From Candidatus Methylomirabilota bacterium (GTDB taxonomy: Bacteria > Methylomirabilota > Methylomirabilia > Rokubacteriales > CSP1-6): a DNA stretch of 64,000 bases. A program made the position numbers and the translations under genes. Under the pieces are notes generated by a model, which had not been told where the DNA came from, did not search any database, and was given only the letters and a program-made list of their open reading frames with translations. Every line of letters begins with the position of its first letter. Position 1 is the first letter of the stretch. Below, piece by piece: positions 1-64,000 of this stretch. The DNA lies in the NCBI GenBank assembly GCA_036002485.1, contig DASYTI010000108.1, positions 2,053 to 66,052 of the forward strand, read 5' to 3'.

Positions 1-1108
1 GCCGTCGCGCAGAAGGGTGACGAGCTGGACGACGAGGAACTCGAGGCGGTCCGGCGGATGTCCCAGCGCCTGCATGGCCGCCTTCATCCGTGGGATATGG
101 CCGTGGTGGTCGGGGCCGAGGAGATCGATGACGACGTCCGCCTGCCCAAACTTGATGAAGTGATGGAACCCGATATCCACCGCGAAATACGTCAACTCAC
201 CGTCAGACTTTCTCAGCACGCGGTCCTTGTCGTCTCCGAAAGAGGTCGAGCGGAACCAGAGGGCCCCGTCCTGCTCGTAGGTATGGCCGGCCGCCGTGAG
301 GGCCGCGATGGCCCGCTCGGGCAGCCCGGCATTCCGCACATCGCCCTGCTCATGCCTCCAGCTCTCGAAGCGGGTGCCATAGGATTCGAGCACCTGACGC
401 TGGCCCGCCACCATGCTGGCGACGGCCTGGCGCCCGAGGAGCTCGACACGCTCGGCCTCCGGCCGGTGCGCGACGGCACGCATCCCCGTGGCATCCGTGG
501 CGAGCCAGTCCTTGACGAGATCCACGAGGTATTCGCCCGGATAGGCGTTCTCCGGCAGCTCGACGGTCTCGCCGAGGGCCTGGCGGAGCCGCACGTCCAC
601 GGAGCGCGCCAGGGCCTCGAACTGATTGCCGGCGTCGTTGACATAGAACTGGCACTCGACGGCCATGCCCTGTGAGCGCAGGATCCGCGCGAGGGCATCG
701 CCCACCGCCGCCGCGCGGGCATTGACGATGACGAGCGGGCCCGTGGGATTGGCCGAGACGAACTCGAGGAGGCCGCGCCCGCTCGTGGCCGTCTGACTCG
801 TGCCGTACCCATCCGCGGCGGCGAGGATCTCCTTGAGGGCCTCGGCGCACCAGTCCGACGCGAGCGACACGTTCAGGAATCCCGGGCCCGCCGCCTCGAG
901 CTTGGAGACCATCGGGCTCACCGGGAAATTCTTTCTGATCGCCTCGGCGATCTCGCGCGGCGCCTTCCGGGCCGGGCGAGCCAGCGCCATGGCGACATTG
1001 GTGGCGTAGTCGCCGTGAGACTCCTCCCGCGGCACTTCCCAGATCATGTCGTCCGGCACGGGCAGCCCCGCTTTGACCAAGGCGTCTCTGAGCAGCTTCG
1101 ACAAGAGT
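1..1108 (-). CDS. argS: Arginyl-tRNA synthetase homologue, N-terminal 369 aa; gene continues past window start. The HIGH motif position reads PLVIVNAR instead of PLHVGHAR.
   Basis: Manual translation of the minus strand from ATG at 1108. It gives MQNSITELLSKLLRDALV...HGDYATNVAMALAR...AGPGFLNV...SANPTGPLVIVNARAAAVGD...YVNDAGNQFEAL...KSDGELTYFAVDIGFHHFIKFGQADVVIDLLGPDHHGHIPRMKAAMQALG, all typical ArgS blocks. It is absent from the ORF track because no stop lies within the window. Confidence 0.8.
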
Positions 1109-1227
1109 TCCGTGATTGAGTTCTGCATTCCCGGTCCGTTAAGATACGAATCGCCGCACGTGGCGGCGCCGATTCATCGTACAACGCGGGTCCAGCCGGG
1201 CGGCCAGAAATTAGAGGGCGAAAAACA

Positions 1228-2718
1228 TCAAGAGACTCCCGAGAGCCTCAATAGCTGGTAGACCGCGCCCATGTCGAGCGCTTTCCGCAGGGTCTCGGCC
1301 AGGCGATCATATCCGGCTTCCCGCCGCGACCGGTGATCACGTCCTGTCGTCGTCCCGCCCGGAATCGCTCCCGCCCACTCGAGAATGCTCCGGCGAGCGG
1401 CGCCCACCTCGAGAAGGCCGTGAAGATAGGTCCCGCGCACTCGCCCGTCACGCGACACGGCCCCCTCCGGCACCCCGCCCACGACGCAGAAGGGCGCGAC
1501 ATCACTCTCGATGCGCGTTGCGCCCGCGTGGATCTCATACGCCTCGAAGTCGGGTCCATCGGGCAGGAGCCTGGCCTTAACGCGCCGCGTGACCTTGAGA
1601 GGCTCGAGCGTCGTACTGAGCGGGAGCAGCGCGAGACCCGCCTCCGTGCCACCGCTCTCGACGCCGTGCGGATCCGCGACCATCCGCCCCAGCATCTGGT
1701 AGCCGCCGCATATGCCGAGCAGCGCTCCGCCGCCACGGATATGCGCGGTCAGCGCATCACCGAAGCCGCGCGACTTGAGCCATCGCAGATCCGCGATGGT
1801 GTCCTTCGAGCCCGGCAGGATGACGAGCGCTGCGTCGGAGATCTCGACGGGACTCCGTGCATAGACCACGCGCACGTCCGGCTCGGATTCCAGGGGGGCG
1901 AAGTCCGTGAAGTTGGCGATGTGCGGCAGCCTGACTATGGCCACGGTGGGGATCACTGCCGGCCCCACGGCCCGCGGAAGCGAGCGTCCCTCCAGGGCGA
2001 CGGAGTCCTCTTCCGGCAGGGCAAGGTCAGGGAGGTACGGGACTACGCCAAGGACGGGCCGGCGAGCTCGCCGCTCCAGGTCGCGCAGGGCGGGAGCCAG
2101 GAGCTTGGCATCGCCGCGGAACTTGTTGACGACGAAGCCCGCCACGCGCCGACGGTCGGGAGGCTTCAGGATGGCCATGGTCCCCACGAGGCTCGCGAAG
2201 GCCCCGCCCCGGTCGATATCGCCCACGAGAAGCACGGGCGCCTTCGCCATGGCCGCCACGCGCATATTGGCGAGGTCGCGACGCATGAGATTGGGCTCGG
2301 CGGGGCTTCCCGCGCCCTCGATGACGACGACGTCGGACTCGCGCGCGAGCGTCGCATAGCTCGAGCGGACGGCCGGCCAGAGCCGCCCCGCTTGACGGTA
2401 ATACTCCCGGGCGGGCATGTCTCTGAGCGCCTTCCCGAGCAGAACGACCTGGCTCGTCGCGTCCGCGCGAGGCTTGAGGAGAATGGGGTTCATCTCGACC
2501 CGCGCGGGCACCCGGGCCGCCTCGGCCTGCATGGCCTGCGCCCAGCCCATCTCGCCGCCATCCATCGTCACGTGGGCATTGAGCGACATGTTCTGCGACT
2601 TGAAGGGCGCAACGCGAAGGCCATCCTGGGCCAGGAGCCGGCACAGGCCGGCCGCGAGCACCGTCTTGCCCACATGCGAGCCCGTGCCCTGGAGCATGAT
2701 CGCCCGCGCGCGAGTCAT
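1228..2718 (-). CDS. cobQ: Cobyric acid synthase
   Basis: 496-aa ORF. The N-terminal MLQGTGSHVGKT P-loop and the C-terminal glutamine amidotransferase region (LLGICGGYQMLG) are typical of CobQ/CbiP. Confidence 0.9.
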   Translation of the reverse strand: MTRARAIMLQGTGSHVGKTVLAAGLCRLLAQDGLRVAPFKSQNMSLNAHVTMDGGEMGWAQAMQAEAARVPARVEMNPILLKPRADATSQVVLLGKALRDMPAREYYRQAGRLWPAVRSSYATLARESDVVVIEGAGSPAEPNLMRRDLANMRVAAMAKAPVLLVGDIDRGGAFASLVGTMAILKPPDRRRVAGFVVNKFRGDAKLLAPALRDLERRARRPVLGVVPYLPDLALPEEDSVALEGRSLPRAVGPAVIPTVAIVRLPHIANFTDFAPLESEPDVRVVYARSPVEISDAALVILPGSKDTIADLRWLKSRGFGDALTAHIRGGGALLGICGGYQMLGRMVADPHGVESGGTEAGLALLPLSTTLEPLKVTRRVKARLLPDGPDFEAYEIHAGATRIESDVAPFCVVGGVPEGAVSRDGRVRGTYLHGLLEVGAARRSILEWAGAIPGGTTTGRDHRSRREAGYDRLAETLRKALDMGAVYQLLRLSGVS

Positions 2719-2742
2719 CTTAGCCTTCTTGGGCTCGCCATC

Positions 2743-3681
2743 TCAGGATAGCCATCGCAGCATCAGGAGGCTCACGCACAGCCACACGCCCGCGGCGCCC
2801 GCGAAGACGCGCACCGCGCGGTCCATGGCCGCGACATCGGGAGGCGGGCCGTCGCCCAGCCGGTAGTGTCCGAGCTTCTCGAGGGTGACGCCGAGCGCGC
2901 CCGCCATGGCCGCTATGGTCTGCCCCGCATTGGGGCTCGCCGTGAGGCCACCATCTCGCCGCATCATTCTCCACGCTCCCCGCGCGGACTCGCGGCCGAG
3001 CCACGCCCCCGCGCAGAGGGCCAGCGCCCCCAGCCGCGCGGGAATCCAGTTGAGCATGTCGTCGAGGCGCGCGGAGGCGCCCCCCAGCTGCTCGAGCCGC
3101 CCTTCGCGATAGCCGATCATGGCATCAGCCGTGTTGACGGCGCGGTACAGCCACGCACCGGGCAGTCCCGCCACGAGATAGAAGCAGAGCGGCGCCGTCC
3201 AGCTATCGGTGAAATTCTCGGCCAGCGATTCGACGGCGGCGCCGGCCGTGGCGCCCGCATCAAGATCATCGGTCCGACGGCTGACCAGATGGACGCCGGC
3301 GGCGCCCCGGGCCGCGGCCAGCTCGCCCTCGGCGAGCGCGTCGCGCACCTGCCACACGGCGGCGACCAGACCGCGGATGGAGAAGGCGCATTTGAGCAGC
3401 CATGCCTGGGCGCCCAGGGCGAACGGCCACCACAGGAGATTCGTGAGCGCTTGGGCGAAGAGCGCTCCCATGATGGTCACGACGCTGACCGTGACGATGA
3501 GGAGGACGCCATAAAGGGCCAGGAAATCGCGCGGCAGGGGCTCGGCCCATGACCGTCCGAGCGAGATCAGCTTGCCTATCCACGAGACGGGATGGAGCCG
3601 GTTCGGCGGGTCGCCGAGCAGCAGATCAAAAGCCACCGCGAGCAGCAGGACGGCTATGGAATTGACGAACGGGAGACCCAT
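2743..3681 (-). CDS. cbiB: Adenosylcobinamide-phosphate synthase CbiB/CobD
   Basis: Multi-TM protein with a CbiB-like sequence (LHPVSWIGKLISLGR...). The raw ORF begins with TTG; the first ATG (M6) is at 3681. Confidence 0.85.
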   Translation of the reverse strand: MGLPFVNSIAVLLLAVAFDLLLGDPPNRLHPVSWIGKLISLGRSWAEPLPRDFLALYGVLLIVTVSVVTIMGALFAQALTNLLWWPFALGAQAWLLKCAFSIRGLVAAVWQVRDALAEGELAAARGAAGVHLVSRRTDDLDAGATAGAAVESLAENFTDSWTAPLCFYLVAGLPGAWLYRAVNTADAMIGYREGRLEQLGGASARLDDMLNWIPARLGALALCAGAWLGRESARGAWRMMRRDGGLTASPNAGQTIAAMAGALGVTLEKLGHYRLGDGPPPDVAAMDRAVRVFAGAAGVWLCVSLLMLRWLS

Positions 3682-3692
3682 GGCCGGGGCAT

Positions 3693-4511
3693 TCAACGGA
3701 GCTCGAAGATCACGGGCAGCCGGACGCGGAGAGGGCGTCTGGGAAGGTGCTCGGGCATTGGCACCGACGGCACCCGGCGAACGGCCTCGATCGCGGCCTC
3801 GTCGAGCAGCGCATGGGCCGATGAGGTGACCAGGCTCACGGCACGAACTCGCCCCGTGGCATCGAGCAGCACCTCGAGCTCGACGCGGCCGGAAAGCCCC
3901 TGACGTCTGGCCGCCAGCGGATAGACGACATACTCCTGGATGAGCTGGCGGAAGCGCGCGAGGTATGGCCCGAACTCGGCGGGCGGATCACCACGATCGG
4001 GCCCCGGCCCCGCCAGCGCGAGGGGTGAGCCGGTGGCGCCGCCGCCCGGCTGTCCTTGACGCCCCGGCGCGTTGCTCGTCGCCCCTCCGCTTGCCGTCAC
4101 GCTTGCGCCTGAGCTCGCGGGTCCGTCTGGGCTCACCCTCCCGGCGGGCGACGCGGGCGCCGCCGACTCGATGCTCGGCGCCTCCTGGGAGAGGGGCCGC
4201 GGCGGCTCGGGCATCGGTTGAAGCTCAGGCTCAGCCACGGCGGCGGGCGCCCGCGGCGGCGGGGGGGACGACGTCGCGCGCACGCGCGGACGCCGTGCGT
4301 GTTCCAAATCGGCGGGGAGCGCCGCGGGCGCGCGCGGCCGGTCACTGCCGGGCACGCCGTCGGACGACATGGCGTGCGCCGCGCCGCCGGTCAAGTCGAT
4401 GAAGAGAGGCTGCGGTTCTCTCAGGCCCGCGGCCAGCACGAGCACGGCGCCCACGGCGACGGCGTGAAGCGCTGCGGAGCTTGCCAGCGTGGCGAGCCGG
4501 CGCACATTCAC
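3693..4511 (-). CDS. tonB: Energy transducer TonB
   Basis: N-terminal TM helix, Pro-rich linker and a C-terminal TonB_C domain (YPLAARRQGLSGRVELEVLLDATGRV). GTG start; GTGA overlap with the upstream gene's stop. Confidence 0.85.
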   Translation of the reverse strand: MNVRRLATLASSAALHAVAVGAVLVLAAGLREPQPLFIDLTGGAAHAMSSDGVPGSDRPRAPAALPADLEHARRPRVRATSSPPPPRAPAAVAEPELQPMPEPPRPLSQEAPSIESAAPASPAGRVSPDGPASSGASVTASGGATSNAPGRQGQPGGGATGSPLALAGPGPDRGDPPAEFGPYLARFRQLIQEYVVYPLAARRQGLSGRVELEVLLDATGRVRAVSLVTSSAHALLDEAAIEAVRRVPSVPMPEHLPRRPLRVRLPVIFELR

Positions 4512-5161
4512 CGGTTGCGCTCCTGCCAGCCGCGAATCCCCGCCGTCAACGCCTTGTACGCGGCCTGGGCTATGCTCCAGCCGAGCTCGGAGGCCGGCCC
4601 ACCGAACCGGATGCTAGGGCCCCGTCCCGTGGCCGCGATGACGACGGCGTCGGTCGAGGTACCCGTGGCGAGCCGGCCCGCGGCGTCCCGCAGACCCGCC
4701 TCGTGGAGCGCCAAGGTCTTGACCTCGGTCGCCGTCATCACGGCGTTGACGAGGGCGGGCGGATCGGGATTGCCGTCCACCACGACGATGGTGTTGATGG
4801 TGCCCGGGGCCCAGACCTGGATGGGCTCGTGTCCGGCCGCCATGCGGTTGCTCAGGCCGACCGTGGACACGGCAAGGGTGGCGATTCTGGCCCCGCTCTC
4901 CTCTCCCGTCGTGGCGAGCTCGGTCCACGCTCCCGTCAAGAGCCCGACATAGGGCTCGGGCACGGAGGCCCCTCGGGCAAAGGCCTCCAGCATCGCGGCG
5001 GGGTCGACGCAGAGATCGTGCTTGGTGACGTGAAGGTTGATGATGGCCCGGGCGCTCTGGAGGCCGCCACCGTGCACGGCCGACGAGAGCGCGAGCAGCG
5101 GGCGCTGGCTCGTCACCACCACGGCCACGCGGTCCATCCGAACGTCCAGGCCGTCTATCAT
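4508..5161 (-). CDS. cbiZ: Adenosylcobinamide amidohydrolase CbiZ-like protein (corrinoid remodelling); assignment tentative
   Basis: ~217 aa with an LSSAVHGGG...NLHVT N-terminus and a TGTSTD motif, reminiscent of CbiZ. Context is btuB/btuFCD. The raw ORF start at 5239 overlaps btuB; the internal ATG at 5161 is used. Confidence 0.5.
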   Translation of the reverse strand: MIDGLDVRMDRVAVVVTSQRPLLALSSAVHGGGLQSARAIINLHVTKHDLCVDPAAMLEAFARGASVPEPYVGLLTGAWTELATTGEESGARIATLAVSTVGLSNRMAAGHEPIQVWAPGTINTIVVVDGNPDPPALVNAVMTATEVKTLALHEAGLRDAAGRLATGTSTDAVVIAATGRGPSIRFGGPASELGWSIAQAAYKALTAGIRGWQERNR

Positions 5162-5171
5162 GGGCGCCGAC

Positions 5172-7106
5172 TCAAAAGCTGACCCGGAGGCCGGCGAGGA
5201 AATTGGTCCCGAGCGCGGGAAAGCCGCGAACCTCCGCATAGCCTTCGTTCAGGAGGTTCTGGACCCGCAGGATGAGATCCAGGCCCTGCACCCAGTTGTA
5301 CTTCTCCAGCACGCGATAGGTCCCCCCCACGTCCACGCGCGTATAGCCGCTATTGTAGACCTCGCCGAAGGTCTCCCACTGCTGCGTGACGATGTAGACC
5401 TGGGTGAACAGGGAGAGGCGCCGGATGGGCTCCCAGGCGACGCCGATGTTCCACCGGTGCTGCGGCTCGCGGGGCAGCCACCGCCCGGTCTGAAGGTTCT
5501 TGGTGTCCGTGAACGTGTAGTTGATGGACCCCACCAGGTTGGGCAGGATGTCCACCTCGCTCGTGAACTCCACCCCCTCCGAGCGCGCTGCCCCCACGTT
5601 CACGGGGCCGCCGAAGGGCGCGGTGGGAATGGACACGCAGCAGGTGATCAGGTTCGTGAAGTCGTTGTGGAAGTAGGTCAGCCCGAGCCGGATCCGCCCC
5701 TGCCAGAGCGTCTGGTCCACCCCGGCGTCCCACGACATGCTGCGCTCCGGCTGGAGAGTGGGGTTGCCGAAGTCGGGAAAGAAGAGGTCGTTGAAGGTCG
5801 GCGCCCGGAAGCCCGTGCCCGCGCTCCCGCGAATGCGCGTGCCCGTCTCCTTGATCAGGAATGCGAGAGTGCCCCGCTTGGTCAGCGAGCTGCCGAAGAC
5901 GCTGTCGTCCTCGTGCCGGAAGCCGCCTGTCACGAAGAGCCGGTCGAAGAAGCGAAGCTGCTGCTCGAAGAAGAAGGACGGCACGTGCCGGCCCGCCCGG
6001 AAGACGCCCTTGTTCTCGCCGTCCTCGTGGCGGTACCCGATTCCCCCTGTGCTCGTGCTCCAGGGGAACACGTGGATGGAGTTGAGCCACTCGACCTCGC
6101 GCCGCTCGACATTGATCTGGGCAAAGATCGGAAAATCGAAGGTCACCCCGGGGTCCACCGGATCCTGGAAGCCGACATTGTTCTGGTAGCGCGAGAGGCG
6201 CGCCGTGCTTTCCCACCAGGTCACCGGCCGCGTCTTGGCCTCGAGCAGCATGATGGTCGTCTCGCTCTGCTGCTTGGCGTTGGGGTTGATGACGGGATCG
6301 ATCGGTTGAGGCCCCGGGAAGACACCCTTGACGGGCACGCCCGTGTCGCTCTTGTTGTAGCGGATGACGAAGGAGAGCGAGGAGTCGAAGGGCAGGGAGA
6401 CGCCCACGCGCCCGTTGAGGGCATTGATGTTCGAGCCGTCGTTCTGGAACTGGCCATTGCTCTCGAGGTGCGAGGCGGAGAACGAGTAGTCGAAGATCTT
6501 CCAGGTGCCGCTCGCCTGCACGCGGGACTGGAGCGTGTCGTAATTGCCCGCCTCCCCTTGCACGGAGGCCTGGAAGGGCCCCTGGCCCTTCTTGGTAATG
6601 ATGTTGACCACGCCGCCCATGGCATCGGCCCCGTAGAGGGTGGATTGCGACCCCCGGATGATCTCGATCCGGTCTATCAGGTCCGGCGAGAGGTCGGAGA
6701 GATCCACCTGGCCCAGAGTCGGGCTCTTCACGCGGACTCCGTCCACCAGCACCTGGACCTGGTTGGAATTGGCCCCGCGGATCGAGATGCTCGACGTCTT
6801 GCCGAGCGAGCCCGAGCGGCGGATGTCCACCCCGGGCACGTTCCGCATGGCCTCGTCCACCGTCGCGTAGTGATAGGTCTTGAAGTCGTTCTCCGTGATC
6901 ACGCTGAGGGCCACCCCGAGCTGCGTGGCGGGTGTCGCCACCGTGGTCGCCGTCACCACCACCGGGTCCACCGTTTTCGTCTCCGTCTTTCTCTCCTCCA
7001 GCTTCGCTGCTTCAGGTTTCACTTCTGCCGGTTTCACTTCTTGGGCGGCGACCGGTAGCGCCGCCAGAAGCCACGTCAGCACCAGGACCTTGCTCGCGAT
7101 TCGCAT
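5172..7106 (-). CDS. btuB: TonB-dependent outer-membrane corrinoid receptor
   Basis: Signal peptide, TonB box (DPVVVTATT), plug and beta-barrel motifs, terminal aromatic residue (GLRVSF). A cobalamin riboswitch lies immediately upstream. Confidence 0.85.
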   Translation of the reverse strand: MRIASKVLVLTWLLAALPVAAQEVKPAEVKPEAAKLEERKTETKTVDPVVVTATTVATPATQLGVALSVITENDFKTYHYATVDEAMRNVPGVDIRRSGSLGKTSSISIRGANSNQVQVLVDGVRVKSPTLGQVDLSDLSPDLIDRIEIIRGSQSTLYGADAMGGVVNIITKKGQGPFQASVQGEAGNYDTLQSRVQASGTWKIFDYSFSASHLESNGQFQNDGSNINALNGRVGVSLPFDSSLSFVIRYNKSDTGVPVKGVFPGPQPIDPVINPNAKQQSETTIMLLEAKTRPVTWWESTARLSRYQNNVGFQDPVDPGVTFDFPIFAQINVERREVEWLNSIHVFPWSTSTGGIGYRHEDGENKGVFRAGRHVPSFFFEQQLRFFDRLFVTGGFRHEDDSVFGSSLTKRGTLAFLIKETGTRIRGSAGTGFRAPTFNDLFFPDFGNPTLQPERSMSWDAGVDQTLWQGRIRLGLTYFHNDFTNLITCCVSIPTAPFGGPVNVGAARSEGVEFTSEVDILPNLVGSINYTFTDTKNLQTGRWLPREPQHRWNIGVAWEPIRRLSLFTQVYIVTQQWETFGEVYNSGYTRVDVGGTYRVLEKYNWVQGLDLILRVQNLLNEGYAEVRGFPALGTNFLAGLRVSF

Positions 7107-7117
7107 GACCGTTCCTT

Positions 7118-7305
7118 TTCTCTCGAAAGGATGTCTGTCGTGCTGTCGCGGCCAGGTTTCCTGACTCGTGGCTCATCGCCGTCGCCCAGCCTTCCCGGGA
7201 CATTTCCCAGTGGCTTCCATACCGGCCGGGGCTTGGCTCCCCACTCACAGTGGCGGGACCGTGCCGGCTTCTCACCGGCTTCCCTGTGACCGCGACGCCT
7301 CACTT
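7118..7305 (-). ncRNA. Cobalamin (AdoCbl) riboswitch upstream of btuB
   Basis: Minus-strand leader contains ...GGUGAGAAGCCGGCACGGUCCCGCCACUGUGA... and a B12 box AGUCAGGAAACCUGGCC (plus 7130-7146) about 24 nt before the btuB ATG, with an AAGGAA RBS. Confidence 0.8.
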
Positions 7306-7322
7306 CGCCTTGCTTCCGGCTC

Positions 7323-8132
7323 TCACCTCCCGTCCGGCCAGAGCACGCTGACCGTGGGCCGGCGGGTGGTGGGATGCTTGTCCACCACGACGCGACAGCC
7401 GTACACGCGCTCCAGCGTCGACTCCTGCAGCACCTCCTCCGGCGCTCCCATGGTGACGGCGGCGCCCGACGACATGAGGAGCAGGCGGTCCGAGAGCTCG
7501 GCCGCCATGTTGAGGTCATGGGAGACGAGGAGAATGCCGAGCCCTTGCTCACGATGGAGCCGCCGCAGGAGGGCCACGCACTCGGCCTGGTAGCGGAGAT
7601 CGAGGTGCGCGGTCGGCTCGTCGAGCACGAGGAGGCGCGGCTCCTGAGCGAGGGCGCGGGCCAGCACCACCCGCTGGCGCTCGCCCCCCGAGAGGCGGTC
7701 CAGCGTCTCCCCGGCGAGGGCGTGCACGCCCGTGAGCTCCATGGCTTCCCGCGCGATCCGGACGTCGGCCGGGCTCTCGAAAAAGCGGCCCGGAGCATGG
7801 GCGAAGCGTCCCATCAGCACCAGCTCCTGAGCAGTGAACGGGAAGCCCTGCGCCACGTCCTGGGGCACCACGGCGACCCGGCGCGCCACCTCGGCGCGGC
7901 CGAGAGACCGCAGGGCCTCGCCCTGGACATAGATCGCTCCGCGGGAAGGGGCGAGGACCTTGGAGAGGAGACGGATCACCGTCGTCTTGCCCGCGGCATT
8001 CGGTCCGATGAGCCCGAGCACCTCGCCGGGCGCCACGGCGAAGGACAGCTCCCGGATCTCGAAGCGACCGTGCCCCGGGGCGGCGGTCGGGTAGGTGAAG
8101 CCTACCCGGTCGAACTGGACGAGCGGCGTCAT
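7323..8132 (-). CDS. btuD: Corrinoid/iron-siderophore ABC transporter ATP-binding protein
   Basis: Walker A (GPNAAGKTT), ABC signature (LSGGERQR), Walker B (LLVLDEP). Confidence 0.85.
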   Translation of the reverse strand: MTPLVQFDRVGFTYPTAAPGHGRFEIRELSFAVAPGEVLGLIGPNAAGKTTVIRLLSKVLAPSRGAIYVQGEALRSLGRAEVARRVAVVPQDVAQGFPFTAQELVLMGRFAHAPGRFFESPADVRIAREAMELTGVHALAGETLDRLSGGERQRVVLARALAQEPRLLVLDEPTAHLDLRYQAECVALLRRLHREQGLGILLVSHDLNMAAELSDRLLLMSSGAAVTMGAPEEVLQESTLERVYGCRVVVDKHPTTRRPTVSVLWPDGR

Positions 8133-9148
8133 GGCATGATCCGTCCGACGCGTGAGCGCAGGAGATAGATGAAAAACGGCGCGCCGCAGAAGGACGTGAT
8201 GACTCCCACCGAGAGCTCGGCCGGCGCCACCACCGTCCGCGCCAGTGTATCGGCGCTCAGGAGAAACACCCCGCCGCCCAGGGCGGCCGCGGGAATGAGC
8301 ACGCGATGGTCGGAGCCGACGAGCATGCGCATGGCGTGGGGAACGATGAGCCCCACGAAGCCGATGGGCCCGACGAAGGCGACCACGACGCCCGTCAGGA
8401 GGGCCGCCCCCGCGAAGATCCGGCGCTTGAGCCGCTCGGCGTCGACCCCGAGCTCCTGGGCGCCCTCCTCGCCGAGGGCGAGGAGATTCAACGCGCGCGC
8501 CCGGCCGAGGACGAGCCAGAAGCCCAGAGCGACCGTTGCCCCGAAGACCCCGAGCGCGCCCGCGGGGATGGGCGCGAGATTTCCGAGCAGCCAGTGGATG
8601 ACGCCGCCCAGGCGGTTGGTGTCGACCAGCGAGATCACCACGGTGATGGCCGCCGAGAAAAAGATGCCGACGATGACCCCCGCCAGCAGCAGGGTGTGCA
8701 CGGGCAATCCGCCACCCGTGGAGGCGATCAGGTACACGGCGCTGCCCGCCACCACGGCTCCGGCAAAGGCGAAGGCCGTGAGCCCGAGCGCCTCGACGAC
8801 ACCCTGACCGAGCCCGGAAATCTGCGCGAGGACGACCCCGAATGCCGCGCCGGCCGAGACGCCGAGGATCGACGGCTCGGCGAGCGGGTTTCGCGTGAGG
8901 GCCTGAAAGCCGGCGCCCGCCACGGCCAGTGCCCCTCCGGCCAGCGCGGCGGCCGCGATACGCGGCAGGCGGATCCCGAGGATGACCACTCGCTCCGCGC
9001 CCTCCAGGGGCCCGCGTCCCGTCACGAGATCGACGATGACGCCGGGCCCGATGCGCGCACTACCCACGAGCAGCGAACCCACGGCCACCACGCCCAGGAG
9101 GAGCGCGAGCCCTCCACATACCGCGGCCAGCCTCGCCGGCCCCGTCAT
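8129..9148 (-). CDS. btuC: FecCD-family ABC permease (corrinoid import)
   Basis: 339-aa polytopic membrane protein with FecCD-type sequence. Overlaps btuD and btuF by 4 nt. Confidence 0.85.
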   Translation of the reverse strand: MTGPARLAAVCGGLALLLGVVAVGSLLVGSARIGPGVIVDLVTGRGPLEGAERVVILGIRLPRIAAAALAGGALAVAGAGFQALTRNPLAEPSILGVSAGAAFGVVLAQISGLGQGVVEALGLTAFAFAGAVVAGSAVYLIASTGGGLPVHTLLLAGVIVGIFFSAAITVVISLVDTNRLGGVIHWLLGNLAPIPAGALGVFGATVALGFWLVLGRARALNLLALGEEGAQELGVDAERLKRRIFAGAALLTGVVVAFVGPIGFVGLIVPHAMRMLVGSDHRVLIPAAALGGGVFLLSADTLARTVVAPAELSVGVITSFCGAPFFIYLLRSRVGRIMP

Positions 9149-10038
9149 TTGCCGGAGGCCTCAGGCCGGAAGAGCTCAGGATGGATGAGCCTGGCCAGCG
9201 TCTCTATGCCGTCGACGAGGCGGGGGCCGTAGCGGTGCATGACACTGCCATCGGCCGTGTAGAGGCGCTTGCTCTTGACGGCGGGAAGGCTCTCCAGGCG
9301 CTCCCACTTGTCCCGCCCCACCGGCGTGCCGCCGCTGTGACTGGCGAGAACGATCACCTCGGGCGCGCGCCCGACCGCCGCTTCGAGGCTCATGCGCGGG
9401 TATCCCGCCCCCTGGTCGGCCGTCACCGACTCTCCGCCGGCCAGGGTGATGAGCTCGGAGACCAGGGCGCCCCGGCCCGGCACGATGAGCGGGTCGGGCC
9501 ACAGGACATAGAGCACGCGGGGGCGCGGCCGGCCCGCGATGCGCTCGCCGACTGACTTGATTCGCCGCTCGAGGTCCGCGGTAACGGCGGAGGCCCCGTC
9601 CCGGTGCCCCGTGAGCTCGCCGAGCCCACCCACGAGCCGCAACACGTCTCCGACCGAGGACGGATCCACGAGATAGATGGGCAGGCCGAGCCGCTTGAGC
9701 TGATCGAAGGTCTCGGCGCGATTGCCCGACCGTGTCGCCACCACCAGATCGGGCTTGAGGGTGACCAGGGTTTCGAGGCTCGGGCTGATCATGCCGCCCA
9801 CGCTCGGCTTGCGCTTGGCCTCGGCCGGGAAGTCGCAGAAGTCGGTGACGCCCGCGAGCGTCTCCTGGGCGCCGATGGCGAAGAGGATCTCGGTCACGCT
9901 CGGAACGAGAGACACGATGCGGCGCGGCGGCGCGGGCAGGGTCAGCACGCGCCCGGTCTGGTCCACGACTTCCAATCCCCATCCCGACCCCGGCACGAGC
10001 AGCAGGCAGAGCGCGAGCGCGCGAAGACTCGTCGTCAT
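9145..10038 (-). CDS. btuF: Periplasmic corrinoid-binding protein (cluster A-II SBP)
   Basis: Signal peptide plus PBP fold (IVSLVPSVTEILFAIGA...). ATG at 10038 makes an ATGA overlap with the cbiA stop. Confidence 0.8.
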   Translation of the reverse strand: MTTSLRALALCLLLVPGSGWGLEVVDQTGRVLTLPAPPRRIVSLVPSVTEILFAIGAQETLAGVTDFCDFPAEAKRKPSVGGMISPSLETLVTLKPDLVVATRSGNRAETFDQLKRLGLPIYLVDPSSVGDVLRLVGGLGELTGHRDGASAVTADLERRIKSVGERIAGRPRPRVLYVLWPDPLIVPGRGALVSELITLAGGESVTADQGAGYPRMSLEAAVGRAPEVIVLASHSGGTPVGRDKWERLESLPAVKSKRLYTADGSVMHRYGPRLVDGIETLARLIHPELFRPEASGK

Positions 10039-11408
10039 GCGCGGCAGGCCTCGACGAACCGCTCTGGAATCTCGGGGCACGAGGCCCAGTGCAGGTGCAC
10101 GTAGCTCATCAGGGCACGCCCGACCATGTAGCCTTCGGCCTGCACCGGCGCGCCGGAGCCGTCATCGATTCGATAGACGCGCGCGACGGAAGCCGGGGGC
10201 GGCTCCAGCTCCGAGGCGTGGAATTCGTGGCCGCGAGCGCGCGTCCCGGCGGGCCCGATCAGGCTCGAGGCCGACGTGACGATCTCGCGATAGCCGAGAC
10301 GGAGCCGTCCCCTGACCCAGCGAGCGCGCGCCGGCAGAAGCCCGGTCATGGGCCACGTGACCCCGTCTCCATCTTCGAGGGACTCGGCCAGGTACATGAG
10401 GCCGCCACACTCGGCGTAGACAGGCCGTCCGGCCTCGGCGAGCTTCCGGACGGCTTGGCGCATGACGACGTTGGCGCTCAGGCGCTCGGCATGGATTTCG
10501 GGATAGCCGCCCCCCAGGTAGAGGCCGTCTACTTCGGGGAGCGTGGCATCGTCCATCGGACTCCAGAATACGAGGTCGGCTCCTGCCCGGCGGAGGAGAT
10601 CGAGATTCTCGGCGTAGTAGAACTGGAAGGCGCGATCGAGAGCCACTCCTACCCGCACCGGTCGCCCGGTGAGGCGAGGGCCCGCGGCCACTCCTCTCCG
10701 CTCGACCGTGCTCGTCGCGAAATTCACGAGGGCGTCCAGATCGAGCTCGCGCTCGACCAGCGTCGCCAGCGCCTCGCCCAACGCGGACGTGTATCCACCC
10801 TCGGCGGCCGTCACGAGGCCGAGGTGCCGCTCCGGCAGCGCCACCTCCGGCGCATGGGGCAGCCCCCCCAGGACACGCGACCGGCAGGCGCCCGTCACGG
10901 CTTGTCGCAGCCATTCGAGGTGGCGGGAGCCACCCACGCGGTTGAAGATCACGCCCTCCACGCGAAGATCGGGATCGAAGCGCTCGAAGCCCAAGACAAC
11001 CGCGCCGGCGCTCCTCACGAGGGCGCCCGCGTCCATCACCAGCACCACCGGCGCCCCCAGCCACTTCGCGATCTGCGCGGTCGATCCCTCGTCGCTGCTG
11101 CCGTCGCGCCCGTCGAAGCAGCCCATCATGCCCTCGACGAGGGCCACGTCTGCGCCGGCGGCGTACCGTCCCACCGCGTCCAGCACGGCGTCGCGCCCGC
11201 ACATCCAGCCGTCGAGATTGACGGCCGGCCGGTGGCTGGCCAGCCCATGAAAGGCCGTGTCGATGAAGTCGGGCCCGACCTTGAAGGCCTGCACGGTGAG
11301 ACCGCGGCGGCGGAGCGCTTCGAGGAGGCCGAGCATCAGAGTGGTCTTGCCCACCCCGCTCGACACGCCGGCGACGACGACGACGGGAATGCGCTCGGAG
11401 AGGTTCAT
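10035..11408 (-). CDS. cbiA: Cobyrinic acid a,c-diamide synthase
   Basis: MNLSERIPVVVVAGVSSGVGKTT... is CbiA/CobB-like, with a C-terminal GATase region. The raw ORF has a spurious 105-aa N-terminal extension; the ATG at 11408 is used. Confidence 0.85.
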   Translation of the reverse strand: MNLSERIPVVVVAGVSSGVGKTTLMLGLLEALRRRGLTVQAFKVGPDFIDTAFHGLASHRPAVNLDGWMCGRDAVLDAVGRYAAGADVALVEGMMGCFDGRDGSSDEGSTAQIAKWLGAPVVLVMDAGALVRSAGAVVLGFERFDPDLRVEGVIFNRVGGSRHLEWLRQAVTGACRSRVLGGLPHAPEVALPERHLGLVTAAEGGYTSALGEALATLVERELDLDALVNFATSTVERRGVAAGPRLTGRPVRVGVALDRAFQFYYAENLDLLRRAGADLVFWSPMDDATLPEVDGLYLGGGYPEIHAERLSANVVMRQAVRKLAEAGRPVYAECGGLMYLAESLEDGDGVTWPMTGLLPARARWVRGRLRLGYREIVTSASSLIGPAGTRARGHEFHASELEPPPASVARVYRIDDGSGAPVQAEGYMVGRALMSYVHLHWASCPEIPERFVEACRA

Positions 11409-12463
11409 GGCGAGCGCTCGGAGACGCCGGCGGACTTGAAGGTGGCCATCTCGCCCAGAATCTTCACGGCCGCCCTCGCCAGGGCTATGCAAAGAGCCGA
11501 GCCCGTTCCCTCGCCCAACCGCATGTCGAGCTCCAGAAAGGGCTTGAGGCCGAGGGCATCGAGCACATGAGAGGCGCCGGGCTCGGTCGAGCGATGAGAG
11601 GCCAGCAGGTAATGCCGCGCCTCGGGCTTGAGCCTCACCGCGGCCAGGGCCGCCGCGCCCGTGATGAACCCGTCGAGCACCACGGGAATACGCAAGGCCG
11701 CGCCGGCCAGGATGACGCCGCACAGTCCGCCAATCTCGAATCCGCCGATCTTGGCCAGCACGTCGACACCATCGGTCGGATCGGGCCGGTTGACGGCGAG
11801 CGCGCGCCTGATGACGTCCACCTTCCTGGCGCGTCCCTCTGCATCCACGCCGGTGCCCGGACCCGTGACCGCCTCGGGGGGAAGGCCCGTGAGGGCGGCC
11901 ACCACGGCGCTGGCCGCCGTGGTATTGCCGATCCCCATCTCTCCCGTCCCGATGAGATCGAGCCCGCGCGCGTGCTCGGCGCGCACGAGGCTCGCGCCTG
12001 CCTCGATGGCGCGCAGCGCGTCCCCGCGGCTCATGGCGGCGCCGCGGCTCATGTCGCGAGTGCCCGGCCCGACGGGCATGCTCACGAGCGACGGATGGGC
12101 GGGGAGCGGCCCGGCCACGCCAAGGTCCGCCACCACCACGGCGGCGCCCGCGTGGCGAGCAAGGACATTGACGGCCGCGCCTCCGCGGAGAAAGTTTTCC
12201 ACCATCTGCGTCGTCACCACTTGCGGATACGCGCTCACTCCTTCGGCCACCACTCCATGATCGGCGGCCAGAGTGAAGATGACCGGCCGATCGACGGTGG
12301 GCGGGAATCTTCCCGAGATCTCGGCGAGTCGCCGCGCCAGCTCCTCCAGCCGTCCGAGACTGCCCGGTGGCTTGGTCAGCTCGTCGAGAGCCCGCTGGGC
12401 CTGGAGACCCGGCGCCGGATCCGGGATGCCGATGCGGCTAAGGAGACTCGAGAGGTCGGGCAT
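11405..12463 (-). CDS. cobT: Nicotinate-nucleotide--dimethylbenzimidazole phosphoribosyltransferase
   Basis: Full-length CobT-like protein (GEMGIGNTT, LGEGTGS motifs). Confidence 0.9.
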   Translation of the reverse strand: MPDLSSLLSRIGIPDPAPGLQAQRALDELTKPPGSLGRLEELARRLAEISGRFPPTVDRPVIFTLAADHGVVAEGVSAYPQVVTTQMVENFLRGGAAVNVLARHAGAAVVVADLGVAGPLPAHPSLVSMPVGPGTRDMSRGAAMSRGDALRAIEAGASLVRAEHARGLDLIGTGEMGIGNTTAASAVVAALTGLPPEAVTGPGTGVDAEGRARKVDVIRRALAVNRPDPTDGVDVLAKIGGFEIGGLCGVILAGAALRIPVVLDGFITGAAALAAVRLKPEARHYLLASHRSTEPGASHVLDALGLKPFLELDMRLGEGTGSALCIALARAAVKILGEMATFKSAGVSERSP

Positions 12464-13034
12464 CGGAGGGAGTCCGTGGCGCTCGGTCTTTGACGAGGAG
12501 GGGAATGCCGGCGACCATGAGGGTGACGCGATCGGCCGCGGCCGCGAGGCGCTGGTTGACGCCGCCCAGGGTGTCCTGGAAGCGTACGCCTATCTCCGTC
12601 GGGGGGTGGACGCCGGAGCCGACCTCATTGGACACGATGACGAGCGAGGCACGCCGCTCGCCCACCAGTCCCGCCAGCGCATCAGCGGCCGCGAGGACCT
12701 CTTCCGGGGCATCGCCCCGGAGCAGGAGATTCGACACCCAGAGCGTGAGGCAGTCGAGGACGATGAGGTCGACGCGATCGGTCAGGCTCCGGCAGGCCTC
12801 GGTGATCTGGTAGGGCTCTTCGACGGTGCACCAGCTCTTGGGCCGGTCCGCCTGATGACGCGCGATGCGCCGAGCCATGTCCCCATCGGCAGCCCGCGCC
12901 GTGGCGAGAAAGCCCGTGCGCGCCTCCGAGGCGGACCCCGTGGCGAGCTGGATGGCCTGGCGGCTCTTGCCGCTGCGGACGCCGCCGAGAATCAAGTCCG
13001 TTTGGTGGAGATCGGATTGACGGGTCGGGCTCAC
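12438..13034 (-). CDS. cobU: Adenosylcobinamide kinase / adenosylcobinamide-phosphate guanylyltransferase
   Basis: P-loop ILGGVRSGKS and CobU/CobP-like sequence. A likely GTG start at 13034 lies 40 nt downstream of the B12 box. Confidence 0.8.
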   Translation of the reverse strand: MSPTRQSDLHQTDLILGGVRSGKSRQAIQLATGSASEARTGFLATARAADGDMARRIARHQADRPKSWCTVEEPYQITEACRSLTDRVDLIVLDCLTLWVSNLLLRGDAPEEVLAAADALAGLVGERRASLVIVSNEVGSGVHPPTEIGVRFQDTLGGVNQRLAAAADRVTLMVAGIPLLVKDRAPRTPSDARPLESP

Positions 13035-13059
13035 CCGGGTCCTCCCGCGAAGACCGGTT

Positions 13060-13265
13060 GCAGTGCGGGCGCCCGGGCAGGTCTCCTGGCTTTCGGATCG
13101 TCCTACTCCCCGCGCCTTCCCGGCCCAGAGCGTCACGGGCCAGTGGCTTCACGCGGGTTTCGTCCCCGATTACAGTGACGGGGTCGCGGCGGATTCGCAC
13201 CGCCTTCCCTGGGGCTCGCACCTGGCGGGCCGCCCGGACGCCAATGACGCGGTGACCCTAGCAGA
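13060..13265 (-). ncRNA. Cobalamin riboswitch heading the cobU-cobT-cbiA-btuFCD operon
   Basis: Minus-strand sequence ...GGUGCGAGCCCCAGGGAAGGCGGUGCGAAUCCGCCGCGACCCCGUCACUGUAAUCGGGGACGAA...AAGCCAGGAGACCUGCC. The last block matches the B12 box consensus (plus 13076-13091). Confidence 0.85.
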
Positions 13266-13418
13266 TGAGCCGTACCAGGTCAATCGGAGCGGGCGCTGGG
13301 TCAATTTACTTTGCCCCAGTGCCGGTGCCCAAAACAGGGGTGCGCGGATTGTGCTCTTTGGACCGGTTCCCTATAATCCGCGGAGTACCCGGAACGCCCA
13401 CCCAATGGAGGAATCGCG

Positions 13419-13838
13419 ATGCTTGAGCCGCGTCACGCACGCCTTGCCATGACCGCCCTGATCGCCGCCCTGTTGCTCGGGGCCTGCGCCGAGTCTATCG
13501 TGCGCCCCTCCACGGTCGTGCCGATCCGGAGCTTCAGCCAGGTCGCGGGCAAGTGGGATGGGCTGGCCATTGGACCGAAAACGGCCGGCGATGCCAGCTT
13601 CTTCCAGATCACGATCGCTGGTGATGGCACCTATCAGGCGGGCACGACCCGTGGAATGGGCGTCTTTGCGGGAAGCGGCAAGCTCACAATCAAGGACGGC
13701 AAGCTGACCACGGAAGGCGACGGCGATTCGGCCACCTATACGCTCTACGAGTCCGGCGGAAAGCGCCTGCTGCAGCTGGACGGCGTCGTCAAGCCGGGCC
13801 GGGGCGTCACGGCCAACCTGACTCCCGCCAAGAAGTGA
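13419..13838 (+). CDS. Hypothetical lipoprotein (lipobox LLGAC)
   Basis: 139-aa ORF with a signal peptide and lipobox. A possible -35/-10 (TTGTGC/TATAAT) lies at 13349-13377. A strong hairpin follows at 13866-13905. Confidence 0.6.
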   Translation: MLEPRHARLAMTALIAALLLGACAESIVRPSTVVPIRSFSQVAGKWDGLAIGPKTAGDASFFQITIAGDGTYQAGTTRGMGVFAGSGKLTIKDGKLTTEGDGDSATYTLYESGGKRLLQLDGVVKPGRGVTANLTPAKK

Positions 13839-13937
13839 TCTTCGAAGGCTGAGCGGTACGCCCCCCAGCCGCCCGGCGGGGACGCCTCCCCCGCCGGGCG
13901 GCTATGCGCGGCTTCGGGCTCTGCGCCCGCCTATCGT

Positions 13938-14068
13938 CTAGCCGTCTGTCCAAGTCATTCCCCTGTTCTCGCGCGCCGGAAAGCTCCGCTTCGAGCGCCG
14001 GCTTCGCCGGCGCAATCTGTTCGGGGGAAGCTTCGGAAGGGGGGCGGAGCCCCCTCCGAACTCTCTAG
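13938..14068 (+). repeat. Copy A of a ~131-bp CTAG-bounded GC-rich double-hairpin repeat element; inverted relative to copies B and C
   Basis: About 85-90% identical to the reverse complement of 38147-38277 and 56279-56410. The terminal CTAG at 14065-14068 supplies the TAG stop of the downstream minus-strand gene. Confidence 0.75.
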
Positions 14069-14562
14069 CCGGTATAGCCCCGCGAGCGCATGCAGCTCGC
14101 ATAGGCGTTCCGATAGCGTTCGTCGTGCTTCTGGTTCTCGTTCAGGCCGTAGAGCGTACCGCCTCCCGCTCCCACGAGCCCGCCGATGGCGGCACCCTTG
14201 CCGGCGCCGGAGCCGCCACCTGCGATAGCGCCGCCCGCCGCGCCGAGGGCGGCGCCGGCGACCGCGCCGATAGCGCCGTCTTTGATCGTGTCGACCGTCT
14301 TGTCCCTATGCCCCGATTGTGTCGCTGCGTACTGGTTGCACGCGGCGACCGCCGACTGGGTGGGAACCGCCGACGCCGGTGGCGTCTCCGAGCTCGCCAC
14401 GCGGGAGGCGGGGCGGCTCGAGGTCGTCTCGGTCACCTTCTTGTCACTGTCCTTGCCTGACCAGTTGGCCACGACAAGGCCCGTGGCCAGCGCGGTCACG
14501 ATCACGAGGGCCATGCCGATGGCCGTGAGCTTCCACGGATTGTTCCAGCCGCCGTCAGCCAT
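14065..14562 (-). CDS. Glycine-zipper membrane protein (hypothetical)
   Basis: N-terminal TM helix, Ser/Thr/Pro linker and a Gly-zipper segment (GAIGAVAGAALGAAGGAIAGGGSGAG). AAGGAGAG RBS. Confidence 0.65.
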   Translation of the reverse strand: MADGGWNNPWKLTAIGMALVIVTALATGLVVANWSGKDSDKKVTETTSSRPASRVASSETPPASAVPTQSAVAACNQYAATQSGHRDKTVDTIKDGAIGAVAGAALGAAGGAIAGGGSGAGKGAAIGGLVGAGGGTLYGLNENQKHDERYRNAYASCMRSRGYTG

Positions 14563-14777
14563 GCTCGCTCTCCTTCTCGTTGACTGCCCAGCTATTTGCC
14601 AGCCGCGATGGAAATGTCCTGAGCAGGCATCGCAACCAGGATGCCAGGGGCGTGCGTCGGGAAGGGAGCGGGAAAAGGTTTGAAATCTCAGGACTTGGGA
14701 TCGAGTCTCCGTCCACGACAGGGACGGGAGAACGCGAAAGATTTACGGCCCCGCGTAATGCTTACCGGGGCGAGCCG

Positions 14778-15143
14778 TCAGAATCGATGGAGACGCTCGA
14801 TGAGGCGCCGCTCGCGCTTGGTGGGGCGACCAAGGCCCTTGGGGCGGATGACGGCCGGCAGGACGCGGGCCTCGCGTGGCGGGGGCGGTGGAGTCAGATC
14901 CTCGTAGAGGAGAGCGGCTTGGGCGCCGGAACCTCGTCGATCCGACAGGGCGGAGACCCTGACGATTTTCTTGCCGCGCGGCAGGGTGATGCGCACGAGG
15001 TCTCCCGGCCGGAGGACCCGCGACGGCTTCACCGCCTGGTCATTCACGTCCACCTTGCCGCCGTCGCACGCGGCGGAGGCGAGCGTCCGGCTCTTGAAGA
15101 AACGTGCGGCCCAGAGCCACTTGTCCACTCGGAGATCCGCCAT
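14778..15143 (-). CDS. hslR: Heat-shock protein 15 / ribosome-associated S4-domain RNA-binding protein
   Basis: MADLRVDKWLWAARFFKSR is an S4 domain with Hsp15-like sequence. Confidence 0.8.
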   Translation of the reverse strand: MADLRVDKWLWAARFFKSRTLASAACDGGKVDVNDQAVKPSRVLRPGDLVRITLPRGKKIVRVSALSDRRGSGAQAALLYEDLTPPPPPREARVLPAVIRPKGLGRPTKRERRLIERLHRF

Positions 15144-15236
15144 GATGCGCTTACCCTAGCACAGGGGGTGGGCTATACTCCCCCGGGGCGAGTCGTCCGT
15201 CGACGCGCAATCAACGACAGGAGACGCGGAGATACC

Positions 15237-15905
15237 ATGCGACGAGGAATTGTCCTGGCCGTGCTGCTCGCCACGGCCTCGGTGGTCTGGGCTCAGGGGG
15301 CCCCGCTCGTCGTCGAGGACTGGGCCAAGCCGCCCGTCGGCCAGAAGGGCATACCCACGGGCTGGAAGGCCCAGAACTGGGGAAGTCCGAGCTACGACTT
15401 CGAGATCGTGAGCGAAGGCTCCCTGCGCCGCGTTCACATGAAGAGCAACGGCGACAGCTCCACCATCAACAAGGAAGTCAAGATCGACTGCAAGGACTAC
15501 CAGATCTTGCAGTGGAGCTGGAAGGTCGTGGAGCTTCCCAAGGGCGCCGACGCTCGTAAGAAGGCGACGGACGACGAGGCCGCCCAGATCTACGTCACCT
15601 TCCCCCGCTTTCCTTCGGCGGTGCGGTCCCGCATCATCGGGTACATCTGGGACACGACGGCCCCGACCGGGAGCATGTTCAAGAGCCAGAAGACCGGGCT
15701 CGTCACCTACGTCGTCGTTCGCTCGGGTGAGGCTGATCTCGGCAAGTGGCTGACCGAGTCCCGCAATGTCTGCCAGGACTACAAGAAGATCTACGGCGAG
15801 GACCCGGACGAGAAGATCGAGGCAATCTCGATCGGCATCGATTCCGACGACACGCGCTCACGGGCCGAGGCGTACTTCGGCGAGATCGTCTTCAAAAAGT
15901 CCTGA
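15237..15905 (+). CDS. DUF3047-like secreted protein
   Basis: The genuine start ATG 15237 follows an AGGAGACG RBS, then a signal peptide. The raw ORF start at 14580 is a spurious extension. Confidence 0.6.
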   Translation: MRRGIVLAVLLATASVVWAQGAPLVVEDWAKPPVGQKGIPTGWKAQNWGSPSYDFEIVSEGSLRRVHMKSNGDSSTINKEVKIDCKDYQILQWSWKVVELPKGADARKKATDDEAAQIYVTFPRFPSAVRSRIIGYIWDTTAPTGSMFKSQKTGLVTYVVVRSGEADLGKWLTESRNVCQDYKKIYGEDPDEKIEAISIGIDSDDTRSRAEAYFGEIVFKKS

Positions 15906-15933
15906 GCGCAGGTCCCGACCAGGAGGACCCACG

Positions 15934-16335
15934 GTGGGCAGAAGCGGTCTGGAGGGATACGGGACGCTCGTGCTGCGCATTTTTCTCGGCTTCATCTATC
16001 TGGCGCACGCGTACCTGGCCGTCTACAAGATCGGTTTTCCCTCGGGGCTGATCGCCTACCAGCGCAGCGTGGGCATCCCGCTGCCCGAGCTGGGGGCCTG
16101 GTACTTGCTGCTCGCTCACGGGCTGGGCGGGATCTTGCTGATCCTCGGGATCCTGGTCCGCTGGGCGGCCCTCGCCAATATCCCGGTCATAGCGGGCGCC
16201 CTCTGGTTCGTCCACGCGAGTCAGGGTTTCTTCATCTTCGCGGGCAAGAACGGGTACGAGTACGCCCTCTTCGTTCTGGGGGCGACCATCGCCCAGGTCC
16301 TCCTGGGTCCCGGAGCCTTCACGCTCAAGAAGTAG
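15934..16335 (+). CDS. DoxX-family membrane protein
   Basis: Four TM helices and a DoxX-like sequence. GTG start after an AGGAGG RBS. Confidence 0.65.
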   Translation: MGRSGLEGYGTLVLRIFLGFIYLAHAYLAVYKIGFPSGLIAYQRSVGIPLPELGAWYLLLAHGLGGILLILGILVRWAALANIPVIAGALWFVHASQGFFIFAGKNGYEYALFVLGATIAQVLLGPGAFTLKK

Positions 16336-16438
16336 GATTGATCTGCGGGGCGCGACTCGGCGTGAGTCGGATAGGAAGCGGGATCTTCGACCGGACTGGC
16401 TCCGCGCGCGACCGGACTGGCTCCGCCGGGGGCCGCGG

Positions 16439-17203
16439 CTATTGCTGTTTCGCTTGGGGTCCCGGGAACTGGTCGGGCGAGACCTTGCTGTTGGCGGGCC
16501 CCAGGGGCAGCTGGGTGACCTGGCCGGCCTCGATGCTCAGGGTCTGCTCCCATAGCTCCATGGCGGGGGCGCCGTCCTCCGCCTTGGCGACCAGGCGGTA
16601 CTTGCCGGGCGCGAGGTCGCGGAACTCGTAGCGCTCTCCCAGCCGGAACGGGCGGGAGAGGTTGACGCTCTTGGTGTTCGGATCGTCGCCGGTCAGCATC
16701 ACGCGGACCTTGATCAGCCGCTCGCGCGAATTCACGCCAGGCCATTCGAGCGTGCCCGCGACATTGCCCTTGGTGGCGGCCTGGGCGCGCGCGGCGCTCG
16801 CCGCATCGGGGCCGGCCGAGGCGACGGCGGTGGCCGGCAAGAGCCCTTCTCGCGCGAGCCACTGGCGCGCACTGCGGTAGTAGTCCGCGGTCTGATCGCC
16901 CCGCTTGACGACCCATTGAAATTGCTCGATGGTCTCGGCTCGCTTCCCCAGGTATGTGTAGGCCGAGCCCAGGGCGAACCGGAGCGCCATGTCATTGGGC
17001 TCGAGGGCCACCGCCTCCTGATACTTGGCGGCCGCCTTGGCGTGCTCGCCACGCTCCATCAGCTGATCGCCCTCGCCGCGCGCCACCACGGCGGGCGACA
17101 CGCTGGGCGCTTGAGCCGGGCGGGCCGGCGCCGGTCCCTGCTGGCAACCAAAAACGAGCCCGACCGCCGCCAGCGCGAAGAGCAGCGAGTAGTCGGGCCG
17201 CAT
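16439..17203 (-). CDS. TPR-repeat lipoprotein (hypothetical)
   Basis: Lipobox LVFGC and TPR-like repeats (AAAKYQEAVALEPNDMALRFALGSAYTYLGK). Confidence 0.6.
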   Translation of the reverse strand: MRPDYSLLFALAAVGLVFGCQQGPAPARPAQAPSVSPAVVARGEGDQLMERGEHAKAAAKYQEAVALEPNDMALRFALGSAYTYLGKRAETIEQFQWVVKRGDQTADYYRSARQWLAREGLLPATAVASAGPDAASAARAQAATKGNVAGTLEWPGVNSRERLIKVRVMLTGDDPNTKSVNLSRPFRLGERYEFRDLAPGKYRLVAKAEDGAPAMELWEQTLSIEAGQVTQLPLGPANSKVSPDQFPGPQAKQQ

Positions 17204-17205
17204 GC

Positions 17206-18705
17206 TCAATTCTCCCGCCACGAGATGATCCGTTGGTTATAGGCGGCCCGGAGGGCCATGTTGATGTTCTGGGTGCTGTTCCTGATGGCAAGGCCGAGGG
17301 ACTGGTTCAAGAACTCGTAGTAGCCGTTGGCTTCGTTCCAGATCGCCTCATTCGAGATGAAGGCGCCGCGGATCTCCGTATTGCTGGTGGCGCGGAAGCC
17401 CGTGCCCACGTAGCGCCCCGTCACGATCACGATGCCGTCCCAGTAGAAGTCCACATTGCGGCCACCGATGGAGAGCCCGGCGCCAGACGTATTGACTGCC
17501 ATGTCGCCGTCCTCGACCACGAGGATGCCTGCGCCTTTGATCGTGCCGAGCAGGTTGAGGCCCGTGAAGTTCGATGAGGTATCGAGCTCGCCGCGGAAGT
17601 ACACGAGCTTGGGGTCCGAGGGCGAGCCCAGGTTGATCGTGGTGCCGATCGGCGGATTGCCGGGGCATCCACTCCCCAGGGTCGCGAGCGTCGGCGTATT
17701 GGCGGTAGCCACGGTACCGACAAGCCGGAGCGGACAAGCCAGGCTGCTCTGGATCACCGTCGTGGCCGGATTGGCGGCCAGCTTGTTGAGGAAGTTGAGC
17801 ATGGTGGTCGGGGTCAGCGAGGCGTCGGGCGCGATGGTGGGGAGGCCACTCGTCAGCACGCCGGTGCTCTGGTGCTTGCCCTGGACCGTGGCCTGCTTGG
17901 CCGCGGTGTCGAACGCGCTCTCGGCTCGGGACTCATAGGTAATGCCTAGGTTGGCCTGAGTGCCGGGCTGGGTGGTGATGCCGAAGCGCAAGGGGCCCGT
18001 GCCCGTGGGGCCGCCGCCATTGGTGTCGGCGCGGACCCAGTCGCGGCCATCGATGGTCTGGTTGGCCCAAACGCCGTTCATGTAGGTATCGGCCTGCATG
18101 CCCGGCAGATTGGCGGCGCCGTTGACCACGAGCGTGTTTCGCGAGACGACCGCCGTGATCTGCCGGGTCGCCGTGCCGAAGCTGCCCGTGGCCGTGACGA
18201 TCACGATGCCGTTGGTGTCCACGAACTTTCCTCCGCCGTCGACGGCAACACCGGTGAGGACCTGGTCACCCGCGTAGCCGCCCCCGGCGCCGATCGAATC
18301 ATTCCTGAGCGTGACCGAGAAGGTCCCAGCGGTGGTGGTGAGCCCCGGCAAGGCGCCCGGCGCCGGCGAGTTCGGGCAGAAGGCGTTGTCCATCTGCGCC
18401 GCGATGTTCTGGCCGGCCACCGACGTGGCCAGCTGGTCGTCCGCGTTGTTCTGCACGTTGTCGGGGCCGGCCAGGAACTGGCTGAGGTCTTGGTCGGCCA
18501 TGCAGTCGAAGGCCCACTCGATGCCGGCCTCGGCGAGATGCCTCGCTCGGGCCGTGTCCGAGAGGTTGCGGGACATCGTGGGCTCGACCGCGCCCAGGTT
18601 CAGCACGGTGAGCACCAGCATGGTCAAGATGAGTAGCGAGATCAGGGCGAGGGGCAAGGCCACGCCGCGCTGGTCCCGCATCAGGGCTCGAAGGGAAGTG
18701 ATCAT
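17206..18705 (-). CDS. pilX: PilX-like type IV pilus minor pilin / assembly protein
   Basis: N-terminal hydrophobic PilX_N helix (RGVALPLALISLLILTMLVLTVL) followed by a large Gly/Thr-rich domain. Confidence 0.65.
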   Translation of the reverse strand: MITSLRALMRDQRGVALPLALISLLILTMLVLTVLNLGAVEPTMSRNLSDTARARHLAEAGIEWAFDCMADQDLSQFLAGPDNVQNNADDQLATSVAGQNIAAQMDNAFCPNSPAPGALPGLTTTAGTFSVTLRNDSIGAGGGYAGDQVLTGVAVDGGGKFVDTNGIVIVTATGSFGTATRQITAVVSRNTLVVNGAANLPGMQADTYMNGVWANQTIDGRDWVRADTNGGGPTGTGPLRFGITTQPGTQANLGITYESRAESAFDTAAKQATVQGKHQSTGVLTSGLPTIAPDASLTPTTMLNFLNKLAANPATTVIQSSLACPLRLVGTVATANTPTLATLGSGCPGNPPIGTTINLGSPSDPKLVYFRGELDTSSNFTGLNLLGTIKGAGILVVEDGDMAVNTSGAGLSIGGRNVDFYWDGIVIVTGRYVGTGFRATSNTEIRGAFISNEAIWNEANGYYEFLNQSLGLAIRNSTQNINMALRAAYNQRIISWREN

Positions 18706-18712
18706 AGAGTCC

Positions 18713-19369
18713 TCACGCAGTCGGTCGGTTGCGCAGGCGCACGCGGTTGACCATGGTCACCTGCGGCTGGCCGGCGCTCTGTTGGGTCGTGATGGTAATC
18801 GTCACCGTACGGATATTCGCGGCGGCGATGGCCACGTTGTTGTCCTGATCGAGATAGGTGAAAGCGAGATTGATAATGCCCGCCGCCACCACCACCGCGG
18901 CACCGTCTACCCCGATCTCCTGGCGGGTGAGCTGCCCGGTCCCCGGGGTATACGTGTAGACGATCTGCTCGCCGCGAAGGGCGCCCGTGATGGGATCCGT
19001 CACCGCGACCGCGGTGATCGCGGCGCTCCCATCCCAGTCGTTCTGGATGGTCAGCGACGTCGCCGTCTGCGCCGTGATGGCATTGAAGACATAGTTGAAC
19101 GGCGGGCACGGGACCGCGGGAGCGCCGGGGCAGGTCGGCCCGCTCGGCAGGTAGCCGGCCTGCCGGATCTCCTCGATCATTCGCTCCAGGCTCATTCGCG
19201 CATTCTGCTGGGCGTCCTGCTTGGCCGCCGTGGTCGCGGCGCTCTGCTGCCCGACGAGGAGGAGGCTGAGGACGCCGGCCATGACGGTTCCCATCAGGGC
19301 GCAGACAACCAGCAGCTCGGTCATGGTGAACCCGCGGTCATCTCTGAGCATCCGCCGCAGAGGGTTCAT
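18713..19369 (-). CDS. pilW: PilW-like prepilin-type minor pilin
   Basis: Class III signal/N-methylation motif GFTMTELLVV. ATGA overlap with pilV. The raw ORF carries a spurious 78-aa N-terminal extension. Confidence 0.7.
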   Translation of the reverse strand: MNPLRRMLRDDRGFTMTELLVVCALMGTVMAGVLSLLLVGQQSAATTAAKQDAQQNARMSLERMIEEIRQAGYLPSGPTCPGAPAVPCPPFNYVFNAITAQTATSLTIQNDWDGSAAITAVAVTDPITGALRGEQIVYTYTPGTGQLTRQEIGVDGAAVVVAAGIINLAFTYLDQDNNVAIAAANIRTVTITITTQQSAGQPQVTMVNRVRLRNRPTA

Positions 19370-19845
19370 GTGTGGTTGGACACCAGGGTGGAGATCCGGA
19401 CGCTGCGCTCGGCCGCGTTCAGCACGCCCCAGGACACGATAGGTCGGTAGAAGACCTCGACGTCGACGCGCTTGCGCGCGATGGCCCCGCCCACGACAAA
19501 GTCGGTGATGGTCACCGTGCTGCGGTAGCCGGGGGCACTGGGGATGCTGCTGTAGGCCTGAGCCGGGAAGCACACGCCCGTGACATTCGCGAAGCCCATG
19601 CACGCCGTCAGCGAGTTGCCGAGCGCGGCGGCCTTGACCTGCTCCATTCGCTGCTCCGCGAGGAAGGTCGCCGTGGTCTGTTGCCGGCCGGCCTCGACGC
19701 CCTCTATGGCCATGTCAAATCCGGCGCCGACCGCGAGGAGGCCTATCCCGATGATGACCACGGCGGCCAGGAGCTCGGCCACGGTGAAGCCGGCCTGGTT
19801 GCCGAGGGCTTGTCGTATCCTGGTTCCGTAGCTTTGGGTGTCCAT
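19366..19845 (-). CDS. pilV: PilV-like prepilin-type minor pilin
   Basis: N-methylation motif GFTVAELLAAVVI. Confidence 0.7.
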   Translation of the reverse strand: MDTQSYGTRIRQALGNQAGFTVAELLAAVVIIGIGLLAVGAGFDMAIEGVEAGRQQTTATFLAEQRMEQVKAAALGNSLTACMGFANVTGVCFPAQAYSSIPSAPGYRSTVTITDFVVGGAIARKRVDVEVFYRPIVSWGVLNAAERSVRISTLVSNHT

Positions 19846-20093
19846 GTCGCCGCATGAAGACTGAGCAAGCGAAGTGCCACGGCGGCCGCCCAGAGCGACT
19901 CTCGGCTATCTATCGGAACTTCTTAGAGGAAACCGGATATCTGACCTCGCGAAATGGGCGCGAAAACCACCCAGATAGTGGGCGGGTGGACCGTCCGTGA
20001 CACTTGGCCGCCCAGGACTGTCAACTGGGCGGAGGGGGCCATCCTGACCGCGGGCGGTGGGGAGGGCCGGCGGAGCCCGTCCGGGGACGCCGA

Positions 20094-21722
20094 TTACCGG
20101 TCGAGCCAGACCACTTCGAGCTGCGCGCCCCGGTCGAAAGAATTCTTGCAGCCGTAGTTCTTGACCCACGGCGCCCAGGACGACACGTTCTTCGGGTAGG
20201 GCGTGTAGACGTAGTAGACCTGGGCCGCGGCATGCCGCTGGATGTCGTCGATGATCTTTTTCCGGGACGAGCGGGCCGTGTAGCGCCGCTGCGCATCGAG
20301 GAGGCCGTCGAGCTGGGTGTCCGACACGTGGCTCCGGTTGTTGGGCTGACCGGTGCGGAAGAAATTGAAGAGGTAGCCGTCCACTTCGGTGAAGAGCGAC
20401 GACGGCCCCCAGGAGACCTCGTCGAACTTTCCGAGGAACGACCCGCGGATGTAGTTGCCGTACTCTTCGTTGACGATGGAGAGCTCCACCCCGATGTGCT
20501 TCAGGCTCGAGGCCAGAAGCCCGAGCTCCTCGACATAGTCCGTCCCATAGCCGGGCCAGTTGGTGCACTTGACCCTCATGCCATGGGGAAATCCCGCGTC
20601 CGCCAGCATCTTCTTCGCCAGCCCCGGGTTGTGGTGGAGCCACTTCACCCCCTCGCCCAGCTCGCCCGCGGGCAGCTTCCACTCGCGCATGGGCGCCGGC
20701 ACCGGCCCCGGATCTTCCCAGCCCTGCCCCTCGAGGTGCTGGGCCACCCACTTCTTTCGATCGATGGCGAGGGAGAAAGCCTGCCGCACGCGCGGGTCGC
20801 TCCACGGCGCCTTGTCGGTGCGGAAGGCGAGGGTCCGGTTGGCGAGCCAGTCCCAGAACGCCACGGGGTAGGTCGGATTGGATCTCCGGAACGACCCGAT
20901 GTCCGCGCGGGGGACGCGCCCGTCGTAGAACGGAATGTCCACCTGCCCCGCGCGGAAGAGCGAGAGCTGGGTCGCGCGGTCCTTGACGAACAGCCACTCC
21001 ACGCGGTCGAGATAGGGCCGTCCCTTGCCGTAGTACCTCGGATTGCGCGCGAAGACGGCCTTGAGCCCGGGCTCGTAGCGCTCGAGGACGAAGGGACCGC
21101 ACCCGATCAACGACTCGGCGGCCCTGAAGTCGCCCATCTTGTCCTCGACCTCGGGGGGCAGGATGCAGCTCCACGGCTCGGCCTGATTGTGGAGGAAAGG
21201 AGCGAAGGCTTCCGTCAGGGTCACGCGAACCGTGTGCGAGTCAGGCGTCTCGATTCCTTCGACCCGGCCGAGCAGATGGCCGTAGGGCGACTTCCGGAGC
21301 GCCCGCTCCATCGAGTACTTGACGTCGGAGGCGACGAGCTCGCGCCCGTGGACGGGAGACCTCGCCTCCCAGCGGACGCCTTTGCGCAGGGAGATCGTGT
21401 AGACACGCCCGTCCTTGGAGACGGCGGCCTTGGTGGCCAGATCGGGCACCAGGGTAAAGTCCGATGGGCCGTAGGGGGCGCCGTTGACGAACTTGAACAG
21501 CGTCCGGCGCACGAACGAGGACACGAGCTGCGTCTGGTAGGCGACGGTGATCTGGGGATCGAAGCTCGGAGGCTCGACGCCGATATGCTTGAGGATCCCG
21601 CCGCGCCGGGGCCGCCTCTGGGCAGCCGCTTCTCCGGGCCGCAGGGTGACGGCGGCCGCGGCTCCTCCGACGAACCGGAGGAAATCACGTCGCCCGACGA
21701 GCGCGGCGGCAGCCTGATCCAT
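20094..21722 (-). CDS. ABC transporter substrate-binding protein, family 5 (peptide/nickel/opine type), Tat signal
   Basis: Twin-arginine motif RRDFLRFVGGAAAA and an SBP_bac_5-like sequence. Start taken at MDQAAAALVGRRDFL. Confidence 0.75.
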   Translation of the reverse strand: MDQAAAALVGRRDFLRFVGGAAAAVTLRPGEAAAQRRPRRGGILKHIGVEPPSFDPQITVAYQTQLVSSFVRRTLFKFVNGAPYGPSDFTLVPDLATKAAVSKDGRVYTISLRKGVRWEARSPVHGRELVASDVKYSMERALRKSPYGHLLGRVEGIETPDSHTVRVTLTEAFAPFLHNQAEPWSCILPPEVEDKMGDFRAAESLIGCGPFVLERYEPGLKAVFARNPRYYGKGRPYLDRVEWLFVKDRATQLSLFRAGQVDIPFYDGRVPRADIGSFRRSNPTYPVAFWDWLANRTLAFRTDKAPWSDPRVRQAFSLAIDRKKWVAQHLEGQGWEDPGPVPAPMREWKLPAGELGEGVKWLHHNPGLAKKMLADAGFPHGMRVKCTNWPGYGTDYVEELGLLASSLKHIGVELSIVNEEYGNYIRGSFLGKFDEVSWGPSSLFTEVDGYLFNFFRTGQPNNRSHVSDTQLDGLLDAQRRYTARSSRKKIIDDIQRHAAAQVYYVYTPYPKNVSSWAPWVKNYGCKNSFDRGAQLEVVWLDR

Positions 21723-21863
21723 GACATCCTCTCGGAAGGGTCGTGAACGGTCGCGAACCGCGGCAGTATAGCAGGTCCCCGCACGACCAAGCAGCGCGGC
21801 GAACTCCTGCGCCAGCAGTCCGCCTTGTCGTGACAACACGAAAACTTCGACTCGCGCATTCCC

Positions 21864-22087
21864 GGGCGGGTGACGCCGGCAGGGATGCCCTCGGGAGCGA
21901 ATCCGACGAGCCGTAGCGCGCCCCGAAGCGCAGGGCGCCTCCGCCGCGCGAGCCGTCCTGCGCAGCAGGGCGGCGAGCGCAACCCCCGTCTCGGGGGATG
22001 GGGGGCAGGCGGAGGCGCCCGAGCGAGGTGGCGCGCGAGGCGAGGAGGTTGAGCGAGCGAGGGCATCCCTGCCGGCGTCGCCCGCCC
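21864..22087. repeat. 30-bp near-perfect inverted repeats (29/30) flanking a 164-bp GC-rich structured spacer
   Basis: 21864-21893 GGGCGGGTGACGCCGGCAGGGATGCCCTCG versus the reverse complement of 22058-22087 GGGCGGGCGACGCCGGCAGGGATGCCCTCG. It sits in the 445-bp intergenic leader of the SBP gene. Confidence 0.6.
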
Positions 22088-22167
22088 GCCGCCACGAGCA
22101 GGCACCCGACCGGCGCCGATTCGGTGGAAACAGGATGAGCCACTAGCCTCCCGCGAATGGGTGTTTG

Positions 22168-22791
22168 TCAGCCGCTGGCCAGAGGCTCGCGATGGTTGAG
22201 GAGCCGCAGCAGCCAGCGGTCGCCGGCCGCCTCCAGAACGGAGAGCGCGGCGTAGTCCTGTCCCAGCATGAGAATGCGCTCGAGGGGGAGGCCGAGGGCT
22301 CGGCAGAGGACGATGCGGTTGGGACCGCCGTGCGCGACCACCAGCACGCTTTCCCCGGCATGCCGCGCGGCGATGGCCTCGAAGGCGGGCCACGCGCGGG
22401 CCTCCACCTCGGCCAGGCTCTCGCCCTCCGGAAACTGAAAGCGCCCGATATCGGCCATCCACGCCTCGAAGGCCACCGGCTCGCGCGTCCGGATCTCCTC
22501 GGCCGTGAGGCCTTCCCAGCGTCCCATCGAGAACTCGCGCAGGGCGCGCAGAGGCTCCACCCCGATCCCGTGGGGCGCGCACACGATCTCCGCCGTGCGG
22601 CGGGTTCGCACGAGGTCACTGGAGTACGCGGCGGCCAGGGAGGTGCCGGCGAGGCGGCGGGCGAGCGCGGCAGATTCGGCTTCGCCGCGCGGAGACAGCG
22701 GCACGTCGAGGTGTCCGATGAAGCGGCGGCTCTCCGCGCCGACCACGCTGCCGTGGCGGGCGAGGTAGACGGTCGTGCGCCCCGGCCTCAT
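22168..22791 (-). CDS. cobC: Alpha-ribazole phosphatase (histidine phosphatase / PGM family)
   Basis: N-terminal RHG motif (VYLARHGSV) and a later AHGG; CobC-like. The raw ORF has a junk 238-aa extension; the ATG at 22791 makes an ATGA overlap with the upstream gene. Confidence 0.75.
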   Translation of the reverse strand: MRPGRTTVYLARHGSVVGAESRRFIGHLDVPLSPRGEAESAALARRLAGTSLAAAYSSDLVRTRRTAEIVCAPHGIGVEPLRALREFSMGRWEGLTAEEIRTREPVAFEAWMADIGRFQFPEGESLAEVEARAWPAFEAIAARHAGESVLVVAHGGPNRIVLCRALGLPLERILMLGQDYAALSVLEAAGDRWLLRLLNHREPLASG

Positions 22792-23585
22792 ATCCGACGG
22801 CCGGAGGGCTTGGCTTCGGAGGCCGCGACCAGCCGGAACGATCCCGCCTGGAGCAGCAGGGCCGCCGCCATGGCCGCCCCGAAGGCGGCGGCGAGACCGA
22901 CGTGCACGACGAGCAGGCCCAGGACAAAAAAGAAAGCCGCGAAGGAAAAAAGACCGAAGAGCAGGCCTCTCAGAACCTGCACGGCCGGTCCCGGCCCCTG
23001 CAGCTCGTGCGCGAAGACGGTCAGGATGGCCGCGTAGACGGGAAAGGTCGCGAGCAGCCCGCTCAGTCCGGGACCCAGAATCGGCGCGAATCCTGTGAGC
23101 AGCAGCACGATGGCCGTGGTGATCACCATGCGGGCCGGGATATCCCAGGCGGGAAGCGGCGTGGCGTGACGAGCATCCTCGCCCCTCGGCATCAGACGGA
23201 TCACCACCCCCAGCGCGAAGATGGTGACGGGAAAGAGCACGATGAGGCTCACGTGCGCGCCCTGGAACGCCGTCCCCACGACCGCGAAGACACCGATGCC
23301 GACGAGAAGGGCCAGCGGCCAGGGCACCCGAAACGCGAGCCGGCCGTAGCCGAGACAGAAGCCGGCCTGGGCAATGGTCCCCGCCATCGAGCCGACGGCG
23401 GCGGCCGCCGCGAAGGCCGCGCCGTGATCGATCACGAGGAAGAATGCCACGGGCCCCGAGGTGAGGGGCAGCCCGACGATCCAGCCGCTCACCCCCTGGC
23501 CCCATCGGCGACCGGCCAAGCTCGCCGCCCCGATGAGCGCGGGCGTCATCACGAGCTTGAGGGTCAAGCTCTCTCCGGGCGTCAT
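22788..23585 (-). CDS. Polytopic (~7 TM) membrane protein of unknown function within the cobS-cobC operon
   Basis: Hydrophobic 265-aa ORF. ATGA overlaps at both ends (with cobS and cobC). Confidence 0.55.
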   Translation of the reverse strand: MTPGESLTLKLVMTPALIGAASLAGRRWGQGVSGWIVGLPLTSGPVAFFLVIDHGAAFAAAAAVGSMAGTIAQAGFCLGYGRLAFRVPWPLALLVGIGVFAVVGTAFQGAHVSLIVLFPVTIFALGVVIRLMPRGEDARHATPLPAWDIPARMVITTAIVLLLTGFAPILGPGLSGLLATFPVYAAILTVFAHELQGPGPAVQVLRGLLFGLFSFAAFFFVLGLLVVHVGLAAAFGAAMAAALLLQAGSFRLVAASEAKPSGRRI

Positions 23586-24334
23586 GGGATCACGCGGAGG
23601 TGCATGAGGGCCGCGGCGGCGACGAGGGTGGCCAGCTCAGCGATCTCGACCGAGGACCCGAGGGCGTCGCCGGTGAGACCACCCAGGCGAGAGGCCAGAA
23701 AGACCGCCCAGATCAGGACCGCGCAGAGCGAGAGGCTGAGCAGGAGAGCACTCCAGGGACCAAGGAAGCACCCCGCGAGCGCCCAGAGCCAGACGAGATG
23801 CGCGGGCGCGGCCCATCGCGACAGTCCCGCCTGGAAGGAGGCGCCCATTCCCTGCCCCGGGGTGGCCGCCGGAAAAAGCGGGGCGATGAGGAGCGGCCCG
23901 AGCCGGCCAATGACGGGCGCGATCAAGAGCACGCCCGTACGCCCCGGCCATGACAGGGCGACCAGGGCCGCCGCGGAGATCAGGAGATGCAGGACAAGCC
24001 CGACGGCGCCGAAGACCCCGAGCCGGCTGTCCCGCATGATGGCCACGCGCTGGTCCGTGTCTGTCCCCGCGAGGCCATCGAGAGCATCGGCGAGCCCGTC
24101 GAGATGGATGCCGCCCGTGAGGATCTTCCAGAGGGCGAGGAGCAGAAGTCCCCCCAGGAGCGGCGGGAAGGCATAGGAGAATGCCCGGTCGGCGCCGACG
24201 AGGAGGGCGCCCAGAGCCAGCCCGATGGGGGGAAACCACCAGGCCGCGCGCCCGAAGGCCTCGTCTCCCGTGGCCTCGCGCCCTGGCACCGGCACGATGG
24301 TCAAGAACCTGATCGCGAGTATCAGGTACGCCAC
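23582..24334 (-). CDS. cobS: Adenosylcobinamide-GDP ribazoletransferase (cobalamin synthase)
   Basis: Integral membrane protein with an HLDGLADALDG motif and CobS-like sequence. Confidence 0.85.
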   Translation of the reverse strand: MAYLILAIRFLTIVPVPGREATGDEAFGRAAWWFPPIGLALGALLVGADRAFSYAFPPLLGGLLLLALWKILTGGIHLDGLADALDGLAGTDTDQRVAIMRDSRLGVFGAVGLVLHLLISAAALVALSWPGRTGVLLIAPVIGRLGPLLIAPLFPAATPGQGMGASFQAGLSRWAAPAHLVWLWALAGCFLGPWSALLLSLSLCAVLIWAVFLASRLGGLTGDALGSSVEIAELATLVAAAALMHLRVIP

Positions 24335-24347
24335 GCGCCGATCCGCG

Positions 24348-25871
24348 TCAGACGGGAAGTACCGGGTTCCTGCGCGCCGGAAACTCGAGCTGCTTGGAGG
24401 CCGCGTACTCGAGCCGCTTCATCAGCTCCCCCCGCAGCTCCGAGCCCGCGATGATGCCGTCCACCAGCATCTCGGAAGCGAGCTTGTAGATGTCCACGTC
24501 CCGCACGTATTCGTCGCGCTTCCCCTGGACGTAGGCCGCGCGCTCGCTCTCGGGCAGCTCCATGATCTTGTTGTAGTAGACGGCGTTGACGGCGGGCTCC
24601 GGGCCCATGATGGCCACTTGCCCTTGCGGCAGCGACAGGGCCGCGTCCGGCTCGAAGGCCGGGCCGCACATGGCATACAGTCCGGCGCCATAGCACTTCC
24701 GCACGACCACGGAGATCTTGGGAACGGTGGCCTGCGAGGTGGCGAAGACCATCTTGGCCCCGTGACGGATGATGCCGGCGCGCTCGACCTTGGTACCGAC
24801 CATGAAGCCCGAGACGTCGGCGAGGTAGACGAGGGGGATATTGTACGCGTTGCAGAGCCAGATGAACCGCGCTCCCTTGTCCGCGGAGTCGACCATGAGC
24901 ACCCCGCCCTTGACTTTCGGCTGATTGGCCACGATGCCGACGGCGCGCCCGCCGATGCGTGCGAAGCCCGTGATGATCTCCCGGGCGAAGAGGCGCTTGA
25001 TCTCGAAGAACGAGTCCGCGTCCACCACCCGCTCGATGAGCTCGTACATGTCGAACCACTTGCGCTGGTCGTACGGGACGATCTCCTCGATGGAACGGCC
25101 GGGGGCGGCCGCGCGCGTCTCCACGGCCCCCGGGCGCTCCCGATAGGACTGCGGCATGAAGGCGAGATAGCGCTTGGCGACCTCGATGGCCTCCTCGTCG
25201 GAACCCGCGAGGACGTCGCCGCATCCCGATACGGAGCAGTGCATGCGGGCCCCCCCCAGTTCCTCCAGCGTGGTCTTCTCGCCGATGGCCATCTCGACCA
25301 TGCGGGGAGAGCCGACGTAGAGGCTGGCCTTGCCGTCCACCATGATGACGCAATCCGTGAGGGCGGGCAGGTACGCGGAGCCGGCCGGCGAGGGACCGAA
25401 CAGGATGCACACCTGCGGGACCACTCCGGAGAGCTGGACCTCGTTGTAGAAGATGCGACCGGCGTGGTAGCGTCCGGGAAAGATCTTGATCTGCTCGGAG
25501 ATGCGCCCGCCCGCCGCGTCCACGAGGTAGAGGAGGGGGAGCTGAAGACGCTGTGCGCGTTCCTGGATGCGCACGATCTTCTGGACGGTCTTCTCGCCCC
25601 AGGAGCCGGCCTTGACCGTGTAGTCATTGGCCATGATGCAGACCGGCCGGCCCTCCACGGTGCCCACGCCCGTGACGACGCCGTCCGCCGGCGTCTCGGC
25701 CTCCTGACTGCGCGCGAAGAGAAAGTCCTCCTGGAACTCGGCGCCGGGGTCGAGGAGAAGCTTCAGGCGGTCGCGGACGAAGAGCTTGCCTTCGTCCTTG
25801 AGCTTGTCTCGGTGCTTGAGGTGGCCCTGCTCGATGCGGGCACGCTCCCGGAAATAGCGCTCCTCACTCAC
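24348..25871 (-). CDS. Acyl-CoA carboxylase carboxyltransferase subunit (propionyl-CoA carboxylase beta / methylmalonyl-CoA carboxyltransferase 12S)
   Basis: 507 aa with crotonase-fold carboxyltransferase N and C domains (GGARMHCSVSG..., VVRKCYGAGLYAM). Confidence 0.85.
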   Translation of the reverse strand: MSEERYFRERARIEQGHLKHRDKLKDEGKLFVRDRLKLLLDPGAEFQEDFLFARSQEAETPADGVVTGVGTVEGRPVCIMANDYTVKAGSWGEKTVQKIVRIQERAQRLQLPLLYLVDAAGGRISEQIKIFPGRYHAGRIFYNEVQLSGVVPQVCILFGPSPAGSAYLPALTDCVIMVDGKASLYVGSPRMVEMAIGEKTTLEELGGARMHCSVSGCGDVLAGSDEEAIEVAKRYLAFMPQSYRERPGAVETRAAAPGRSIEEIVPYDQRKWFDMYELIERVVDADSFFEIKRLFAREIITGFARIGGRAVGIVANQPKVKGGVLMVDSADKGARFIWLCNAYNIPLVYLADVSGFMVGTKVERAGIIRHGAKMVFATSQATVPKISVVVRKCYGAGLYAMCGPAFEPDAALSLPQGQVAIMGPEPAVNAVYYNKIMELPESERAAYVQGKRDEYVRDVDIYKLASEMLVDGIIAGSELRGELMKRLEYAASKQLEFPARRNPVLPV

Positions 25872-25889
25872 CGCCGGGCTCCTTCTCGC

Positions 25890-27110
25890 TCACTTCGCCG
25901 CGGGCACGGCGGGGACGGGATCGGCCCAGATGATGAAGATGAGCGCGTTGGGACCCTGACGATCTCTCACAACCATCCACGGAGTTCCCGGCCCGGCAAC
26001 CACGTTCATCGTCACCTCGGACTTTTCTCCCTTGAGCAGACGCACCTGCATGCGCACCGACTTGCCCTGGAGGTCCCTCGGCGTGACTTCCAGCCAGCGA
26101 TCGCCCGGGGCGGGGAGGCGCTTGGACGCGCCAAACTCGACGTCGACCTTGTGATGGTCGAGCGGCGTGTAGTCCCTGTATGCGAAGGCCTTGCGCAGCC
26201 GCGGCACGATCTGCTTGAGCCGCTCGTCCATCTGCGCCTCCGCCGGCGCCGGCGCGCCCGCGGGCGCGAGGCTCTGCTTTCCGGCGGGGGTGCCGGGCGG
26301 CGCGTTCGGCGGCGGTGGATTCGACGCCTGAAGGACCCTCACCTCGAAGTGCACGGTGCCCTTGGCGGTTGCTGGTGCGGGGGCGGGGGCGGTTGCGGGT
26401 GGTGGCGCCGCGGGCGGCGCCTGCGCCGCGGTTGGAGCGACGAGGCCCGCCGCGCCGAGCAAGGCGGCCAGGCAAAGGACAACGGCAAGCATGGGCCCCA
26501 GCACGGTGCGCAGGCGCTTGCGCGCGTTGTGAAGCCTCGACATCACGGTGCCGATCGGGCAGTTGAGCACGGACGCGATCTCGCGGTATGACAGTCCCTC
26601 GACGTCACTGAGCATGATAATGGCTCGCGCGTTGGGCGGCAAGGAGTCGAGCGCCTGACTGATGCGCTGGCGGCGCTGGGCTCCTTCCGTCACCTCGTCG
26701 GGTCCCACGCCGGGATCGGCCGCCGTGCGCTCCCATTCCTCCTCCGGCACCGGCTGATTGCCGAAGGCGCGCGCCTGCGCGCCGCGCGCTCGGAGCCGAT
26801 CGGTGGCCACGTTCATGGCGATGCGAAAGAGCCAGGTGTAGAAGGCGGACTGACCGCGAAAGGATCCCAGCGACTGGAAAGCCCGCACGAAGGCGTCCTG
26901 AGCGCAATCCCATGCCTCCTCGCGATCGCGGAGCACCTGGTAGGCCAGGCGCCACACGCGCTGCCGGTATTTCTCCACCAAGGGCTCGAAGGCCTCGACG
27001 TCACCGGCCCGGCATCGCTCGAGGAGCGCACGCTCATCGATATCGGTCGGGCGAGAAGGTGGCCCGGCGTCCGGAGGCGTCGGAGGAACGGTAGGAGGCG
27101 TCACGGCCAC
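25890..27110 (-). CDS. ECF sigma-70 factor fused to a C-terminal TM helix, Pro-rich linker and ~120-aa extracytoplasmic domain
   Basis: Sigma-2 (VWRLAYQVLRDREEAWDCAQDAFVRAF) and sigma-4 (LSYREIASVLNCPIGTVMSRLHNARKRL) regions. Then a TM segment (VLGPMLAVVLCLAALLGAAGLV), a PAPAPA linker, and a C-terminal domain of unknown function. One uninterrupted frame. Confidence 0.7.
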   Translation of the reverse strand: MAVTPPTVPPTPPDAGPPSRPTDIDERALLERCRAGDVEAFEPLVEKYRQRVWRLAYQVLRDREEAWDCAQDAFVRAFQSLGSFRGQSAFYTWLFRIAMNVATDRLRARGAQARAFGNQPVPEEEWERTAADPGVGPDEVTEGAQRRQRISQALDSLPPNARAIIMLSDVEGLSYREIASVLNCPIGTVMSRLHNARKRLRTVLGPMLAVVLCLAALLGAAGLVAPTAAQAPPAAPPPATAPAPAPATAKGTVHFEVRVLQASNPPPPNAPPGTPAGKQSLAPAGAPAPAEAQMDERLKQIVPRLRKAFAYRDYTPLDHHKVDVEFGASKRLPAPGDRWLEVTPRDLQGKSVRMQVRLLKGEKSEVTMNVVAGPGTPWMVVRDRQGPNALIFIIWADPVPAVPAAK

Positions 27111-27172
27111 GCCGGGCAGCCACCGCGCGTCCCGGTCTCGAGCCGGTTAGACGCGGGGACGCCGACCCTCAT

Positions 27173-27649
27173 TCACCGTGCGCGGCGGGCCGGCCGCCCC
27201 GTCGCCGCCTCGAGGGCCGCGTCCAGCCCGAGCAGGTAACTCACCGGGCCAAAGCCCGAGATCTGCCCCTGGGCGGCCGCGGCAATGACGGAGTGGCGGC
27301 GGAACTCTTCCCGGGCGTGGATATTGGAGAGGTGGACCTCGACGACGGGCACGGGCACCGCGGACACGGCATCGCGCAAGGCCATCGAGTAGTGGGTGAG
27401 CGCGCCCGGATTCATCACGATGGCACCGAAACCCTCGCGGCCCGCGGTTTGGATCCAGTCGATGAGCTGCCCCTCGTGATTCGACTGGCGGCAGACGGCC
27501 TCGACGCCGCGCGCGCCTGCGTGTCGCTGGATACGCTGGTCGAGCTCGCGAAGCGTCGTGCGCCCGTAGACGGCAGGCTCACGCGTGCCCAGGAGATTGA
27601 GGTTCGGCCCGTGAAGCACGAGGATGCGCCGGGCAGCGGGACGTGCCAT
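27173..27649 (-). CDS. aroQ: Type II 3-dehydroquinate dehydratase
   Basis: [17 protein letters not shown]...NPGALTHYS is the AroQ signature. Confidence 0.85.
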
Positions 27650-27670
27650 GGCGCGAGAAGTATACACTGA

Positions 27671-28309
27671 TCACTGCGGGTCGACCGCGGACTGGCTCGG
27701 TCCGGGCGGCAGGGGCGCGGCGATCGCCGCTCGCACGCTCCGCAACAGCGCCTGGGCGGCGGCACGCGCGTCGGGGGACGTGGGAGGCTCGACCACAGGA
27801 TGATAGATGATGGTGAGCCGTCCCGGGCGTGGCAAGACGCGTCCCGGGGGCCAGGCCTCGTGGCCGCCAAGGATGGTCACGGGCAGCACGGGGACTTTGA
27901 GGGCGCAGGCGAGCCGGAAGGCTCCGGGTTGGAAGCGCTGGAGAGATCCGTCGAGGCTCCGGCCCGCCTCCGGAAAGATCATCACCGCGGCTCCCGATCC
28001 GAGGATGCGGACGGCCTCTCGCGTCGATCGGGTGTCGGTGGTCTTGAGCTGTACCGGGAAGGCGCGAAGGCGGCGGATGAGCCACGCGAGCCCGGGAATC
28101 TCGAACAGCGCGTCCCAAGCCATGAAGTGGACAGGGAAGCGGATCGGGATGCACACGAGCACGGGATCGGCAAAGGTCAGATGGTTGGGCGCGATGACCA
28201 GGGGGCCGCCCGGCGGGATATGCTCGACGCCCTCGAAGCGCACGCGCCAGTAGAATCGCGCCAGGAGCCACAGGAAGGGACGAAAAACGTCCAGCACCGG
28301 CGTGCGCAC
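27671..28309 (-). CDS. plsC: 1-acyl-sn-glycerol-3-phosphate acyltransferase
   Basis: HXXXXD motif (NHLTFADP) and FPEAGRS block. Confidence 0.8.
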   Translation of the reverse strand: MRTPVLDVFRPFLWLLARFYWRVRFEGVEHIPPGGPLVIAPNHLTFADPVLVCIPIRFPVHFMAWDALFEIPGLAWLIRRLRAFPVQLKTTDTRSTREAVRILGSGAAVMIFPEAGRSLDGSLQRFQPGAFRLACALKVPVLPVTILGGHEAWPPGRVLPRPGRLTIIYHPVVEPPTSPDARAAAQALLRSVRAAIAAPLPPGPSQSAVDPQ

Positions 28310-28344
28310 GCGCCGAGTGTGCCATGGAGGTCATGAGGGAGACA

Positions 28345-29082
28345 ATGGAGAGCCGCCGGCCCGCCCCTCTCGTGGTCGCCCGCGGTGGCGCCGCGGATGC
28401 AGCCCCCGCCCATACCATCGCGGCCCTGGAGGCGGCGCTCGACGTCGGGGCCGACGCGCTCTGGCTGGGGATCCAGCTCTCGAAGGACGGCCACCCCGTG
28501 GTGTTCGGCCACCCCCTGCTCGACCGGGTCACCGACGGCCGCGGTCGAGTCAGCACGCTGACCGTCCGCGAGCTCAAGCGTCTGGACGCCGGGGGCTGGA
28601 AGGCTCCACGCTTCCGCGGCCAGCGGATCCAGACGCTCCCGGAGGTGCTCGAGCGCTTCCGAGACCGGACGCGCTTCTGGCTCGAGCTCACGAACATCGC
28701 GGAGGCTTCCCCGACCATCGAGGAGAAGGTGATCTCGACGCTCGAGATCTACGACGCCGTCGCCGCGTCGGTGGTGGCCGCCGCGGGGCGCGCGAGCCTC
28801 ACCCGCATCCGGGCATGGAGCGCCGAGGCCAGGCTGGCCGCCGTGTGGACGAGAGGCACCCTCGAAGAGACCATCCGCGAGGCGGGCGTGGCCCAGGCGC
28901 TGTGCGCGGAGGGTCGGCTGATCACGGAGGACGCGTTCGCCCGCATCCGCGCGGCGGGCCTCGAATGTCATGTGCAGATAGACGATGAGCCGGCCCTCGC
29001 GGACCGGCTCATCGTCTATGGCGTCGACGGAATCATCACCAGCCGGCCCCAGCCGTTACTGGCGCGGCTGGGCCGGCGGTAA
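28345..29082 (+). CDS. Glycerophosphodiester phosphodiesterase family protein
   Basis: GDPD-like N-terminus (PLVVARGGAA...HTIAALEAAL). Start taken at the ATG at 28345 with a GAGGGA RBS. Confidence 0.7.
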   Translation: MESRRPAPLVVARGGAADAAPAHTIAALEAALDVGADALWLGIQLSKDGHPVVFGHPLLDRVTDGRGRVSTLTVRELKRLDAGGWKAPRFRGQRIQTLPEVLERFRDRTRFWLELTNIAEASPTIEEKVISTLEIYDAVAASVVAAAGRASLTRIRAWSAEARLAAVWTRGTLEETIREAGVAQALCAEGRLITEDAFARIRAAGLECHVQIDDEPALADRLIVYGVDGIITSRPQPLLARLGRR

Positions 29083-29086
29083 GCGG

Positions 29087-29494
29087 TTACTCTTCCTCGG
29101 GCTCCTCGCCGTCCAGTCCAGCGCCCACCGCCTGGAGATGCCGGGACATGCGCTCGATGCGGTCCTGGCAGCGCACACAGGTACGAACCTCGGGCATGGC
29201 CCGAAGCCGTGCCGGCGCGATGGGCTCGTCGCACTCTTCACACGTGCCGTAGTCGCCGCCACGAAGGCGCTCGAGAGCCTCGGCGAGGCGGTTGGCACGC
29301 GCGACCAGGAGACTGCGGGTGGCGAAGTTCATCTCGCGGTCTTCATTGACCTGGATGACGTCGACTTCATCGGCCAGCTGCGTGTCACCCACCCGGCTCA
29401 TCACGTCCACGGACAGGACCGGGCCGCCCATGTGGCGGAGCCGCTCCACCGTCCGGCTCAGTTCCGACTCCAGCCTCTTCTTGACCTCGTTCAT
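29087..29494 (-). CDS. DksA/TraR-family C4 zinc-finger transcription factor
   Basis: CEECDEPI...CVRCQ four-Cys zinc finger with an N-terminal coiled coil. Start taken at MNEVKKRLESEL. Confidence 0.7.
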   Translation of the reverse strand: MNEVKKRLESELSRTVERLRHMGGPVLSVDVMSRVGDTQLADEVDVIQVNEDREMNFATRSLLVARANRLAEALERLRGGDYGTCEECDEPIAPARLRAMPEVRTCVRCQDRIERMSRHLQAVGAGLDGEEPEEE

Positions 29495-29757
29495 GTCGGT
29501 TCTCCCTCCTGAGCGGTGACCGTATAGCCTTCCCCGCTCGGCTTGCCGAGGCATTGCTGCAAGCCGCATGCCTTGCCTGGCATCGAGAGAGACGCGCGAA
29601 AAGGCCAAATATTCGGGTACAGAGGGGCCGATGAAGCTTGCTTTCGGGCAAAGTGCCAGGATTCGATGGGAAAAAGGGTCACCTCGACCGCCAAAATTTG
29701 GAGCGTGACTCAGGATGAGGCATCCAAGATGGGAAAAGGTGGGGCCCGGACAGACTG

Positions 29758-29800
29758 AGCCCCGGGAGCCAATGGGTCGGGCTCCCGGGGCTCGGTGCGG
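29758..29800 (-). terminator. Candidate intrinsic terminator of the MFS transporter gene
   Basis: Perfect 12-bp stem GCCCCGGGAGCC/GGCTCCCGGGGC with a 9-nt loop. On the minus strand it is followed by ACCUUUUCCCAUCUU. Confidence 0.5.
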
Positions 29801-29814
29801 CTACGTGGATCGGA

Positions 29815-31200
29815 TCAGGAAGCCGCCCGCCCAGCCCTATGCGATGACTGGTGCAGGGTCGCAGACCCCTCCGCCCAGATGCTGTTCTTCCGCGTCTCGG
29901 GCATCAGGAACAGGGCGAGCAGGAACATGACGGCGGGAAGCGCGATGGGATAGACCAGGGCCCAGAGCAGCGGGTTGCTGGAGCCCGATTGCACCGCGCC
30001 CGCGTACGCCGCGGTCGTGATGATGGGCACGAGACCGCCGCCCCAGCCGTTGCCGATGTGATAGGGCACCGACACCGAGGTGTAGCGGATGCGCCCGGGG
30101 AAGAACTCGGCCAGGAACGCCCCGATCGGGCCGTAGGTCATGCCGACGTAGTTGACCAGGATCACCACGATGAGGATGGACATCGGGTAGTTGATGCCTG
30201 TCTTGGGATCGGCGTAAGTGCCGAGGGCGGTGTAGAGCGGGTAGTACGTGATGGAGGCCAGAGCCATACCGCCGAGGATGATCGGCTTCCGCCCGACCTT
30301 GTCGGAGAGCCAGCCCCAGAAGATGAGGGTCGGGGTGGCGATCAGCAGCGCGATGGCGATGATGTAGCTCGATGACAGCACGTCGACGTTCTTGACCTTC
30401 TGGAGGAAGAAGAGCGCCCAGAACTGGCCGCTGTACCACACGCACCCCTGCCCCAGCACGACGATGCTGGCGACGATGATGTACTTGATGTTCCTGCTCA
30501 TGAAGGCCTCGCGCCAGGGATTCGTCGTGGTCTGTCCCTTCGCCTTGATGTCCTGGAAGACCGGAGTCTCGGCGAGCGTGAGCCGGATATAGATCGCGAT
30601 CGCGACGAGGAGGAGGGAGATGAGGAACGGTACCCGCCACCCCCACTCGGCGAAGGCCTCGGCACCCACGTAGCGCTGGGTGCCGAGGATCACGGCCAGC
30701 GATAGGACGATGCCGAGGGTGGGTGAAGTCTGGAGCCAGCCCGTGTAGTACCCGCGATGCTTGTCCTCGATGTGCTCGGCCACGTAGGTGATGGCGCCGC
30801 CGTACTCGCCACCGAGGCAGAGACCCTGGATCAGCCGGAGGGCGAAGAGGATGAAGGCCGCCGCGAGGCCGATCTGGGCATAGGTGGGGACCATGCCGAT
30901 GACCGCGGTCGAAACTCCCATGCCCGTCAGCGTGACGATGAACGTGTACTTGCGGCCCACCTTGTCGCCGAGCCAGCCGAACACGAAGGCGCCCAGCGGC
31001 CGGATCAGGAAGCCGACCGAGAAGATGGCCACCGTGCTGAGGAAGGCCGCCACCGGGTGGCTCTTGTCGAAGAACTTGACCGCGAGGATCGAGGCCAAGC
31101 TTCCGAAGATATAGAAGTCGTACCACTCGATGATGTTCCCCACTGATGCGGCGACCACGACACGACGCAGCTCTTTGCCCGTAATGTTAAGTACCGCCAT
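29815..31200 (-). CDS. MFS transporter, metabolite:H+ symporter (MHS) family
   Basis: 12 TM helices with MHS signatures (GWLGDKVGRK, LSDKVGRKP). Confidence 0.8.
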   Translation of the reverse strand: MAVLNITGKELRRVVVAASVGNIIEWYDFYIFGSLASILAVKFFDKSHPVAAFLSTVAIFSVGFLIRPLGAFVFGWLGDKVGRKYTFIVTLTGMGVSTAVIGMVPTYAQIGLAAAFILFALRLIQGLCLGGEYGGAITYVAEHIEDKHRGYYTGWLQTSPTLGIVLSLAVILGTQRYVGAEAFAEWGWRVPFLISLLLVAIAIYIRLTLAETPVFQDIKAKGQTTTNPWREAFMSRNIKYIIVASIVVLGQGCVWYSGQFWALFFLQKVKNVDVLSSSYIIAIALLIATPTLIFWGWLSDKVGRKPIILGGMALASITYYPLYTALGTYADPKTGINYPMSILIVVILVNYVGMTYGPIGAFLAEFFPGRIRYTSVSVPYHIGNGWGGGLVPIITTAAYAGAVQSGSSNPLLWALVYPIALPAVMFLLALFLMPETRKNSIWAEGSATLHQSSHRAGRAAS

Positions 31201-31432
31201 TGGCCTCCCCTATCTTCAGTGCTCTCTCCTTGGCTTCAATAGAACCCTCGGGGCCCCGCTAGCCGAGAGGACTCTCCCTTCAAATCGAAGTCACGGGACC
31301 GACGGAACGATCTAAGCATCCTCGGTGCCAGGAGGGCATGCGGGCTAACTGCCGGAAAAAAAAGAACCAGCATCGCTCATCGCGGCGCCGGGTTTGGCAA
31401 ACTTGCCGCGCGATCTTGGTACGGAAACCCCG

Positions 31433-33385
31433 CTACTCCTCCTCCCCGTATTGATCCTTGAGGCGCGCGACCACCGCCGGATCGGCGAGGGTGGTCGTGT
31501 CGCCCAGCGCCTTGCCCTCCGCGATGTCCCTCAAGAGCCGCCGCATGATCTTGCCGCTGCGGGTCTTGGGCAGGTCGGCGGCGAAGATGAGATCGTCGGG
31601 GCGCGCGAGGGCGCCGATTTTCTTGGTCACGTGCCCCTTGAGCTCCTCCATGAGCTCCTTCGAGCCCGTGGTGCCGTCCTTGATGGTGACGAAGGCGGCG
31701 ATGGCCTGGCCCTTGATCTCATGCGGCCGGCCGATGACGGCGGCCTCGGCAACCAGCGGGTGGTCCACCAGCGCGGACTCGACCTCCATCGTGGAGACTC
31801 GGTGACCGGAAATGTTCATGACGTCGTCCACTCGGCCGAGCAGCCAGAAGTAGCCGTCCTCGTCGAGCTTCGCACCATCGCCCGTGAAGTAGATACCGGG
31901 GTAACGGCTCCAGTATTGCGCCTGGTAGCGCTGCGGGTCGCGGTATATGCCGCGGAGCATGCCGGGCCATGGCTTTTTCAGCACGAGATAGCCGGCCTTG
32001 GCGGGGTCGCCCTTGTCGTTGAGCACCTCCGCGAAGATGCCGGGAAAGGGCTTGGTGGCCGAGCCGGGCTTGAGGGTCGTCACCCCGGGCAGCGGGGTGA
32101 TCAGGATGTGACCAGTTTCCGTCTGCCACCACGTGTCCACGACCGGACAACGGCCGCCGCCGATCACCTTCCAGTACCACACCCAGGCCTCGGGATTGAT
32201 GGGCTCCCCCACGCTGCCGAGCAGCCGGAGGCTCGAGAGGTCGCAACGATTCGGGTACTCGTCGCCCCACCGCATGAAGGTACGGATCGCCGTGGGGGCG
32301 GTGTAGCAGATGGTGATGCCGTGCTTCTCGATGATCCGCCAGAAGCGGTCCTTGTCCGGGGTATCCGGCGTTCCCTCGTACATGACGGTGGTGGTGCCGT
32401 TGGCGAGCGGCCCGTACACCACGTAGGAATGGCCGGTCACCCAGCCGATGTCGGCGGTGCACCAGAAGACGTCGGTGTCATGCAGGTCGAAGACCCACTT
32501 GGTCGTGGCATAGACGCCGGTCAGGTAGCCGCCCGTGGTGTGCTGGATGCCCTTGGGCTTGCCCGTGGAGCCCGATGTGTAGAGCAGATACAGCATGTCC
32601 TCGGCGTCCATCTTCTCGGGAGGGCAGTACGCGTCGGCTCCCTTGACGAAGTCCTCCCACCAGATGTCGCGGCCGGCCTGTATGTTGATGGCCTGGCCGG
32701 TGCGCTTGAGGACCACCACGGTCCTGACGTCGGGGCACTCCTTGAGCGCCTCGTCCACGTTCTTCTTGAGGGGGACATGGCCCCCGCGGCGCCAGCCTCC
32801 GTCCGCCGTGAGCAGCACCGTCGACTGCGCATCGTGGATCCGCTCGCGAATGGCGTCCGGCGCGAAGCCTCCGAAGATGACGCTGTGGGGCGCGCCGATG
32901 CGCGTGCAGGCCAGCATGGCGATGGCGGTCTCGGGCACCATGGGCATGTAGATCGTCACCCGGTCGCCTCGCTTGACCCCCGAGCGCTTCAACGCGGAGG
33001 CGAAGCGATTGACCTCCCGGTAGAGGTCCCAATAGGTCAGCGTTCGCGTATCACCCGGCTCCCCTTCCCAGATCAGGGCCGCCTTGCTGCGACGGGCCGT
33101 ATGGATATGGCGGTCCAGGCAGTTGTAGGAGACGTTGAGCTTGCCGCCCACGAACCACCTGGCGTAGGGGGCCTTCCATTCGAGCACCTTTCGCCACGGC
33201 TTGAACCAGTCGAGCTCGCGGGCAAAGCGCTCCCAGAACTTCGTGGGGTTCTTCGCCGCCTCGGCATAGACGGCGGCGCGATTGACGTTGGCGCGCTTGG
33301 CGAACTCCCTGGGCGGAGGGAACTTGCGCTTCTCCTTGAGGAGAGCCTCGATGGGCGCACTGCCGGTCACGCTCTTCGTCGCCAT
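31433..33385 (-). CDS. acs: Acetyl-CoA synthetase (AMP-forming)
   Basis: 650 aa with an Acs-specific N-terminus and AMP-binding motif [11 protein letters not shown]. Confidence 0.9.
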
Positions 33386-33468
33386 AGACGTGCCTCGCGT
33401 GGGTGATGATGTCGAGCGGTCGGCGCGGCGTCGCGCCCGCTATCTTCTAAACCAAGTCCCCGCGGACT

Positions 33469-34872
33469 TCAAGTGGCGTGCGGGCCGCCCTCGGCGGGCT
33501 CGGCCGCTTGGCGCCGCAGCCCGTACCGCGTCATCTTGTCCGAAAAATTCTTCGGGTCCATGTCCGCGTGCTTGGCGGCGGCCGTGAGCTTGCCGCCATG
33601 GCTCTCGAGGAGACCCCGCACATAGGCCCGTTCGAATTCCTCCACCACCCGAGCCTTCGCGTCACGGAAGGGCAGCGAGAGATCGACGGGCGCATGCGCA
33701 CCGCTCGAGGCGGCGAGAAAGCCGTCAAGCCCCGTCAGCACTTCGCTCCGCGACACGATGACCGCCCGCTCGATCACGTTCTCGAGCTCCCGCACATTGC
33801 CCGGCCAGGGATACCGGATGAGGGCGTCCAGGCTCTCCGGGGCGACGCCCTTGAGGCTCTTCTTGAGCCGACGGCCGGCCTCGGCGAGGAAGTGCTGGGT
33901 CAGGAAGGGAATGTCCTCGGGTCGCTCGCGGAGGGCCGGCACGCGCACGGGGAGGACGGACAGCCGGTAGAAGAGATCGCGCCGGAAGGCGCCCCGCTCG
34001 ACTTCGGCCTGGAGGTCCTTGTTGGTGGTGGCGATGAAGCGGACGTCGATGTCGACCGGCCGGTCGGCACCGACCGAAGTGACCTTCTTCTCCTCGATGG
34101 CGCGCAGGAGCTTGCTCTGGAGATGCAAGGGCATCTCGCCGATCTCATCGAGCAGGAGGGTGCCGCCGTGGGCCATTTGGAAGTGGCCGCGCCGGTGCTC
34201 GCTGGCCCCCGTGAAGGCTCCCTTGCGCGAGCCGAAGAGCTCCGACTCGAAGAGCTCGGCGGGGATGGCCGCGCAGTTGACGGCCACGAAGGGGCGATCG
34301 CGGCGCGCCCCCGAGAAGTGGACCGAGCGCGCGAGCAGCTCCTTGCCCACTCCCGTCTCGCCGTGGATCAAGACGGTCGTGTCGAGGTCGACCACGGAGC
34401 GGAGCACCTCGAACACCGCATGCATGCCCGCGCTCCGGGCCACGATGTTCCGGAAGGTGAATCGCTCCTGGTTGCGCCTGATGGACCGGCGGTTGGCCGA
34501 CTTGAGCGCCTGGAACTCGATGGCGCGACGGATGACGAGCAGGAGCTCGGGCGCCTCGAATGGCTTGACGAGATAATCCTCGGCGCCGAGTCGCATGGCC
34601 TCCACGGCGGACTCGATCGATCCATACGCGGTCATCACGACCACGGCCAGGTCGGCATGCTCGGCCTTGACGTGTCGAACCAGTCCGACGCCGTCCAGGC
34701 CGGGCAGGCGCCGGTCCGTCAGCACGAGGTCCACGTCCTCGGCCTTGAGGGTGTCCAGAGCTTCCTCGGCGCTCTGCACGGGCAGGACCTCGTAGCCGGC
34801 GAGCTCGAGGGTGCGATGCAGCGGGCGCAGAAAGACTTCGTCGTCGTCGACGAGCAGTAAACGCTGCTTCAC
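33469..34872 (-). CDS. Sigma-54-dependent response regulator (NtrC/CbrB-like)
   Basis: REC domain, AAA+ sigma-54 interaction domain (GETGVGKE, GAFTGA loop) and a C-terminal HTH. Confidence 0.85.
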   Translation of the reverse strand: MKQRLLLVDDDEVFLRPLHRTLELAGYEVLPVQSAEEALDTLKAEDVDLVLTDRRLPGLDGVGLVRHVKAEHADLAVVVMTAYGSIESAVEAMRLGAEDYLVKPFEAPELLLVIRRAIEFQALKSANRRSIRRNQERFTFRNIVARSAGMHAVFEVLRSVVDLDTTVLIHGETGVGKELLARSVHFSGARRDRPFVAVNCAAIPAELFESELFGSRKGAFTGASEHRRGHFQMAHGGTLLLDEIGEMPLHLQSKLLRAIEEKKVTSVGADRPVDIDVRFIATTNKDLQAEVERGAFRRDLFYRLSVLPVRVPALRERPEDIPFLTQHFLAEAGRRLKKSLKGVAPESLDALIRYPWPGNVRELENVIERAVIVSRSEVLTGLDGFLAASSGAHAPVDLSLPFRDAKARVVEEFERAYVRGLLESHGGKLTAAAKHADMDPKNFSDKMTRYGLRRQAAEPAEGGPHAT

Positions 34873-37800
34873 AATGTGCCTCCGGCAAGGGGTTGAGCCA
34901 GCCCGACGGCCGGCAGGGAGATGCGGACGCGGGTGCCGCGTCCGGGAGCGCTGTCGATCACGATCTCGCCGCCGTGGAGATCCACGATCTTCTTCACGAT
35001 GGACATGCCGAGCCCGGTGCCGGAGGGCTTGGTCGTGAAGAAAGGCAGGAAGATCTTCTCGCGGTCCTCCGGCGCGATGCCCACGCCGTTGTCCGCCACC
35101 TCGACGGTGGCACGGTCGTCCTCCACGAAGAGATCGACGGTGACCTGACCGCCGGGCCGCTGAGGGTCGATGGACTCGAGGGCGTTCTTCATCACGTTGG
35201 TGAACACTTGCCGGAGCTTCTGGCCATCGGCGGCCGCGGCGGCCTCACGCTCCACGCGGCCGTAGGCGACCTCGATCCCGCGGGCCCGCCCCTCCGCCGC
35301 CATGGCTTCGACCACGGGGTCGAGGATACGGACGAGCTCGTACTCCCCACGCTCGAGCTGGGTATCCCGCGTGAAGTCGAGCAGGCTATTGATGATCCGC
35401 TCGATCTCGCCGATCCCGGACAGGATGGACCGGGCCATCTCCTGCGACAGCGTCCCCCCGCCCCAATCACCGGAGGACAGAAGATTGGTGGCCATCTTGA
35501 TCCCGCCGAGCGGATTCCGGATCTCGTGGGCCACCCCGGCCGCCATCTCGCCGAGAGAGGCGAGCTTCTCGCGCTGGATGAGCCGGCGCTGGGTCTCGGC
35601 CTGCTCCGTCAGGTCCCGCAGAACCCCCACCGTCCCGATGGTCTGCCCACCGGCGTCCACGATGCCGCGGACGGAGAGATAGGCGGGAAAGGTCTGCCCC
35701 TTGGCCGTCCGGCCCGTGACCTGTCCGCTCCACCCTTGCCCGGCTTCGACCGCGCGGGCAATGGCCTTGGCCGCACGCTCCCGATCCTCGGCGCCAAGGA
35801 GGTCTTGAAGCCCGAGGCGTCCCACTCGCCGCTGGGTATAGCCGAGGAGCCGATGGCCCGCCGGGTTCATCGTCATGAGCCGGCCATCCACGCCGGCCGT
35901 GACGATGCAGTCGTCGACGCTCTGGACCACGGAGGCCAGGAGCCGCTCGCCGCGGCGCACCTCCTCTTCGGTCAAGCGCAGGGACTGCTGCATCTGCTGG
36001 AAGGAGGTGACCAGCTCCTGCGCCTCGTCCTTGGAGATCGTGAAGTGATCCTCCACGATCATGCGGGCCGCCGCCGCGCCCAGGGAAGCGGCGAGCAGGC
36101 GCTCGAAGCGGATGCGGAGCTCGAGGAGCTCGGGCACCGTGAGCTCGGAGGGCGCCTTGCCGCGGAAGAGCTCGCGCACGAGGGGCTCAGCTTCCTCGGC
36201 GCCCACATATTGGTGCACGAGCCGTTCGATCTCCGTGGCGGACAGGATAGCCGGCGCGCCCGCCGGGTGCTTATCCTCGCCCGCCGTCCCCACGAAGGCA
36301 GCCGCCTGGGAGCGGTCGTCGGCGTCCTGCTCGGTCAGGAGCGACACGAGGACGAAGAGCCCGACATTGACGAAGAGCGACCAGAACACCCCATGCGTTG
36401 TCACGTCGAGACCGGAGAGGCCGAAAAGCGCGGTGGGGTTGAGCCACTGGAGTCCGAACGGCCCGTCGGCGAGGACGGAAGGAGGCACGAGCCCCTCCTT
36501 GACGAGGGCGGGGATGATCAAGGTGTAGAACCAGAGCGCGAAGCCCGCCGAGATCCCGGCCGCCGCGCCCTTTCGGTTGCCACGCCGCCAGTAGAGCCCC
36601 ATCAGGATGGCGGGGGCGCACTGGCTGACCGCGATGAAGGAGAGCAATCCCATCTCGACGAGCAGGAGCTGGCCCCGCTCCATGCGCGCCCACGCGAAGC
36701 CCAGGCCGACCACCGCGAGCATGGCCATGCGCGTGTAGAAGAGGGTGACCCCGTAGATGTCCTCCATGCGCCGGCGACGCAGCAGCATGGGCAGGATGAC
36801 GTCGTTGGTGATCATCTTGGACAGCGCGAGGGAGTCGACCACGATCATGGCGGTGGCGGCCGAGAACCCGCCGAGAAAGACGGCCACCGAGATCACGTGG
36901 CTGTCGAAGTGTAAGGGCAGACGGAGGATGAAGCTATCCGCCTGCGCTCTGGACTCGGGAAAGACGAGAAGCCCGGCGAACGCGATGGGAAGCACGAAGA
37001 GATTGATCAACAGCAGATAGAGCGGGAAGGACCAGGCCAGCGCGTTGACGTCCCGCTCACGAGGATTCTGCACGACGAGCACGTGAAACTGCCGGGGCAG
37101 GAACATGACCGCCATCATCGAGATCAGCAGCATGGCCGTCCAGCGCGCGTAGGAGGCGGTCTGCGGCTGGTCGAGGGTGAGCAGACTCGACCAGGAAGGG
37201 TCGCGGGCAATGCGCCCGAAGATGTCTCCGAGGCCTCCGAAGAGTCCCCAGGTGACCCAGATGCCGACGGTCAGGAAGGCGACGAGCTTGACCACCGACT
37301 CCACGGCCACCGCCGTCATGAGGCCCGTCTGCTGCTTGGTGAAGTCGAGGTTGCGCGCGCCGAAAAGGATGCCGAAGAAGGCCAGGGTGACCGCCACGAG
37401 CAGCGTCGGGTCGAACACGTCCAGCACCGAGCCCTCCTGCATGATCAGGCTGAACGTCACCGACACCGCGCGAAGCTGGAGGGCGATGTAGGGAATCATG
37501 CCCGCCACCACGAGGAGCGCCACCAGGGTGCCCAGGTTCGCCGACTTGCCGTAGCGGCTCGAGATGAAATCCGAGATGGAGGTGATGCGCTGCTCCTTGG
37601 AGATCCGCACCAGCTTGCGCAGGACAACGGGCCAGAGGAGGGCCACGAGGGCGGGACCGAGATAGATGGTCAGGAACTCGAGTCCCCGGTTGGCCGCGAG
37701 CCCCACGCTGCCGTAGAACGTCCACGCGGTGCAGTAGACGGAGGCCGCGAGGACATAGGTGATGGTGCGGATGCGGCCACGTCCGAGCCGGGAGGCGAAG

Positions 37801-37886
37801 GCCTCGCCGACGGAGGCGACGAGGAAGAGGAACAGCAAGTAGCCGAGGACGATCGCGAGCAGGGTGGGCTGGCTGAGCCAGCTCAC
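34869..37886 (-). CDS. Sensor histidine kinase with an N-terminal sodium:solute symporter (SSS) domain, PAS, HisKA and HATPase (CbrA-like)
   Basis: About 13 TM helices of SSS type, a PAS domain, an H-box VAHEIRNPLGGI and ATPase G-boxes. The GTG start at 37886 overlaps the TGA of the upstream small ORF (GTGA). Confidence 0.8.
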   Translation of the reverse strand: MSWLSQPTLLAIVLGYLLFLFLVASVGEAFASRLGRGRIRTITYVLAASVYCTAWTFYGSVGLAANRGLEFLTIYLGPALVALLWPVVLRKLVRISKEQRITSISDFISSRYGKSANLGTLVALLVVAGMIPYIALQLRAVSVTFSLIMQEGSVLDVFDPTLLVAVTLAFFGILFGARNLDFTKQQTGLMTAVAVESVVKLVAFLTVGIWVTWGLFGGLGDIFGRIARDPSWSSLLTLDQPQTASYARWTAMLLISMMAVMFLPRQFHVLVVQNPRERDVNALAWSFPLYLLLINLFVLPIAFAGLLVFPESRAQADSFILRLPLHFDSHVISVAVFLGGFSAATAMIVVDSLALSKMITNDVILPMLLRRRRMEDIYGVTLFYTRMAMLAVVGLGFAWARMERGQLLLVEMGLLSFIAVSQCAPAILMGLYWRRGNRKGAAAGISAGFALWFYTLIIPALVKEGLVPPSVLADGPFGLQWLNPTALFGLSGLDVTTHGVFWSLFVNVGLFVLVSLLTEQDADDRSQAAAFVGTAGEDKHPAGAPAILSATEIERLVHQYVGAEEAEPLVRELFRGKAPSELTVPELLELRIRFERLLAASLGAAAARMIVEDHFTISKDEAQELVTSFQQMQQSLRLTEEEVRRGERLLASVVQSVDDCIVTAGVDGRLMTMNPAGHRLLGYTQRRVGRLGLQDLLGAEDRERAAKAIARAVEAGQGWSGQVTGRTAKGQTFPAYLSVRGIVDAGGQTIGTVGVLRDLTEQAETQRRLIQREKLASLGEMAAGVAHEIRNPLGGIKMATNLLSSGDWGGGTLSQEMARSILSGIGEIERIINSLLDFTRDTQLERGEYELVRILDPVVEAMAAEGRARGIEVAYGRVEREAAAAADGQKLRQVFTNVMKNALESIDPQRPGGQVTVDLFVEDDRATVEVADNGVGIAPEDREKIFLPFFTTKPSGTGLGMSIVKKIVDLHGGEIVIDSAPGRGTRVRISLPAVGLAQPLAGGTL

Positions 37887-38086
37887 TCGTCGTCCTCCTG
37901 GGCCCGGCGGCGGATCGCGACGGCGACGAGCACGCCCACCATGATGCCCCAGACGGAGAAGAGGTAGACCACGAGGGCCGGGACTCCCCCGACGAGCACC
38001 GGACGATTGGCAATCGTGAGCAGAGGCCAGATCAGCAGGGCCCCGAAGAGGAGAAAGCACGCGGCGAGAAGTTCCTTGGCCTTCAT
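37883..38086 (-). CDS. Small two-TM membrane protein (67 aa), translationally coupled to the SSS-domain kinase
   Basis: MKAKELLAACFLLFGALLIW...: two hydrophobic helices. The raw ORF extension into the repeat element was discarded. Confidence 0.5.
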   Translation of the reverse strand: MKAKELLAACFLLFGALLIWPLLTIANRPVLVGGVPALVVYLFSVWGIMVGVLVAVAIRRRAQEDDE

Positions 38087-38146
38087 TGGCCCGCGGGGAT
38101 TATAGGCGGTCAGCGAGCCCGAGGCAATCCGCGGACAGACAGGCCC

Positions 38147-38277
38147 GTTAAATAACTCGGAGGGGGGCTCCGCCCCCCTTCCGAAACCTCCCCCCGAACA
38201 GATTGCGCCGGCCAAGCCGGCGCTCGAAGCGGAACATTCCTGCTCGCGAGGGTGAACTTACTTGGACAGACTCCTAG
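38147..38277 (-). repeat. Copy B of the ~131-bp CTAG-bounded GC-rich double-hairpin repeat element
   Basis: About 93% identical to copy C. CTAG at 38274-38277 contains the TAG stop of the 38274-38564 gene. The far end is GTTA rather than CTAG. Confidence 0.75.
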
Positions 38278-38564
38278 CTCGGTTTGGGCAGGAAGCGCTG
38301 CATCAGGAGGGTCTGGAAGCCGTCCTCGATGTCCGCCGCCACCGCCTGGGCGACCACCTCAGCCGGGCCGGGGCGCTCCTCCCACTCGCCCTGGCCCCAG
38401 CCTTCGAGGTAGGCCTCCTCCTCGGTCGCATTGTCTCTCATGGCGAGGGAGTCGATGAGGTCCTGGAACTTCTGAGACAGCTGGAGACGCACGGTTTGCT
38501 CGTCGTCGGCCGCTTCGACGACAGAAGGGATGTTCTTCCAGTGCACGATGCGGAAGCGGGCCAT
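38274..38564 (-). CDS. Hypothetical acidic protein (96 aa)
   Basis: Internal ATG at 38564. Divergent from the DUF169 fusion gene. Its stop codon lies inside repeat copy B. Confidence 0.45.
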   Translation of the reverse strand: MARFRIVHWKNIPSVVEAADDEQTVRLQLSQKFQDLIDSLAMRDNATEEEAYLEGWGQGEWEERPGPAEVVAQAVAADIEDGFQTLLMQRFLPKPS

Positions 38565-38652
38565 GGTCGGTGCGGCACATTCTATCGAAAAGACGCGCGA
38601 TTGCTTGACAAAGGTATACCCCACCCCTAGGCTTTGACCGGGAGGCCCACCA

Positions 38653-40497
38653 ATGATCGACACCAAGACGGCGGACAGGGAGCTTCAGACGTATATCCGC
38701 CCGCAGACCTTCCCCGTGGCCATTCGGATGCTCAAGCCCGGTGAGCCCATCCCGGAGCGTGCCAAGCGCCCGGCGCGCGACTTCAAGAAGCTCAGCATGT
38801 CCTGTCAGGTCATCGACATGTCGCGTCGATACGGCTGGATGATCGCCCTCACGCGCGAAGACCACATCTGCTCGCTCGGCATCACGGCCATCGGCTTCGA
38901 CAGGCCGCTGCCCATCTACAACGTGGGCACCCTCTGCGAAGGCATGTACACGGAGACCAAGGAGGCGGGCCAGCGCTCGGAGGCCGCCATCGACAAGTTC
39001 TCCCCCGGCGAGTACGAGACCCTCCTCGTCGCCCCCCTCGATCGCGCGACCTTCGAGCCGCACGTGGTCTGTATCTACGCCAACCCCGCCCAGGTCATGC
39101 GACTGACCCAGGCCGCGCTGTGGAAGCGCGGGGGGCGGCTCGCCTCGTCCTTCGAGGGACGCGCGGTGTGCGCCGACATCATCGTGACGACCATGCAGAC
39201 GGGCGAGCCGCAGGTGATCCTGCCGTGCTCCGGCGATCGCATCTTTGGCCAGACGCAAGACCACGAGATGGCCTTCTCCATCCCGTGGGCTCGCATGGAG
39301 GAGATCGTCGAAGGCCTACGCGGCACCCACAACGGCGGCATCCGCTATCCGATCACCCAGTTCATGGAGTACGAGGCCAGGCTGCCTCCGCGCTACATGG
39401 AGGTCAACCGGCTGTGGGACGTCGAGAAGGGCAAGGCGAGCCTGACCAACCGCGATCGCGTGGTGGCTGCCTACAAGCGCTCCTTCGCCGACCGCGTGCC
39501 CGTCTACCCCATCGTGGCGTCCTTCGCGGGCACCCTGGACGGGCTGAGCATCGAGGAGTACTGCACGAGTCCGACCAAGGCCATCACGGCCATGATGAAC
39601 TACTACGAGCGCTATCAGCCCGATGTGGTCCTCGCCTACAACGACCTGGCCAAGGAGGCCGAGGCCTTCGGCTGCAAGGTCAAGTACTCCGACTACGTGG
39701 TGCCCTCGATCGAGGGACACGTGCTCGAGGACAAGGCCAACCTGGCCGCCCTGCGCATGCCGGATCCCTACAAGACGGCGCGCCTCCCCGGCTTCATCGA
39801 GCAGTGCGAGGCCCTCGTCAAGGCCGCCCCGCCCGCCGCCATGGGCGCCGTGGCCGTCGGCCCCTGGACCATCGCCATGCTCCTGCGCAATCCGGAGATG
39901 ATGCTGCTCGACACCTTCGAGGACCCGAAGTTCATCCACGACCTCATGCGGGTGACCACGGACTTCTGCAAGGTGTGGGGGGATGCCATCGCCAAGACCA
40001 AGATCGGGCTCAGCTTCTCGGAGCCCACGGCGTCGATCAGCCTCATCTCACCCGACAACTACCGCGAGTTCATCGCGCCCTACCACAAGGAGCTGGTGGA
40101 GTACTTCAAGGCCAAGAAGGTGGGCCTGACCACCCACATCTGTGGCACGACCTATCCAATCTTCGAGGACATCATCGGGTGCGGCTTCACCACGGTGTCC
40201 TTCGACCTCGACCAGCAGTCGGATCCCAAGCTCCACGTCGACCAGCTCGAGCGCTTCGTGGAGATGGTCAAGGGCCGCGCCGTGGCCATCGGCAATGTGG
40301 ACGCCACGCGCTTCGAGAAGAGCACCAAGGAGGAGATGGAGGCCGACGTCCGTCGCTGTATCGACGCGGCGGCCAAGCATTCGGGGTTCATCCTGTCGAC
40401 GTCGTGCGAGATCCCACCGCGCTCGAGCCCCGAGATCGTGAAGTGGTTCATGGATGCGGCGCACGACTTCGGTCGCTACGAGAGAGTCCTCGGCTAG
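38653..40497 (+). CDS. Fusion protein: N-terminal DUF169 domain plus C-terminal uroporphyrinogen-decarboxylase (URO-D)/MtaA-like methyltransferase-family domain
   Basis: N-terminal ~260 aa are DUF169-like (...CIYANPAQVMRL...). C-terminal ~340 aa are URO-D/MtaA/CmuA-like (VYPIVASFAGTLDGLS..., GLTTHICGTTYPIFEDII). Confidence 0.65.
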   Translation: MIDTKTADRELQTYIRPQTFPVAIRMLKPGEPIPERAKRPARDFKKLSMSCQVIDMSRRYGWMIALTREDHICSLGITAIGFDRPLPIYNVGTLCEGMYTETKEAGQRSEAAIDKFSPGEYETLLVAPLDRATFEPHVVCIYANPAQVMRLTQAALWKRGGRLASSFEGRAVCADIIVTTMQTGEPQVILPCSGDRIFGQTQDHEMAFSIPWARMEEIVEGLRGTHNGGIRYPITQFMEYEARLPPRYMEVNRLWDVEKGKASLTNRDRVVAAYKRSFADRVPVYPIVASFAGTLDGLSIEEYCTSPTKAITAMMNYYERYQPDVVLAYNDLAKEAEAFGCKVKYSDYVVPSIEGHVLEDKANLAALRMPDPYKTARLPGFIEQCEALVKAAPPAAMGAVAVGPWTIAMLLRNPEMMLLDTFEDPKFIHDLMRVTTDFCKVWGDAIAKTKIGLSFSEPTASISLISPDNYREFIAPYHKELVEYFKAKKVGLTTHICGTTYPIFEDIIGCGFTTVSFDLDQQSDPKLHVDQLERFVEMVKGRAVAIGNVDATRFEKSTKEEMEADVRRCIDAAAKHSGFILSTSCEIPPRSSPEIVKWFMDAAHDFGRYERVLG

Positions 40498-40534
40498 ATC
40501 AGCTCAGCCCACGCGGGCGGCGGAAACACCAAGG

Positions 40535-40561
40535 GCGCGACGGGTGACCCGTCGCGCCCTT
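40535..40561. terminator. Bidirectional intrinsic terminator between convergent genes
   Basis: Perfect palindrome GGGCGCGACGGG-TGA-CCCGTCGCGCCC, followed by T-rich TTGCC. Confidence 0.5.
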
Positions 40562-40583
40562 GCCACTCACGCCCGGAGTCGTC

Positions 40584-40976
40584 TCACCACTTGAAGGGCT
40601 TCTTCGAGGGCGGAACACCGTAGGCGCCGCGATCCCCGCCTCCGAAACCCCCGCCCCCCCGGCCGCCCCCCCGGCCACCACCCCCGCCTCGACCACCGCC
40701 TCCGCGCGGCCCGCCGCCCGAGCCGGGAGCCTTGGGCGTCGAGAGATTGACCGTCAGCTTGCGACCGTCGAGGTCCTTGCCATTCAGCTCGGAGATGGCG
40801 CGCTGCGCCTCCTCGGCCGTGGCCATCTCGACGAAGCCGAAGCCGCGGGACTGACCGGAGAACTTGTCGGTGATCACCGCCGCCGATTCCACCGTGCCGC
40901 ACTGGGCGAAATATTCCCGGAGCGTCTCGCTCGTGGTCGAATACGAGAGCCCGCCGACGTAGAGTTTCGATGCCAT
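40584..40976 (-). CDS. RNA-binding protein with an RRM domain and Gly/Arg-rich C-terminal tail
   Basis: RNP2 (LYVGGL) and RNP1 (RGFGFVEM) motifs, then a GGGRGGGG repeat tail. Start taken at MASKLYVGGL. Confidence 0.8.
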   Translation of the reverse strand: MASKLYVGGLSYSTTSETLREYFAQCGTVESAAVITDKFSGQSRGFGFVEMATAEEAQRAISELNGKDLDGRKLTVNLSTPKAPGSGGGPRGGGGRGGGGGRGGGRGGGGFGGGDRGAYGVPPSKKPFKW

Positions 40977-41124
40977 CTGGATCTCCTTCTCTTGATCTTC
41001 CGCCTTGGTGCGCGCCCCAATACTCGGAAGAGCCAATATCGGAGGCGAGGGCGCCGGCTGCGGCGCTGACGGACTCAGTCTACACCATGCATGCGCGCGG
41101 CGGCCAGACGGGTTTCTCCTCCAC

Positions 41125-41340
41125 TCATGGCGTCATCCAGCCCGTCGCGCCTGGATGGTGATAGGCGCCGTCGCGGGTGGAGTCCTGAGGTGTTGGCTCG
41201 GGCTTGAGGGTCTTGGTCAGTGGGTCGCGGTGCTCGATAACCCGAAGCGTGGCCTCCGTGGCGGCGAGCAGCCCAACCAGCGCGACGCTCAGTCCGAGCG
41301 CCGCGGCGAGCAGGACAAGCTTCCCCCGAACGTCGCGCAT
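41125..41340 (-). CDS. Possible small single-TM protein (71 aa)
   Basis: ATG 5 nt after the stop of the receiver-like gene. Hydrophobic helix LVLLAAALGLSVALVGLLAA. Confidence 0.3.
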   Translation of the reverse strand: MRDVRGKLVLLAAALGLSVALVGLLAATEATLRVIEHRDPLTKTLKPEPTPQDSTRDGAYHHPGATGWMTP

Positions 41341-41345
41341 GGTCG

Positions 41346-41756
41346 CTATTGGCAGGCCGCCTTCACGGCGGCCGCCGCCCGTGCGGGTCGCGGCACGCTC
41401 ACCCGCACCGGCCGCTCGGCCTTGGCCAGGAGCTCCCGCACGTCGAAGGGTTGTCGCACCACCCGGAATCCGTGAAGCTCGTACTGCACCTGCTCGTCCA
41501 TCGCCCCGTCGGCATCGAGCCGGATGACCACGGGCACCCCGGGGATGACCGTGTCGAATAGCTTGGCCAGATCCAGGCCCGAGAGCCGCGCATGAGCCGC
41601 CTCGAGCAGAACCAGGGAGATCGGAGCATCGAGCAGGTGGCGAAGGCCGTCGCAGAAGTTGTCCGCGAAGCGAACCGCGATACCGTGCTTCAGACACTGG
41701 TTGCCGACCGTTTCGGCCAGGGCCTGATCCGTGTCCATCATCAGAATGCGTGTCAT
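41346..41756 (-). CDS. Atypical receiver-domain (pseudo-receiver) protein
   Basis: CheY-like fold (ILMMDTDQ...VLLE...), but Glu replaces Asp at the expected phospho-acceptor position. A possible sigma-54 -24/-12 element TGGCACcctacCTGCT lies upstream. Confidence 0.5.
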   Translation of the reverse strand: MTRILMMDTDQALAETVGNQCLKHGIAVRFADNFCDGLRHLLDAPISLVLLEAAHARLSGLDLAKLFDTVIPGVPVVIRLDADGAMDEQVQYELHGFRVVRQPFDVRELLAKAERPVRVSVPRPARAAAAVKAACQ

Positions 41757-41852
41757 CGGGAATCCTTTCTTTCTCTGTGAAATAACGCACAAGTATAGCA
41801 GGTAGGGTGCCAGTAGACCAAGCTCTCTAAGTCTTTGGTTCCGCAGGGGTGT

Positions 41853-43439
41853 CTAGACGGGTCTCAGGACGCGGCCGGGCAGGTTGCCGGTATGCTCCCC
41901 ATCCTTAATAACGGTGCGGCCATTGACGAGGACATGCGGGATGCCCGCCGCGTAGCGGTGAGGATCGTCGTAGGTCGCGAGGTCCAGGATGCGCTCGCGC
42001 GAGAAGGCCACGATGTCGGCCTTGGCCCCCTGCCTGATGACGCCCCGATCCCTGAGGCCCAGTCGCGCGGCGGGAAGCCCGGTCATCTTGTGTATCGCCG
42101 TCTCGAGCGAGAGCACGTGCTCGTCACGTGCGTAGCGGCCGAGCACCCGAGGGAAGGTGCCATAGCTCCGGGGATGGGGCTTGCCCTCGGCCATGGGACC
42201 GCTCGCCGCGAGCGACGAGCCGTCGGAGCCGATCATGACGCGCGGGTGGACCAGGGCACGGCGAAGGTCGGCCTCGTCGAGCTGGAAGAGAATGATATTG
42301 CCACGTCCTTTCTCTCTCTCGATCACATCGAAGGCGACCTCGACCGGGTCCTTGCCCCAGCGCTTCGCGATCTCGTCGAAGCGGAGGCCCTCAATTTCCG
42401 GACGTGACGGCGCGGAGGCGATCATGATGTCGCTCCACTCGAGGCCCCGGGCCAGGACGGGTCCCTGGGCCATGTCCGTCCGGATGCGCCCGCGCGTGGC
42501 GGGATCGCGGAGCCGGCCCAGCATGGCCTCGATGCCACCCTCGAGCACCCAGTCAGGCAGGAGCGTCCGGATGGTGGTGCTCGACGCGGTATATGGATAG
42601 ACGTCGGCCATGACGTCGAGGCCTTCGGTCCGCGCGGCATCGATCAGAGCGAGGGCGTCGCTGACTTTTCCCCAGTGAGCGCGTCCCGCGGCCTTGATGT
42701 GGCTCACCTGCACCGACAGTCCGCCCTCCCGTCCGACGCTGATGGCCTCGGCAATCGCGTCGAGGAGGGTGGCCCCTTCACCGCGGATGTGGCTCGCATA
42801 GAATCCTCCCGCGGCCGCGGCGCCCTTGGCGATTTCCACGATCTCGGCGGTCTCGGCATAGGAGCCGGGCGCATAGATGAGCCCGGTCGAGAGCCCGCGG
42901 GCGCCGTCGGCCATGGCGGCCTCCATGAGGCCCCGCATCATCGCCAGCTCCTTGGCGCTGGGCGGTCGCCGGGCGAAGCCCATGGCGGCCAGCCTCAGGG
43001 TGCCGTGACCGATCAGCTGCGCGACGTTGAGGGCGAGCCCTTCGTCCTCGTAGCGGCGAAGGAAGTCCTTGACCGAGCCCCAGGAGAAATCCATGCCGGG
43101 CGGAAGGTAGAGGGCGAAGCCCCGCATGTCCTCTCTGAACTCGGCGGATACGGGAGCGGGCGAGAACCCGCAATTGCCCACCACCTCAGTGGTCACTCCC
43201 TGGCGGATCTTGGACTCCGCGCGCCGATTGCCGAAGAGCCGCCAGTCCGAATGCGAGTGCATGTCGATGAAACCGGGGGCTACCATGAGGCCGGAGGCGT
43301 CCAGGGTCTGTCCCGCAGGCTCGCGCGCGAGGTCACCCACCGCCGCGATGCTCTCGCCGGTAATGCCGACATCCGCGCGCACCGCCGGCGTCCCCGTACC
43401 GTCGAAGACGTGGCCGCCCGTGATCTTGAGGTCAAGCAC
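41853..43439 (-). CDS. N-acyl-D-amino-acid deacylase (D-aminoacylase) family amidohydrolase
   Basis: Metal-binding HSHSD motif and amidohydrolase_3-like sequence. Likely GTG start at 43439 (8-nt overlap with the amidase gene). Confidence 0.75.
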   Translation of the reverse strand: MLDLKITGGHVFDGTGTPAVRADVGITGESIAAVGDLAREPAGQTLDASGLMVAPGFIDMHSHSDWRLFGNRRAESKIRQGVTTEVVGNCGFSPAPVSAEFREDMRGFALYLPPGMDFSWGSVKDFLRRYEDEGLALNVAQLIGHGTLRLAAMGFARRPPSAKELAMMRGLMEAAMADGARGLSTGLIYAPGSYAETAEIVEIAKGAAAAGGFYASHIRGEGATLLDAIAEAISVGREGGLSVQVSHIKAAGRAHWGKVSDALALIDAARTEGLDVMADVYPYTASSTTIRTLLPDWVLEGGIEAMLGRLRDPATRGRIRTDMAQGPVLARGLEWSDIMIASAPSRPEIEGLRFDEIAKRWGKDPVEVAFDVIEREKGRGNIILFQLDEADLRRALVHPRVMIGSDGSSLAASGPMAEGKPHPRSYGTFPRVLGRYARDEHVLSLETAIHKMTGLPAARLGLRDRGVIRQGAKADIVAFSRERILDLATYDDPHRYAAGIPHVLVNGRTVIKDGEHTGNLPGRVLRPV

Positions 43440-44778
43440 GTGGCGCTTCCTTGAAGCCGATGGCGCGCTCACACCACGCCGCGGCGGCGAAGAGGCGCGC
43501 CTCTGACCACGGAGCCCCCGTGAACTGGAAGGCAAAGGGCAGTCCGCTCGGCGCGAGTCCGGTGGGGAGGGAGATCGATGGCATGCCGGCGGAGCTCCAC
43601 GGCGCGCAGAAGGAGGCGTCGCCCGTGAAGGCCAGGCCCTTGGGCGCGGGGCCCGGCGCCGTCGGAGACACCAGCGCGTCGTAGCGCGAGGCGATGGCGG
43701 CCATGTCGGCGCGGAAGGCGCGGCGATGGGCCTGGGCGGCGAGATAGTCCACCGCCCTAACGGTTTGCCCGTCCTTGACGCGCTCGCCCAGGTGCACGGG
43801 ATACTCGGCAGCGTGGCGCGCGTAGAGATCGCGATGGAAAGCGGCCGCTTCCGCGCGCATCACCGTGTCGCCCGCCTCGGGGAGACCCTCGAAGGAGACC
43901 GCGAGTGGCGCGTCGTCGACCTGGGCGCCTGCCGCCCGGAGCGCCTTGAGCGTGGAGTCGATCTGCGCGCGATTCTCGGGCTCGGCCCGGTCGACGAGCG
44001 CGCGCAGCACCCCGAGCCGAGGCGCGGCGGGGGACGCGACGGCGCCGACATAGTCGCCGATGGGCATGGCGACGGAATGAGGATCGGCGGCATCGTGCCC
44101 GGCCATGATGGCGAGGGCCAGCGCCGCATCCTCGACGGAGCGGCACAGGACGCCGACATGATCCAGGCTCCACGCCAGCGGCACCACGCCGACGGCGCTG
44201 ATGCGCCCATGCGTCGGCTTGAAGCCCACGACGCCGCAGTAGGCGGCGGGCCGCAGCACCGAGCCCACCGTCTGGGTGCCCAGGGCGAGCGGGGCCATCC
44301 GGGACCCTACGACGGCTCCCGAGCCACTCGACGATCCGCCCGGCGTGTGCGCGGGATTCCACGGGTTCCCCGTCTCCGTCGGATCACGGAAGGCAAAGGC
44401 CGTCGTCGTGACCTTGCCGAGAATCACCGCGCCGGCCGCTCGCAGTCTGGCCACCGACACCGCATCGACGGTGGCCCGACGATGCGCCCACGGCCCCGCG
44501 CCGGCGGTCGTCACGAGACCCGCGGCGTCATAGATGTCCTTGAGGGCCACGGGGACGCCGTGGAGCGGGCCCATGAATCGCCCCTCGCGCGCCTCGATGT
44601 CCCGCTGCACGGCGACGCGCGCGGCGGCATCGCGGTCGAGATGCACCCAGGCCTTGAGAATGGGCTCGAGGGCGTCGATACGCTTGAGGCAGGCGGCCAG
44701 AAGATTGGAGGGCGACAGGGCGCCCGAGCGAATGCGGCGCGCCGCCTCGGCGGCGGTCACGTCATTGAGATCGGCCAT
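43432..44778 (-). CDS. Amidase (amidase-signature family)
   Basis: AS motif GGSSSGSGAVVG with Ser-cisSer-Lys catalytic-triad context. GGAGA RBS. Confidence 0.8.
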   Translation of the reverse strand: MADLNDVTAAEAARRIRSGALSPSNLLAACLKRIDALEPILKAWVHLDRDAAARVAVQRDIEAREGRFMGPLHGVPVALKDIYDAAGLVTTAGAGPWAHRRATVDAVSVARLRAAGAVILGKVTTTAFAFRDPTETGNPWNPAHTPGGSSSGSGAVVGSRMAPLALGTQTVGSVLRPAAYCGVVGFKPTHGRISAVGVVPLAWSLDHVGVLCRSVEDAALALAIMAGHDAADPHSVAMPIGDYVGAVASPAAPRLGVLRALVDRAEPENRAQIDSTLKALRAAGAQVDDAPLAVSFEGLPEAGDTVMRAEAAAFHRDLYARHAAEYPVHLGERVKDGQTVRAVDYLAAQAHRRAFRADMAAIASRYDALVSPTAPGPAPKGLAFTGDASFCAPWSSAGMPSISLPTGLAPSGLPFAFQFTGAPWSEARLFAAAAWCERAIGFKEAPRA

Positions 44779-44802
44779 GGAATCTCCTGCGTCGCGAGGT
44801 GA

Positions 44803-46644
44803 CTACTGAAGCGCGTCCAAGACTTCGGCCACGACTTCGAAGCGCCCGAAGGAAGGCATGAGATAGGCACCGGCATAGTGGCCCCGAAGGTGGCGAACGA
44901 GCTCCTGCGCGGTCTCGATCCCGACGCGAAGGCCCCGCTCGCCCGCCTCGCGCATGCGTCCACGGACGGCGTCGGGAATGGTGATTCCCGGCACCTCGTT
45001 GTGCAGGAACTCGGCATGACGGGATGAATGCAGCGGCAAGAGGCCCACGACCACCGGAATGGGTGGGCGCGTGCGAGCGAAGAACCGCTCCAGCACCTCC
45101 AGATCGTAGATCGGCTGCGTCTGGCACCAGCGGGCGCCCGCCTCGGCCTTGGCGAGGAAGCGCTCCATCTCCCGGGCAGGATCGGCCGCCGCGGGATCGA
45201 GGGCCGCTCCCACGCAGAACGCCGTGGGCTCGCCGACGGAGTTGCCCGTGGCATCCCGTCCCTCGTTCATCTCCGACAAGATGCGGATGAGCCCGATGGC
45301 GTCGACGTCGAACACCGCAGTGGCGTTGACGTAGTCGCCGCCCCGGGGCGGATCGCCCGTCATGGCCAGGATGTTCCTGATATCGAGGGCGTGAGCGCCG
45401 AGCACGTCGGCCTGGATGCCCATGAGGTTCCGGTCGCGACTCGTGAAGTGCATGTTGATGTCCAGCCCCGTGGCCTCGCGCACGAGAATGGCCGTGGGCA
45501 GCACCGACATGCGCACGCGTCCGAGGGAGCCGTCGTTGATGTCCACGATCTCGACCCCGCGCTCCTTGAGGAGCTTGGCCCCCTGGACGAGCTTCTCGAT
45601 ATTGTGCCCGCGCGGGGGATCGAGCTCGACCGTCACGAGGAACTCCCCCGCCTCGAGCTTGCGCTGCAGCAAGGTCGGGGCGGCCGTGGTGACGAGGGCC
45701 GGCGTCTCGCGTTCGATCCGCGCGCGTCGTGGCGCGGCCGTCCGGTCACTCCGGCTCGGCACGTGGCGATCCACCGCCTCTCGCATGGCGCGGATATGAT
45801 CGGCCGTGGTGCCGCAGCAGCCACCCAGGAGACGGGCGCCCGCTCCGATCATCCGCGCGGCGAACTCGGCCATGTAGGCGGGCGAGGAGACATAGATGAG
45901 TCGCTCGCCGATGCGCGAGGGCAGGCCGGCATTCGGCTGGATGCTCACGGGCAGCCCGCCCGCCTCGGGCAGCATCTGCTCGAGCACCTCGTACAGCGTG
46001 CTCGAGCCGACGGAGCAGTTGGCGCCGAGCCCCTGGATGGGCAGCTCGCGCAGCGTCCTCGTCACCTCGGCGGGTGTGCTGCCGAGGAACGTCACGTGAT
46101 CCTGGGTAAAGGCTACCGACGCGATGACGGGCAGATCAGTGATGGCCCGGATGGCCTCGACGGCAAGTCTCAGCTCCTGGAGGTCGGAGAAGGTCTCGAC
46201 CATGAAGGCGTCCACGCCGCCCTCCAGCAGCCCTTCGGCTTGCTCGGCGAAGGCGGCCCTCGCCTCCTCGCTCGTGATCGATCCCAGCGGGGCCAGGTAC
46301 TTCCCCAGCGGCCCGATGGAGCCGAGGACGAAGACGTCGCGGCCCAGGGTCTCGCGCACGTCCCGCGCCAGCTTGACGCCTCGCAAGTTGATCTCGCGCA
46401 CCTGCGCGGCGAGGCCGTGGACGCCCAGCTTGAAGCGATTGGCGCCGAAGGTATTCGTCTCGATCCAGTCGGCTCCGGCCTGGATGTACTCGGCGTGAAT
46501 GCCCTGGACGATCTTGGGCTCGTTGACGTTCAGCACATCGAAGCAGGCATCCAGCGGCACGCCACGCGCATACAGCATGGTGCCCATGGCGCCATCGCCC
46601 AGCAGTGGATGCTTGGCCAGCCGCTCGAGGAAGGGCGCGCTCAT
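44803..46644 (-). CDS. Bifunctional homocysteine S-methyltransferase-domain / 5,10-methylenetetrahydrofolate reductase (YitJ-like)
   Basis: N-terminal PF02574-type domain with Zn-site GGCCGT. C-terminal MetF domain (LVTVELDPPRG...). ATG at 46644. Confidence 0.8.
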   Translation of the reverse strand: MSAPFLERLAKHPLLGDGAMGTMLYARGVPLDACFDVLNVNEPKIVQGIHAEYIQAGADWIETNTFGANRFKLGVHGLAAQVREINLRGVKLARDVRETLGRDVFVLGSIGPLGKYLAPLGSITSEEARAAFAEQAEGLLEGGVDAFMVETFSDLQELRLAVEAIRAITDLPVIASVAFTQDHVTFLGSTPAEVTRTLRELPIQGLGANCSVGSSTLYEVLEQMLPEAGGLPVSIQPNAGLPSRIGERLIYVSSPAYMAEFAARMIGAGARLLGGCCGTTADHIRAMREAVDRHVPSRSDRTAAPRRARIERETPALVTTAAPTLLQRKLEAGEFLVTVELDPPRGHNIEKLVQGAKLLKERGVEIVDINDGSLGRVRMSVLPTAILVREATGLDINMHFTSRDRNLMGIQADVLGAHALDIRNILAMTGDPPRGGDYVNATAVFDVDAIGLIRILSEMNEGRDATGNSVGEPTAFCVGAALDPAAADPAREMERFLAKAEAGARWCQTQPIYDLEVLERFFARTRPPIPVVVGLLPLHSSRHAEFLHNEVPGITIPDAVRGRMREAGERGLRVGIETAQELVRHLRGHYAGAYLMPSFGRFEVVAEVLDALQ

Positions 46645-46645
46645 C

Positions 46646-47221
46646 TCACTCAGAAATTGATCCCTCTCCCCCCTTGGGGGAGAGGGCAGGGTGCGGGGGT
46701 CGGGCCCGCACACGAAGCGCCCTGAGCACCTCCGCCGCGACCTGGTCGGGGTTGAGGCGCGTCGTGTCCACACTCAGATCAGCCTTGGCGTAGAAGGGTT
46801 GGCGGGACTTGTAGAGCGTCTCGATCTCCTCGCGTGTCTTGCCTTGGAGCATCGGCCGATCGCCGCTTCTGAGCGCTCGCTCGCAGAGTGTCGGGAGATC
46901 GCCAGACAGCCAGACGACCGTGCCCAGGGCCTGGAGAGCTTCCACGCGCCCCTCCTGGCACGGCAACCCGCCGCCCGTGGCAATGACCTCTCCACGCTTG
47001 AGGGCGAGAAGCCGCACCGCCTCGTCCTCGAGGGCGCGGAAGTGCGGCTCGCCCTTCACCGTGAAGATCTCGGGGATGGGGCGCCCCTCCTTGGCGGTGA
47101 TCATGTCGTCGGTCTCGACGAAGCAGCGGCCCAGCCGCTTGGCCAGGAGCCTCCCGACCGAAGACTTGCCCGCTCCCATGAATCCCACGAGGATCACGTT
47201 GTCATCCATGTCACCGGCCAT
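46646..47221 (-). CDS. aroK: Shikimate kinase
   Basis: P-loop ILVGFMGAGKSSVGRLLA. A palindromic hairpin CCCTCTCCCCC-TTGG-GGGGGAGAGGG overlaps the 3' end. Confidence 0.8.
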   Translation of the reverse strand: MAGDMDDNVILVGFMGAGKSSVGRLLAKRLGRCFVETDDMITAKEGRPIPEIFTVKGEPHFRALEDEAVRLLALKRGEVIATGGGLPCQEGRVEALQALGTVVWLSGDLPTLCERALRSGDRPMLQGKTREEIETLYKSRQPFYAKADLSVDTTRLNPDQVAAEVLRALRVRARPPHPALSPKGGEGSISE

Positions 47222-47247
47222 CGTATCACCGGAAGTCGGTGATATCC

Positions 47248-47988
47248 CTATCGGTGCACGGTGGCGACGGCAGGGGCGCGGCGGTAGGCGCAGTCGCGCA
47301 TCCAGCAGCGCCGGCACTGGGTGAAGTAGTGGTCCACGCGGGCCTCGGGTCCGATGCCCACGAGGATCGAGATGCTCTTGCCGGGCGTCATGACACACGA
47401 GTCATTGAGCGTCACCCCGATGGGCTCGCCCGGGCAGAGGTGGAAGAGCGCGGCCTGCTCGGCCGTGTCCCAGCCCGCATAGCCAGGGCTGATTCGATTG
47501 GTGACCTTCAGGCCGGCGGGAAGCGCCGCCTGGCACAGGAGGTCATTTATGTATTCGGCCAGGCTCTCCACCGCCGCCGAGCCGACGCTGTCGAGCATCA
47601 CGGCGAGCGGGAGCTCGCGCTCCTCCCAGAGCGACCGCACGCGATCTTCGATGGCGGCGCCCACCGTGCAGATCCCCGCCCCCACCGCCTCCAGCACGCC
47701 CCACAGCCTGCTGATCTCGGGGATGTGCAGATCTTCACCGCCCGCCTGGATCAGATCGAGCCCTTGCCCGGTCACCCCCGCCGCGCGGTAGACGAAGCGC
47801 GGATCCATGAGCGATTCGCCGAGGGCCAGTGCCTCGTCGAAGAGCGCAAGCACGGTTGCATCCGGGATGTCGCGGCCCTTCTTGTAGCCCTGGAAGCGCA
47901 GGACGTCTTGGGGATCTACGCGGAGGGACAAGCAGCGGCGGTCGAGGGTGACGGGAACGGGCGAGCGGACGTCGAGCGCCGCGCTCAC
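47248..47988 (-). CDS. Stand-alone methionine-synthase reactivation (AdoMet-binding activation) domain protein
   Basis: Met_synt_B12-like with SAM motif RISPGYAGWD. The GTG start overlaps the TGA of the upstream HMT gene (GTGA). Confidence 0.7.
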   Translation of the reverse strand: MSAALDVRSPVPVTLDRRCLSLRVDPQDVLRFQGYKKGRDIPDATVLALFDEALALGESLMDPRFVYRAAGVTGQGLDLIQAGGEDLHIPEISRLWGVLEAVGAGICTVGAAIEDRVRSLWEERELPLAVMLDSVGSAAVESLAEYINDLLCQAALPAGLKVTNRISPGYAGWDTAEQAALFHLCPGEPIGVTLNDSCVMTPGKSISILVGIGPEARVDHYFTQCRRCWMRDCAYRRAPAVATVHR

Positions 47989-48911
47989 GGCGGCGAGCGG
48001 CGGGAGCGCGCGACCTCGGCGATCAAGCGGATATGCTCCGGCCCCGAGCCACAGCAAGCGCCCACGATATTGCAGCCGGCGTCGAGCAGTGCCGGGTAGT
48101 CCTTGGCCATGGCCTCCGGCCCGAGCTCGTAGGTCGTCGTATCGCCCTTGGTGATGGGGAGCCCCGCGTTGGGATAGGCGATCAGCGGGGCCTCGGTGAC
48201 CGCGCGCATCTCACGGATGATGACGATGGCGCGATCCGGGCCCCGACCGCAGTTCATGCCCACGATGTCCGCCCCCGCGTCGAGCAGAGTCCGTGCCACC
48301 TCGGCCGGACTCTCGCCCCACATGGTGCGGTCACGGTCGTGGATCTCTTCGTACTGGAAGAACATGGTCGCCATCACGGGCAGATCGGCGGCCGCCTTGC
48401 AGGCCTTGATGGCGCCGATGGCCTCCTGGGGAAACATCATGGTCTCCACCGCGAAGATGTCCACTCCGCCCTCGGCCAGGGCCTCGGCCTGTTCCTTGAA
48501 GGTGGCGAAGTACTCGTCGTCCGTCGCGACGTTGTCGCCCACGCCGTAGTCCACGGGCAGGCAGCTCGTGGGGCCGATGGAGCCCGCGACAAAGCCGCCC
48601 GACGGACACACCGAGCGGGCGAGCCTGGCACCCTTGTCGTTGAGCTCCCGGGTGCGATCGCCGATCTTATACTCGTTGAGCTTCAGACGCGTGCCGCCGA
48701 AGGTATTGGTCTCCACGAAGTCCGAGCCGGCCTTGAAATAGCCCTCGTGAATCCCGCGCACGATATCGGCGTGAGTGTCGTTCCAGAGCTCCGGGCAGCC
48801 GCCGTTGCTGAGCCCGGCCGCGAAGAGGGCCGTGCCATAGCCGCCGTCGAAGACGAGGCGCTCCCCCGCCTTGGCGCGCTCCACGATCTCCCAGCCGCGC
48901 GGCCGGGCCAT
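47985..48911 (-). CDS. Stand-alone homocysteine-binding-type Zn-dependent thiol methyltransferase (MetH module 1-like, PF02574)
   Basis: 308 aa with a GACCGSGP zinc site and MetH Hcy-domain-like sequence. ATGA overlap with the corrinoid protein gene. Confidence 0.75.
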   Translation of the reverse strand: MARPRGWEIVERAKAGERLVFDGGYGTALFAAGLSNGGCPELWNDTHADIVRGIHEGYFKAGSDFVETNTFGGTRLKLNEYKIGDRTRELNDKGARLARSVCPSGGFVAGSIGPTSCLPVDYGVGDNVATDDEYFATFKEQAEALAEGGVDIFAVETMMFPQEAIGAIKACKAAADLPVMATMFFQYEEIHDRDRTMWGESPAEVARTLLDAGADIVGMNCGRGPDRAIVIIREMRAVTEAPLIAYPNAGLPITKGDTTTYELGPEAMAKDYPALLDAGCNIVGACCGSGPEHIRLIAEVARSRRSPP

Positions 48912-49573
48912 CAGGTGGCCGCGGCCACGCCGAGAAGCTCCTTGGCGCGCGTCACCGCGATGGTCGAATCCCTGGCGTACCCGTCGGCGCCGATCTCGTC
49001 GGCATAGGCCTGGCTCACGGGGGCGCCGCCGATCATCACCTTGACGCGCTCGCGCAGCCCGGCCTTGGCGAGGGCGTCGATGGTGCGCTTCATGGCGGGC
49101 ATGGTCGTGGTCATGAGGGCCGAGATCCCGACGATCTGGGCCCCGTGCTCCTCCACCGCGGCCACGAACTTCTCCGGCGCCACGTCGCGCCCGAGGTTGT
49201 GGACCTTGAACCCCGCGCCCTCGAGCATCATGGCCACCAGGTTCTTGCCGATATCGTGGAGGTCGCCTTGCGCGGTGCCGATCACGATGATCCCCAGCGA
49301 CTGGCCGTCGCCCCCCGCCTTGGTGATGAGGGGCTTGAGGAGATCGAGCCCCGCGTACATCGCGCGCGCGGAGAGGAGGACCTGCGGCACGTAGTACTCG
49401 TTGCGCCGGAACTTCTCTCCGACCACGTCCATGCCCGGGATCAGTCCTCGGAAGATCAGATCCTTGGGATCCATGGCGAGGGCGAGCCCTTCCTGGGTCT
49501 TGCGGGCCACCGTGTCCTTGTCGCCCAGGATCAGCGCCCTCGACATGATCGGGTAGTCGAAGTCATCGCTCAT
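48911..49573 (-). CDS. Cobalamin-binding corrinoid protein (B12-binding cap plus Rossmann domain)
   Basis: DxHxxG motif (GDLHDIGKN) and MtaC/MetH B12-domain-like sequence. Start taken at MSDDFDYPIMSR. Confidence 0.8.
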   Translation of the reverse strand: MSDDFDYPIMSRALILGDKDTVARKTQEGLALAMDPKDLIFRGLIPGMDVVGEKFRRNEYYVPQVLLSARAMYAGLDLLKPLITKAGGDGQSLGIIVIGTAQGDLHDIGKNLVAMMLEGAGFKVHNLGRDVAPEKFVAAVEEHGAQIVGISALMTTTMPAMKRTIDALAKAGLRERVKVMIGGAPVSQAYADEIGADGYARDSTIAVTRAKELLGVAAAT

Positions 49574-50973
49574 GCGTCGTTCGTGGCTCCTCCGGGCTTG
49601 ACCGTGGAATAGCCTGCCTTGACCCACTCTCGCATGCCGCCGGCCACATTGTAGCAGTCGGTCAATCCCGCCCGCCGGAGGGCGCTGATGACCGAGCTGG
49701 ATCGGAGCCCGCCGGCGCAGAGCACGGCCTTGGGGCGATCCGCGGGCAGCTCACCCAAACGCGAGAGGGCCTGGCTCATCGGGAAATTGACGGCTCCCGC
49801 GATGTGCCCGTCGTCCCATTCGGTGGCTTCCCGCACGTCGACCACGACCAGATCGGGCCGCTCGTCCCGCATGGTGGCAAGATCGTGCACGGTGATCTGC
49901 GGCACGCTCGCATGAGGCAGCCCTTCGCTCTTCCAATCCGTCATGCCACGCTGGAGATAGCCGAGGATGTCGTCCATGCCCGCGCGTCCGAGCGCCTCGA
50001 CGCTGCGCTGGAGGTCTGACGGGCCCGCGGCCACCAGGACGAAGCGGCTATCGACTGGGGCCATCATGGCCACCCGCGGCGCGAAGGGACTGCTCTCGAT
50101 CCAGACATTGATGGCACCCGGAATGTGGCCGTCGCCGAACTCGGCCGGGCTGCGCACGTCGAGGATGACGCCCCCCTTGGCCATGGCCTCGCGCGCCTGC
50201 GCGGCAGAGAGCGGCTGAAACTCGCCCGTGGAGGGAAGGGCCTGGGCCCGGTTGCGCGCGATGATGCGGTCGAAGCTCGGCGGCTTCGGCGGCAGCCCCG
50301 TCATGAGCTCGCGCACGAAGGCCTCCACCGTTGCCGGCTGCAGGGCGGGGTTGAAGCGGCGCTCGAACCCGATGGTGGAGCCGGGCTTGGAGGACATCGC
50401 TCGCCCGCACGAAGACCCTCCGCCATGGGCGGGATAGACTTCCACGCTGTCGGGCAGCGTGAGCACGCGGCGGGTCAGGCTCTCGAAGAGATCGGCGGCT
50501 GCCCGCTCGCCGCCGAAGTCCGGTCGCCCGACGTCGCCCACGAAGAGCGTGTCACCGGTCAGGATGAACCACGGCTCTTCTCCACGCGACAAATCGGTCA
50601 CGAGCAGGCAGACGCTGTCCGGGGTATGTCCCGGGGTGTGGATGACCTGCACCCGCACCGTACCGAACCGGATCTCGTCCCCGTGCTCGATCGGCGTATG
50701 GGGAAACGCGGCCTCGGCCGCGGGATGAATGTGCACCCGGGCGCCGACCTTTGCGGCCAGGCTCTGGTTGCCCGAGATATGGTCGGCGTGGACGTGGGTG
50801 TCCACGATGTGGGTGAGCTCGAGCCCCTTGCGCCGGGCCCACGCCGCGTAGTCGTCGACCCGGTCCCGGGCGGGGTCGACCACGAGGGCCTGCCCCGCCT
50901 GGCTGCAGGCGATCAGGTAGGAGATGCAGCCGGCATCCTCGTTGAGGATCTGCTGAAAGATCATCGGTCGCAT
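49570..50973 (-). CDS. Persulfide dioxygenase (ETHE1-like MBL fold) fused to two rhodanese domains
   Basis: HxHxDH motif (HVHADH) and MBL fold, followed by two rhodanese modules with active-site Cys (CAGGLRS). ATGA overlap with the corrinoid protein gene. Start uncertain (50973 or 50964). Confidence 0.75.
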   Translation of the reverse strand: MRPMIFQQILNEDAGCISYLIACSQAGQALVVDPARDRVDDYAAWARRKGLELTHIVDTHVHADHISGNQSLAAKVGARVHIHPAAEAAFPHTPIEHGDEIRFGTVRVQVIHTPGHTPDSVCLLVTDLSRGEEPWFILTGDTLFVGDVGRPDFGGERAAADLFESLTRRVLTLPDSVEVYPAHGGGSSCGRAMSSKPGSTIGFERRFNPALQPATVEAFVRELMTGLPPKPPSFDRIIARNRAQALPSTGEFQPLSAAQAREAMAKGGVILDVRSPAEFGDGHIPGAINVWIESSPFAPRVAMMAPVDSRFVLVAAGPSDLQRSVEALGRAGMDDILGYLQRGMTDWKSEGLPHASVPQITVHDLATMRDERPDLVVVDVREATEWDDGHIAGAVNFPMSQALSRLGELPADRPKAVLCAGGLRSSSVISALRRAGLTDCYNVAGGMREWVKAGYSTVKPGGATNDA

Positions 50974-51120
50974 CTTCCCACACGGACTCACCACGACGCA
51001 AGGTGGCCTTGGATAAGGCTTCTGGAAGGACGATTGTGGGTAACTTGACCCAGAATCGGCTGGTAGACTAGACTCTGCGGAGTTTAAACTCGGCCCTACG
51101 GGAGGCTATCGGCAGTCGCG

Positions 51121-51885
51121 ATGAAGATCAAAGTCCTTGGCTCGTTCGGAAGCGAGGGGCAGGGACAGCGACCCTCAGCATTTCTCGTAGACGACAAGGT
51201 CCTGGTGGACGCCGGCACCGTCGGGGGCGCCCTCACGCCCGCCGAGCAGATCGAGGTCGAGTACGCGCTGGTCAGCCACGCCCATTTCGATCACATCGCC
51301 GGCCTGGCCTTTCTTACCGACACCTTGGCCATGATCGCGCCCGAGCGTCGGGTGACCGCATGCAGCATCGGGCCCGTGCTCGACAGCCTTCGAACCCATG
51401 TCTTCAATGACGTGGTCTGGCCAAATTTCGCCAATATCCCCGATCCGAAGAATCCCGTGCTGGCCTTCCGCACCCTCGCCGAAGAAGGCGAGGCGCGAGT
51501 GGGCGAGCTCTGGGTGACCCCGGTGCCCGTGGACCATACCATCCCCACCACGGGCTTCGTGGTCCACGACGGAGAGACGGGCTTCGTGTTCAGCGGGGAC
51601 ACGGGGCCGACCAAGCAGATCTGGAAGCTCGCGCGCGAGATGCGAGGGATCAAGGCGGTCATCGTGGAGACGTCCTTCCCCAACCGAATGGACGCGCTGG
51701 CGAAGACGTCCGGACACCTGACCCCGGAGATGCTCAAGCGCGAGCTCGACAAGGCGCCTCCGGACATTCCCGTCTGGATCTACCACGTCAAGCCGCAGCT
51801 GTACCAGGAAACCGTCGAAGAGCTCGCCAAGATCGACTCCACCCGCATCCACATCCTCGAGCAGAGCAAGACCTACACGCTGTAG
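51121..51885 (+). CDS. Class II 3',5'-cyclic-nucleotide phosphodiesterase-like MBL-fold hydrolase
   Basis: HAHFDH motif and PF02112-like sequence. Confidence 0.65.
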   Translation: MKIKVLGSFGSEGQGQRPSAFLVDDKVLVDAGTVGGALTPAEQIEVEYALVSHAHFDHIAGLAFLTDTLAMIAPERRVTACSIGPVLDSLRTHVFNDVVWPNFANIPDPKNPVLAFRTLAEEGEARVGELWVTPVPVDHTIPTTGFVVHDGETGFVFSGDTGPTKQIWKLAREMRGIKAVIVETSFPNRMDALAKTSGHLTPEMLKRELDKAPPDIPVWIYHVKPQLYQETVEELAKIDSTRIHILEQSKTYTL

Positions 51886-51922
51886 TCCTTACACTTCCGC
51901 CGTCTCTGGTCCCTGCCCCCGC

Positions 51923-52774
51923 TCATCCACGGGAGGCGGGCTCGAAGAGAAACTCCGTCAGGTAGGTGTTGACGGTGGCCGCGTGCTCGATCTGCGGGAA
52001 GTGCCCGCACCGGTCGAGCCACTTGGCGGTGGCGAGATCGAGTCCCTGGCTCACCTGCCGTGCGTGGGCCAGCGGGATGACGGCGTCCTGGAGCCCGTGG
52101 ACGAGCAGGATGGGCCGCCGGAACCTGAGCAGTCCCTCCCGGTAGAGCTGGGTGTGCTCCGTGAAGTCCTCCCGGACCGAGCGCAGGAGCGAGAGGTAGG
52201 CTGCCCGGCCATCGAGAGAGGCGCGGACCGCGAACTCGTGCTCCACGAAGAAGCGAATCTCCTCGGGATCGGGCGAGACGAAGCAGCGCTCGAGCGCCGT
52301 CGCGCAGATCCCGCGCGTGATGAGCCTCGAGAGAAGCTCGCCGATCCCCGGCAGGGACAGCGTCCGGTACACCCACGAGGGCCGGAGGGGAAACCCCGGC
52401 ACGGCGGAGGCGAGGAAGGCCAGCCGCTCGACGCGGGCCGGGTGAGCCACGGTGAAGCGGGCGGCCACGGCGCCGCCCATGGAGTGGCCGACCAGGCGCA
52501 CCTGCTCGAGGCCCAGCTTGCGGAGGAATGCCTCGAGGACCTCGGCCAGGAAGGTCAGGGTGTACGCGCGGCGGGGCTTGCCGGATTTCCCGAAGCCCGG
52601 CAGGTCCAGGGCGATCACCCGGCCGTGGCGTCCCAACTCGGGGATGGTATGGCGCCAGGACTCGGCAAAGCCGCCCAGGCCGTGGAGAAGCACGGTAGCC
52701 GGCCCCTGCCCCTCCGAGAGGTAGTGCAGAAGAAGCCCGTCGAGCTCGCCGCCCGTGAGCCGGAGGTGCGCCAC
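51923..52774 (-). CDS. Alpha/beta hydrolase
   Basis: GHSMGG nucleophile elbow and HGLGG oxyanion region. Confidence 0.75.
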   Translation of the reverse strand: MAHLRLTGGELDGLLLHYLSEGQGPATVLLHGLGGFAESWRHTIPELGRHGRVIALDLPGFGKSGKPRRAYTLTFLAEVLEAFLRKLGLEQVRLVGHSMGGAVAARFTVAHPARVERLAFLASAVPGFPLRPSWVYRTLSLPGIGELLSRLITRGICATALERCFVSPDPEEIRFFVEHEFAVRASLDGRAAYLSLLRSVREDFTEHTQLYREGLLRFRRPILLVHGLQDAVIPLAHARQVSQGLDLATAKWLDRCGHFPQIEHAATVNTYLTEFLFEPASRG

Positions 52775-52776
52775 GG

Positions 52777-53772
52777 TCAGGAATCGAGGAGTCGCGTCAG
52801 CGCGTCGCGGAACGGAAAGACACTGAAGATACCGCCGGTGTGGATGAAGCAGACACGCTGGCCGAGCGCCTTGGGGTCGCGCTCGAGCGTGTGGAGAAGC
52901 CCGCCGAAGGCCTTGGCCGTGTAGACGGGATCGAGCATCAGGCCTTCCTCACGCGCCAGACGGATCACGAGGGAGAGCTCCGCGTCGTCCACCCCGGCCC
53001 GTCCCATTCCCTGGTAGCCGTCCAGAAGATGGATGCTCTTCGGCACCTCGATGGCGAAGCCGAAGCGACGGATGGCCTTCCCGATGGTGTCGCTGACATA
53101 GCTGCGCACGCGCTCGGCCGGGAACGCGATGGGGATGCCCACGATCTCCGAGGGCAGCCCGGCGAGCTGCTTGCCCATGAGGAGCCCGGCCTGGCTGCCC
53201 CCGCTGAAGCACGTCAGGGCCACCGTGTCGAAGCGCGGCGCCCCGTGGGTGATCTGCTCCGCGAGCTCGACGGCGCATTCGAGGTAGCCGAGCGCCCCCA
53301 GCTCGTTGGAGCCGCTCTCGGGAATCACATAGGGCTTGCCCCCGACGCGCCGGACGTCTTCGGAAATCGCTTCGAGGGTGCCCGCGGCCTGGCGGAACTG
53401 GTCGTCGGTGAGATACCGCACCTCGGCGCCCAGCATCCGGTCCAGGAGGAGGTTTCCGTCATAGGTATCGGGCCGGCCGCCCTTGACCGCGAGGACGGCA
53501 CGGAGACCAAGGCGCGCGGCCACCGCCGAGACAGCGCGGCAGCAGTTGGACTGGAGCGTCCCGATGGTGATGAGGGTGTCGGCGCCCTGGGCGAGGGCAT
53601 CGCCGACGAGGAACTCGAGCTTGCGGACCTTGTTGCCGGATTCGAGGAGGCCGGTCAGATCGTCACGCTTGACCCAGAGCTCGACCCCCAGCCGCCGCGA
53701 CAGCCGCTCGAGCTTCATGACCGGCGTGGGCGCCAGGGCCAGCTCGATTCGCGCGGGCGTGATCGTCACGCT
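52777..53772 (-). CDS. PLP-dependent D-cysteine desulfhydrase / ACC deaminase family protein
   Basis: PALP-family sequence (WVKRDDLTG...SGNKVRKLEFL). Likely GTG start at 53772; the upstream part of the raw ORF is junk. Confidence 0.7.
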   Translation of the reverse strand, partial: SVTITPARIELALAPTPVMKLERLSRRLGVELWVKRDDLTGLLESGNKVRKLEFLVGDALAQGADTLITIGTLQSNCCRAVSAVAARLGLRAVLAVKGGRPDTYDGNLLLDRMLGAEVRYLTDDQFRQAAGTLEAISEDVRRVGGKPYVIPESGSNELGALGYLECAVELAEQITHGAPRFDTVALTCFSGGSQAGLLMGKQLAGLPSEIVGIPIAFPAERVRSYVSDTIGKAIRRFGFAIEVPKSIHLLDGYQGMGRAGVDDAELSLVIRLAREEGLMLDPVYTAKAFGGLLHTLERDPKALGQRVCFIHTGGIFSVFPFRDALTRLLDS

Positions 53773-53858
53773 TCCAATCCTAACACCGGCGCCTATGAAT
53801 GCCGCATTCCCGGCAGCGGCACGAGGCGGCCACGGAGCTGCAGGTCGAGGACGGCCCT

Positions 53859-54701
53859 CTAGCCCACCTTCTTCGCCACCGCCGCGTACTGATCCAGCAA
53901 CGGCAGCACGGTGCCGGCCAGCGCGGACGGGACGAAGAAGACCACGCGTGCCACGCCCATGTCGCGCCACCCGGCGAGCTTGCCCTCGTCGGGCCGCACC
54001 CCGAAGAGCGACACCGTCACCGTGGCCGGGTCGCGCCCGGCCTTTTCCGCGCGCTGGCGCAGATCAGCCATGGCTTCATCCAGAGGATCGCGCCCGATGA
54101 TGGGCATCCAGTGCCCGTCGAACTCCGCGGCGCGCTGACGCGCGTGCGGGCCGCTGCCTCCCATGAGGATGGGCGGGTACGGCTTCTGGACGGGCTTGGG
54201 GTATGACCAGAGCTTGTCGAAATTGACGTACTTCCCGTGGTACTGCGCCTCCTCCTGCGTCCAGATCGCCTTCATGGCCGCGATGCGCTCGCGCAGGATC
54301 TTCCAGCGATCGCTGAACGGCGTCCCGTGGTCCTCCATCTCCTCGGCGTTCCAGCCCCCGCCGATGCCGAAGAGGACGCGCCCCCCGGAGATGAAGTCCA
54401 GGCTCGCGACCTCCTTGGCGAGAATGATGGGGTCGCGCTCGATCACCAGGCAGATGCCGGTGCCGAGCATGAGGGTCCTGGTCACCGCGGCCGCTGCGCC
54501 CAGCGCGACGAAGGGGTCGAGCGTGTGCCAGTAGTCGCGCGGGAGATCGGCCCCGCCGGGCCATGGGCTCTTGCGGATGACGGGGATATGCGTGTGCTCG
54601 GGGAGCCACAGCGACTCGAAGCCGCGCGCCTCAAGCTCGCGGGCCAGAGCATCCGTGGGGATCGCATAGTCGGTCGGGAACATCGCGACGCCGTATTTCA
54701 T
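53859..54701 (-). CDS. LLM-class F420-dependent / flavin-dependent oxidoreductase (luciferase-like)
   Basis: Luciferase-like monooxygenase TIM-barrel sequence (MKYGVAMFPTDYAI...). Confidence 0.75.
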   Translation of the reverse strand: MKYGVAMFPTDYAIPTDALARELEARGFESLWLPEHTHIPVIRKSPWPGGADLPRDYWHTLDPFVALGAAAAVTRTLMLGTGICLVIERDPIILAKEVASLDFISGGRVLFGIGGGWNAEEMEDHGTPFSDRWKILRERIAAMKAIWTQEEAQYHGKYVNFDKLWSYPKPVQKPYPPILMGGSGPHARQRAAEFDGHWMPIIGRDPLDEAMADLRQRAEKAGRDPATVTVSLFGVRPDEGKLAGWRDMGVARVVFFVPSALAGTVLPLLDQYAAVAKKVG

Positions 54702-54705
54702 GGGG

Positions 54706-55779
54706 TCATCCTCCGAGATCGAGCGGGGTGTAGTACGGGCGGCCGCCGAGGGCCTTGACCTCTTTCTGGAAACTGGTGCCGTAGAAGCGCTCGGCGTCGG
54801 TCAGGGCCCAGGCCTGGCGCTTGAAGCACCACGACTCGGGCTGCAGCTCCTGCGCCCGCTTGAAGAAGGGCACGGCCGCCTCGGGCCGTCCGCTTTCGTG
54901 CAGGTGCTCGGCCAGGCGGAAGGTCGCCGCGGCGAGCGCGTGCGCCGCCGACGGCACGAAGAGCCGCTGGCGGCGCTCCTTCGGGGGCAGGACAAAGCCG
55001 CTCCGCGGGCCGCGGTCGACCCAGTCGCGGATGGCCGCCAGGTAGCGCGTCATGTCGAACTTGGTGTACTCGATCCAGCGGTTGTCGGCGAAGGCAACTT
55101 CGTTCGGGCGCACGATAGCCCCGTCCTCATCGATCCACACGGCGGTCGGGACATTGACCATGTTGTAGGCTCGCGCGACGTCGTAGTGGGCGTCGATGAG
55201 CGAGGGGTGAGTCGGGCTGGCCGCGCGGATCCACTCGCCGGCCGCGGCCGTTCCCGCGCTGTCGAGGGCCACCGTGATCACGGTCAGGCCTTTCGGCTCC
55301 AGCTCGGCGTGCAGGGCCTGCCACCCGGGCAGGTCGAAGCGGCAGCCTCACCATGAGGCCCAGGCAAGGAGAAAAACCTTCCGACCTCGAAAGGTCGAGA
55401 GGCGGTGGGGATTCCCGTCGATGTCCGGGAGGGTGAAGTCGGGCGCCTCGAGGGACAGGAGCCGCTCGGCGGCGTCCTCGGCCGCCTCGCCGATGGACCA
55501 GACGGCGTGCTCGGGAGTCGCGGCGACCGGCTGGCCCATATGACGCGCGAGAGCCGTGAGGTTGACCCTGGGGGCGGGCCCGCCCAGGTCAAGGAGCCCC
55601 TGGCCAGCCGGGCCTTGAGGCACCGGCACGCAGAGCGAGCCGCGGCACAGCCCCTCGGGCTTGATCTCCCAGCCTCCGCAGCGCACGAGGGCCGGCGGGT
55701 CGAGCCAGAGGTTCTCGCCCTCGACCCGGGCCGTCTCCACCACTATCGACTCGCCGGGCAACAGCACTGTCGCTTTCAT
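54706..55779 (-). CDS. Putative selenoprotein: TlpA/ResA-like thioredoxin-fold oxidoreductase. An in-frame TGA (55348-55350) sits at the redox-active Cys position. It has N- and C-terminal extensions of unknown function.
   Basis: Reading through the TGA gives ...APDFTLPDIDGNPHRLSTFRGRKVFLLAWASW-U-GCRFDLPGWQALHAELEPKGLTVITVALDS... This aligns to the TlpA motif FWASWCxPCR...VxVD. A hairpin CCUGCC-CGGGU-GGCAGG lies 15 nt 3' of the UGA. A GAGGAG RBS precedes the ATG at 55779. Confidence 0.6.
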
Positions 55780-55883
55780 CGCGGATCTCCTCCTGCTCGC
55801 CCCGAGCTCCGGGCGGGGATAGAATACTGATAACAACGGCGGCGTCCAGCGGTCACACGTGGCGCCCTGGATGGAGGGAACCC

Positions 55884-56282
55884 ATGCACACTCAGCTGAT
55901 CCGGTTGATCGCGATCCTGGCGGCCGTGCTCCTGGCCGGGCTCCCTGCGGCCATCCTGGCCGAGGATACGGGCAAGGCCCCCGAGAGCACCGCTTCCGAC
56001 CAGAAGGCCACGGACAAGAAGTCCACGGATACGAGCAAGGTGGGCGAGGCCACGAAGCGGGTCGAGTCCGGCGCCAAGCAGGCCGGGGAGGGCATCAAGG
56101 AAACCGCCAAGGGCATCGGCAACACGGTGGTGGAAGGCGCCAAGGTCGCCGGCGAGAAAGTCAAGGACGCGGCCAAGGAAGTCGAGCCGCAGGCCAAAGG
56201 CGCCTGGCAGAAGACCAAGGACGGCGCGGCCGATGCCGCGGAGAGCGTGAAGAATTTCTTCAAGCGGCTCTTCAGCGGCTAG
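55884..56282 (+). CDS. Secreted Lys/Ala-rich repeat protein (hypothetical)
   Basis: Signal peptide, then KxxAxxGxK-like amphipathic repeats. Its TAG stop lies within the CTAG terminus of repeat copy C. Confidence 0.55.
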   Translation: MHTQLIRLIAILAAVLLAGLPAAILAEDTGKAPESTASDQKATDKKSTDTSKVGEATKRVESGAKQAGEGIKETAKGIGNTVVEGAKVAGEKVKDAAKEVEPQAKGAWQKTKDGAADAAESVKNFFKRLFSG

Positions 56283-56410
56283 GTAACTCGGAGGGGGGCT
56301 CCGCCCCCCTTCCGGAACCTCCCCCCGGACAGATTGCGCCGGCAAAGCCGGCGCTCGAGCGGAACATTCCTGCTCGCGAGGGCATGGGAATTACTTGGAT
56401 AGACTCCTAG
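56279..56410 (-). repeat. Copy C of the ~131-bp CTAG-bounded GC-rich double-hairpin repeat element
   Basis: CTAG at both ends (56279-56282 and 56407-56410). A 14-bp near-duplicate CTAGCGCG(T)CTTGAT adjoins it and contains the pepN stop. Confidence 0.75.
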
Positions 56411-56420
56411 CGCGCTTGAT

Positions 56421-58979
56421 CTAGCGCGTCTTGATGAGGCGGCCCAGATAGGCTGCCAGCGCTTCCGCCTCCCGCTCCTGGAAAGCGACGGCGACGCGAA
56501 GCTGCTCGAAGTACTGCTCGAGGGTCTTGCCCCCCAGGGTGATCTTGTGCTCGACGAAGAAGGCGTGGACATCGCGCTCCCACTCCGGGCTCACCAGGGC
56601 GGGGATGCCCTCGTACATCCGGCGATACGCGCTGCCGGGGTAGAGCCGTTGCATGGTCTGCCAGTGCTGCTTCACGAATTCCCAGGCCAGTCCTCGGCTG
56701 TGCACGCTCTGGAGCAGGCTCCGGATGAGAAATGGCGCATCCTGACTCCGCACCTCGCCGTTGATGGTCATCTCGAGCGTCTGCCTCAGCAGCTCGGGCG
56801 GCCGGAAGCCCGCGAGGGCGTACAGGTAGCGCTGCTCCTCCTGGGGTGTGCGCGCCCGCTTGTAGCGGTCCCGGAAGTCGGCATATTCGCTCTCGCCCCC
56901 TGAGGCGGCCACGATGGCGATGACGGCGGGGAGCACATTGGCGTCCACCGAGGTCTCGTCCACTTGGTAGCGCGCATAGACTTCCCGGGCGCGAGCCTGG
57001 ACGGTCTCGTCATTGCCGAGCGTCCCCAGCACGCGGAGCAGGTCGCCACGGAGCTGACGATCGAGCTCGCTCTCGCCCTCCTGAGGCTCCCAGCCGAGCA
57101 GCGAAGCCATCTCGTCCACGCGGTGGCGCACCAGCGCCTCGAGTCCGGGACGCTGGTCGTCGTCGGCAATCACGCGGTTGACCCAGGCCAGTGACCCCGT
57201 GAGCACGGCCCACACATTGCGGTCGGTCTCCGTGGTGAACCGTCCCGTCAGATCGAGAAAGTCGGAGGCCGTCATCATTCCGGACTGCGCGAGGGCGAAG
57301 CAGTCACTGAGCAGGTTGAACCGCTCGATGGGCGCGATCTTCGCCAGGGCCCCCGCCAGCTTCTTGAGAAGGGCGGGCGCATAGCGGACCCGGTAGAAGC
57401 CGTGGCCGCCGGAGTTCAGGACCACCCAGTCGGGCTTGGCGGGCAGCGGCACCGCGGCGTCCGCACCGTCGAGGAGAAGCCGGCGCTCGACGTAACCGCG
57501 CTTGACGGAGGCGCGGAACACCACGGGGATGCGCCACTGCTCGGCGGGATCCGGCTGGCCGCCGAGGTACAGGAAGCGCTGCTGAGTCAGCTTGAGTCCT
57601 GCCCCATCGATCTCGACGCTGACAAGCGGATAGCCGGGGCGGAAGATCCACCCGTCCATGACTTCGGGAATGGGCTGGTGGGCGGCGTCTCCGAGGGCTT
57701 TCCACAGATCCGTCGTCTCGGCATTCGAGTACTTGTGGCGCTCGAGGTAGAGCCGCACCCCCGCGCGGAAGCTTTCCGGCCCCAGATGCTGCTCGAGCAT
57801 GCGCAGAACCGACGCGCCCTTCTCGTAGGTCAGGAGATCGAACATCGCCTCGCAGTCGCGGGGCGCCATCACCTCGAACTCGATGGGGCGGGTGGCCTTG
57901 AGCCCGTCGAGGTTCATGGCGGAGGCTCGCGAGACGCCGAAGGTGATCCAGCGCTTCCACTCGGGCTTCCACGCGTCCACGGCCAGGAGCTCCATGAAGG
58001 TGGCGAAGGCTTCGTTGAGCCAGATGCCATTCCACCAGGACATGGTGACGAGGTCGCCGAACCACATGTGCGCGACCTCGTGCGCCACCACATCGGCGAT
58101 GCGCTCGAGCTCGGCATGCGAGGCCGCCGCCTCGTCGACGAGGAGGGCCGTCTCCCTGAAGGTGACCGCGCCCAGGTTCTCCATGGCGCCCGCCGCGAAA
58201 TCGGGGATGGCGAGGAGATCGAGCTTGTCGCTCGGATACGGCACGCCGTAGTAGCGCTCGAAGAAGTCGAGCGAGAAGGCGCCGATGTCGAGGGCGAAGC
58301 GCCCGAGATGCTTCTTGCCGGGCACGCCCCAGACGCGCAGCGGGGTCGGTCCCACCATGACGGGCTCGGTCGCCTCGAGCTCCCCCACCACGAAGGCCAC
58401 CAGGTAGGTGGACATCTTGATCGTATCCGCGAAGGTCACGGCCCGGCGCCCATCACCGAGCGCCTCTTCCCTGAGCACGGAGGTATTGGACACCGCGGCC
58501 AGGGGCTGAGGGACCACCAGGGTCACGCCGAAGACCGCCTTGAAGGCCGGCTCGTCCCAGCACGGGAAGCCGCGCCGCGCATCAGTGGCCTCGAACTGGG
58601 TGGCCGCGATGGTGTGCGCGGTGCCGGCGGCGTCCTTGTACGTGCTGCGATAGAAGCCGTGGAGCTTGTCGTTGAGAATGCCCGTGAACCGGAGGGCGAG
58701 CCGCCACTGGCCCGGCGTGATCGTCATGGGAAAGACGAGGCGCGCGCGCTCGGCCGCCTCGTCGAGCGAGGTCGAGCCGTGGATGGGCTCGCGCCCGTCC
58801 TGAGAGATGGCCGCGCTCTCGATGACGAGCTCGGCGGCGTTGAGCAGGATCTCGATCACGGGCTCGCGCACGTCGACGATGATGCTCACGGCACCGGCGA
58901 AGGTGGCGGCTTCCAGGTTGGGCTCGAGGCGAAGATCGTAGCGTTGCGGGACCACGGTCGTAGGCAAGCGATAGTCCAT
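56421..58979 (-). CDS. pepN: Aminopeptidase N (M1 family)
   Basis: HEVAHMWFG zinc motif plus NEAFATF and GAMEN motifs. Start taken at MDYRLPTTVVPQRYDL. Confidence 0.85.
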   Translation of the reverse strand: MDYRLPTTVVPQRYDLRLEPNLEAATFAGAVSIIVDVREPVIEILLNAAELVIESAAISQDGREPIHGSTSLDEAAERARLVFPMTITPGQWRLALRFTGILNDKLHGFYRSTYKDAAGTAHTIAATQFEATDARRGFPCWDEPAFKAVFGVTLVVPQPLAAVSNTSVLREEALGDGRRAVTFADTIKMSTYLVAFVVGELEATEPVMVGPTPLRVWGVPGKKHLGRFALDIGAFSLDFFERYYGVPYPSDKLDLLAIPDFAAGAMENLGAVTFRETALLVDEAAASHAELERIADVVAHEVAHMWFGDLVTMSWWNGIWLNEAFATFMELLAVDAWKPEWKRWITFGVSRASAMNLDGLKATRPIEFEVMAPRDCEAMFDLLTYEKGASVLRMLEQHLGPESFRAGVRLYLERHKYSNAETTDLWKALGDAAHQPIPEVMDGWIFRPGYPLVSVEIDGAGLKLTQQRFLYLGGQPDPAEQWRIPVVFRASVKRGYVERRLLLDGADAAVPLPAKPDWVVLNSGGHGFYRVRYAPALLKKLAGALAKIAPIERFNLLSDCFALAQSGMMTASDFLDLTGRFTTETDRNVWAVLTGSLAWVNRVIADDDQRPGLEALVRHRVDEMASLLGWEPQEGESELDRQLRGDLLRVLGTLGNDETVQARAREVYARYQVDETSVDANVLPAVIAIVAASGGESEYADFRDRYKRARTPQEEQRYLYALAGFRPPELLRQTLEMTINGEVRSQDAPFLIRSLLQSVHSRGLAWEFVKQHWQTMQRLYPGSAYRRMYEGIPALVSPEWERDVHAFFVEHKITLGGKTLEQYFEQLRVAVAFQEREAEALAAYLGRLIKTR

Positions 58980-59073
58980 GGCCCCAGAGGATACCATCGT
59001 CGCGGCGCCCTGACACTTGACATCACCGACCCGTGGCGTGAGACTCGGCGCGTCCACGCATCCGGGAGATCCC

Positions 59074-59877
59074 ATGGAGAGTCTCAAGGACAAGACCGCG
59101 GTCATCACGGGCGGCGCCAGCGGCATCGGCCGCGCCCTCTGCCTCGCCTTCGCCGGCGAGGGCGCGCGCATCGTGATCGCCGACATCGATGACGCGGGTA
59201 TGGCGGAGACGGCGGGCAGCGTTGCCAAAGCCGGGAGCAAGGCGATCACCGTCAAGACGGACGTGACCAAGCTCGCATCCGTTCAATCTCTGGCCGATCG
59301 CGCCTTCAGCGAGTTCGGCGGGGTGCATCTGCTCTGCAACAACGCGGGCGTGGCCATCCACGGCTCGCTCGAGTCGGCCAGCCACCGCGACTGGGAGTGG
59401 GTGCTGGGCGTCAATCTGTGGGGCGTCATCCACGGCATCGAGGCCTTCGTGCCGCGGATGATCGCGCAGAAGGAGCCCGGCCACATCGTCAACACGGCCT
59501 CCATGGCCGGGCTCATCGCCTCCCAGGGGCTCGGGGTGTACAACACGAGCAAGTACGCGGTGGTCGGATTGTCCGAGACACTCCAGAAGGATCTGCGCCC
59601 CCACAACATCGGCGTCTCAGTGCTCTGCCCCATGGGCGTGTCCACCAACATCCGCACGAGCGAGCGCAATCGACCGGCCGATCTGCAGAATCCGAGCGGC
59701 CCCGAGACGAACGACTGGTTCCAGCTCATCGGCCGCTATCTCGCGCCGGAGGAGGTGGCCGGGCGCGTGCTGCGCGCGGTCAAGGCCAACCGCCTCTACG
59801 TCATCACCCACGAGGAAGCCCGCGAGCCGCTGCGCCGCCGCTTCGAGCGCATGGACCGGGCCTTTGAGGAGTCTTGA
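59074..59877 (+). CDS. SDR-family oxidoreductase
   Basis: TGGASGIG cofactor motif, catalytic YxxxK (YNTSK) and NNAG block. Confidence 0.8.
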   Translation: MESLKDKTAVITGGASGIGRALCLAFAGEGARIVIADIDDAGMAETAGSVAKAGSKAITVKTDVTKLASVQSLADRAFSEFGGVHLLCNNAGVAIHGSLESASHRDWEWVLGVNLWGVIHGIEAFVPRMIAQKEPGHIVNTASMAGLIASQGLGVYNTSKYAVVGLSETLQKDLRPHNIGVSVLCPMGVSTNIRTSERNRPADLQNPSGPETNDWFQLIGRYLAPEEVAGRVLRAVKANRLYVITHEEAREPLRRRFERMDRAFEES

Positions 59878-59938
59878 TTTTCGAGATGAGGGGCGGCCGA
59901 GCTGCCGCAGGCACGAGCGCCCCGAGACGAGGGCTTAA

Positions 59939-60868
59939 ATGATATTCAAGGCGATCAATGGCTGGGGCAAGCTCCCGGACGGCTGGCACTTCGTGGAGGT
60001 CGCGGGCGTGGCCGTGGATGCCAAGGACAATGTCTTCTGCTTCACGCGGGGCGAGCATCCCGTCATCATCTTCGACCGCGACGGCAAGTTCCTCCGCTCC
60101 TGGGGCGAGGGACACGTGCGGCGCGCCCACGGCATCACCATCGATGCCGACGGAACCGTGTGGCTCACCGACGATCTCCAGCACACCGTCAGGAAGTTCA
60201 CGCCGGAGGGCAAGCTGCTCCTGACCATCGGAGACCCCGACAAGCCCGCGACGCTTCAGGGCGGCAAGCCCTTCAACCGTCCGACCCACGTGGCCATCTG
60301 CCCGAAGAGCGGCTTTCTCTTCATCTCGGACGGCTACGGCAACTCGCGCGTGCACAAGTACGCGCCCAACGGCAAGCACGTCATGTCCTGGGGTGAGCCC
60401 GGCACCGACCCTGGACACTTCAACCTGCCCCACAACCTCGTCACCGATCGCGACGGGCTCGTCTATGTCGCGGACCGCGAGAATCATCGCGTCCAGATCT
60501 TCGACGGCCAGGGCCGGTACCAGGGCCAGTGGAACAATCTCCACCGCCCCTGCGGCCTCTTCGTGGACCGCACCCAGAACGGCGGCACCTTCTACATCGG
60601 CGAGCTCGGCCACGCCCTGCCCGTGAACGAGCACGTGCCCAATCTGGGGCCGCGCGTGACGGTGCTGGACGCCAAGGGCCAGAAGGTCGCGCGCTTCGGC
60701 GGGCCATTCGGCGGCGAGAAGCCCGGGGAGTTCACGGCGCCCCACAGCGTGGTCACCGACTCCCAGGGCGCCGTCTACGTCTCCGAGGTCTCCTGGACGG
60801 CCAAGGGCAGCCTCGAGACTCCGCCCCGCGAGGTCCGGAGCCTCCAGAAGTTCGCGCGGAGCGCCTAG
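59939..60868 (+). CDS. NHL-repeat beta-propeller protein (peptidylglycine amidating lyase-like)
   Basis: Repeated NHL-type blades (DGTVWLTDD, DGLVYVADREN, QGAVYVSE). Confidence 0.65.
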   Translation: MIFKAINGWGKLPDGWHFVEVAGVAVDAKDNVFCFTRGEHPVIIFDRDGKFLRSWGEGHVRRAHGITIDADGTVWLTDDLQHTVRKFTPEGKLLLTIGDPDKPATLQGGKPFNRPTHVAICPKSGFLFISDGYGNSRVHKYAPNGKHVMSWGEPGTDPGHFNLPHNLVTDRDGLVYVADRENHRVQIFDGQGRYQGQWNNLHRPCGLFVDRTQNGGTFYIGELGHALPVNEHVPNLGPRVTVLDAKGQKVARFGGPFGGEKPGEFTAPHSVVTDSQGAVYVSEVSWTAKGSLETPPREVRSLQKFARSA

Positions 60869-61025
60869 CCGCGCTCACCCGCCGTCCGCGTCGGGCTCCG
60901 CGCCGATCCATGTTCGCCACGGACCGAGGACCGTGGTGGCCCTCCGCACGCGCCAGATGTATGATGGGCGCGCTTTGCTCCCTGGGAACCTGACGGTCAC
61001 CGACCGAATCATGGAGGCGGCACCG

Positions 61026-62588
61026 ATGCTCAGACGGCTCGCGTTTACGACTATCACCGCGCTCCTGGCCCTGCCCCTCGCCCTCATGCCGGCGGACCAG
61101 GCCGCGGCCCAGAAGAAAACGCTCGTGGTAGCGCTCAACCAGGACCCCGACATCCTCGACCCCAGCCCGTCCCGCACCTATGTCGGGCGCATCATCTTCG
61201 CCCAGATGTGCGAGAAGCTCTACGAGATCGACGAGAACCTGCGCATCTTCCCGCAGCTCGCCGCGGACTTGCCCGCGATCAGTGACGGCGGCAAGACCGT
61301 CACCATCAAACTCCGCCCCGGCGTCAAGTTCAACGACGGCACGCCCATGAATGCCGAGTCGGTCCGCTACTCGCTGGACCGCCACCTCAACATGAAAGGC
61401 TCCAACCGGCGCACGGAGCTCGAATCGGTCAATAGCATCGAGGTCGTGGATCCCCTGACGGTGCGGCTCAAGCTCAATCGGCCCTTCTCCCCGCTCGTGG
61501 CGATCCTGGCCGACCGCTCGGGGATGCCCGTCTCGCCGACCGCCGCCAACAAGCTGGGCGACAAGTTCGGCACCGCCCCGGTCTGCGTGGGGCCGTGGCA
61601 GTTCGTGGAGCGCATCTCCCAGGACCGGATCGTGCTGGAGCGATCCCCGCACTACTTCGACAAGGCCGCCGCCAAGTTCGACCGGCTGATCTTCCGCATC
61701 ATTTCCGACGACAACGTGCGGCTGGCCAACCTGCGCTCGGGCGACATCGACGTGATGCATCTCGTGGGACCGACGGACGCCGCCAACCTGCGCAAGGAAG
61801 GCAAATTCGAGGTATCGAGCGTGACGGGCATCGCCTACTCGGGGCTGACCATCAACCTTCGCAACAAGAACGGCAAGCCGCCCCACCCGGCCGGGGATCT
61901 GGGCACCCCGCTCGCCAACGACCCCCGCGTGCGCGAGGCGCTGGACCTCTCCATCGACCGCGTGGCCCTGAACCAGGTTGCCTGGGACGGGCAGTACACG
62001 CCCGGCTGCACGCCCATCTCGCCCGTGAGCCCCTTCCACGACAAGAGCCGCAAGTGCCCGACGCGTGACGTGGCCAAGGCCAAGAAGCTCCTCGCTGACG
62101 CGGGTCTTCCAAACGGCTACAGCTTCGAGATGGTCATCATCAACGACCCGCAGCAGCGGCGGGCCGGCGAGGTCATCCAGGGGATGGTCAAAGAGGCGGG
62201 CTTCAACATCAGCCTCAAGCCCTCCGAGTTCGCCTCGGCGCTCAACGACAATGACGCCGGCAAGGACCAGGCCTTTCTCATTGGGTGGAGCGGCCGGGTG
62301 GACCCGGACGCGAACATCTTCCAGTTCCATACCTGCGGGGCCACCCTCAACACGACGCAATCATGCGACGAGGGCGTGGACGCGATCCTGAATCGGGCAC
62401 GCGAGGTCAGCGACCTGGCGCAGCGCATCTCCCTGTACCGGCAGGCCGTCGACAAGTTCGCCTTCGGCCGTCGCAATATCCTGTACCTCTATCACGCCAA
62501 CTACATCGTCTCGCACTCGAAGAGCCTCAAGGGATACAAGGCCGTGCCCGACGGCCTCATTCGCATCAAGGGCGTCTCCTGGCAGTAG
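61026..62588 (+). CDS. ABC transporter substrate-binding protein, family 5 (peptide/nickel)
   Basis: Signal peptide and SBP_bac_5-like sequence. Start taken at MLRRLAFTTITALLA. Confidence 0.8.
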   Translation: MLRRLAFTTITALLALPLALMPADQAAAQKKTLVVALNQDPDILDPSPSRTYVGRIIFAQMCEKLYEIDENLRIFPQLAADLPAISDGGKTVTIKLRPGVKFNDGTPMNAESVRYSLDRHLNMKGSNRRTELESVNSIEVVDPLTVRLKLNRPFSPLVAILADRSGMPVSPTAANKLGDKFGTAPVCVGPWQFVERISQDRIVLERSPHYFDKAAAKFDRLIFRIISDDNVRLANLRSGDIDVMHLVGPTDAANLRKEGKFEVSSVTGIAYSGLTINLRNKNGKPPHPAGDLGTPLANDPRVREALDLSIDRVALNQVAWDGQYTPGCTPISPVSPFHDKSRKCPTRDVAKAKKLLADAGLPNGYSFEMVIINDPQQRRAGEVIQGMVKEAGFNISLKPSEFASALNDNDAGKDQAFLIGWSGRVDPDANIFQFHTCGATLNTTQSCDEGVDAILNRAREVSDLAQRISLYRQAVDKFAFGRRNILYLYHANYIVSHSKSLKGYKAVPDGLIRIKGVSWQ

Positions 62589-62647
62589 CTGGATCGGGGC
62601 GGCCGGCGTTGCACCGAGCGGGTGCCGCTCCGGCCGCCTGACGCGCC

Positions 62648-63610
62648 GTGCTCGACTACCTGATCCAGCGCCTCGCGATCTCGGCGGTCACCCTCGCCGT
62701 GATCAGCATGATCGTCTTCACCGGCGTGCGCCTCATCCCGGGCGATCCCGCGCGCGTGATGGCGGGCACCGAGGCGGATGCGGCGGGCCTCGAGGAGATC
62801 CGCCAGAAGTACGGTCTCAACGACTCGATCCCCGTGCAGTATCTCCGCTGGGTCGGCCTCGCCATCCGCGGCGACCTGGGCGAGTCCATTCGCACGCGGG
62901 AGACCGTGACCAAGACGGTGGGGAGAAAGCTGCCCATCACCATGGAGCTGGCCTGCCTGTCGATCCTGGTCGCCCTCACCATCGCCATTCCCGTGGGTGT
63001 CCTCTCCGCCGTGCGACGCAATACCGTCTGGGACTATCTGGCCAATGGGTTGTCGCTCTGCGGCCTCTCCGTCCCGAGCTTCTGGCTGGGCATCATGCTC
63101 ATCCTGTTCTTCTCGGTGCGCCTCGGATGGCTGCCGGCCTCGGGGTTCGTGCCCTTCGTGGAGAATCCCGTGGGGAATCTCACGCGCATGCTCATGCCCG
63201 CCTTCGTCCTCGGCAGCACGCTGGCCGCCGTGCTCATGCGCCAGACGCGCAACAGCATGATCGAGGTGTTGACCGCGGACTACATCCGGACCGCCTACAG
63301 CAAGGGGCTGGCGGGACGCGCGGTCATCTTCCGCCACGCCATCCGCAACGGGCTCATCCCCGTGGTCACCATTCTCGGCTTGCAGATGGGCGCCTTGATG
63401 GGCGGGGCCGTGGTGACCGAGCAGATCTTCGTGGTGCCGGGATTCGGCCGGCTCATCGTGGAATCGGTCTTCACGCGAGACTATCCGCTCGTCCAGGGTG
63501 TCGTGCTGATCACGGCGAGCGCCTACGTCCTCATCAATCTGCTCGTGGACGTGTCGTACTCGCTGCTGAACCCGCGCATCCGCATCAAGGGAGCGGTGAA
63601 TGCGCGGTGA
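62648..63610 (+). CDS. ABC transporter permease (DppB/OppB-like)
   Basis: Six TM helices and a BPD_transp_1-like sequence. Confidence 0.8.
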   Translation: MLDYLIQRLAISAVTLAVISMIVFTGVRLIPGDPARVMAGTEADAAGLEEIRQKYGLNDSIPVQYLRWVGLAIRGDLGESIRTRETVTKTVGRKLPITMELACLSILVALTIAIPVGVLSAVRRNTVWDYLANGLSLCGLSVPSFWLGIMLILFFSVRLGWLPASGFVPFVENPVGNLTRMLMPAFVLGSTLAAVLMRQTRNSMIEVLTADYIRTAYSKGLAGRAVIFRHAIRNGLIPVVTILGLQMGALMGGAVVTEQIFVVPGFGRLIVESVFTRDYPLVQGVVLITASAYVLINLLVDVSYSLLNPRIRIKGAVNAR

Positions 63611-64000
63611 CGGGACGGCGGTGGCCGCTCCCCTCCCCGCCGTCGGCGCCGGGGCCGCGACGACGGCGCTCCAGCGAGCCTGGCGCCGCGCGGCGCGGCG
63701 TCCGCCCGCCCTGGCCGGAGCCACGGTGGTCCTGCTCTACGTGCTGCTCGCCCTCGGCGCGCCCTGGATTGCTCCCGCCGATCCCCTGCACACCGACTGG
63801 AGCCAGATCCGCAAGGCCCCGAGCGCCGCGCATCCGCTGGGGACGGACGATCTGGGTCGCGACGTGCTCTCGCGCGTGATCTGGGGCACCCGCATCTCGA
63901 TGCAGGCGGGCGTCTTCTCCATCCTTCTCGCCATCGTGGTCGGCGTACCCGCCGGTCTGGTGGCCGGCTACTATCGCGGGGCGTTCGACCAGCTCATCAT
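63600..64000 (+). CDS. ABC transporter permease (DppC/OppC-like), 5' part; continues past window end
   Basis: ATG at 63600 overlaps the upstream permease stop. N-terminal TM helix; the frame stays open to the window edge. Confidence 0.6.
   Translation, partial: MRGDGTAVAAPLPAVGAGAATTALQRAWRRAARRPPALAGATVVLLYVLLALGAPWIAPADPLHTDWSQIRKAPSAAHPLGTDDLGRDVLSRVIWGTRISMQAGVFSILLAIVVGVPAGLVAGYYRGAFDQLI

Follow-up and report, generated by a model that had tools for sequence, protein, structure and literature searches.

This locus raises the question of why genes for parts of a cobalamin-dependent methionine synthase are headed by a gene for persulfide oxidation, and from where these parts would receive their methyl group. 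The window, i.e. the whole stretch of 64,000 nucleotides that was analysed, stems from a soil bacterium of the Rokubacteria, and all 80 genome loci with this operon are of the Rokubacteria/Methylomirabilota type. Eight co-directional minus-strand genes (50964→41853) constitute the operon, in the order persulfide dioxygenase (PDO)–rhodanese, corrinoid protein, homocysteine methyltransferase (HMT), stand-alone MetH reactivation protein (ACT), aroK-like kinase, YitJ HMT–MTHFR, amidase and amidohydrolase. Profile searches bear out the domains that the initial annotation had assigned to the first four genes (Lactamase_B, Rhodanese, PF02607/PF02310, PF02574, PF02965), and the aroK, YitJ-like HMT–MTHFR, amidase and D-aminoacylase-like genes that it had placed downstream are indeed present. 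As to the ATGA/GTGA overlaps that it had described, the sequence directly gives ATGA for PDO/corrinoid, where the corrinoid start overlaps the PDO stop by 4 nt, and GTGA for HMT/ACT, but the corrinoid/HMT junction is TGATG, with an overlap of 1 nt. The PDO locus was likewise correctly placed, but its start at 50973 corresponds to an alternative ATG 9 nt upstream of the called start at 50964. Intervals of -8 to +24 nt separate the downstream genes, with no terminator-like site among them, and on identical metagenome contigs the gene calls made independently by JGI agree in length for the first five genes, PDO–rhodanese to aroK-like kinase. The presumed operon promoter region (50965..51120) is shared with a divergent MBL-fold phosphodiesterase-like gene (51121..51885, plus strand). 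A promoter search of this region gave a single match, at 51045-51074 on the plus strand and facing the divergent gene, and no minus-strand promoter-like site ahead of the operon; no Rfam riboswitch family reached its threshold in 46500-51300. The corrinoid salvage that had been read from the window is real, with salvage/uptake genes and both cobalamin riboswitches (7133-7309 and 13059-13252, both on the minus strand), neither of which precedes the methionine-synthase operon.

The core of the operon is the corrinoid–HMT–ACT triad, the order of which is kept in every covered locus among 80 species-level Rokubacterial loci. The corrinoid protein (48911..49573, minus strand; B12-binding_2, PF02607, 77.7 bits; B12-binding, PF02310, 108.7 bits) is, by its sequence, a stand-alone cobalamin carrier of the methyltransferase-cognate type. 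Its NCBIfam scores are 213.8 bits for pyl_corrinoid and 209.7 bits for both MtgC and MtbC, compared with 130 for MetH, and its best PDB match is 1y80 (4e-63), followed by MttC and MtmC, with MetH lower. The segments GDLHDIGKN, SALMT and IGGA align with the region of His759, Asp757 and Ser810 in E. coli MetH. With median identities of 87% (corrinoid protein, 69 orthologues) and 81% (HMT), these two are the most conserved genes across the orthologous loci. For the HMT (47985..48911, minus strand; PF02574, 232.6 bits), the best PDB matches are homocysteine domains of MetH (8g3h, 8ssc, 1q7m), with BHMT behind, and the motifs DGG, ETNTF, NC..GP (GMNCGRGP), PNAGLP and CCG (GACCGSGP) are retained and align with C247/C310/C311 of E. 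coli. We infer that this protein is a MetH-type zinc homocysteine S-methyltransferase, i.e. the methyl-acceptor module that makes methionine. The ACT (47248..47988, minus strand; PF02965, 32.8 bits, cut-off 25) is TM0269-like: phmmer matches it to 1j6r, with which it has the RISPGY motif in common, its AF2 model (pLDDT 87.9) superposes on 1j6r with a TM-score of 0.81, and all 19 Foldseek matches at E<=0.001 are MetH activation domains. It belongs to a large family of mostly stand-alone proteins, and four of its cysteines (C152, C225, C228 and C233, with a C-terminal CX2CX4C) are invariant in 78 sequences.

The best explanation, to which we assign a probability of about 70%, is that these genes specify the core, with carrier, acceptor and repair proteins, of a modular, or split, cobalamin-dependent methionine synthase with an unlinked donor module. 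The corrinoid protein, with its DxHxxG, SxL and GG motifs, would bind cobalamin in the base-off/His-on mode, and a separate methyl-donor methyltransferase encoded outside the operon would methylate Co(I). The HMT, the motifs of which are in place, would then make methionine by methylating zinc-activated homocysteine with methyl-Co(III) as donor. The ACT would bind AdoMet and re-methylate cob(II)alamin whenever oxidation occasionally produces it, and electrons may enter through a metal or Fe-S centre at the invariant Cys4 site of this protein. Methyl-THF would be provided by the YitJ-type HMT–MTHFR (44803..46644, minus strand; NF006396, 687.5 bits, cut-off 453; PF02574 plus PF02219), which has conserved zinc and homocysteine motifs and is found in most, not all, orthologous loci. 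As this MTHFR is co-operonic, and as the pterin module is encoded at a separate locus both in the three-part MetH of Phaeobacter (Price 2018, PMC5764234) and in the MtgCDE system of Ruegeria (Mausz 2025, PMC12478193), the donor is probably a protein that binds methyl-THF (pterin) and is encoded at an unlinked locus. More generally, unlinked modules and a shared carrier have precedent (PMC5764234; GapMind, 10.1101/741918; PMC12478193), and the DUF169–MtaA-like neighbour described below or other donor modules may charge the same carrier.

Several observations sit less easily with a split MetH. The initial annotation had noted that the window holds a set resembling a split MetH and lacks a pterin module, and this is borne out: among 57 ORFs of the window, Pfam gave no match to PF00809 (pterin-binding) or PF06253 (MttB), six-frame tblastn gave no match in the window to the pterin domain of E. 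coli MetH, two stand-alone pterin-binding proteins, MttB or RACo, and there is no pterin-binding or MttB gene within ~10 kb (less on short contigs) of 84 orthologous Rokubacterial loci. The missing donor module counts against this reading, as does the fact that the corrinoid protein is less close to the B12 domain of MetH than to Mt_C proteins of the methylotrophic kind. The operon also holds two HMT paralogues, which a split MetH does not explain.

The locus resembles the split MetH of Phaeobacter inhibens and MtgBCDE of Ruegeria pomeroyi in its separate Mt_C-type corrinoid protein and separate PF02574 methyltransferase, in donor modules that are encoded elsewhere and able to use one common carrier, and in the cobalamin dependence of the organism. 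Reactivation in these systems is by a RamA-like (DUF4445/RACo) protein and DUF1638, without PF02965, whereas in the window a TM0269-like PF02965 protein that carries a Cys4 motif is encoded in the operon itself, and neither RamA/RACo nor DUF1638 lies nearby. Moreover, the corrinoid protein (~210 bits) stays below the NCBIfam MtgC models (cut-offs 310 and 370), the operon additionally contains YitJ HMT–MTHFR and, in half of the species, PDO–rhodanese, and no pterin or MttB partner was found in the window or near its orthologous loci. With the Thermotoga/Clostridia/Bacteroides type (TM0268 plus TM0269; in Clostridia metF–ACT–short MetH), the locus has in common a stand-alone PF02965 protein with RISPGY beside methionine synthase genes, often with an MTHFR gene too; however, that type joins the HMT, pterin and B12 domains in a single protein of ~790 aa, whereas the window locus lacks the pterin domain and has separate genes for corrinoid protein and HMT. 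In other phyla, relatives of the ACT occur in operons with an explicit donor gene, i.e. corrinoid–HMT–ACT–MttB (L089, L094, L095, a clade that takes in a protein labelled Candidatus Krumholzibacteria). The triad order is identical there, with 41% (corrinoid), 35-39% (HMT) and 32-36% (ACT) identity to the window proteins, but the donor is a non-Pyl methyltransferase of the MttB family (quaternary-amine type), the product of a fourth gene, and PDO, aroK and YitJ are lacking. Further arrangements are corrinoid–URO-D–RACo–ACT–pterin-binding, pterin-binding–ACT–RACo, ACT–corrinoid–URO-D and, in Gemmatirosa kalamazoonensis KBS708 (plasmid 1, NZ_CP007129, 921.6-927.8 kb), a cultured, aerobic organism, URO-D–corrinoid–RACo–ACT–HMT. 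The Gemmatirosa operon likewise combines an ACT homologue and an HMT with a corrinoid protein 50% identical to that of the window, without a pterin module within 9 kb, but it includes an ATP-dependent RACo activator and an ACT with a C-terminal extension, is preceded by sugar-acid genes, and has a URO-D-type methyltransferase in which the HxC zinc motif is not evident by eye.

What alternatives exist for an unlinked methyl-THF donor? The initial annotation overlooked a fusion of DUF169 with an MtaA/CmuA-like URO-D-family zinc methyltransferase (38653..40497, plus strand; PF02596, 201 bits; PF01208, 202.5 bits), which lies ~7 kb away in convergent orientation and is a credible alternative as methyl-donor-side partner of the corrinoid protein. 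Methionine synthesis could then be folate-independent. This enzyme would take a methyl group from, for instance, a methoxy compound, a methyl halide or a methyl-thioether (DMS, methanethiol, MMPA) and load it onto the corrinoid, from which the HMT would pass it on to homocysteine; in the lineage with PDO, sulfane or sulfide freed from a sulfur donor would be cleared by the CstB-like enzyme. The fusion scores 122 bits on TIGR01463 compared with 40.5 for hemE, keeps the HxC...C zinc ligands, which align with MtaA (4ay7), and is the sole other corrinoid-type methyltransferase in the window. Its best 120 homologues are 83-93% identical, it adjoins the 3' end of the operon in all 21 metagenome loci of Rokubacteria that extend 7.5 kb or more downstream, and in one divergent lineage it lies 1.5 kb from HMT–ACT. 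The nearest non-Rokubacterial URO-D relatives found (31-35% identity; L088, L097) share operons with genes for ACT and corrinoid protein, and L088 combines a URO-D with the same zinc motif, a corrinoid protein 52% identical to that of the window and an HMT 2 kb away. As URO-D donors are thus co-operonic with ACT and corrinoid protein, and as another clade couples the triad to an MttB donor, the folate-independent alternative gains precedent from other clades, and the Gemmatirosa operon and the absence of pterin and MttB genes near all Rokubacterial loci examined are in line with it. However, the gene is convergent and not co-transcribed, at least one RRM gene separates it from the operon, and phylum-wide synteny alone could account for its proximity. 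In other taxa, two loci (L100, L101) have DUF169 plus URO-D pairs with none of the corrinoid, HMT and ACT genes within 8 kb, and a stand-alone DUF169 gene in Cupriavidus adjoins an acyl-CoA ligase. The co-operonic MTHFR favours methyl-THF over this donor, no SQR is present that would supply the persulfide substrate of the PDO, and the AF2 model of the fusion is of too low quality. Taken together, folate-independent synthesis appears unlikely, though it deserves consideration.

The first gene, PDO–rhodanese (49570..50964, minus strand; Lactamase_B, 59.8 bits; two Rhodanese domains, 110.8 bits), is of the CstB/PRF type. An MBL-fold PDO is followed by an inactive rhodanese-like and then by a catalytic rhodanese domain, as in CstB of S. 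aureus, BpPRF and 3tp9, in which the last rhodanese likewise carries the catalytic Cys loop. The best solved relatives are 3tp9 (2e-74), 3r2u (6.5e-59), BpPRF (5ve3), 4ysb and ETHE1 (4chl), all ranking above glyoxalase II, and the score on the NCBIfam Blh model is 65 bits (cut-off 625). In 28 orthologues, the CAGGxRSS loop is conserved along with the HxHxDH, HTPGH, TGD and PAH motifs. CstB-type genes are found with SQR, CstR or TauE-type sulfide-stress genes, whereas the window gene heads a methionine-synthase operon. The initial annotation had taken this as a coupling of the system to sulfide oxidation, which does not hold generally: while the triad is constant, the PDO gene is directly upstream of the corrinoid gene in 28 loci, plus 3 with frameshifted copies, out of ~63 informative loci. 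As it is thus upstream in only about half of them, PDO–rhodanese is best regarded, on gene content, as a lineage-specific accessory that is the first operon gene in this window. In PDO-less loci, the corrinoid gene directly follows the divergent MBL phosphodiesterase-like gene, with its start ~50 nt away, or a CHASE2–cyclase–PilZ gene takes the PDO position; the genes replacing PDO or inserted elsewhere (CHASE2-cyclase-PilZ, FecR, AI-2E transporter, Mo-hydroxylase) are unrelated. Within the PDO clade, however, the gene is co-directional and -4 to +66 nt from the corrinoid gene in 28 species, and the retention of this adjacency at 60-95% identity of the PDO proteins hints at some selective value of co-expression, for which the split-MetH reading does not account.

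We consider it most plausible that, in one Rokubacterial sub-lineage, a CstB-like, persulfide-oxidising PDO–rhodanese was placed between promoter and corrinoid gene and would be co-expressed with the methyl-transfer system without being a mechanistic component of it. A functional tie to methionine synthase within this clade, without being a pathway step, would be compatible with the split-MetH core and could consist, for example, in protecting homocysteine, cob(I)alamin or the Zn-thiolate site from attack by persulfides or sulfide, which the enzyme would remove, or in co-regulation with sulfur amino-acid metabolism. The conserved adjacency and catalytic motifs agree with such a tie, as does a D-cysteine-desulfhydrase-family PLP enzyme 2 kb upstream, a possible H2S source, but PDO is missing in about half of the loci, the genes between the divergent gene and PDO in some lineages are not sulfur-related, and titles and abstracts of the literature naming both enzymes (mostly sulfur-metabolism reviews and one genome report) describe no such gene linkage, which makes the tie rather improbable. 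Finally, thioether-to-thioether methyl transfer is chemically reversible, and the missing pterin module and the translational coupling of PDO and corrinoid genes in the window would fit the initially proposed demethylation of a methanethiol- or MMPA-like thiol by the HMT, which would load the corrinoid, PDO–rhodanese serving as obligatory sulfide sink, but this is very improbable, as the HMT retains all homocysteine-binding motifs, including the amino-acid-binding DGG and ETNTF of homocysteine-specific MetH domains and the Cys/Cys-Cys zinc motifs, the triad is unchanged in loci without PDO, the corrinoid protein would be left without a methyl acceptor module, and the operon has no SQR.

Of the other downstream genes, the aroK-like gene (46646..47224, minus strand; PF01202, 145.8 bits) is below the cut-offs of all NCBIfam shikimate-kinase equivalogs (147 vs 186) and reaches 107 bits on NF040667 (cut-off 197), a model of homoserine kinases of the Desulfovibrio type; it encodes a shikimate-kinase-fold kinase of uncertain substrate and follows the ACT gene in most Rokubacterial loci. 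A co-directional response-regulator-like ORF (41346..41790) lies 62 nt behind the last gene assigned to the operon, which encodes an Amidohydro_3 protein (D-aminoacylase-like metallo-hydrolase; 41853..43439, minus strand; PF07969, 113 bits; NF006560, 226 bits, cut-off 340). The amidase-signature enzyme (43432..44778, minus strand; PF01425, 304.4 bits) is syntenic in 48 loci and thus a conserved operon member, and the Amidohydro_3 gene is likewise syntenic in orthologous loci.

On the minus strand of the window (64 kb, about 68% GC), eight co-directional genes extend from position 50964 to 41853, and the best-supported reading of this locus is that it encodes the core of a modular methionine synthase, a reading in which motifs and folds are seen directly and from which we infer every activity. 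The operon begins with a gene for an MBL-fold protein with two rhodanese domains (49570..50964; PDO), which is followed by genes for a corrinoid protein with a B12-binding cap, a B12-binding domain and the GDLHDIG motif (48911..49573), a PF02574 homocysteine S-methyltransferase (47985..48911; HMT), a stand-alone MetH reactivation protein (47248..47988; ACT), a shikimate-kinase-fold protein (46646..47224), a YitJ-type HMT–MTHFR fusion (44803..46644), an amidase (43432..44778) and an Amidohydro_3 enzyme (41853..43439). Pfam and NCBIfam domains as well as the junctions read in the sequence agree with the four-gene operon and the downstream genes described in the initial annotation, and as the gene, domain and pterin-absence checks all point the same way, that observation is confirmed except for one junction detail. 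The start-stop overlaps reported for the first four genes exist as ATGA between the PDO and corrinoid genes and as GTGA between the HMT and ACT genes, but the corrinoid and HMT genes share a single nucleotide (TGATG) instead. The other junctions lie between an overlap of 8 nt and a gap of 24 nt, and the JGI gene prediction on identical contigs from metagenomes gives equal lengths for the first five genes, from PDO to the aroK-like gene. Scans for terminators and promoters, both uninformative at 68% GC, gave no terminator-like site within the cluster and three weak promoter-like sites, and an Rfam search with an E-value threshold over positions 46500-51300 returned chance snoRNA matches only and no riboswitch or leader for the methionine operon. 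The two cobalamin riboswitches noticed before (7133-7309 and 13059-13252, minus strand) and the genes for corrinoid salvage and uptake (CobQ, CbiB, TonB, CbiZ, a BtuB-like receptor, BtuC/F-like proteins, CobT, CobU and CobS at 1228-13252 and 23582-24418) are real, but they control other operons.

HMT is predicted to be a canonical MetH-type homocysteine domain. In an alignment, its DGG, ETNTF and PNAGLP motifs and its three zinc cysteines find their counterparts in E. coli MetH (C247/C310/C311), the PF02574 barrel (232.6 bits) thus carrying the Cys and Cys-Cys ligands of MetH, and the nearest solved structures are MetH homocysteine domains. In case of the corrinoid protein, which consists of PF02607 and PF02310, the GDLHDIGKN, SALMT and IGGA motifs likewise align with E. 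coli MetH, i.e. the cap and the Rossmann domain with the DxHxxG...SxL...GG pattern are present; however, the NCBIfam models pyl_corrinoid, MtgC and MtbC score about 210 bits versus 130 bits for MetH, and the closest PDB structure is Moorella 1y80, followed by MttC and MtmC. By sequence, the protein is therefore nearer to the Mt_C corrinoid proteins than to MetH, and it is predicted to be a methyltransferase-cognate carrier in which the region of the His-on ligand triad is kept. It differs from the carrier of the MtgBCDE system in that the MtgC models NF047995 and NF047996 are missed (209.7 and 208 bits versus cut-offs of 310 and 370). Among orthologues, conservation is highest for the corrinoid protein and HMT (median identities of 87% and 81%), as compared to 70% for PDO and 67% for ACT.

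The Pfam match of ACT to PF02965 is weak, albeit above threshold (32.8 bits versus a cut-off of 25). ACT matches TM0269 (1j6r) by sequence, with RISPGY common to both, its AF2 model has a pLDDT of 87.9 and a Foldseek TM of 0.81 on 1j6r, and all 19 significant Foldseek matches of the model (E<=0.001) are MetH reactivation domains. Having both the fold and the RxxxGY motif of these domains, ACT is predicted to bind AdoMet. The 78 Rokubacterial sequences compared share four invariant cysteines (C152, C225, C228, C233), and the C-terminal CX2CX4C motif, a region of low confidence in the model, is widespread among stand-alone PF02965 proteins (4751 representatives at E<=1e-3). The four cysteines may possibly form a metal or Fe-S site, which would set ACT apart from TM0269 and E. 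coli MetH, as neither has them.

The order corrinoid–HMT–ACT was seen wherever the sequence covers the region in 80 loci from species-representative genomes, all of which are of Rokubacterial/Methylomirabilota type, a few with implausible bin labels. Nine of the collected loci (L009, L015, L018, L022, L024, L026, L027, L031 and L036) have this typical arrangement and an ACT identity of 72-76%, and their MAGs are labelled Nitrosocosmicus, Acidoferrum, Nitrosotalea, Binatia, Verrucomicrobiia, Deferrimicrobiaceae, Limnocylindria or Dormiibacterota; these labels are probably binning errors. Throughout Rokubacteria, the aroK-like gene likewise belongs to the methionine operon. Its product is recognized by Pfam SKI (145.8 bits), but all NCBIfam shikimate-kinase equivalogs remain below cut-off (best 147 versus 186), as does the Desulfovibrio shikimate-kinase-like homoserine kinase model NF040667 (107 bits, cut-off 197), and the kinase may have a substrate other than shikimate. 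Between the ACT and aroK-like genes there are variable insertions, which include an AI-2E transporter, a molybdo-hydroxylase and a 2Fe-2S protein. The YitJ protein is matched over its full length by NF006396 (residues 4-612, 687.5 bits versus 453), and its gene is absent from the locus in some lineages.

The first gene behaves differently from the core. By similarity, its product is predicted to be a CstB-like persulfide dioxygenase–sulfurtransferase: compared with solved structures, it scores 254 bits with 3tp9, 203 with 3r2u, 141 with BpPRF, 124 with 4ysb and 87 with ETHE1, and glyoxalase II (GloB, 63 bits) ranks below the PDO–rhodanese fusions, the Myxococcus PDO and ETHE1. The MBL domain is ETHE1-like with its metal ligands, and the metal motifs are conserved among orthologues. 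The C-terminal rhodanese domain has the Cys loop CAGGLRSS, which is kept in 28 orthologues, whereas the middle rhodanese domain is without the Cys. In 28 loci, PDO is the direct 5' neighbour of the corrinoid gene at a distance of -4 to +66 nt, and three more loci have a frameshifted copy, but it is missing from that position in about 32 loci. As it is thus lacking in about half of the loci, it is a clade-specific accessory of the operon and lies outside the invariant core. In loci without PDO, its place is taken by a CHASE2–adenylate-cyclase–PilZ gene, alone or together with FecR, or else the start of the corrinoid gene is about 50 nt away from the divergent MBL phosphodiesterase-like gene, which is the same one as in loci with PDO. 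This divergent gene, a class-II cyclic-nucleotide phosphodiesterase-like gene of MBL fold (51121-51885, plus strand), is found in nearly all loci, and in lineages without PDO the CHASE2–adenylate/guanylate cyclase–PilZ gene often lies between it and the corrinoid gene (e.g. L050 2902-4992). Genes located between the divergent gene and PDO in some lineages (clusters c25, c41 and c50) gave either no Pfam match or DinB_2, and no link to sulfur. Persulfide protection or a co-regulation of sulfur amino-acid metabolism are possible reasons for the retention of PDO with the corrinoid gene in one clade. Upstream of the operon (51923-54701, minus strand), there are three genes. Two of these encode an alpha/beta hydrolase and an F420-dependent LLM oxidoreductase; the remaining one, 2 kb upstream, is for a PLP enzyme of the D-cysteine desulfhydrase/CuyA family, which scores 289.2 bits with TIGR01275 (cut-off 289.4) and could be a local sulfide source.

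Mechanistically, a donor module encoded elsewhere would methylate the corrinoid carrier, HMT would hand the methyl group from the carrier to homocysteine, and ACT would repair the oxidized cofactor using AdoMet. The donor would most simply be a methyl-THF-binding protein, because an MTHFR is encoded in the same operon and because unlinked modules have precedent. In Phaeobacter, the pterin module of a three-part MetH is unlinked (PMC5764234), further MetH splits are catalogued in GapMind, and in Ruegeria a single corrinoid protein serves glycine-betaine demethylation as well as methionine synthesis (PMC12478193); the modular use of ACT and HMT agrees with these published systems. The absence of a pterin-binding module from the window, already stated in the initial annotation, holds in two kinds of search: Pfam scans of the 57 window ORFs gave neither PF00809 nor PF06253, and six-frame searches with three pterin-binding queries, MttB and the corrinoid activator RACo gave nothing in the window or in 84 Rokubacterial loci. 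This again differs from MtgBCDE, as neither the donor MtgB (PF06253) nor the methyltransferase MtgD (PF00809) is encoded in the window or the 84 loci, and its reactivation proteins, RamA-like (PF14574) and DUF1638, have no Pfam match in the window, where the RACo tblastn search was negative as well.

What alternatives exist for such a donor? A 614-aa DUF169 (PF02596)–URO-D fusion (38653..40497, plus strand), which the initial annotation had missed, is encoded nearby. Its URO-D (PF01208-family methyltransferase) domain is MtaA/CmuA-like: it scores 122.2 bits with TIGR01463 (MtaA/CmuA), below the cut-off of 235.4 but far above the 40.5 bits with hemE, and it keeps the HxC...C zinc ligands, its THICG and STSCE corresponding to HIC and GC in MtaA 4ay7. 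In all 21 metagenome loci of Rokubacteria that extend far enough, the fusion gene is next to the operon's 3' end and convergent with it, and in a divergent lineage the distance to HMT–ACT is 1.5 kb. Its product is 31-35% identical to URO-D proteins encoded in one operon with ACT and a corrinoid protein in two loci of other lineages (L088 and L097); the best 120 homologues listed are 83-93% identical and Rokubacterial by their labels. On the other hand, the gene does not share a transcript with the operon, a corrinoid gene is missing from the 8 kb around DUF169+URO-D pairs of other taxa, and the one DUF169 match in cultured organisms, on a Cupriavidus plasmid, is beside an acyl-CoA ligase gene with no corrinoid link seen. 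With evidence on both sides, the fusion is therefore a credible alternative or additional donor and not an established part of the system. Its AF2 model has a mean pLDDT of 55.9, with a shallow alignment. A PF13769 'Virulence_fact' ORF (38274-38666, minus strand) lies divergently beside it, and an RRM_1 protein (81 bits; 40584-41036, minus strand) is encoded between the operon 3' end and the fusion gene in most Rokubacterial loci.

A much more far-reaching reading, which we consider improbable as a whole, would have Rokubacteria make methionine without any folate-binding methyltransferase. Therein, the DUF169–MtaA/MtsA-like zinc enzyme would load the corrinoid with a methyl group that comes from a methylated sulfur compound or some other donor than folate, with HMT methylating homocysteine, the CstB-like PDO–rhodanese, co-translated in one sub-lineage, would oxidize the sulfur by-product, and, more widely, PF02574 HMTs of aerobic soil bacteria would serve as acceptor modules for demethylase-type corrinoid systems, as in Gemmatirosa or the corrinoid–HMT–ACT–MttB operons. 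The earlier idea that HMT itself demethylates methanethiol-like thiols, coupled to PDO, is disfavoured, because the homocysteine-binding motifs of HMT are intact and PDO is dispensable in half of the species. Two further candidates were rejected: ACT as a catalytic AdoMet-to-corrinoid donor would merely cycle AdoMet back to methionine without net synthesis, and nothing supports the idea that YitJ by itself moves the methyl group directly from methyl-THF to homocysteine in the manner of MetE. B. subtilis, which has YitJ, nevertheless requires MetE.

Literature searches on Rokubacteria with methionine synthase or corrinoids, on DUF169 and on PDO with methionine synthase gave nothing relevant to the locus, the few papers retrieved using these terms in other contexts. 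Already known are split or modular MetH, activation proteins that stand alone, YitJ and fusions of the CstB type; new are a four-way split that holds across the phylum and includes a PF02965 repair protein, the joining of a persulfide dioxygenase gene to the operon in one lineage, and a DUF169–MtaA-like gene as conserved neighbour. Split B12-dependent methionine synthases were recognized only recently, chiefly in marine Alphaproteobacteria, and here a whole phylum of abundant soil bacteria would have a carrier, a homocysteine module, a PF02965 repair protein and a donor encoded elsewhere, so that annotation pipelines would score Rokubacterial genomes as MetH-less. If the donor were non-folate, methyl groups from methylated compounds in the environment would pass straight into the methionine of abundant soil bacteria, and B12 salvage would be tied to C1 and sulfur cycling.

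Other phyla were reached by a search with a distant member of the ACT family. Three loci of another soil clade have a four-gene operon in the order corrinoid–HMT–ACT–MttB with a non-Pyl MttB (L094 5391-9128; L095 5218-9146; L089 5454-9163, fragmented by frameshifts), which suggests a direct methionine synthesis from a quaternary amine. Further arrangements are EutA-like–ACT–corrinoid–URO-D with an HMT 2 kb away (L088), ACT–corrinoid–URO-D (L097), corrinoid–URO-D–RACo–ACT–pterin-binding (L091), pterin-binding–ACT–RACo (L092) and, on clostridial plasmids, metF–ACT–short MetH; in two loci (L090 and L093), none of the genes near ACT is for a corrinoid protein, an HMT or a donor. As ACT occurs in such varied corrinoid operons, the TM0269-like protein belongs to modular corrinoid methyltransferase systems in general and is a widespread partner of those other than MetH, and HMT can be the acceptor module where the donor is an MttB-type or URO-D-type methyltransferase. 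Gemmatirosa kalamazoonensis, a cultured aerobic soil bacterium, has a complete related operon and thereby offers an experimental route: plasmid 1 of strain KBS708 (L176; NZ_CP007129.1, ~921.6-927.8 kb) encodes URO-D–corrinoid–RACo–ACT–HMT, which looks like a demethylase-type system that passes methyl groups to homocysteine. The cluster is strand-contiguous, its ACT has a Cys-rich C-terminal extension, and GH2-like and UxuA-like genes lie 5' of it.

Follow-up and report, generated by a model that had tools for sequence, protein, structure and literature searches.

A predicted selenoprotein gene of the ResA-like WAxxUGC family in a Methylomirabilota contig

The in-frame TGA at codon 144 of a 357-codon gene in the analysed window (the whole stretch of DNA under study, 64 kb in length) almost certainly encodes selenocysteine (Sec), as judged by comparison with its orthologues. 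The gene, which lies in a GC-rich genome that most resembles Methylomirabilota (Rokubacteria), is very probably intact and codes for a selenoprotein of a family already catalogued, 'ResA-like WAxxUGC' (UGC-containing Prx-like/TlpA-like). Its annotation would be that of one 357-aa selenoprotein, where gene callers make two 'hypothetical' fragments. The family occurs widely among soil bacteria, nearly all of its sampled genes are Sec forms, and the redox centre is of the rare U-x-C type.

Gene layout and domain architecture

The gene is complete and occupies positions 54706..55779 of the minus strand (357 codons including Sec144), as follows from its translation, from its score against the NCBIfam model NF041054 and from tblastn matches over the full length at 80 genome loci. 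The start codon ATG (55779-55777) and the terminal TGA (54708-54706) were read directly from the sequence, as was a Shine-Dalgarno-like AGGAGG (55789..55794, minus strand) 9 nt 5' of the ATG. Because of this AGGAGG, ATG 55779 is favoured as the start, which gives a selenoprotein without a signal peptide. This agrees with the original prediction: the protein begins with MKATVLLPGESIVV and has no hydrophobic segment there. Its Methylomirabilota relatives also have no signal peptide. Among 133 orthologues, about 78, most of them acidobacterial, do have a signal peptide or membrane anchor, and the 'mature' N-termini of the proteins align.

The two raw open reading frames from which the gene had been proposed (55348-55836 and 54706-55281) do belong to one frame, in which TGA 55350-55348 is the only stop between them. 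This UGA codon 144, the predicted Sec codon (55348..55350, minus strand), is the sole internal stop of the gene and lies in the context KVFLLAWASW-[TGA]-GCRFDLPGWQALH. No frameshifts are present, and GC3 is 0.80 before and 0.95 after the codon. The active-site codons of W-A-S-W-U-G-C (residues 140-146) are located at 55342..55362 on the minus strand; no variation in W, S, W, G and C occurs among 152 unique Sec-form sequences. Like the selenoprotein gene itself, about 27 of the 41 other genes of the window end in TGA. As TGA terminates most of the genes, the genetic code of the window is the standard one, and an alternative code was rejected. A scan of the 64-kb window for further in-frame-TGA genes with a coding signal on both sides returned none besides this one.

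The read-through protein, with Cys in place of Sec, scores 345.5 bits (E = 3.9e-103) against NF041054, the cutoff of which is 300. It is therefore a member of the family described by this equivalog model of 354 positions, which supplies a name and not a function. The 'long' architecture of the family is also present: the protein has 357 residues, and two matched stretches extend along the model.

Three domains can be distinguished. The N-terminal β-rich domain (approximately residues 1-105; 55465..55779, minus strand) contains invariant Gly43, Cys45 and Cys50 in the motif KPEGxCxxxxCxP. It is followed by the TlpA/ResA-like thioredoxin-fold domain (residues 111-226; 55102..55449, minus strand), over which the Pfam families AhpC-TSA (6e-18) and Redoxin (2e-14) match from residue 111 to 223/226, unbroken over codon 144. 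A single domain thus crosses the TGA, and the TlpA-like thioredoxin fold proposed at this point is borne out; the AhpC-TSA match is a match to the fold at the level of the clan. The C-terminal all-helical TPR-like domain (residues 227-357; 54709..55101, minus strand) was assigned from sub-threshold matches to Pfam TPR_12/TPR_1 at residues 280-315 and from helices H234-334 in the high-confidence structure model of the homologue P0013; Trp317 and Arg321 are conserved in it. Structure models were made for P0013 and for residues 1-110 of the window protein. Both terminal domains are conserved across 60 homologues. Of the two extensions claimed originally, the C-terminal one of about 130 residues stands, and the N-terminal one, given as about 125 residues, comes to about 105-110.

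Conservation of the TGA codon and its cysteine counterparts

The identical codon is TGA in 154 other orthologous genes (78 genome loci, 2 tandem paralogues and 74 metagenome genes) from many species, a recurrence far in excess of chance. The genome set consists of 80 species-representative loci with tblastn matches that span residues 1-357 at 44-76% identity. At 78 of them, as well as in the second tandem copies of two (L031 and L067), TGA is embedded in the motif [VIL][FL][LV]xxWASW-TGA-GC[RSH]xDLP[GV]W. The loci come from Methylomirabilota/Rokubacteria and from many Acidobacteriota (Blastocatellia, Pyrinomonadaceae, Angelobacter, Acidoferrum), together with 'delta proteobacterium' MAGs, Gemmataceae, Isosphaera, Verrucomicrobiia and Binataceae. 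A metagenome scan, although seeded with Cys forms, yielded 74 genes with TGA and one with TGC. Hence TGA occupies the codon in 154 of 155 motif-matching genes among the best-matching genome and soil-metagenome loci, and the orthologues that carry it span Methylomirabilota, Acidobacteriota, Planctomycetota, Verrucomicrobiota, "delta-proteobacterial" MAGs and soil metagenomes.

When the read-through protein, with Cys entered at position 144, was used to search for homologues, the proteins matched fell into two classes. Those of the first are full-length (340-410 aa) and contain W-A-S-W-C-G-C-R. Those of the second are closer matches (up to 82% identity) of 196-215 aa that begin right after the TGA position (MDLPGWQ..., MITVALDS...); the nearest database protein of all is such a C-terminal fragment, 82% identical, and an exact look-up of the protein gave no record. 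The short proteins have the signature expected of gene callers that halt at the TGA. A JGI 'peroxiredoxin' protein (P0021) proved to come from a TGA gene whose in-frame stop had been read through in the gene call. The TGA had been proposed to fall at the position of the first Cys, and it does align with the first Cys of C-G-C in the Cys-form homologues, six of which were confirmed from their DNA to have TGC (L155, L161/L162 (P0002), L165 (P0013), L166, L168 and L169 from Baekduia soli). One further orthologue (L163/L164) has TGG (Trp) at this codon.

These data bear directly on the readings in which the gene does not encode a selenoprotein. An in-frame stop seen in a single sequence is usually the mark of a pseudogene or of a sequencing or assembly error; in the present case TGC or TGT for Cys would have mutated to TGA or been misread as such. 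The TGG variant shows that the codon is mutable. Against this stand the recurrence of the same TGA in 154 genes from independent assemblies and several phyla, the conservation of the protein on both sides of it, and the undisturbed frame and GC3 described above. An error shared systematically by all assemblies is implausible across different sequencing projects, and the probability of this explanation is practically negligible. The original prediction had named orthologues with a sense codon and a frameshift as evidence that would speak for it; what was found is TGA at 78 of 80 genome loci and in 74 metagenome genes, with tblastn matches in both halves of the protein. It is also highly improbable that the TGA is a true stop separating a 143-aa N-terminal protein from a C-terminal one of about 190-215 aa translated from an internal start. 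Most public gene calls do split the gene in this way, into 'hypothetical' or 'TPR repeat' proteins of 139 aa and 174-215 aa. Such a split, however, would sever the thioredoxin fold just past its first β-strand and deprive the active-site motif of its nucleophile, and the Cys-form homologues are single proteins of 340-410 aa. Moreover, the first in-frame start after the TGA varies among the orthologues (MDLPGWQ, MPGWQ, MITVALDS, LPGWQ), which is the pattern of a gene-caller artefact. The conserved TGA, its pairing with Cys and the standard code thus make the pseudogene, sequencing-error and two-protein readings untenable.

A different possibility is that the UGA is recoded, but to an amino acid other than Sec, for example to Cys that SelB delivers on a non-canonical tRNA(Cys) whose anticodon is UCA, or to Trp by near-cognate read-through. 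Vargas-Rodriguez et al. reportedly described in 2018 Sec UGA codons recoded to Cys by a non-canonical tRNA(Cys) together with SelB, and the natural TGG (L163/L164) and TGC variants show that Trp and Cys do occur at this site. On the other hand, the family is curated as Sec-containing, the downstream hairpin fits the SelB-type SECIS model, no sign of a special tRNA was seen, and the phyla concerned are reported to be wide users of Sec (PMC13188914, PMC13582414). Non-Sec recoding is thus very unlikely, and insertion of Sec remains the preferred reading.

Searches of the 64-kb window and of the fetched loci yielded neither selA, selB, selD nor tRNA-Sec (ARAGORN on both; Pfam on about 50 window ORFs), and tRNAs of any kind are absent from the window. 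A tblastn search with an approximate E. coli SelD sequence as query gave no match. For a stretch of only 64 kb such absences carry no weight either way. The same Pfam analysis of the window ORFs revealed cobalamin salvage and transport, methionine-synthase-like modules, regulators and transporters. The presence of the selenoprotein gene would imply that UGA is decoded as Sec in the source organism. At the level of the phylum, this agrees with the very large selenoproteomes reported for Methylomirabilota, one MAG of which has 63 predicted selenoprotein genes (PMC13188914), and Sec-containing [NiFe] hydrogenases are reported in both Methylomirabilota and Acidobacteriota (PMC13582414).

The hairpin downstream of the UGA codon

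A SECIS-type hairpin at 55317..55333 of the minus strand is supported by RNAalifold, synonymous covariation and codon-usage controls. It is formed by the 5' arm CCUGCC (55333-55328), the loop CGGGU (55327-55323) and the 3' arm GGCAGG (55322-55317), and matches exactly the hairpin that had been proposed to begin 15 nt past the UGA. The bacterial SECIS (bSECIS) criteria quoted in PMC13188914 are a loop of 3-9 nt with G in its first two positions (N-G-[G/U]-N-N), a stem of 4-16 bp, a distance of 16-37 nt from UGA to loop and a minimum free energy of -7.5 kcal/mol or lower. With its 5-nt loop, 6-bp stem, 20-nt spacing and -10.4 kcal/mol (the window hairpin alone), the element lies within all of these ranges, and covariation is present in addition, so its description as SECIS-like holds.

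The hairpin is composed of the codons Asp(3rd base)-Leu-Pro-Gly-Trp-Gln-Ala(1st base), with Gly or Val at the fourth of these positions across the family. Since conservation of the peptide alone would yield much of the hairpin, its synonymous sites are the informative part. The third base of the stem Leu codon is G in 152 of 152 unique sequences, although CUG and UUG make up 48% of Leu codons elsewhere in the same genes; at the control site, a near-invariant Leu ten codons downstream, the third base is C in 59, G in 80, T in 7 and A in 6. At the third positions of the loop codons (Pro and Gly/Val) every one of the four bases occurs, and the loop conforms to N-G-(G/U)-N-U in 155 of 155 genes.

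The hairpin is under selection at the RNA level, as is evident from the pair formed by the first base of the Leu codon and the third base of the Gln codon. These two sites covary: CUG...CAG is found in 109 genes and UUG...CAA in 42, with one gene each for CUG...CAA and UUG...CAG. Watson-Crick pairing is thus kept in 151 of 153 genes, where the codon usage of the individual genes would predict 95.5. On a neighbour-joining tree, Fitch parsimony requires at least 13 changes on each side of the pair, which means many independent compensatory switches. At the closing pair (third base of Asp and first base of the codon after Gln), 134 of 149 genes have C-G or U-A. Applied to 147 unique sequences, RNAalifold returned exactly the hairpin at 55333-55317 and no other conserved pairing up to 54 nt from the UGA. 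Frozen or covarying synonymous sites in the stem, beside drifting codons in the loop and flanks, cannot be explained by conservation of the peptide alone.

All support for the predicted hairpin is comparative. The fold of the single window sequence over 48 nt from the UGA is no better than that of shuffles (z = 0.35), and its minimum-free-energy structure differs from the conserved hairpin. No SECIS or other RNA family of Rfam was detected at the site, either in the window at gathering thresholds or in 55200-55450 at E up to 10.

It may be asked whether Sec is inserted while the hairpin at 55333-55317 is a by-product of the L-P-G-W-Q codons, the functional SECIS being different or larger. The hairpin is kept in 6 of 6 Cys-form genes, a control too small to tie the RNA constraint to Sec forms; the minimum-free-energy fold of the window sequence pairs differently, and the stem, at 6 bp, is on the short side for a SECIS. 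Being built from the codons of L-P-(G/V)-W-Q and kept in the six Cys-form genes, the hairpin owes part of its conservation to the protein. Against this reading stand the RNAalifold result, which contains no alternative conserved pairing over the 54-nt range, and the contrast between the stem and the codons around it; we consider the reading unlikely. The hairpin at 55333-55317 is therefore retained here as the candidate SECIS.

Proposed function, genomic context and relation to known systems

By the standard bacterial mechanism, the hairpin at 55333-55317 would recruit SelB·GTP·Sec-tRNA(Sec) at UGA144; its N-G-(G/U)-N-U loop presents the G(G/U) that SECIS elements of bacteria typically have. 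Sec would be inserted and translation would continue to the true stop TGA 54708-54706. The predicted product consists of the β-rich N-terminal domain with its invariant Cys pair, the TlpA/ResA-type thioredoxin fold and the TPR-like helical C-terminal domain. Sec144 takes the position of the attacking N-terminal Cys of the ResA/TlpA CxxC motif, which in the P0013 model lies directly before the first helix of the fold, and Cys146 is invariant; Sec144 and Cys146 therefore likely constitute a selenol/thiol redox pair. By homology, the pair would most likely cycle through a selenenylsulfide formed by Sec144 and Cys146 over the one intervening Gly, a centre of the U-x-C and not the U-x-x-C type. A role as a thiol/disulfide-type oxidoreductase is suggested, with the flanking domains as candidate modules for binding of partners or substrates.

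The gene of an F420-dependent LLM-class oxidoreductase (TIGR03619 family; 53859..54701, minus strand) starts 4 nt past the stop of the selenoprotein gene, with which it is probably co-transcribed. A PALP-type gene comes next on the same strand, so the LLM-type oxidoreductase and the D-cysteine-desulfhydrase-family gene named as neighbours in the original prediction are both in place. Upstream there is a gene of an M1-family aminopeptidase (56421..59270, minus strand; Pfam Peptidase_M1). The adjacency of the LLM gene is kept in the closest relatives, mostly Methylomirabilota/Rokubacteria MAGs (L001-L007, L154, L158). At L001-L007, and also at loci L009-L012 from 'delta proteobacterium' MAGs, the aminopeptidase gene lies upstream of the orthologue; the orthologues at the remaining loci have a different gene context.

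Some features of the family may go beyond the existing catalogue entries: the location of the putative SECIS in the codons of an invariant peptide and its retention in Cys forms, the predominance of TGA in the sampled genome and soil-metagenome genes, and the division of the family into signal-peptide-bearing and signal-peptide-free forms. These observations are modest and only partly controlled. Natural TGC and TGG variants with the hairpin intact are found. As a tentative joint reading, which we regard as possible but rather doubtful, a pre-adapted codon-embedded SECIS lets lineages swap Cys and Sec by one base, the Sec form is the norm in soil (Acidobacteriota, Methylomirabilota), and the U-x-C centre together with the N-terminal Cys-pair domain carries out a chemistry unlike that of classical CxxC. 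Candidates for this chemistry may be a strained, more oxidising selenenylsulfide or the binding of a metal or metalloid. If the Sec form is the norm in these soil lineages, the protein would be among the most widespread soil selenoproteins.

The literature searched contained no functional or biochemical study and no detection of selenium for any member of the family, nor the string WAxxUGC itself. TlpA, ResA, CcmG (DsbE) and StoA have a C-x-x-C motif, whereas the U-G-C of the window protein is one residue shorter, with Sec for Cys. This one-residue gap, which had been noted in the original prediction, is seen in comparison with the WCxxC of 3kcm, 2yp6 and 4hqz. Unlike these extracytoplasmic proteins, the window protein lacks both a signal peptide and a membrane anchor, and it carries additional N-terminal (about 105 aa) and C-terminal (about 130 aa) domains. 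Membership in the ResA, TlpA, StoA and DsbE families was rejected, the scores being 65, 45, 45 and 19 bits against cutoffs of 170, 230, 210 and 123, respectively.

With the UxxC/UxxU Prx-like and SelL-related proteins the window protein shares the thioredoxin/peroxiredoxin-like fold and Sec at the N-terminal redox position. Its U-x-C spacing and domain architecture differ from theirs, and its match to SelL_rel_redox NF040769 is weak (16 bits against a cutoff of 120), so that by score it does not belong there. Assignment to the peroxiredoxins (AhpC/BCP/PrxQ) was rejected as well. Their P-x-x-x-T/S-x-x-C motif is absent: Sec144 is preceded by F-L-L-A-W-A-S-W, with no Pro at -7 and no Thr/Ser at -3, and the PrxQ/BCP score is 17 bits against cutoffs of 140-260.

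The closest counterpart is the family of NF041054 (WAxxUGC_long, 'ResA-like WAxxUGC motif-containing protein'): the window protein likewise has W-A-x-x-U-G-C and falls in the same class of about 355 aa, and no difference from this family was detected. "Prx-like (UGC-containing)" selenoproteins have been catalogued since 2008, with 46 Sec and 855 Cys sequences in the Global Ocean Sampling data (PMC2398784). They have the same Pfam domain, the U-G-C Sec motif and the Sec/Cys pairs in common with the family of the window protein. In contrast to the ocean set, in which Cys forms are dominant, 154 of the 155 motif-matching genes in the best-matching genome and soil-metagenome loci have TGA. Judged by these sequence comparisons, the gene is a new orthologue of an already catalogued selenoprotein family and not a new kind of system.

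Family members and their annotation

Public annotation of members of this selenoprotein family is inconsistent, as seen when P0021 is compared with the P0001/P0021 clusters. In some of the JGI calls the TGA is read through, giving a protein of 354 aa that is named "peroxiredoxin" and in which the Sec codon is rendered as a residue; the homologue P0021 is called in this way at 832–1896 of the fetched locus L167. In the majority of public calls the gene is split into two "hypothetical" or "TPR repeat" proteins of 139 aa and 174–215 aa. Because read-through and split calls coexist, counts of homologues with Cys in place of Sec are inflated when they are taken from protein databases.

A tandem pair of family paralogues is present in each of two Candidatus Angelobacter MAGs (at 3421 and 4619 of locus L031 and at 3427 and 4721 of locus L067). 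All these copies carry their own TGA followed by their own SECIS-type hairpin, and in the L067 pair a signal peptide is found in one copy and is absent from the other. In one orthologue, the acidobacterial-type P0007 (L163, ~3001, and L164), the Sec codon is replaced by TGG (Trp), so that the motif reads WASW-W-GCRF. The hairpin downstream of this codon is still intact (UUGCC-AGGCU-GGCAA), and the identical sequence is present in two independent assemblies. With its TGG codon, P0007 has either lost function recently or carries a substitution that is tolerated.

The 2.1-kb contig DATEUE010000093.1 (L001) is labelled Vicinamibacteria. Its identity to the genes of the window is 76–85%, and in the region of the selenoprotein gene it is near-identical to the Rokubacteria locus L002. 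Probably, this contig was mis-binned into an acidobacterial MAG.

Immediate neighbourhood of the selenoprotein gene

The M1 peptidase and selenoprotein genes are separated by a small divergent gene (55884–56282, forward strand), which is kept at the same position in the Methylomirabilota loci L003–L006 and L154. Its product of 132 aa starts with a signal-peptide-like sequence and also contains repeats of low complexity that are apolipoprotein-like. The coding region of the selenoprotein gene itself contains, 25 nt before the Sec codon, a terminator-like hairpin with a T-run behind it (55375–55398, reverse strand; GACCTTTCGAGGTCGGAAGGTT-TTTCTCC). It is probably a chance occurrence, since a scan of 4 kb revealed 3 such sites vs 1.5 expected.

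Cobalamin- and methionine-related genes, and a DUF169 fusion

Two full-length cobalamin riboswitches are located on the reverse strand: at 7133–7309 (99 bits), upstream of a TonB-dependent receptor gene (5172–7172), and at 13059–13252 (95 bits), upstream of CobU and CobT (11405–13148). The CbiZ, TonB, CobD and CobQ genes come after the receptor gene in the same orientation. The riboswitches and the adjoining genes constitute a B12 salvage/uptake region.

At 44803–49750 (reverse strand) methionine-synthase-like functions are divided among separate genes, with a shikimate kinase gene among them: a homocysteine S-methyltransferase–MTHFR fusion (44803–46773), a protein with the B12-dependent Met-synthase activation domain only (47248–48210) and a stand-alone B12-binding protein (48911–49750), all on the reverse strand. 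An unusual fusion of DUF169 (residues 16–226) with a uroporphyrinogen-decarboxylase (URO-D/MtaA-like, residues 270–610) is encoded at 38638–40497 (forward strand).

Sulfur-metabolism-like genes

Downstream of the selenoprotein gene lies a sulfur-metabolism-like gene set (49570–54701, reverse strand, and 51121–51885, forward strand). It comprises an F420-type LLM oxidoreductase, a PALP enzyme, an α/β hydrolase, an MBL-fold protein and a fusion of an MBL-fold domain with a double rhodanese. The PALP enzyme is of the D-cysteine desulfhydrase/cysteate sulfo-lyase family (TIGR01275, 289.2 bits vs a cutoff of 289.4), and the fusion resembles persulfide dioxygenases.
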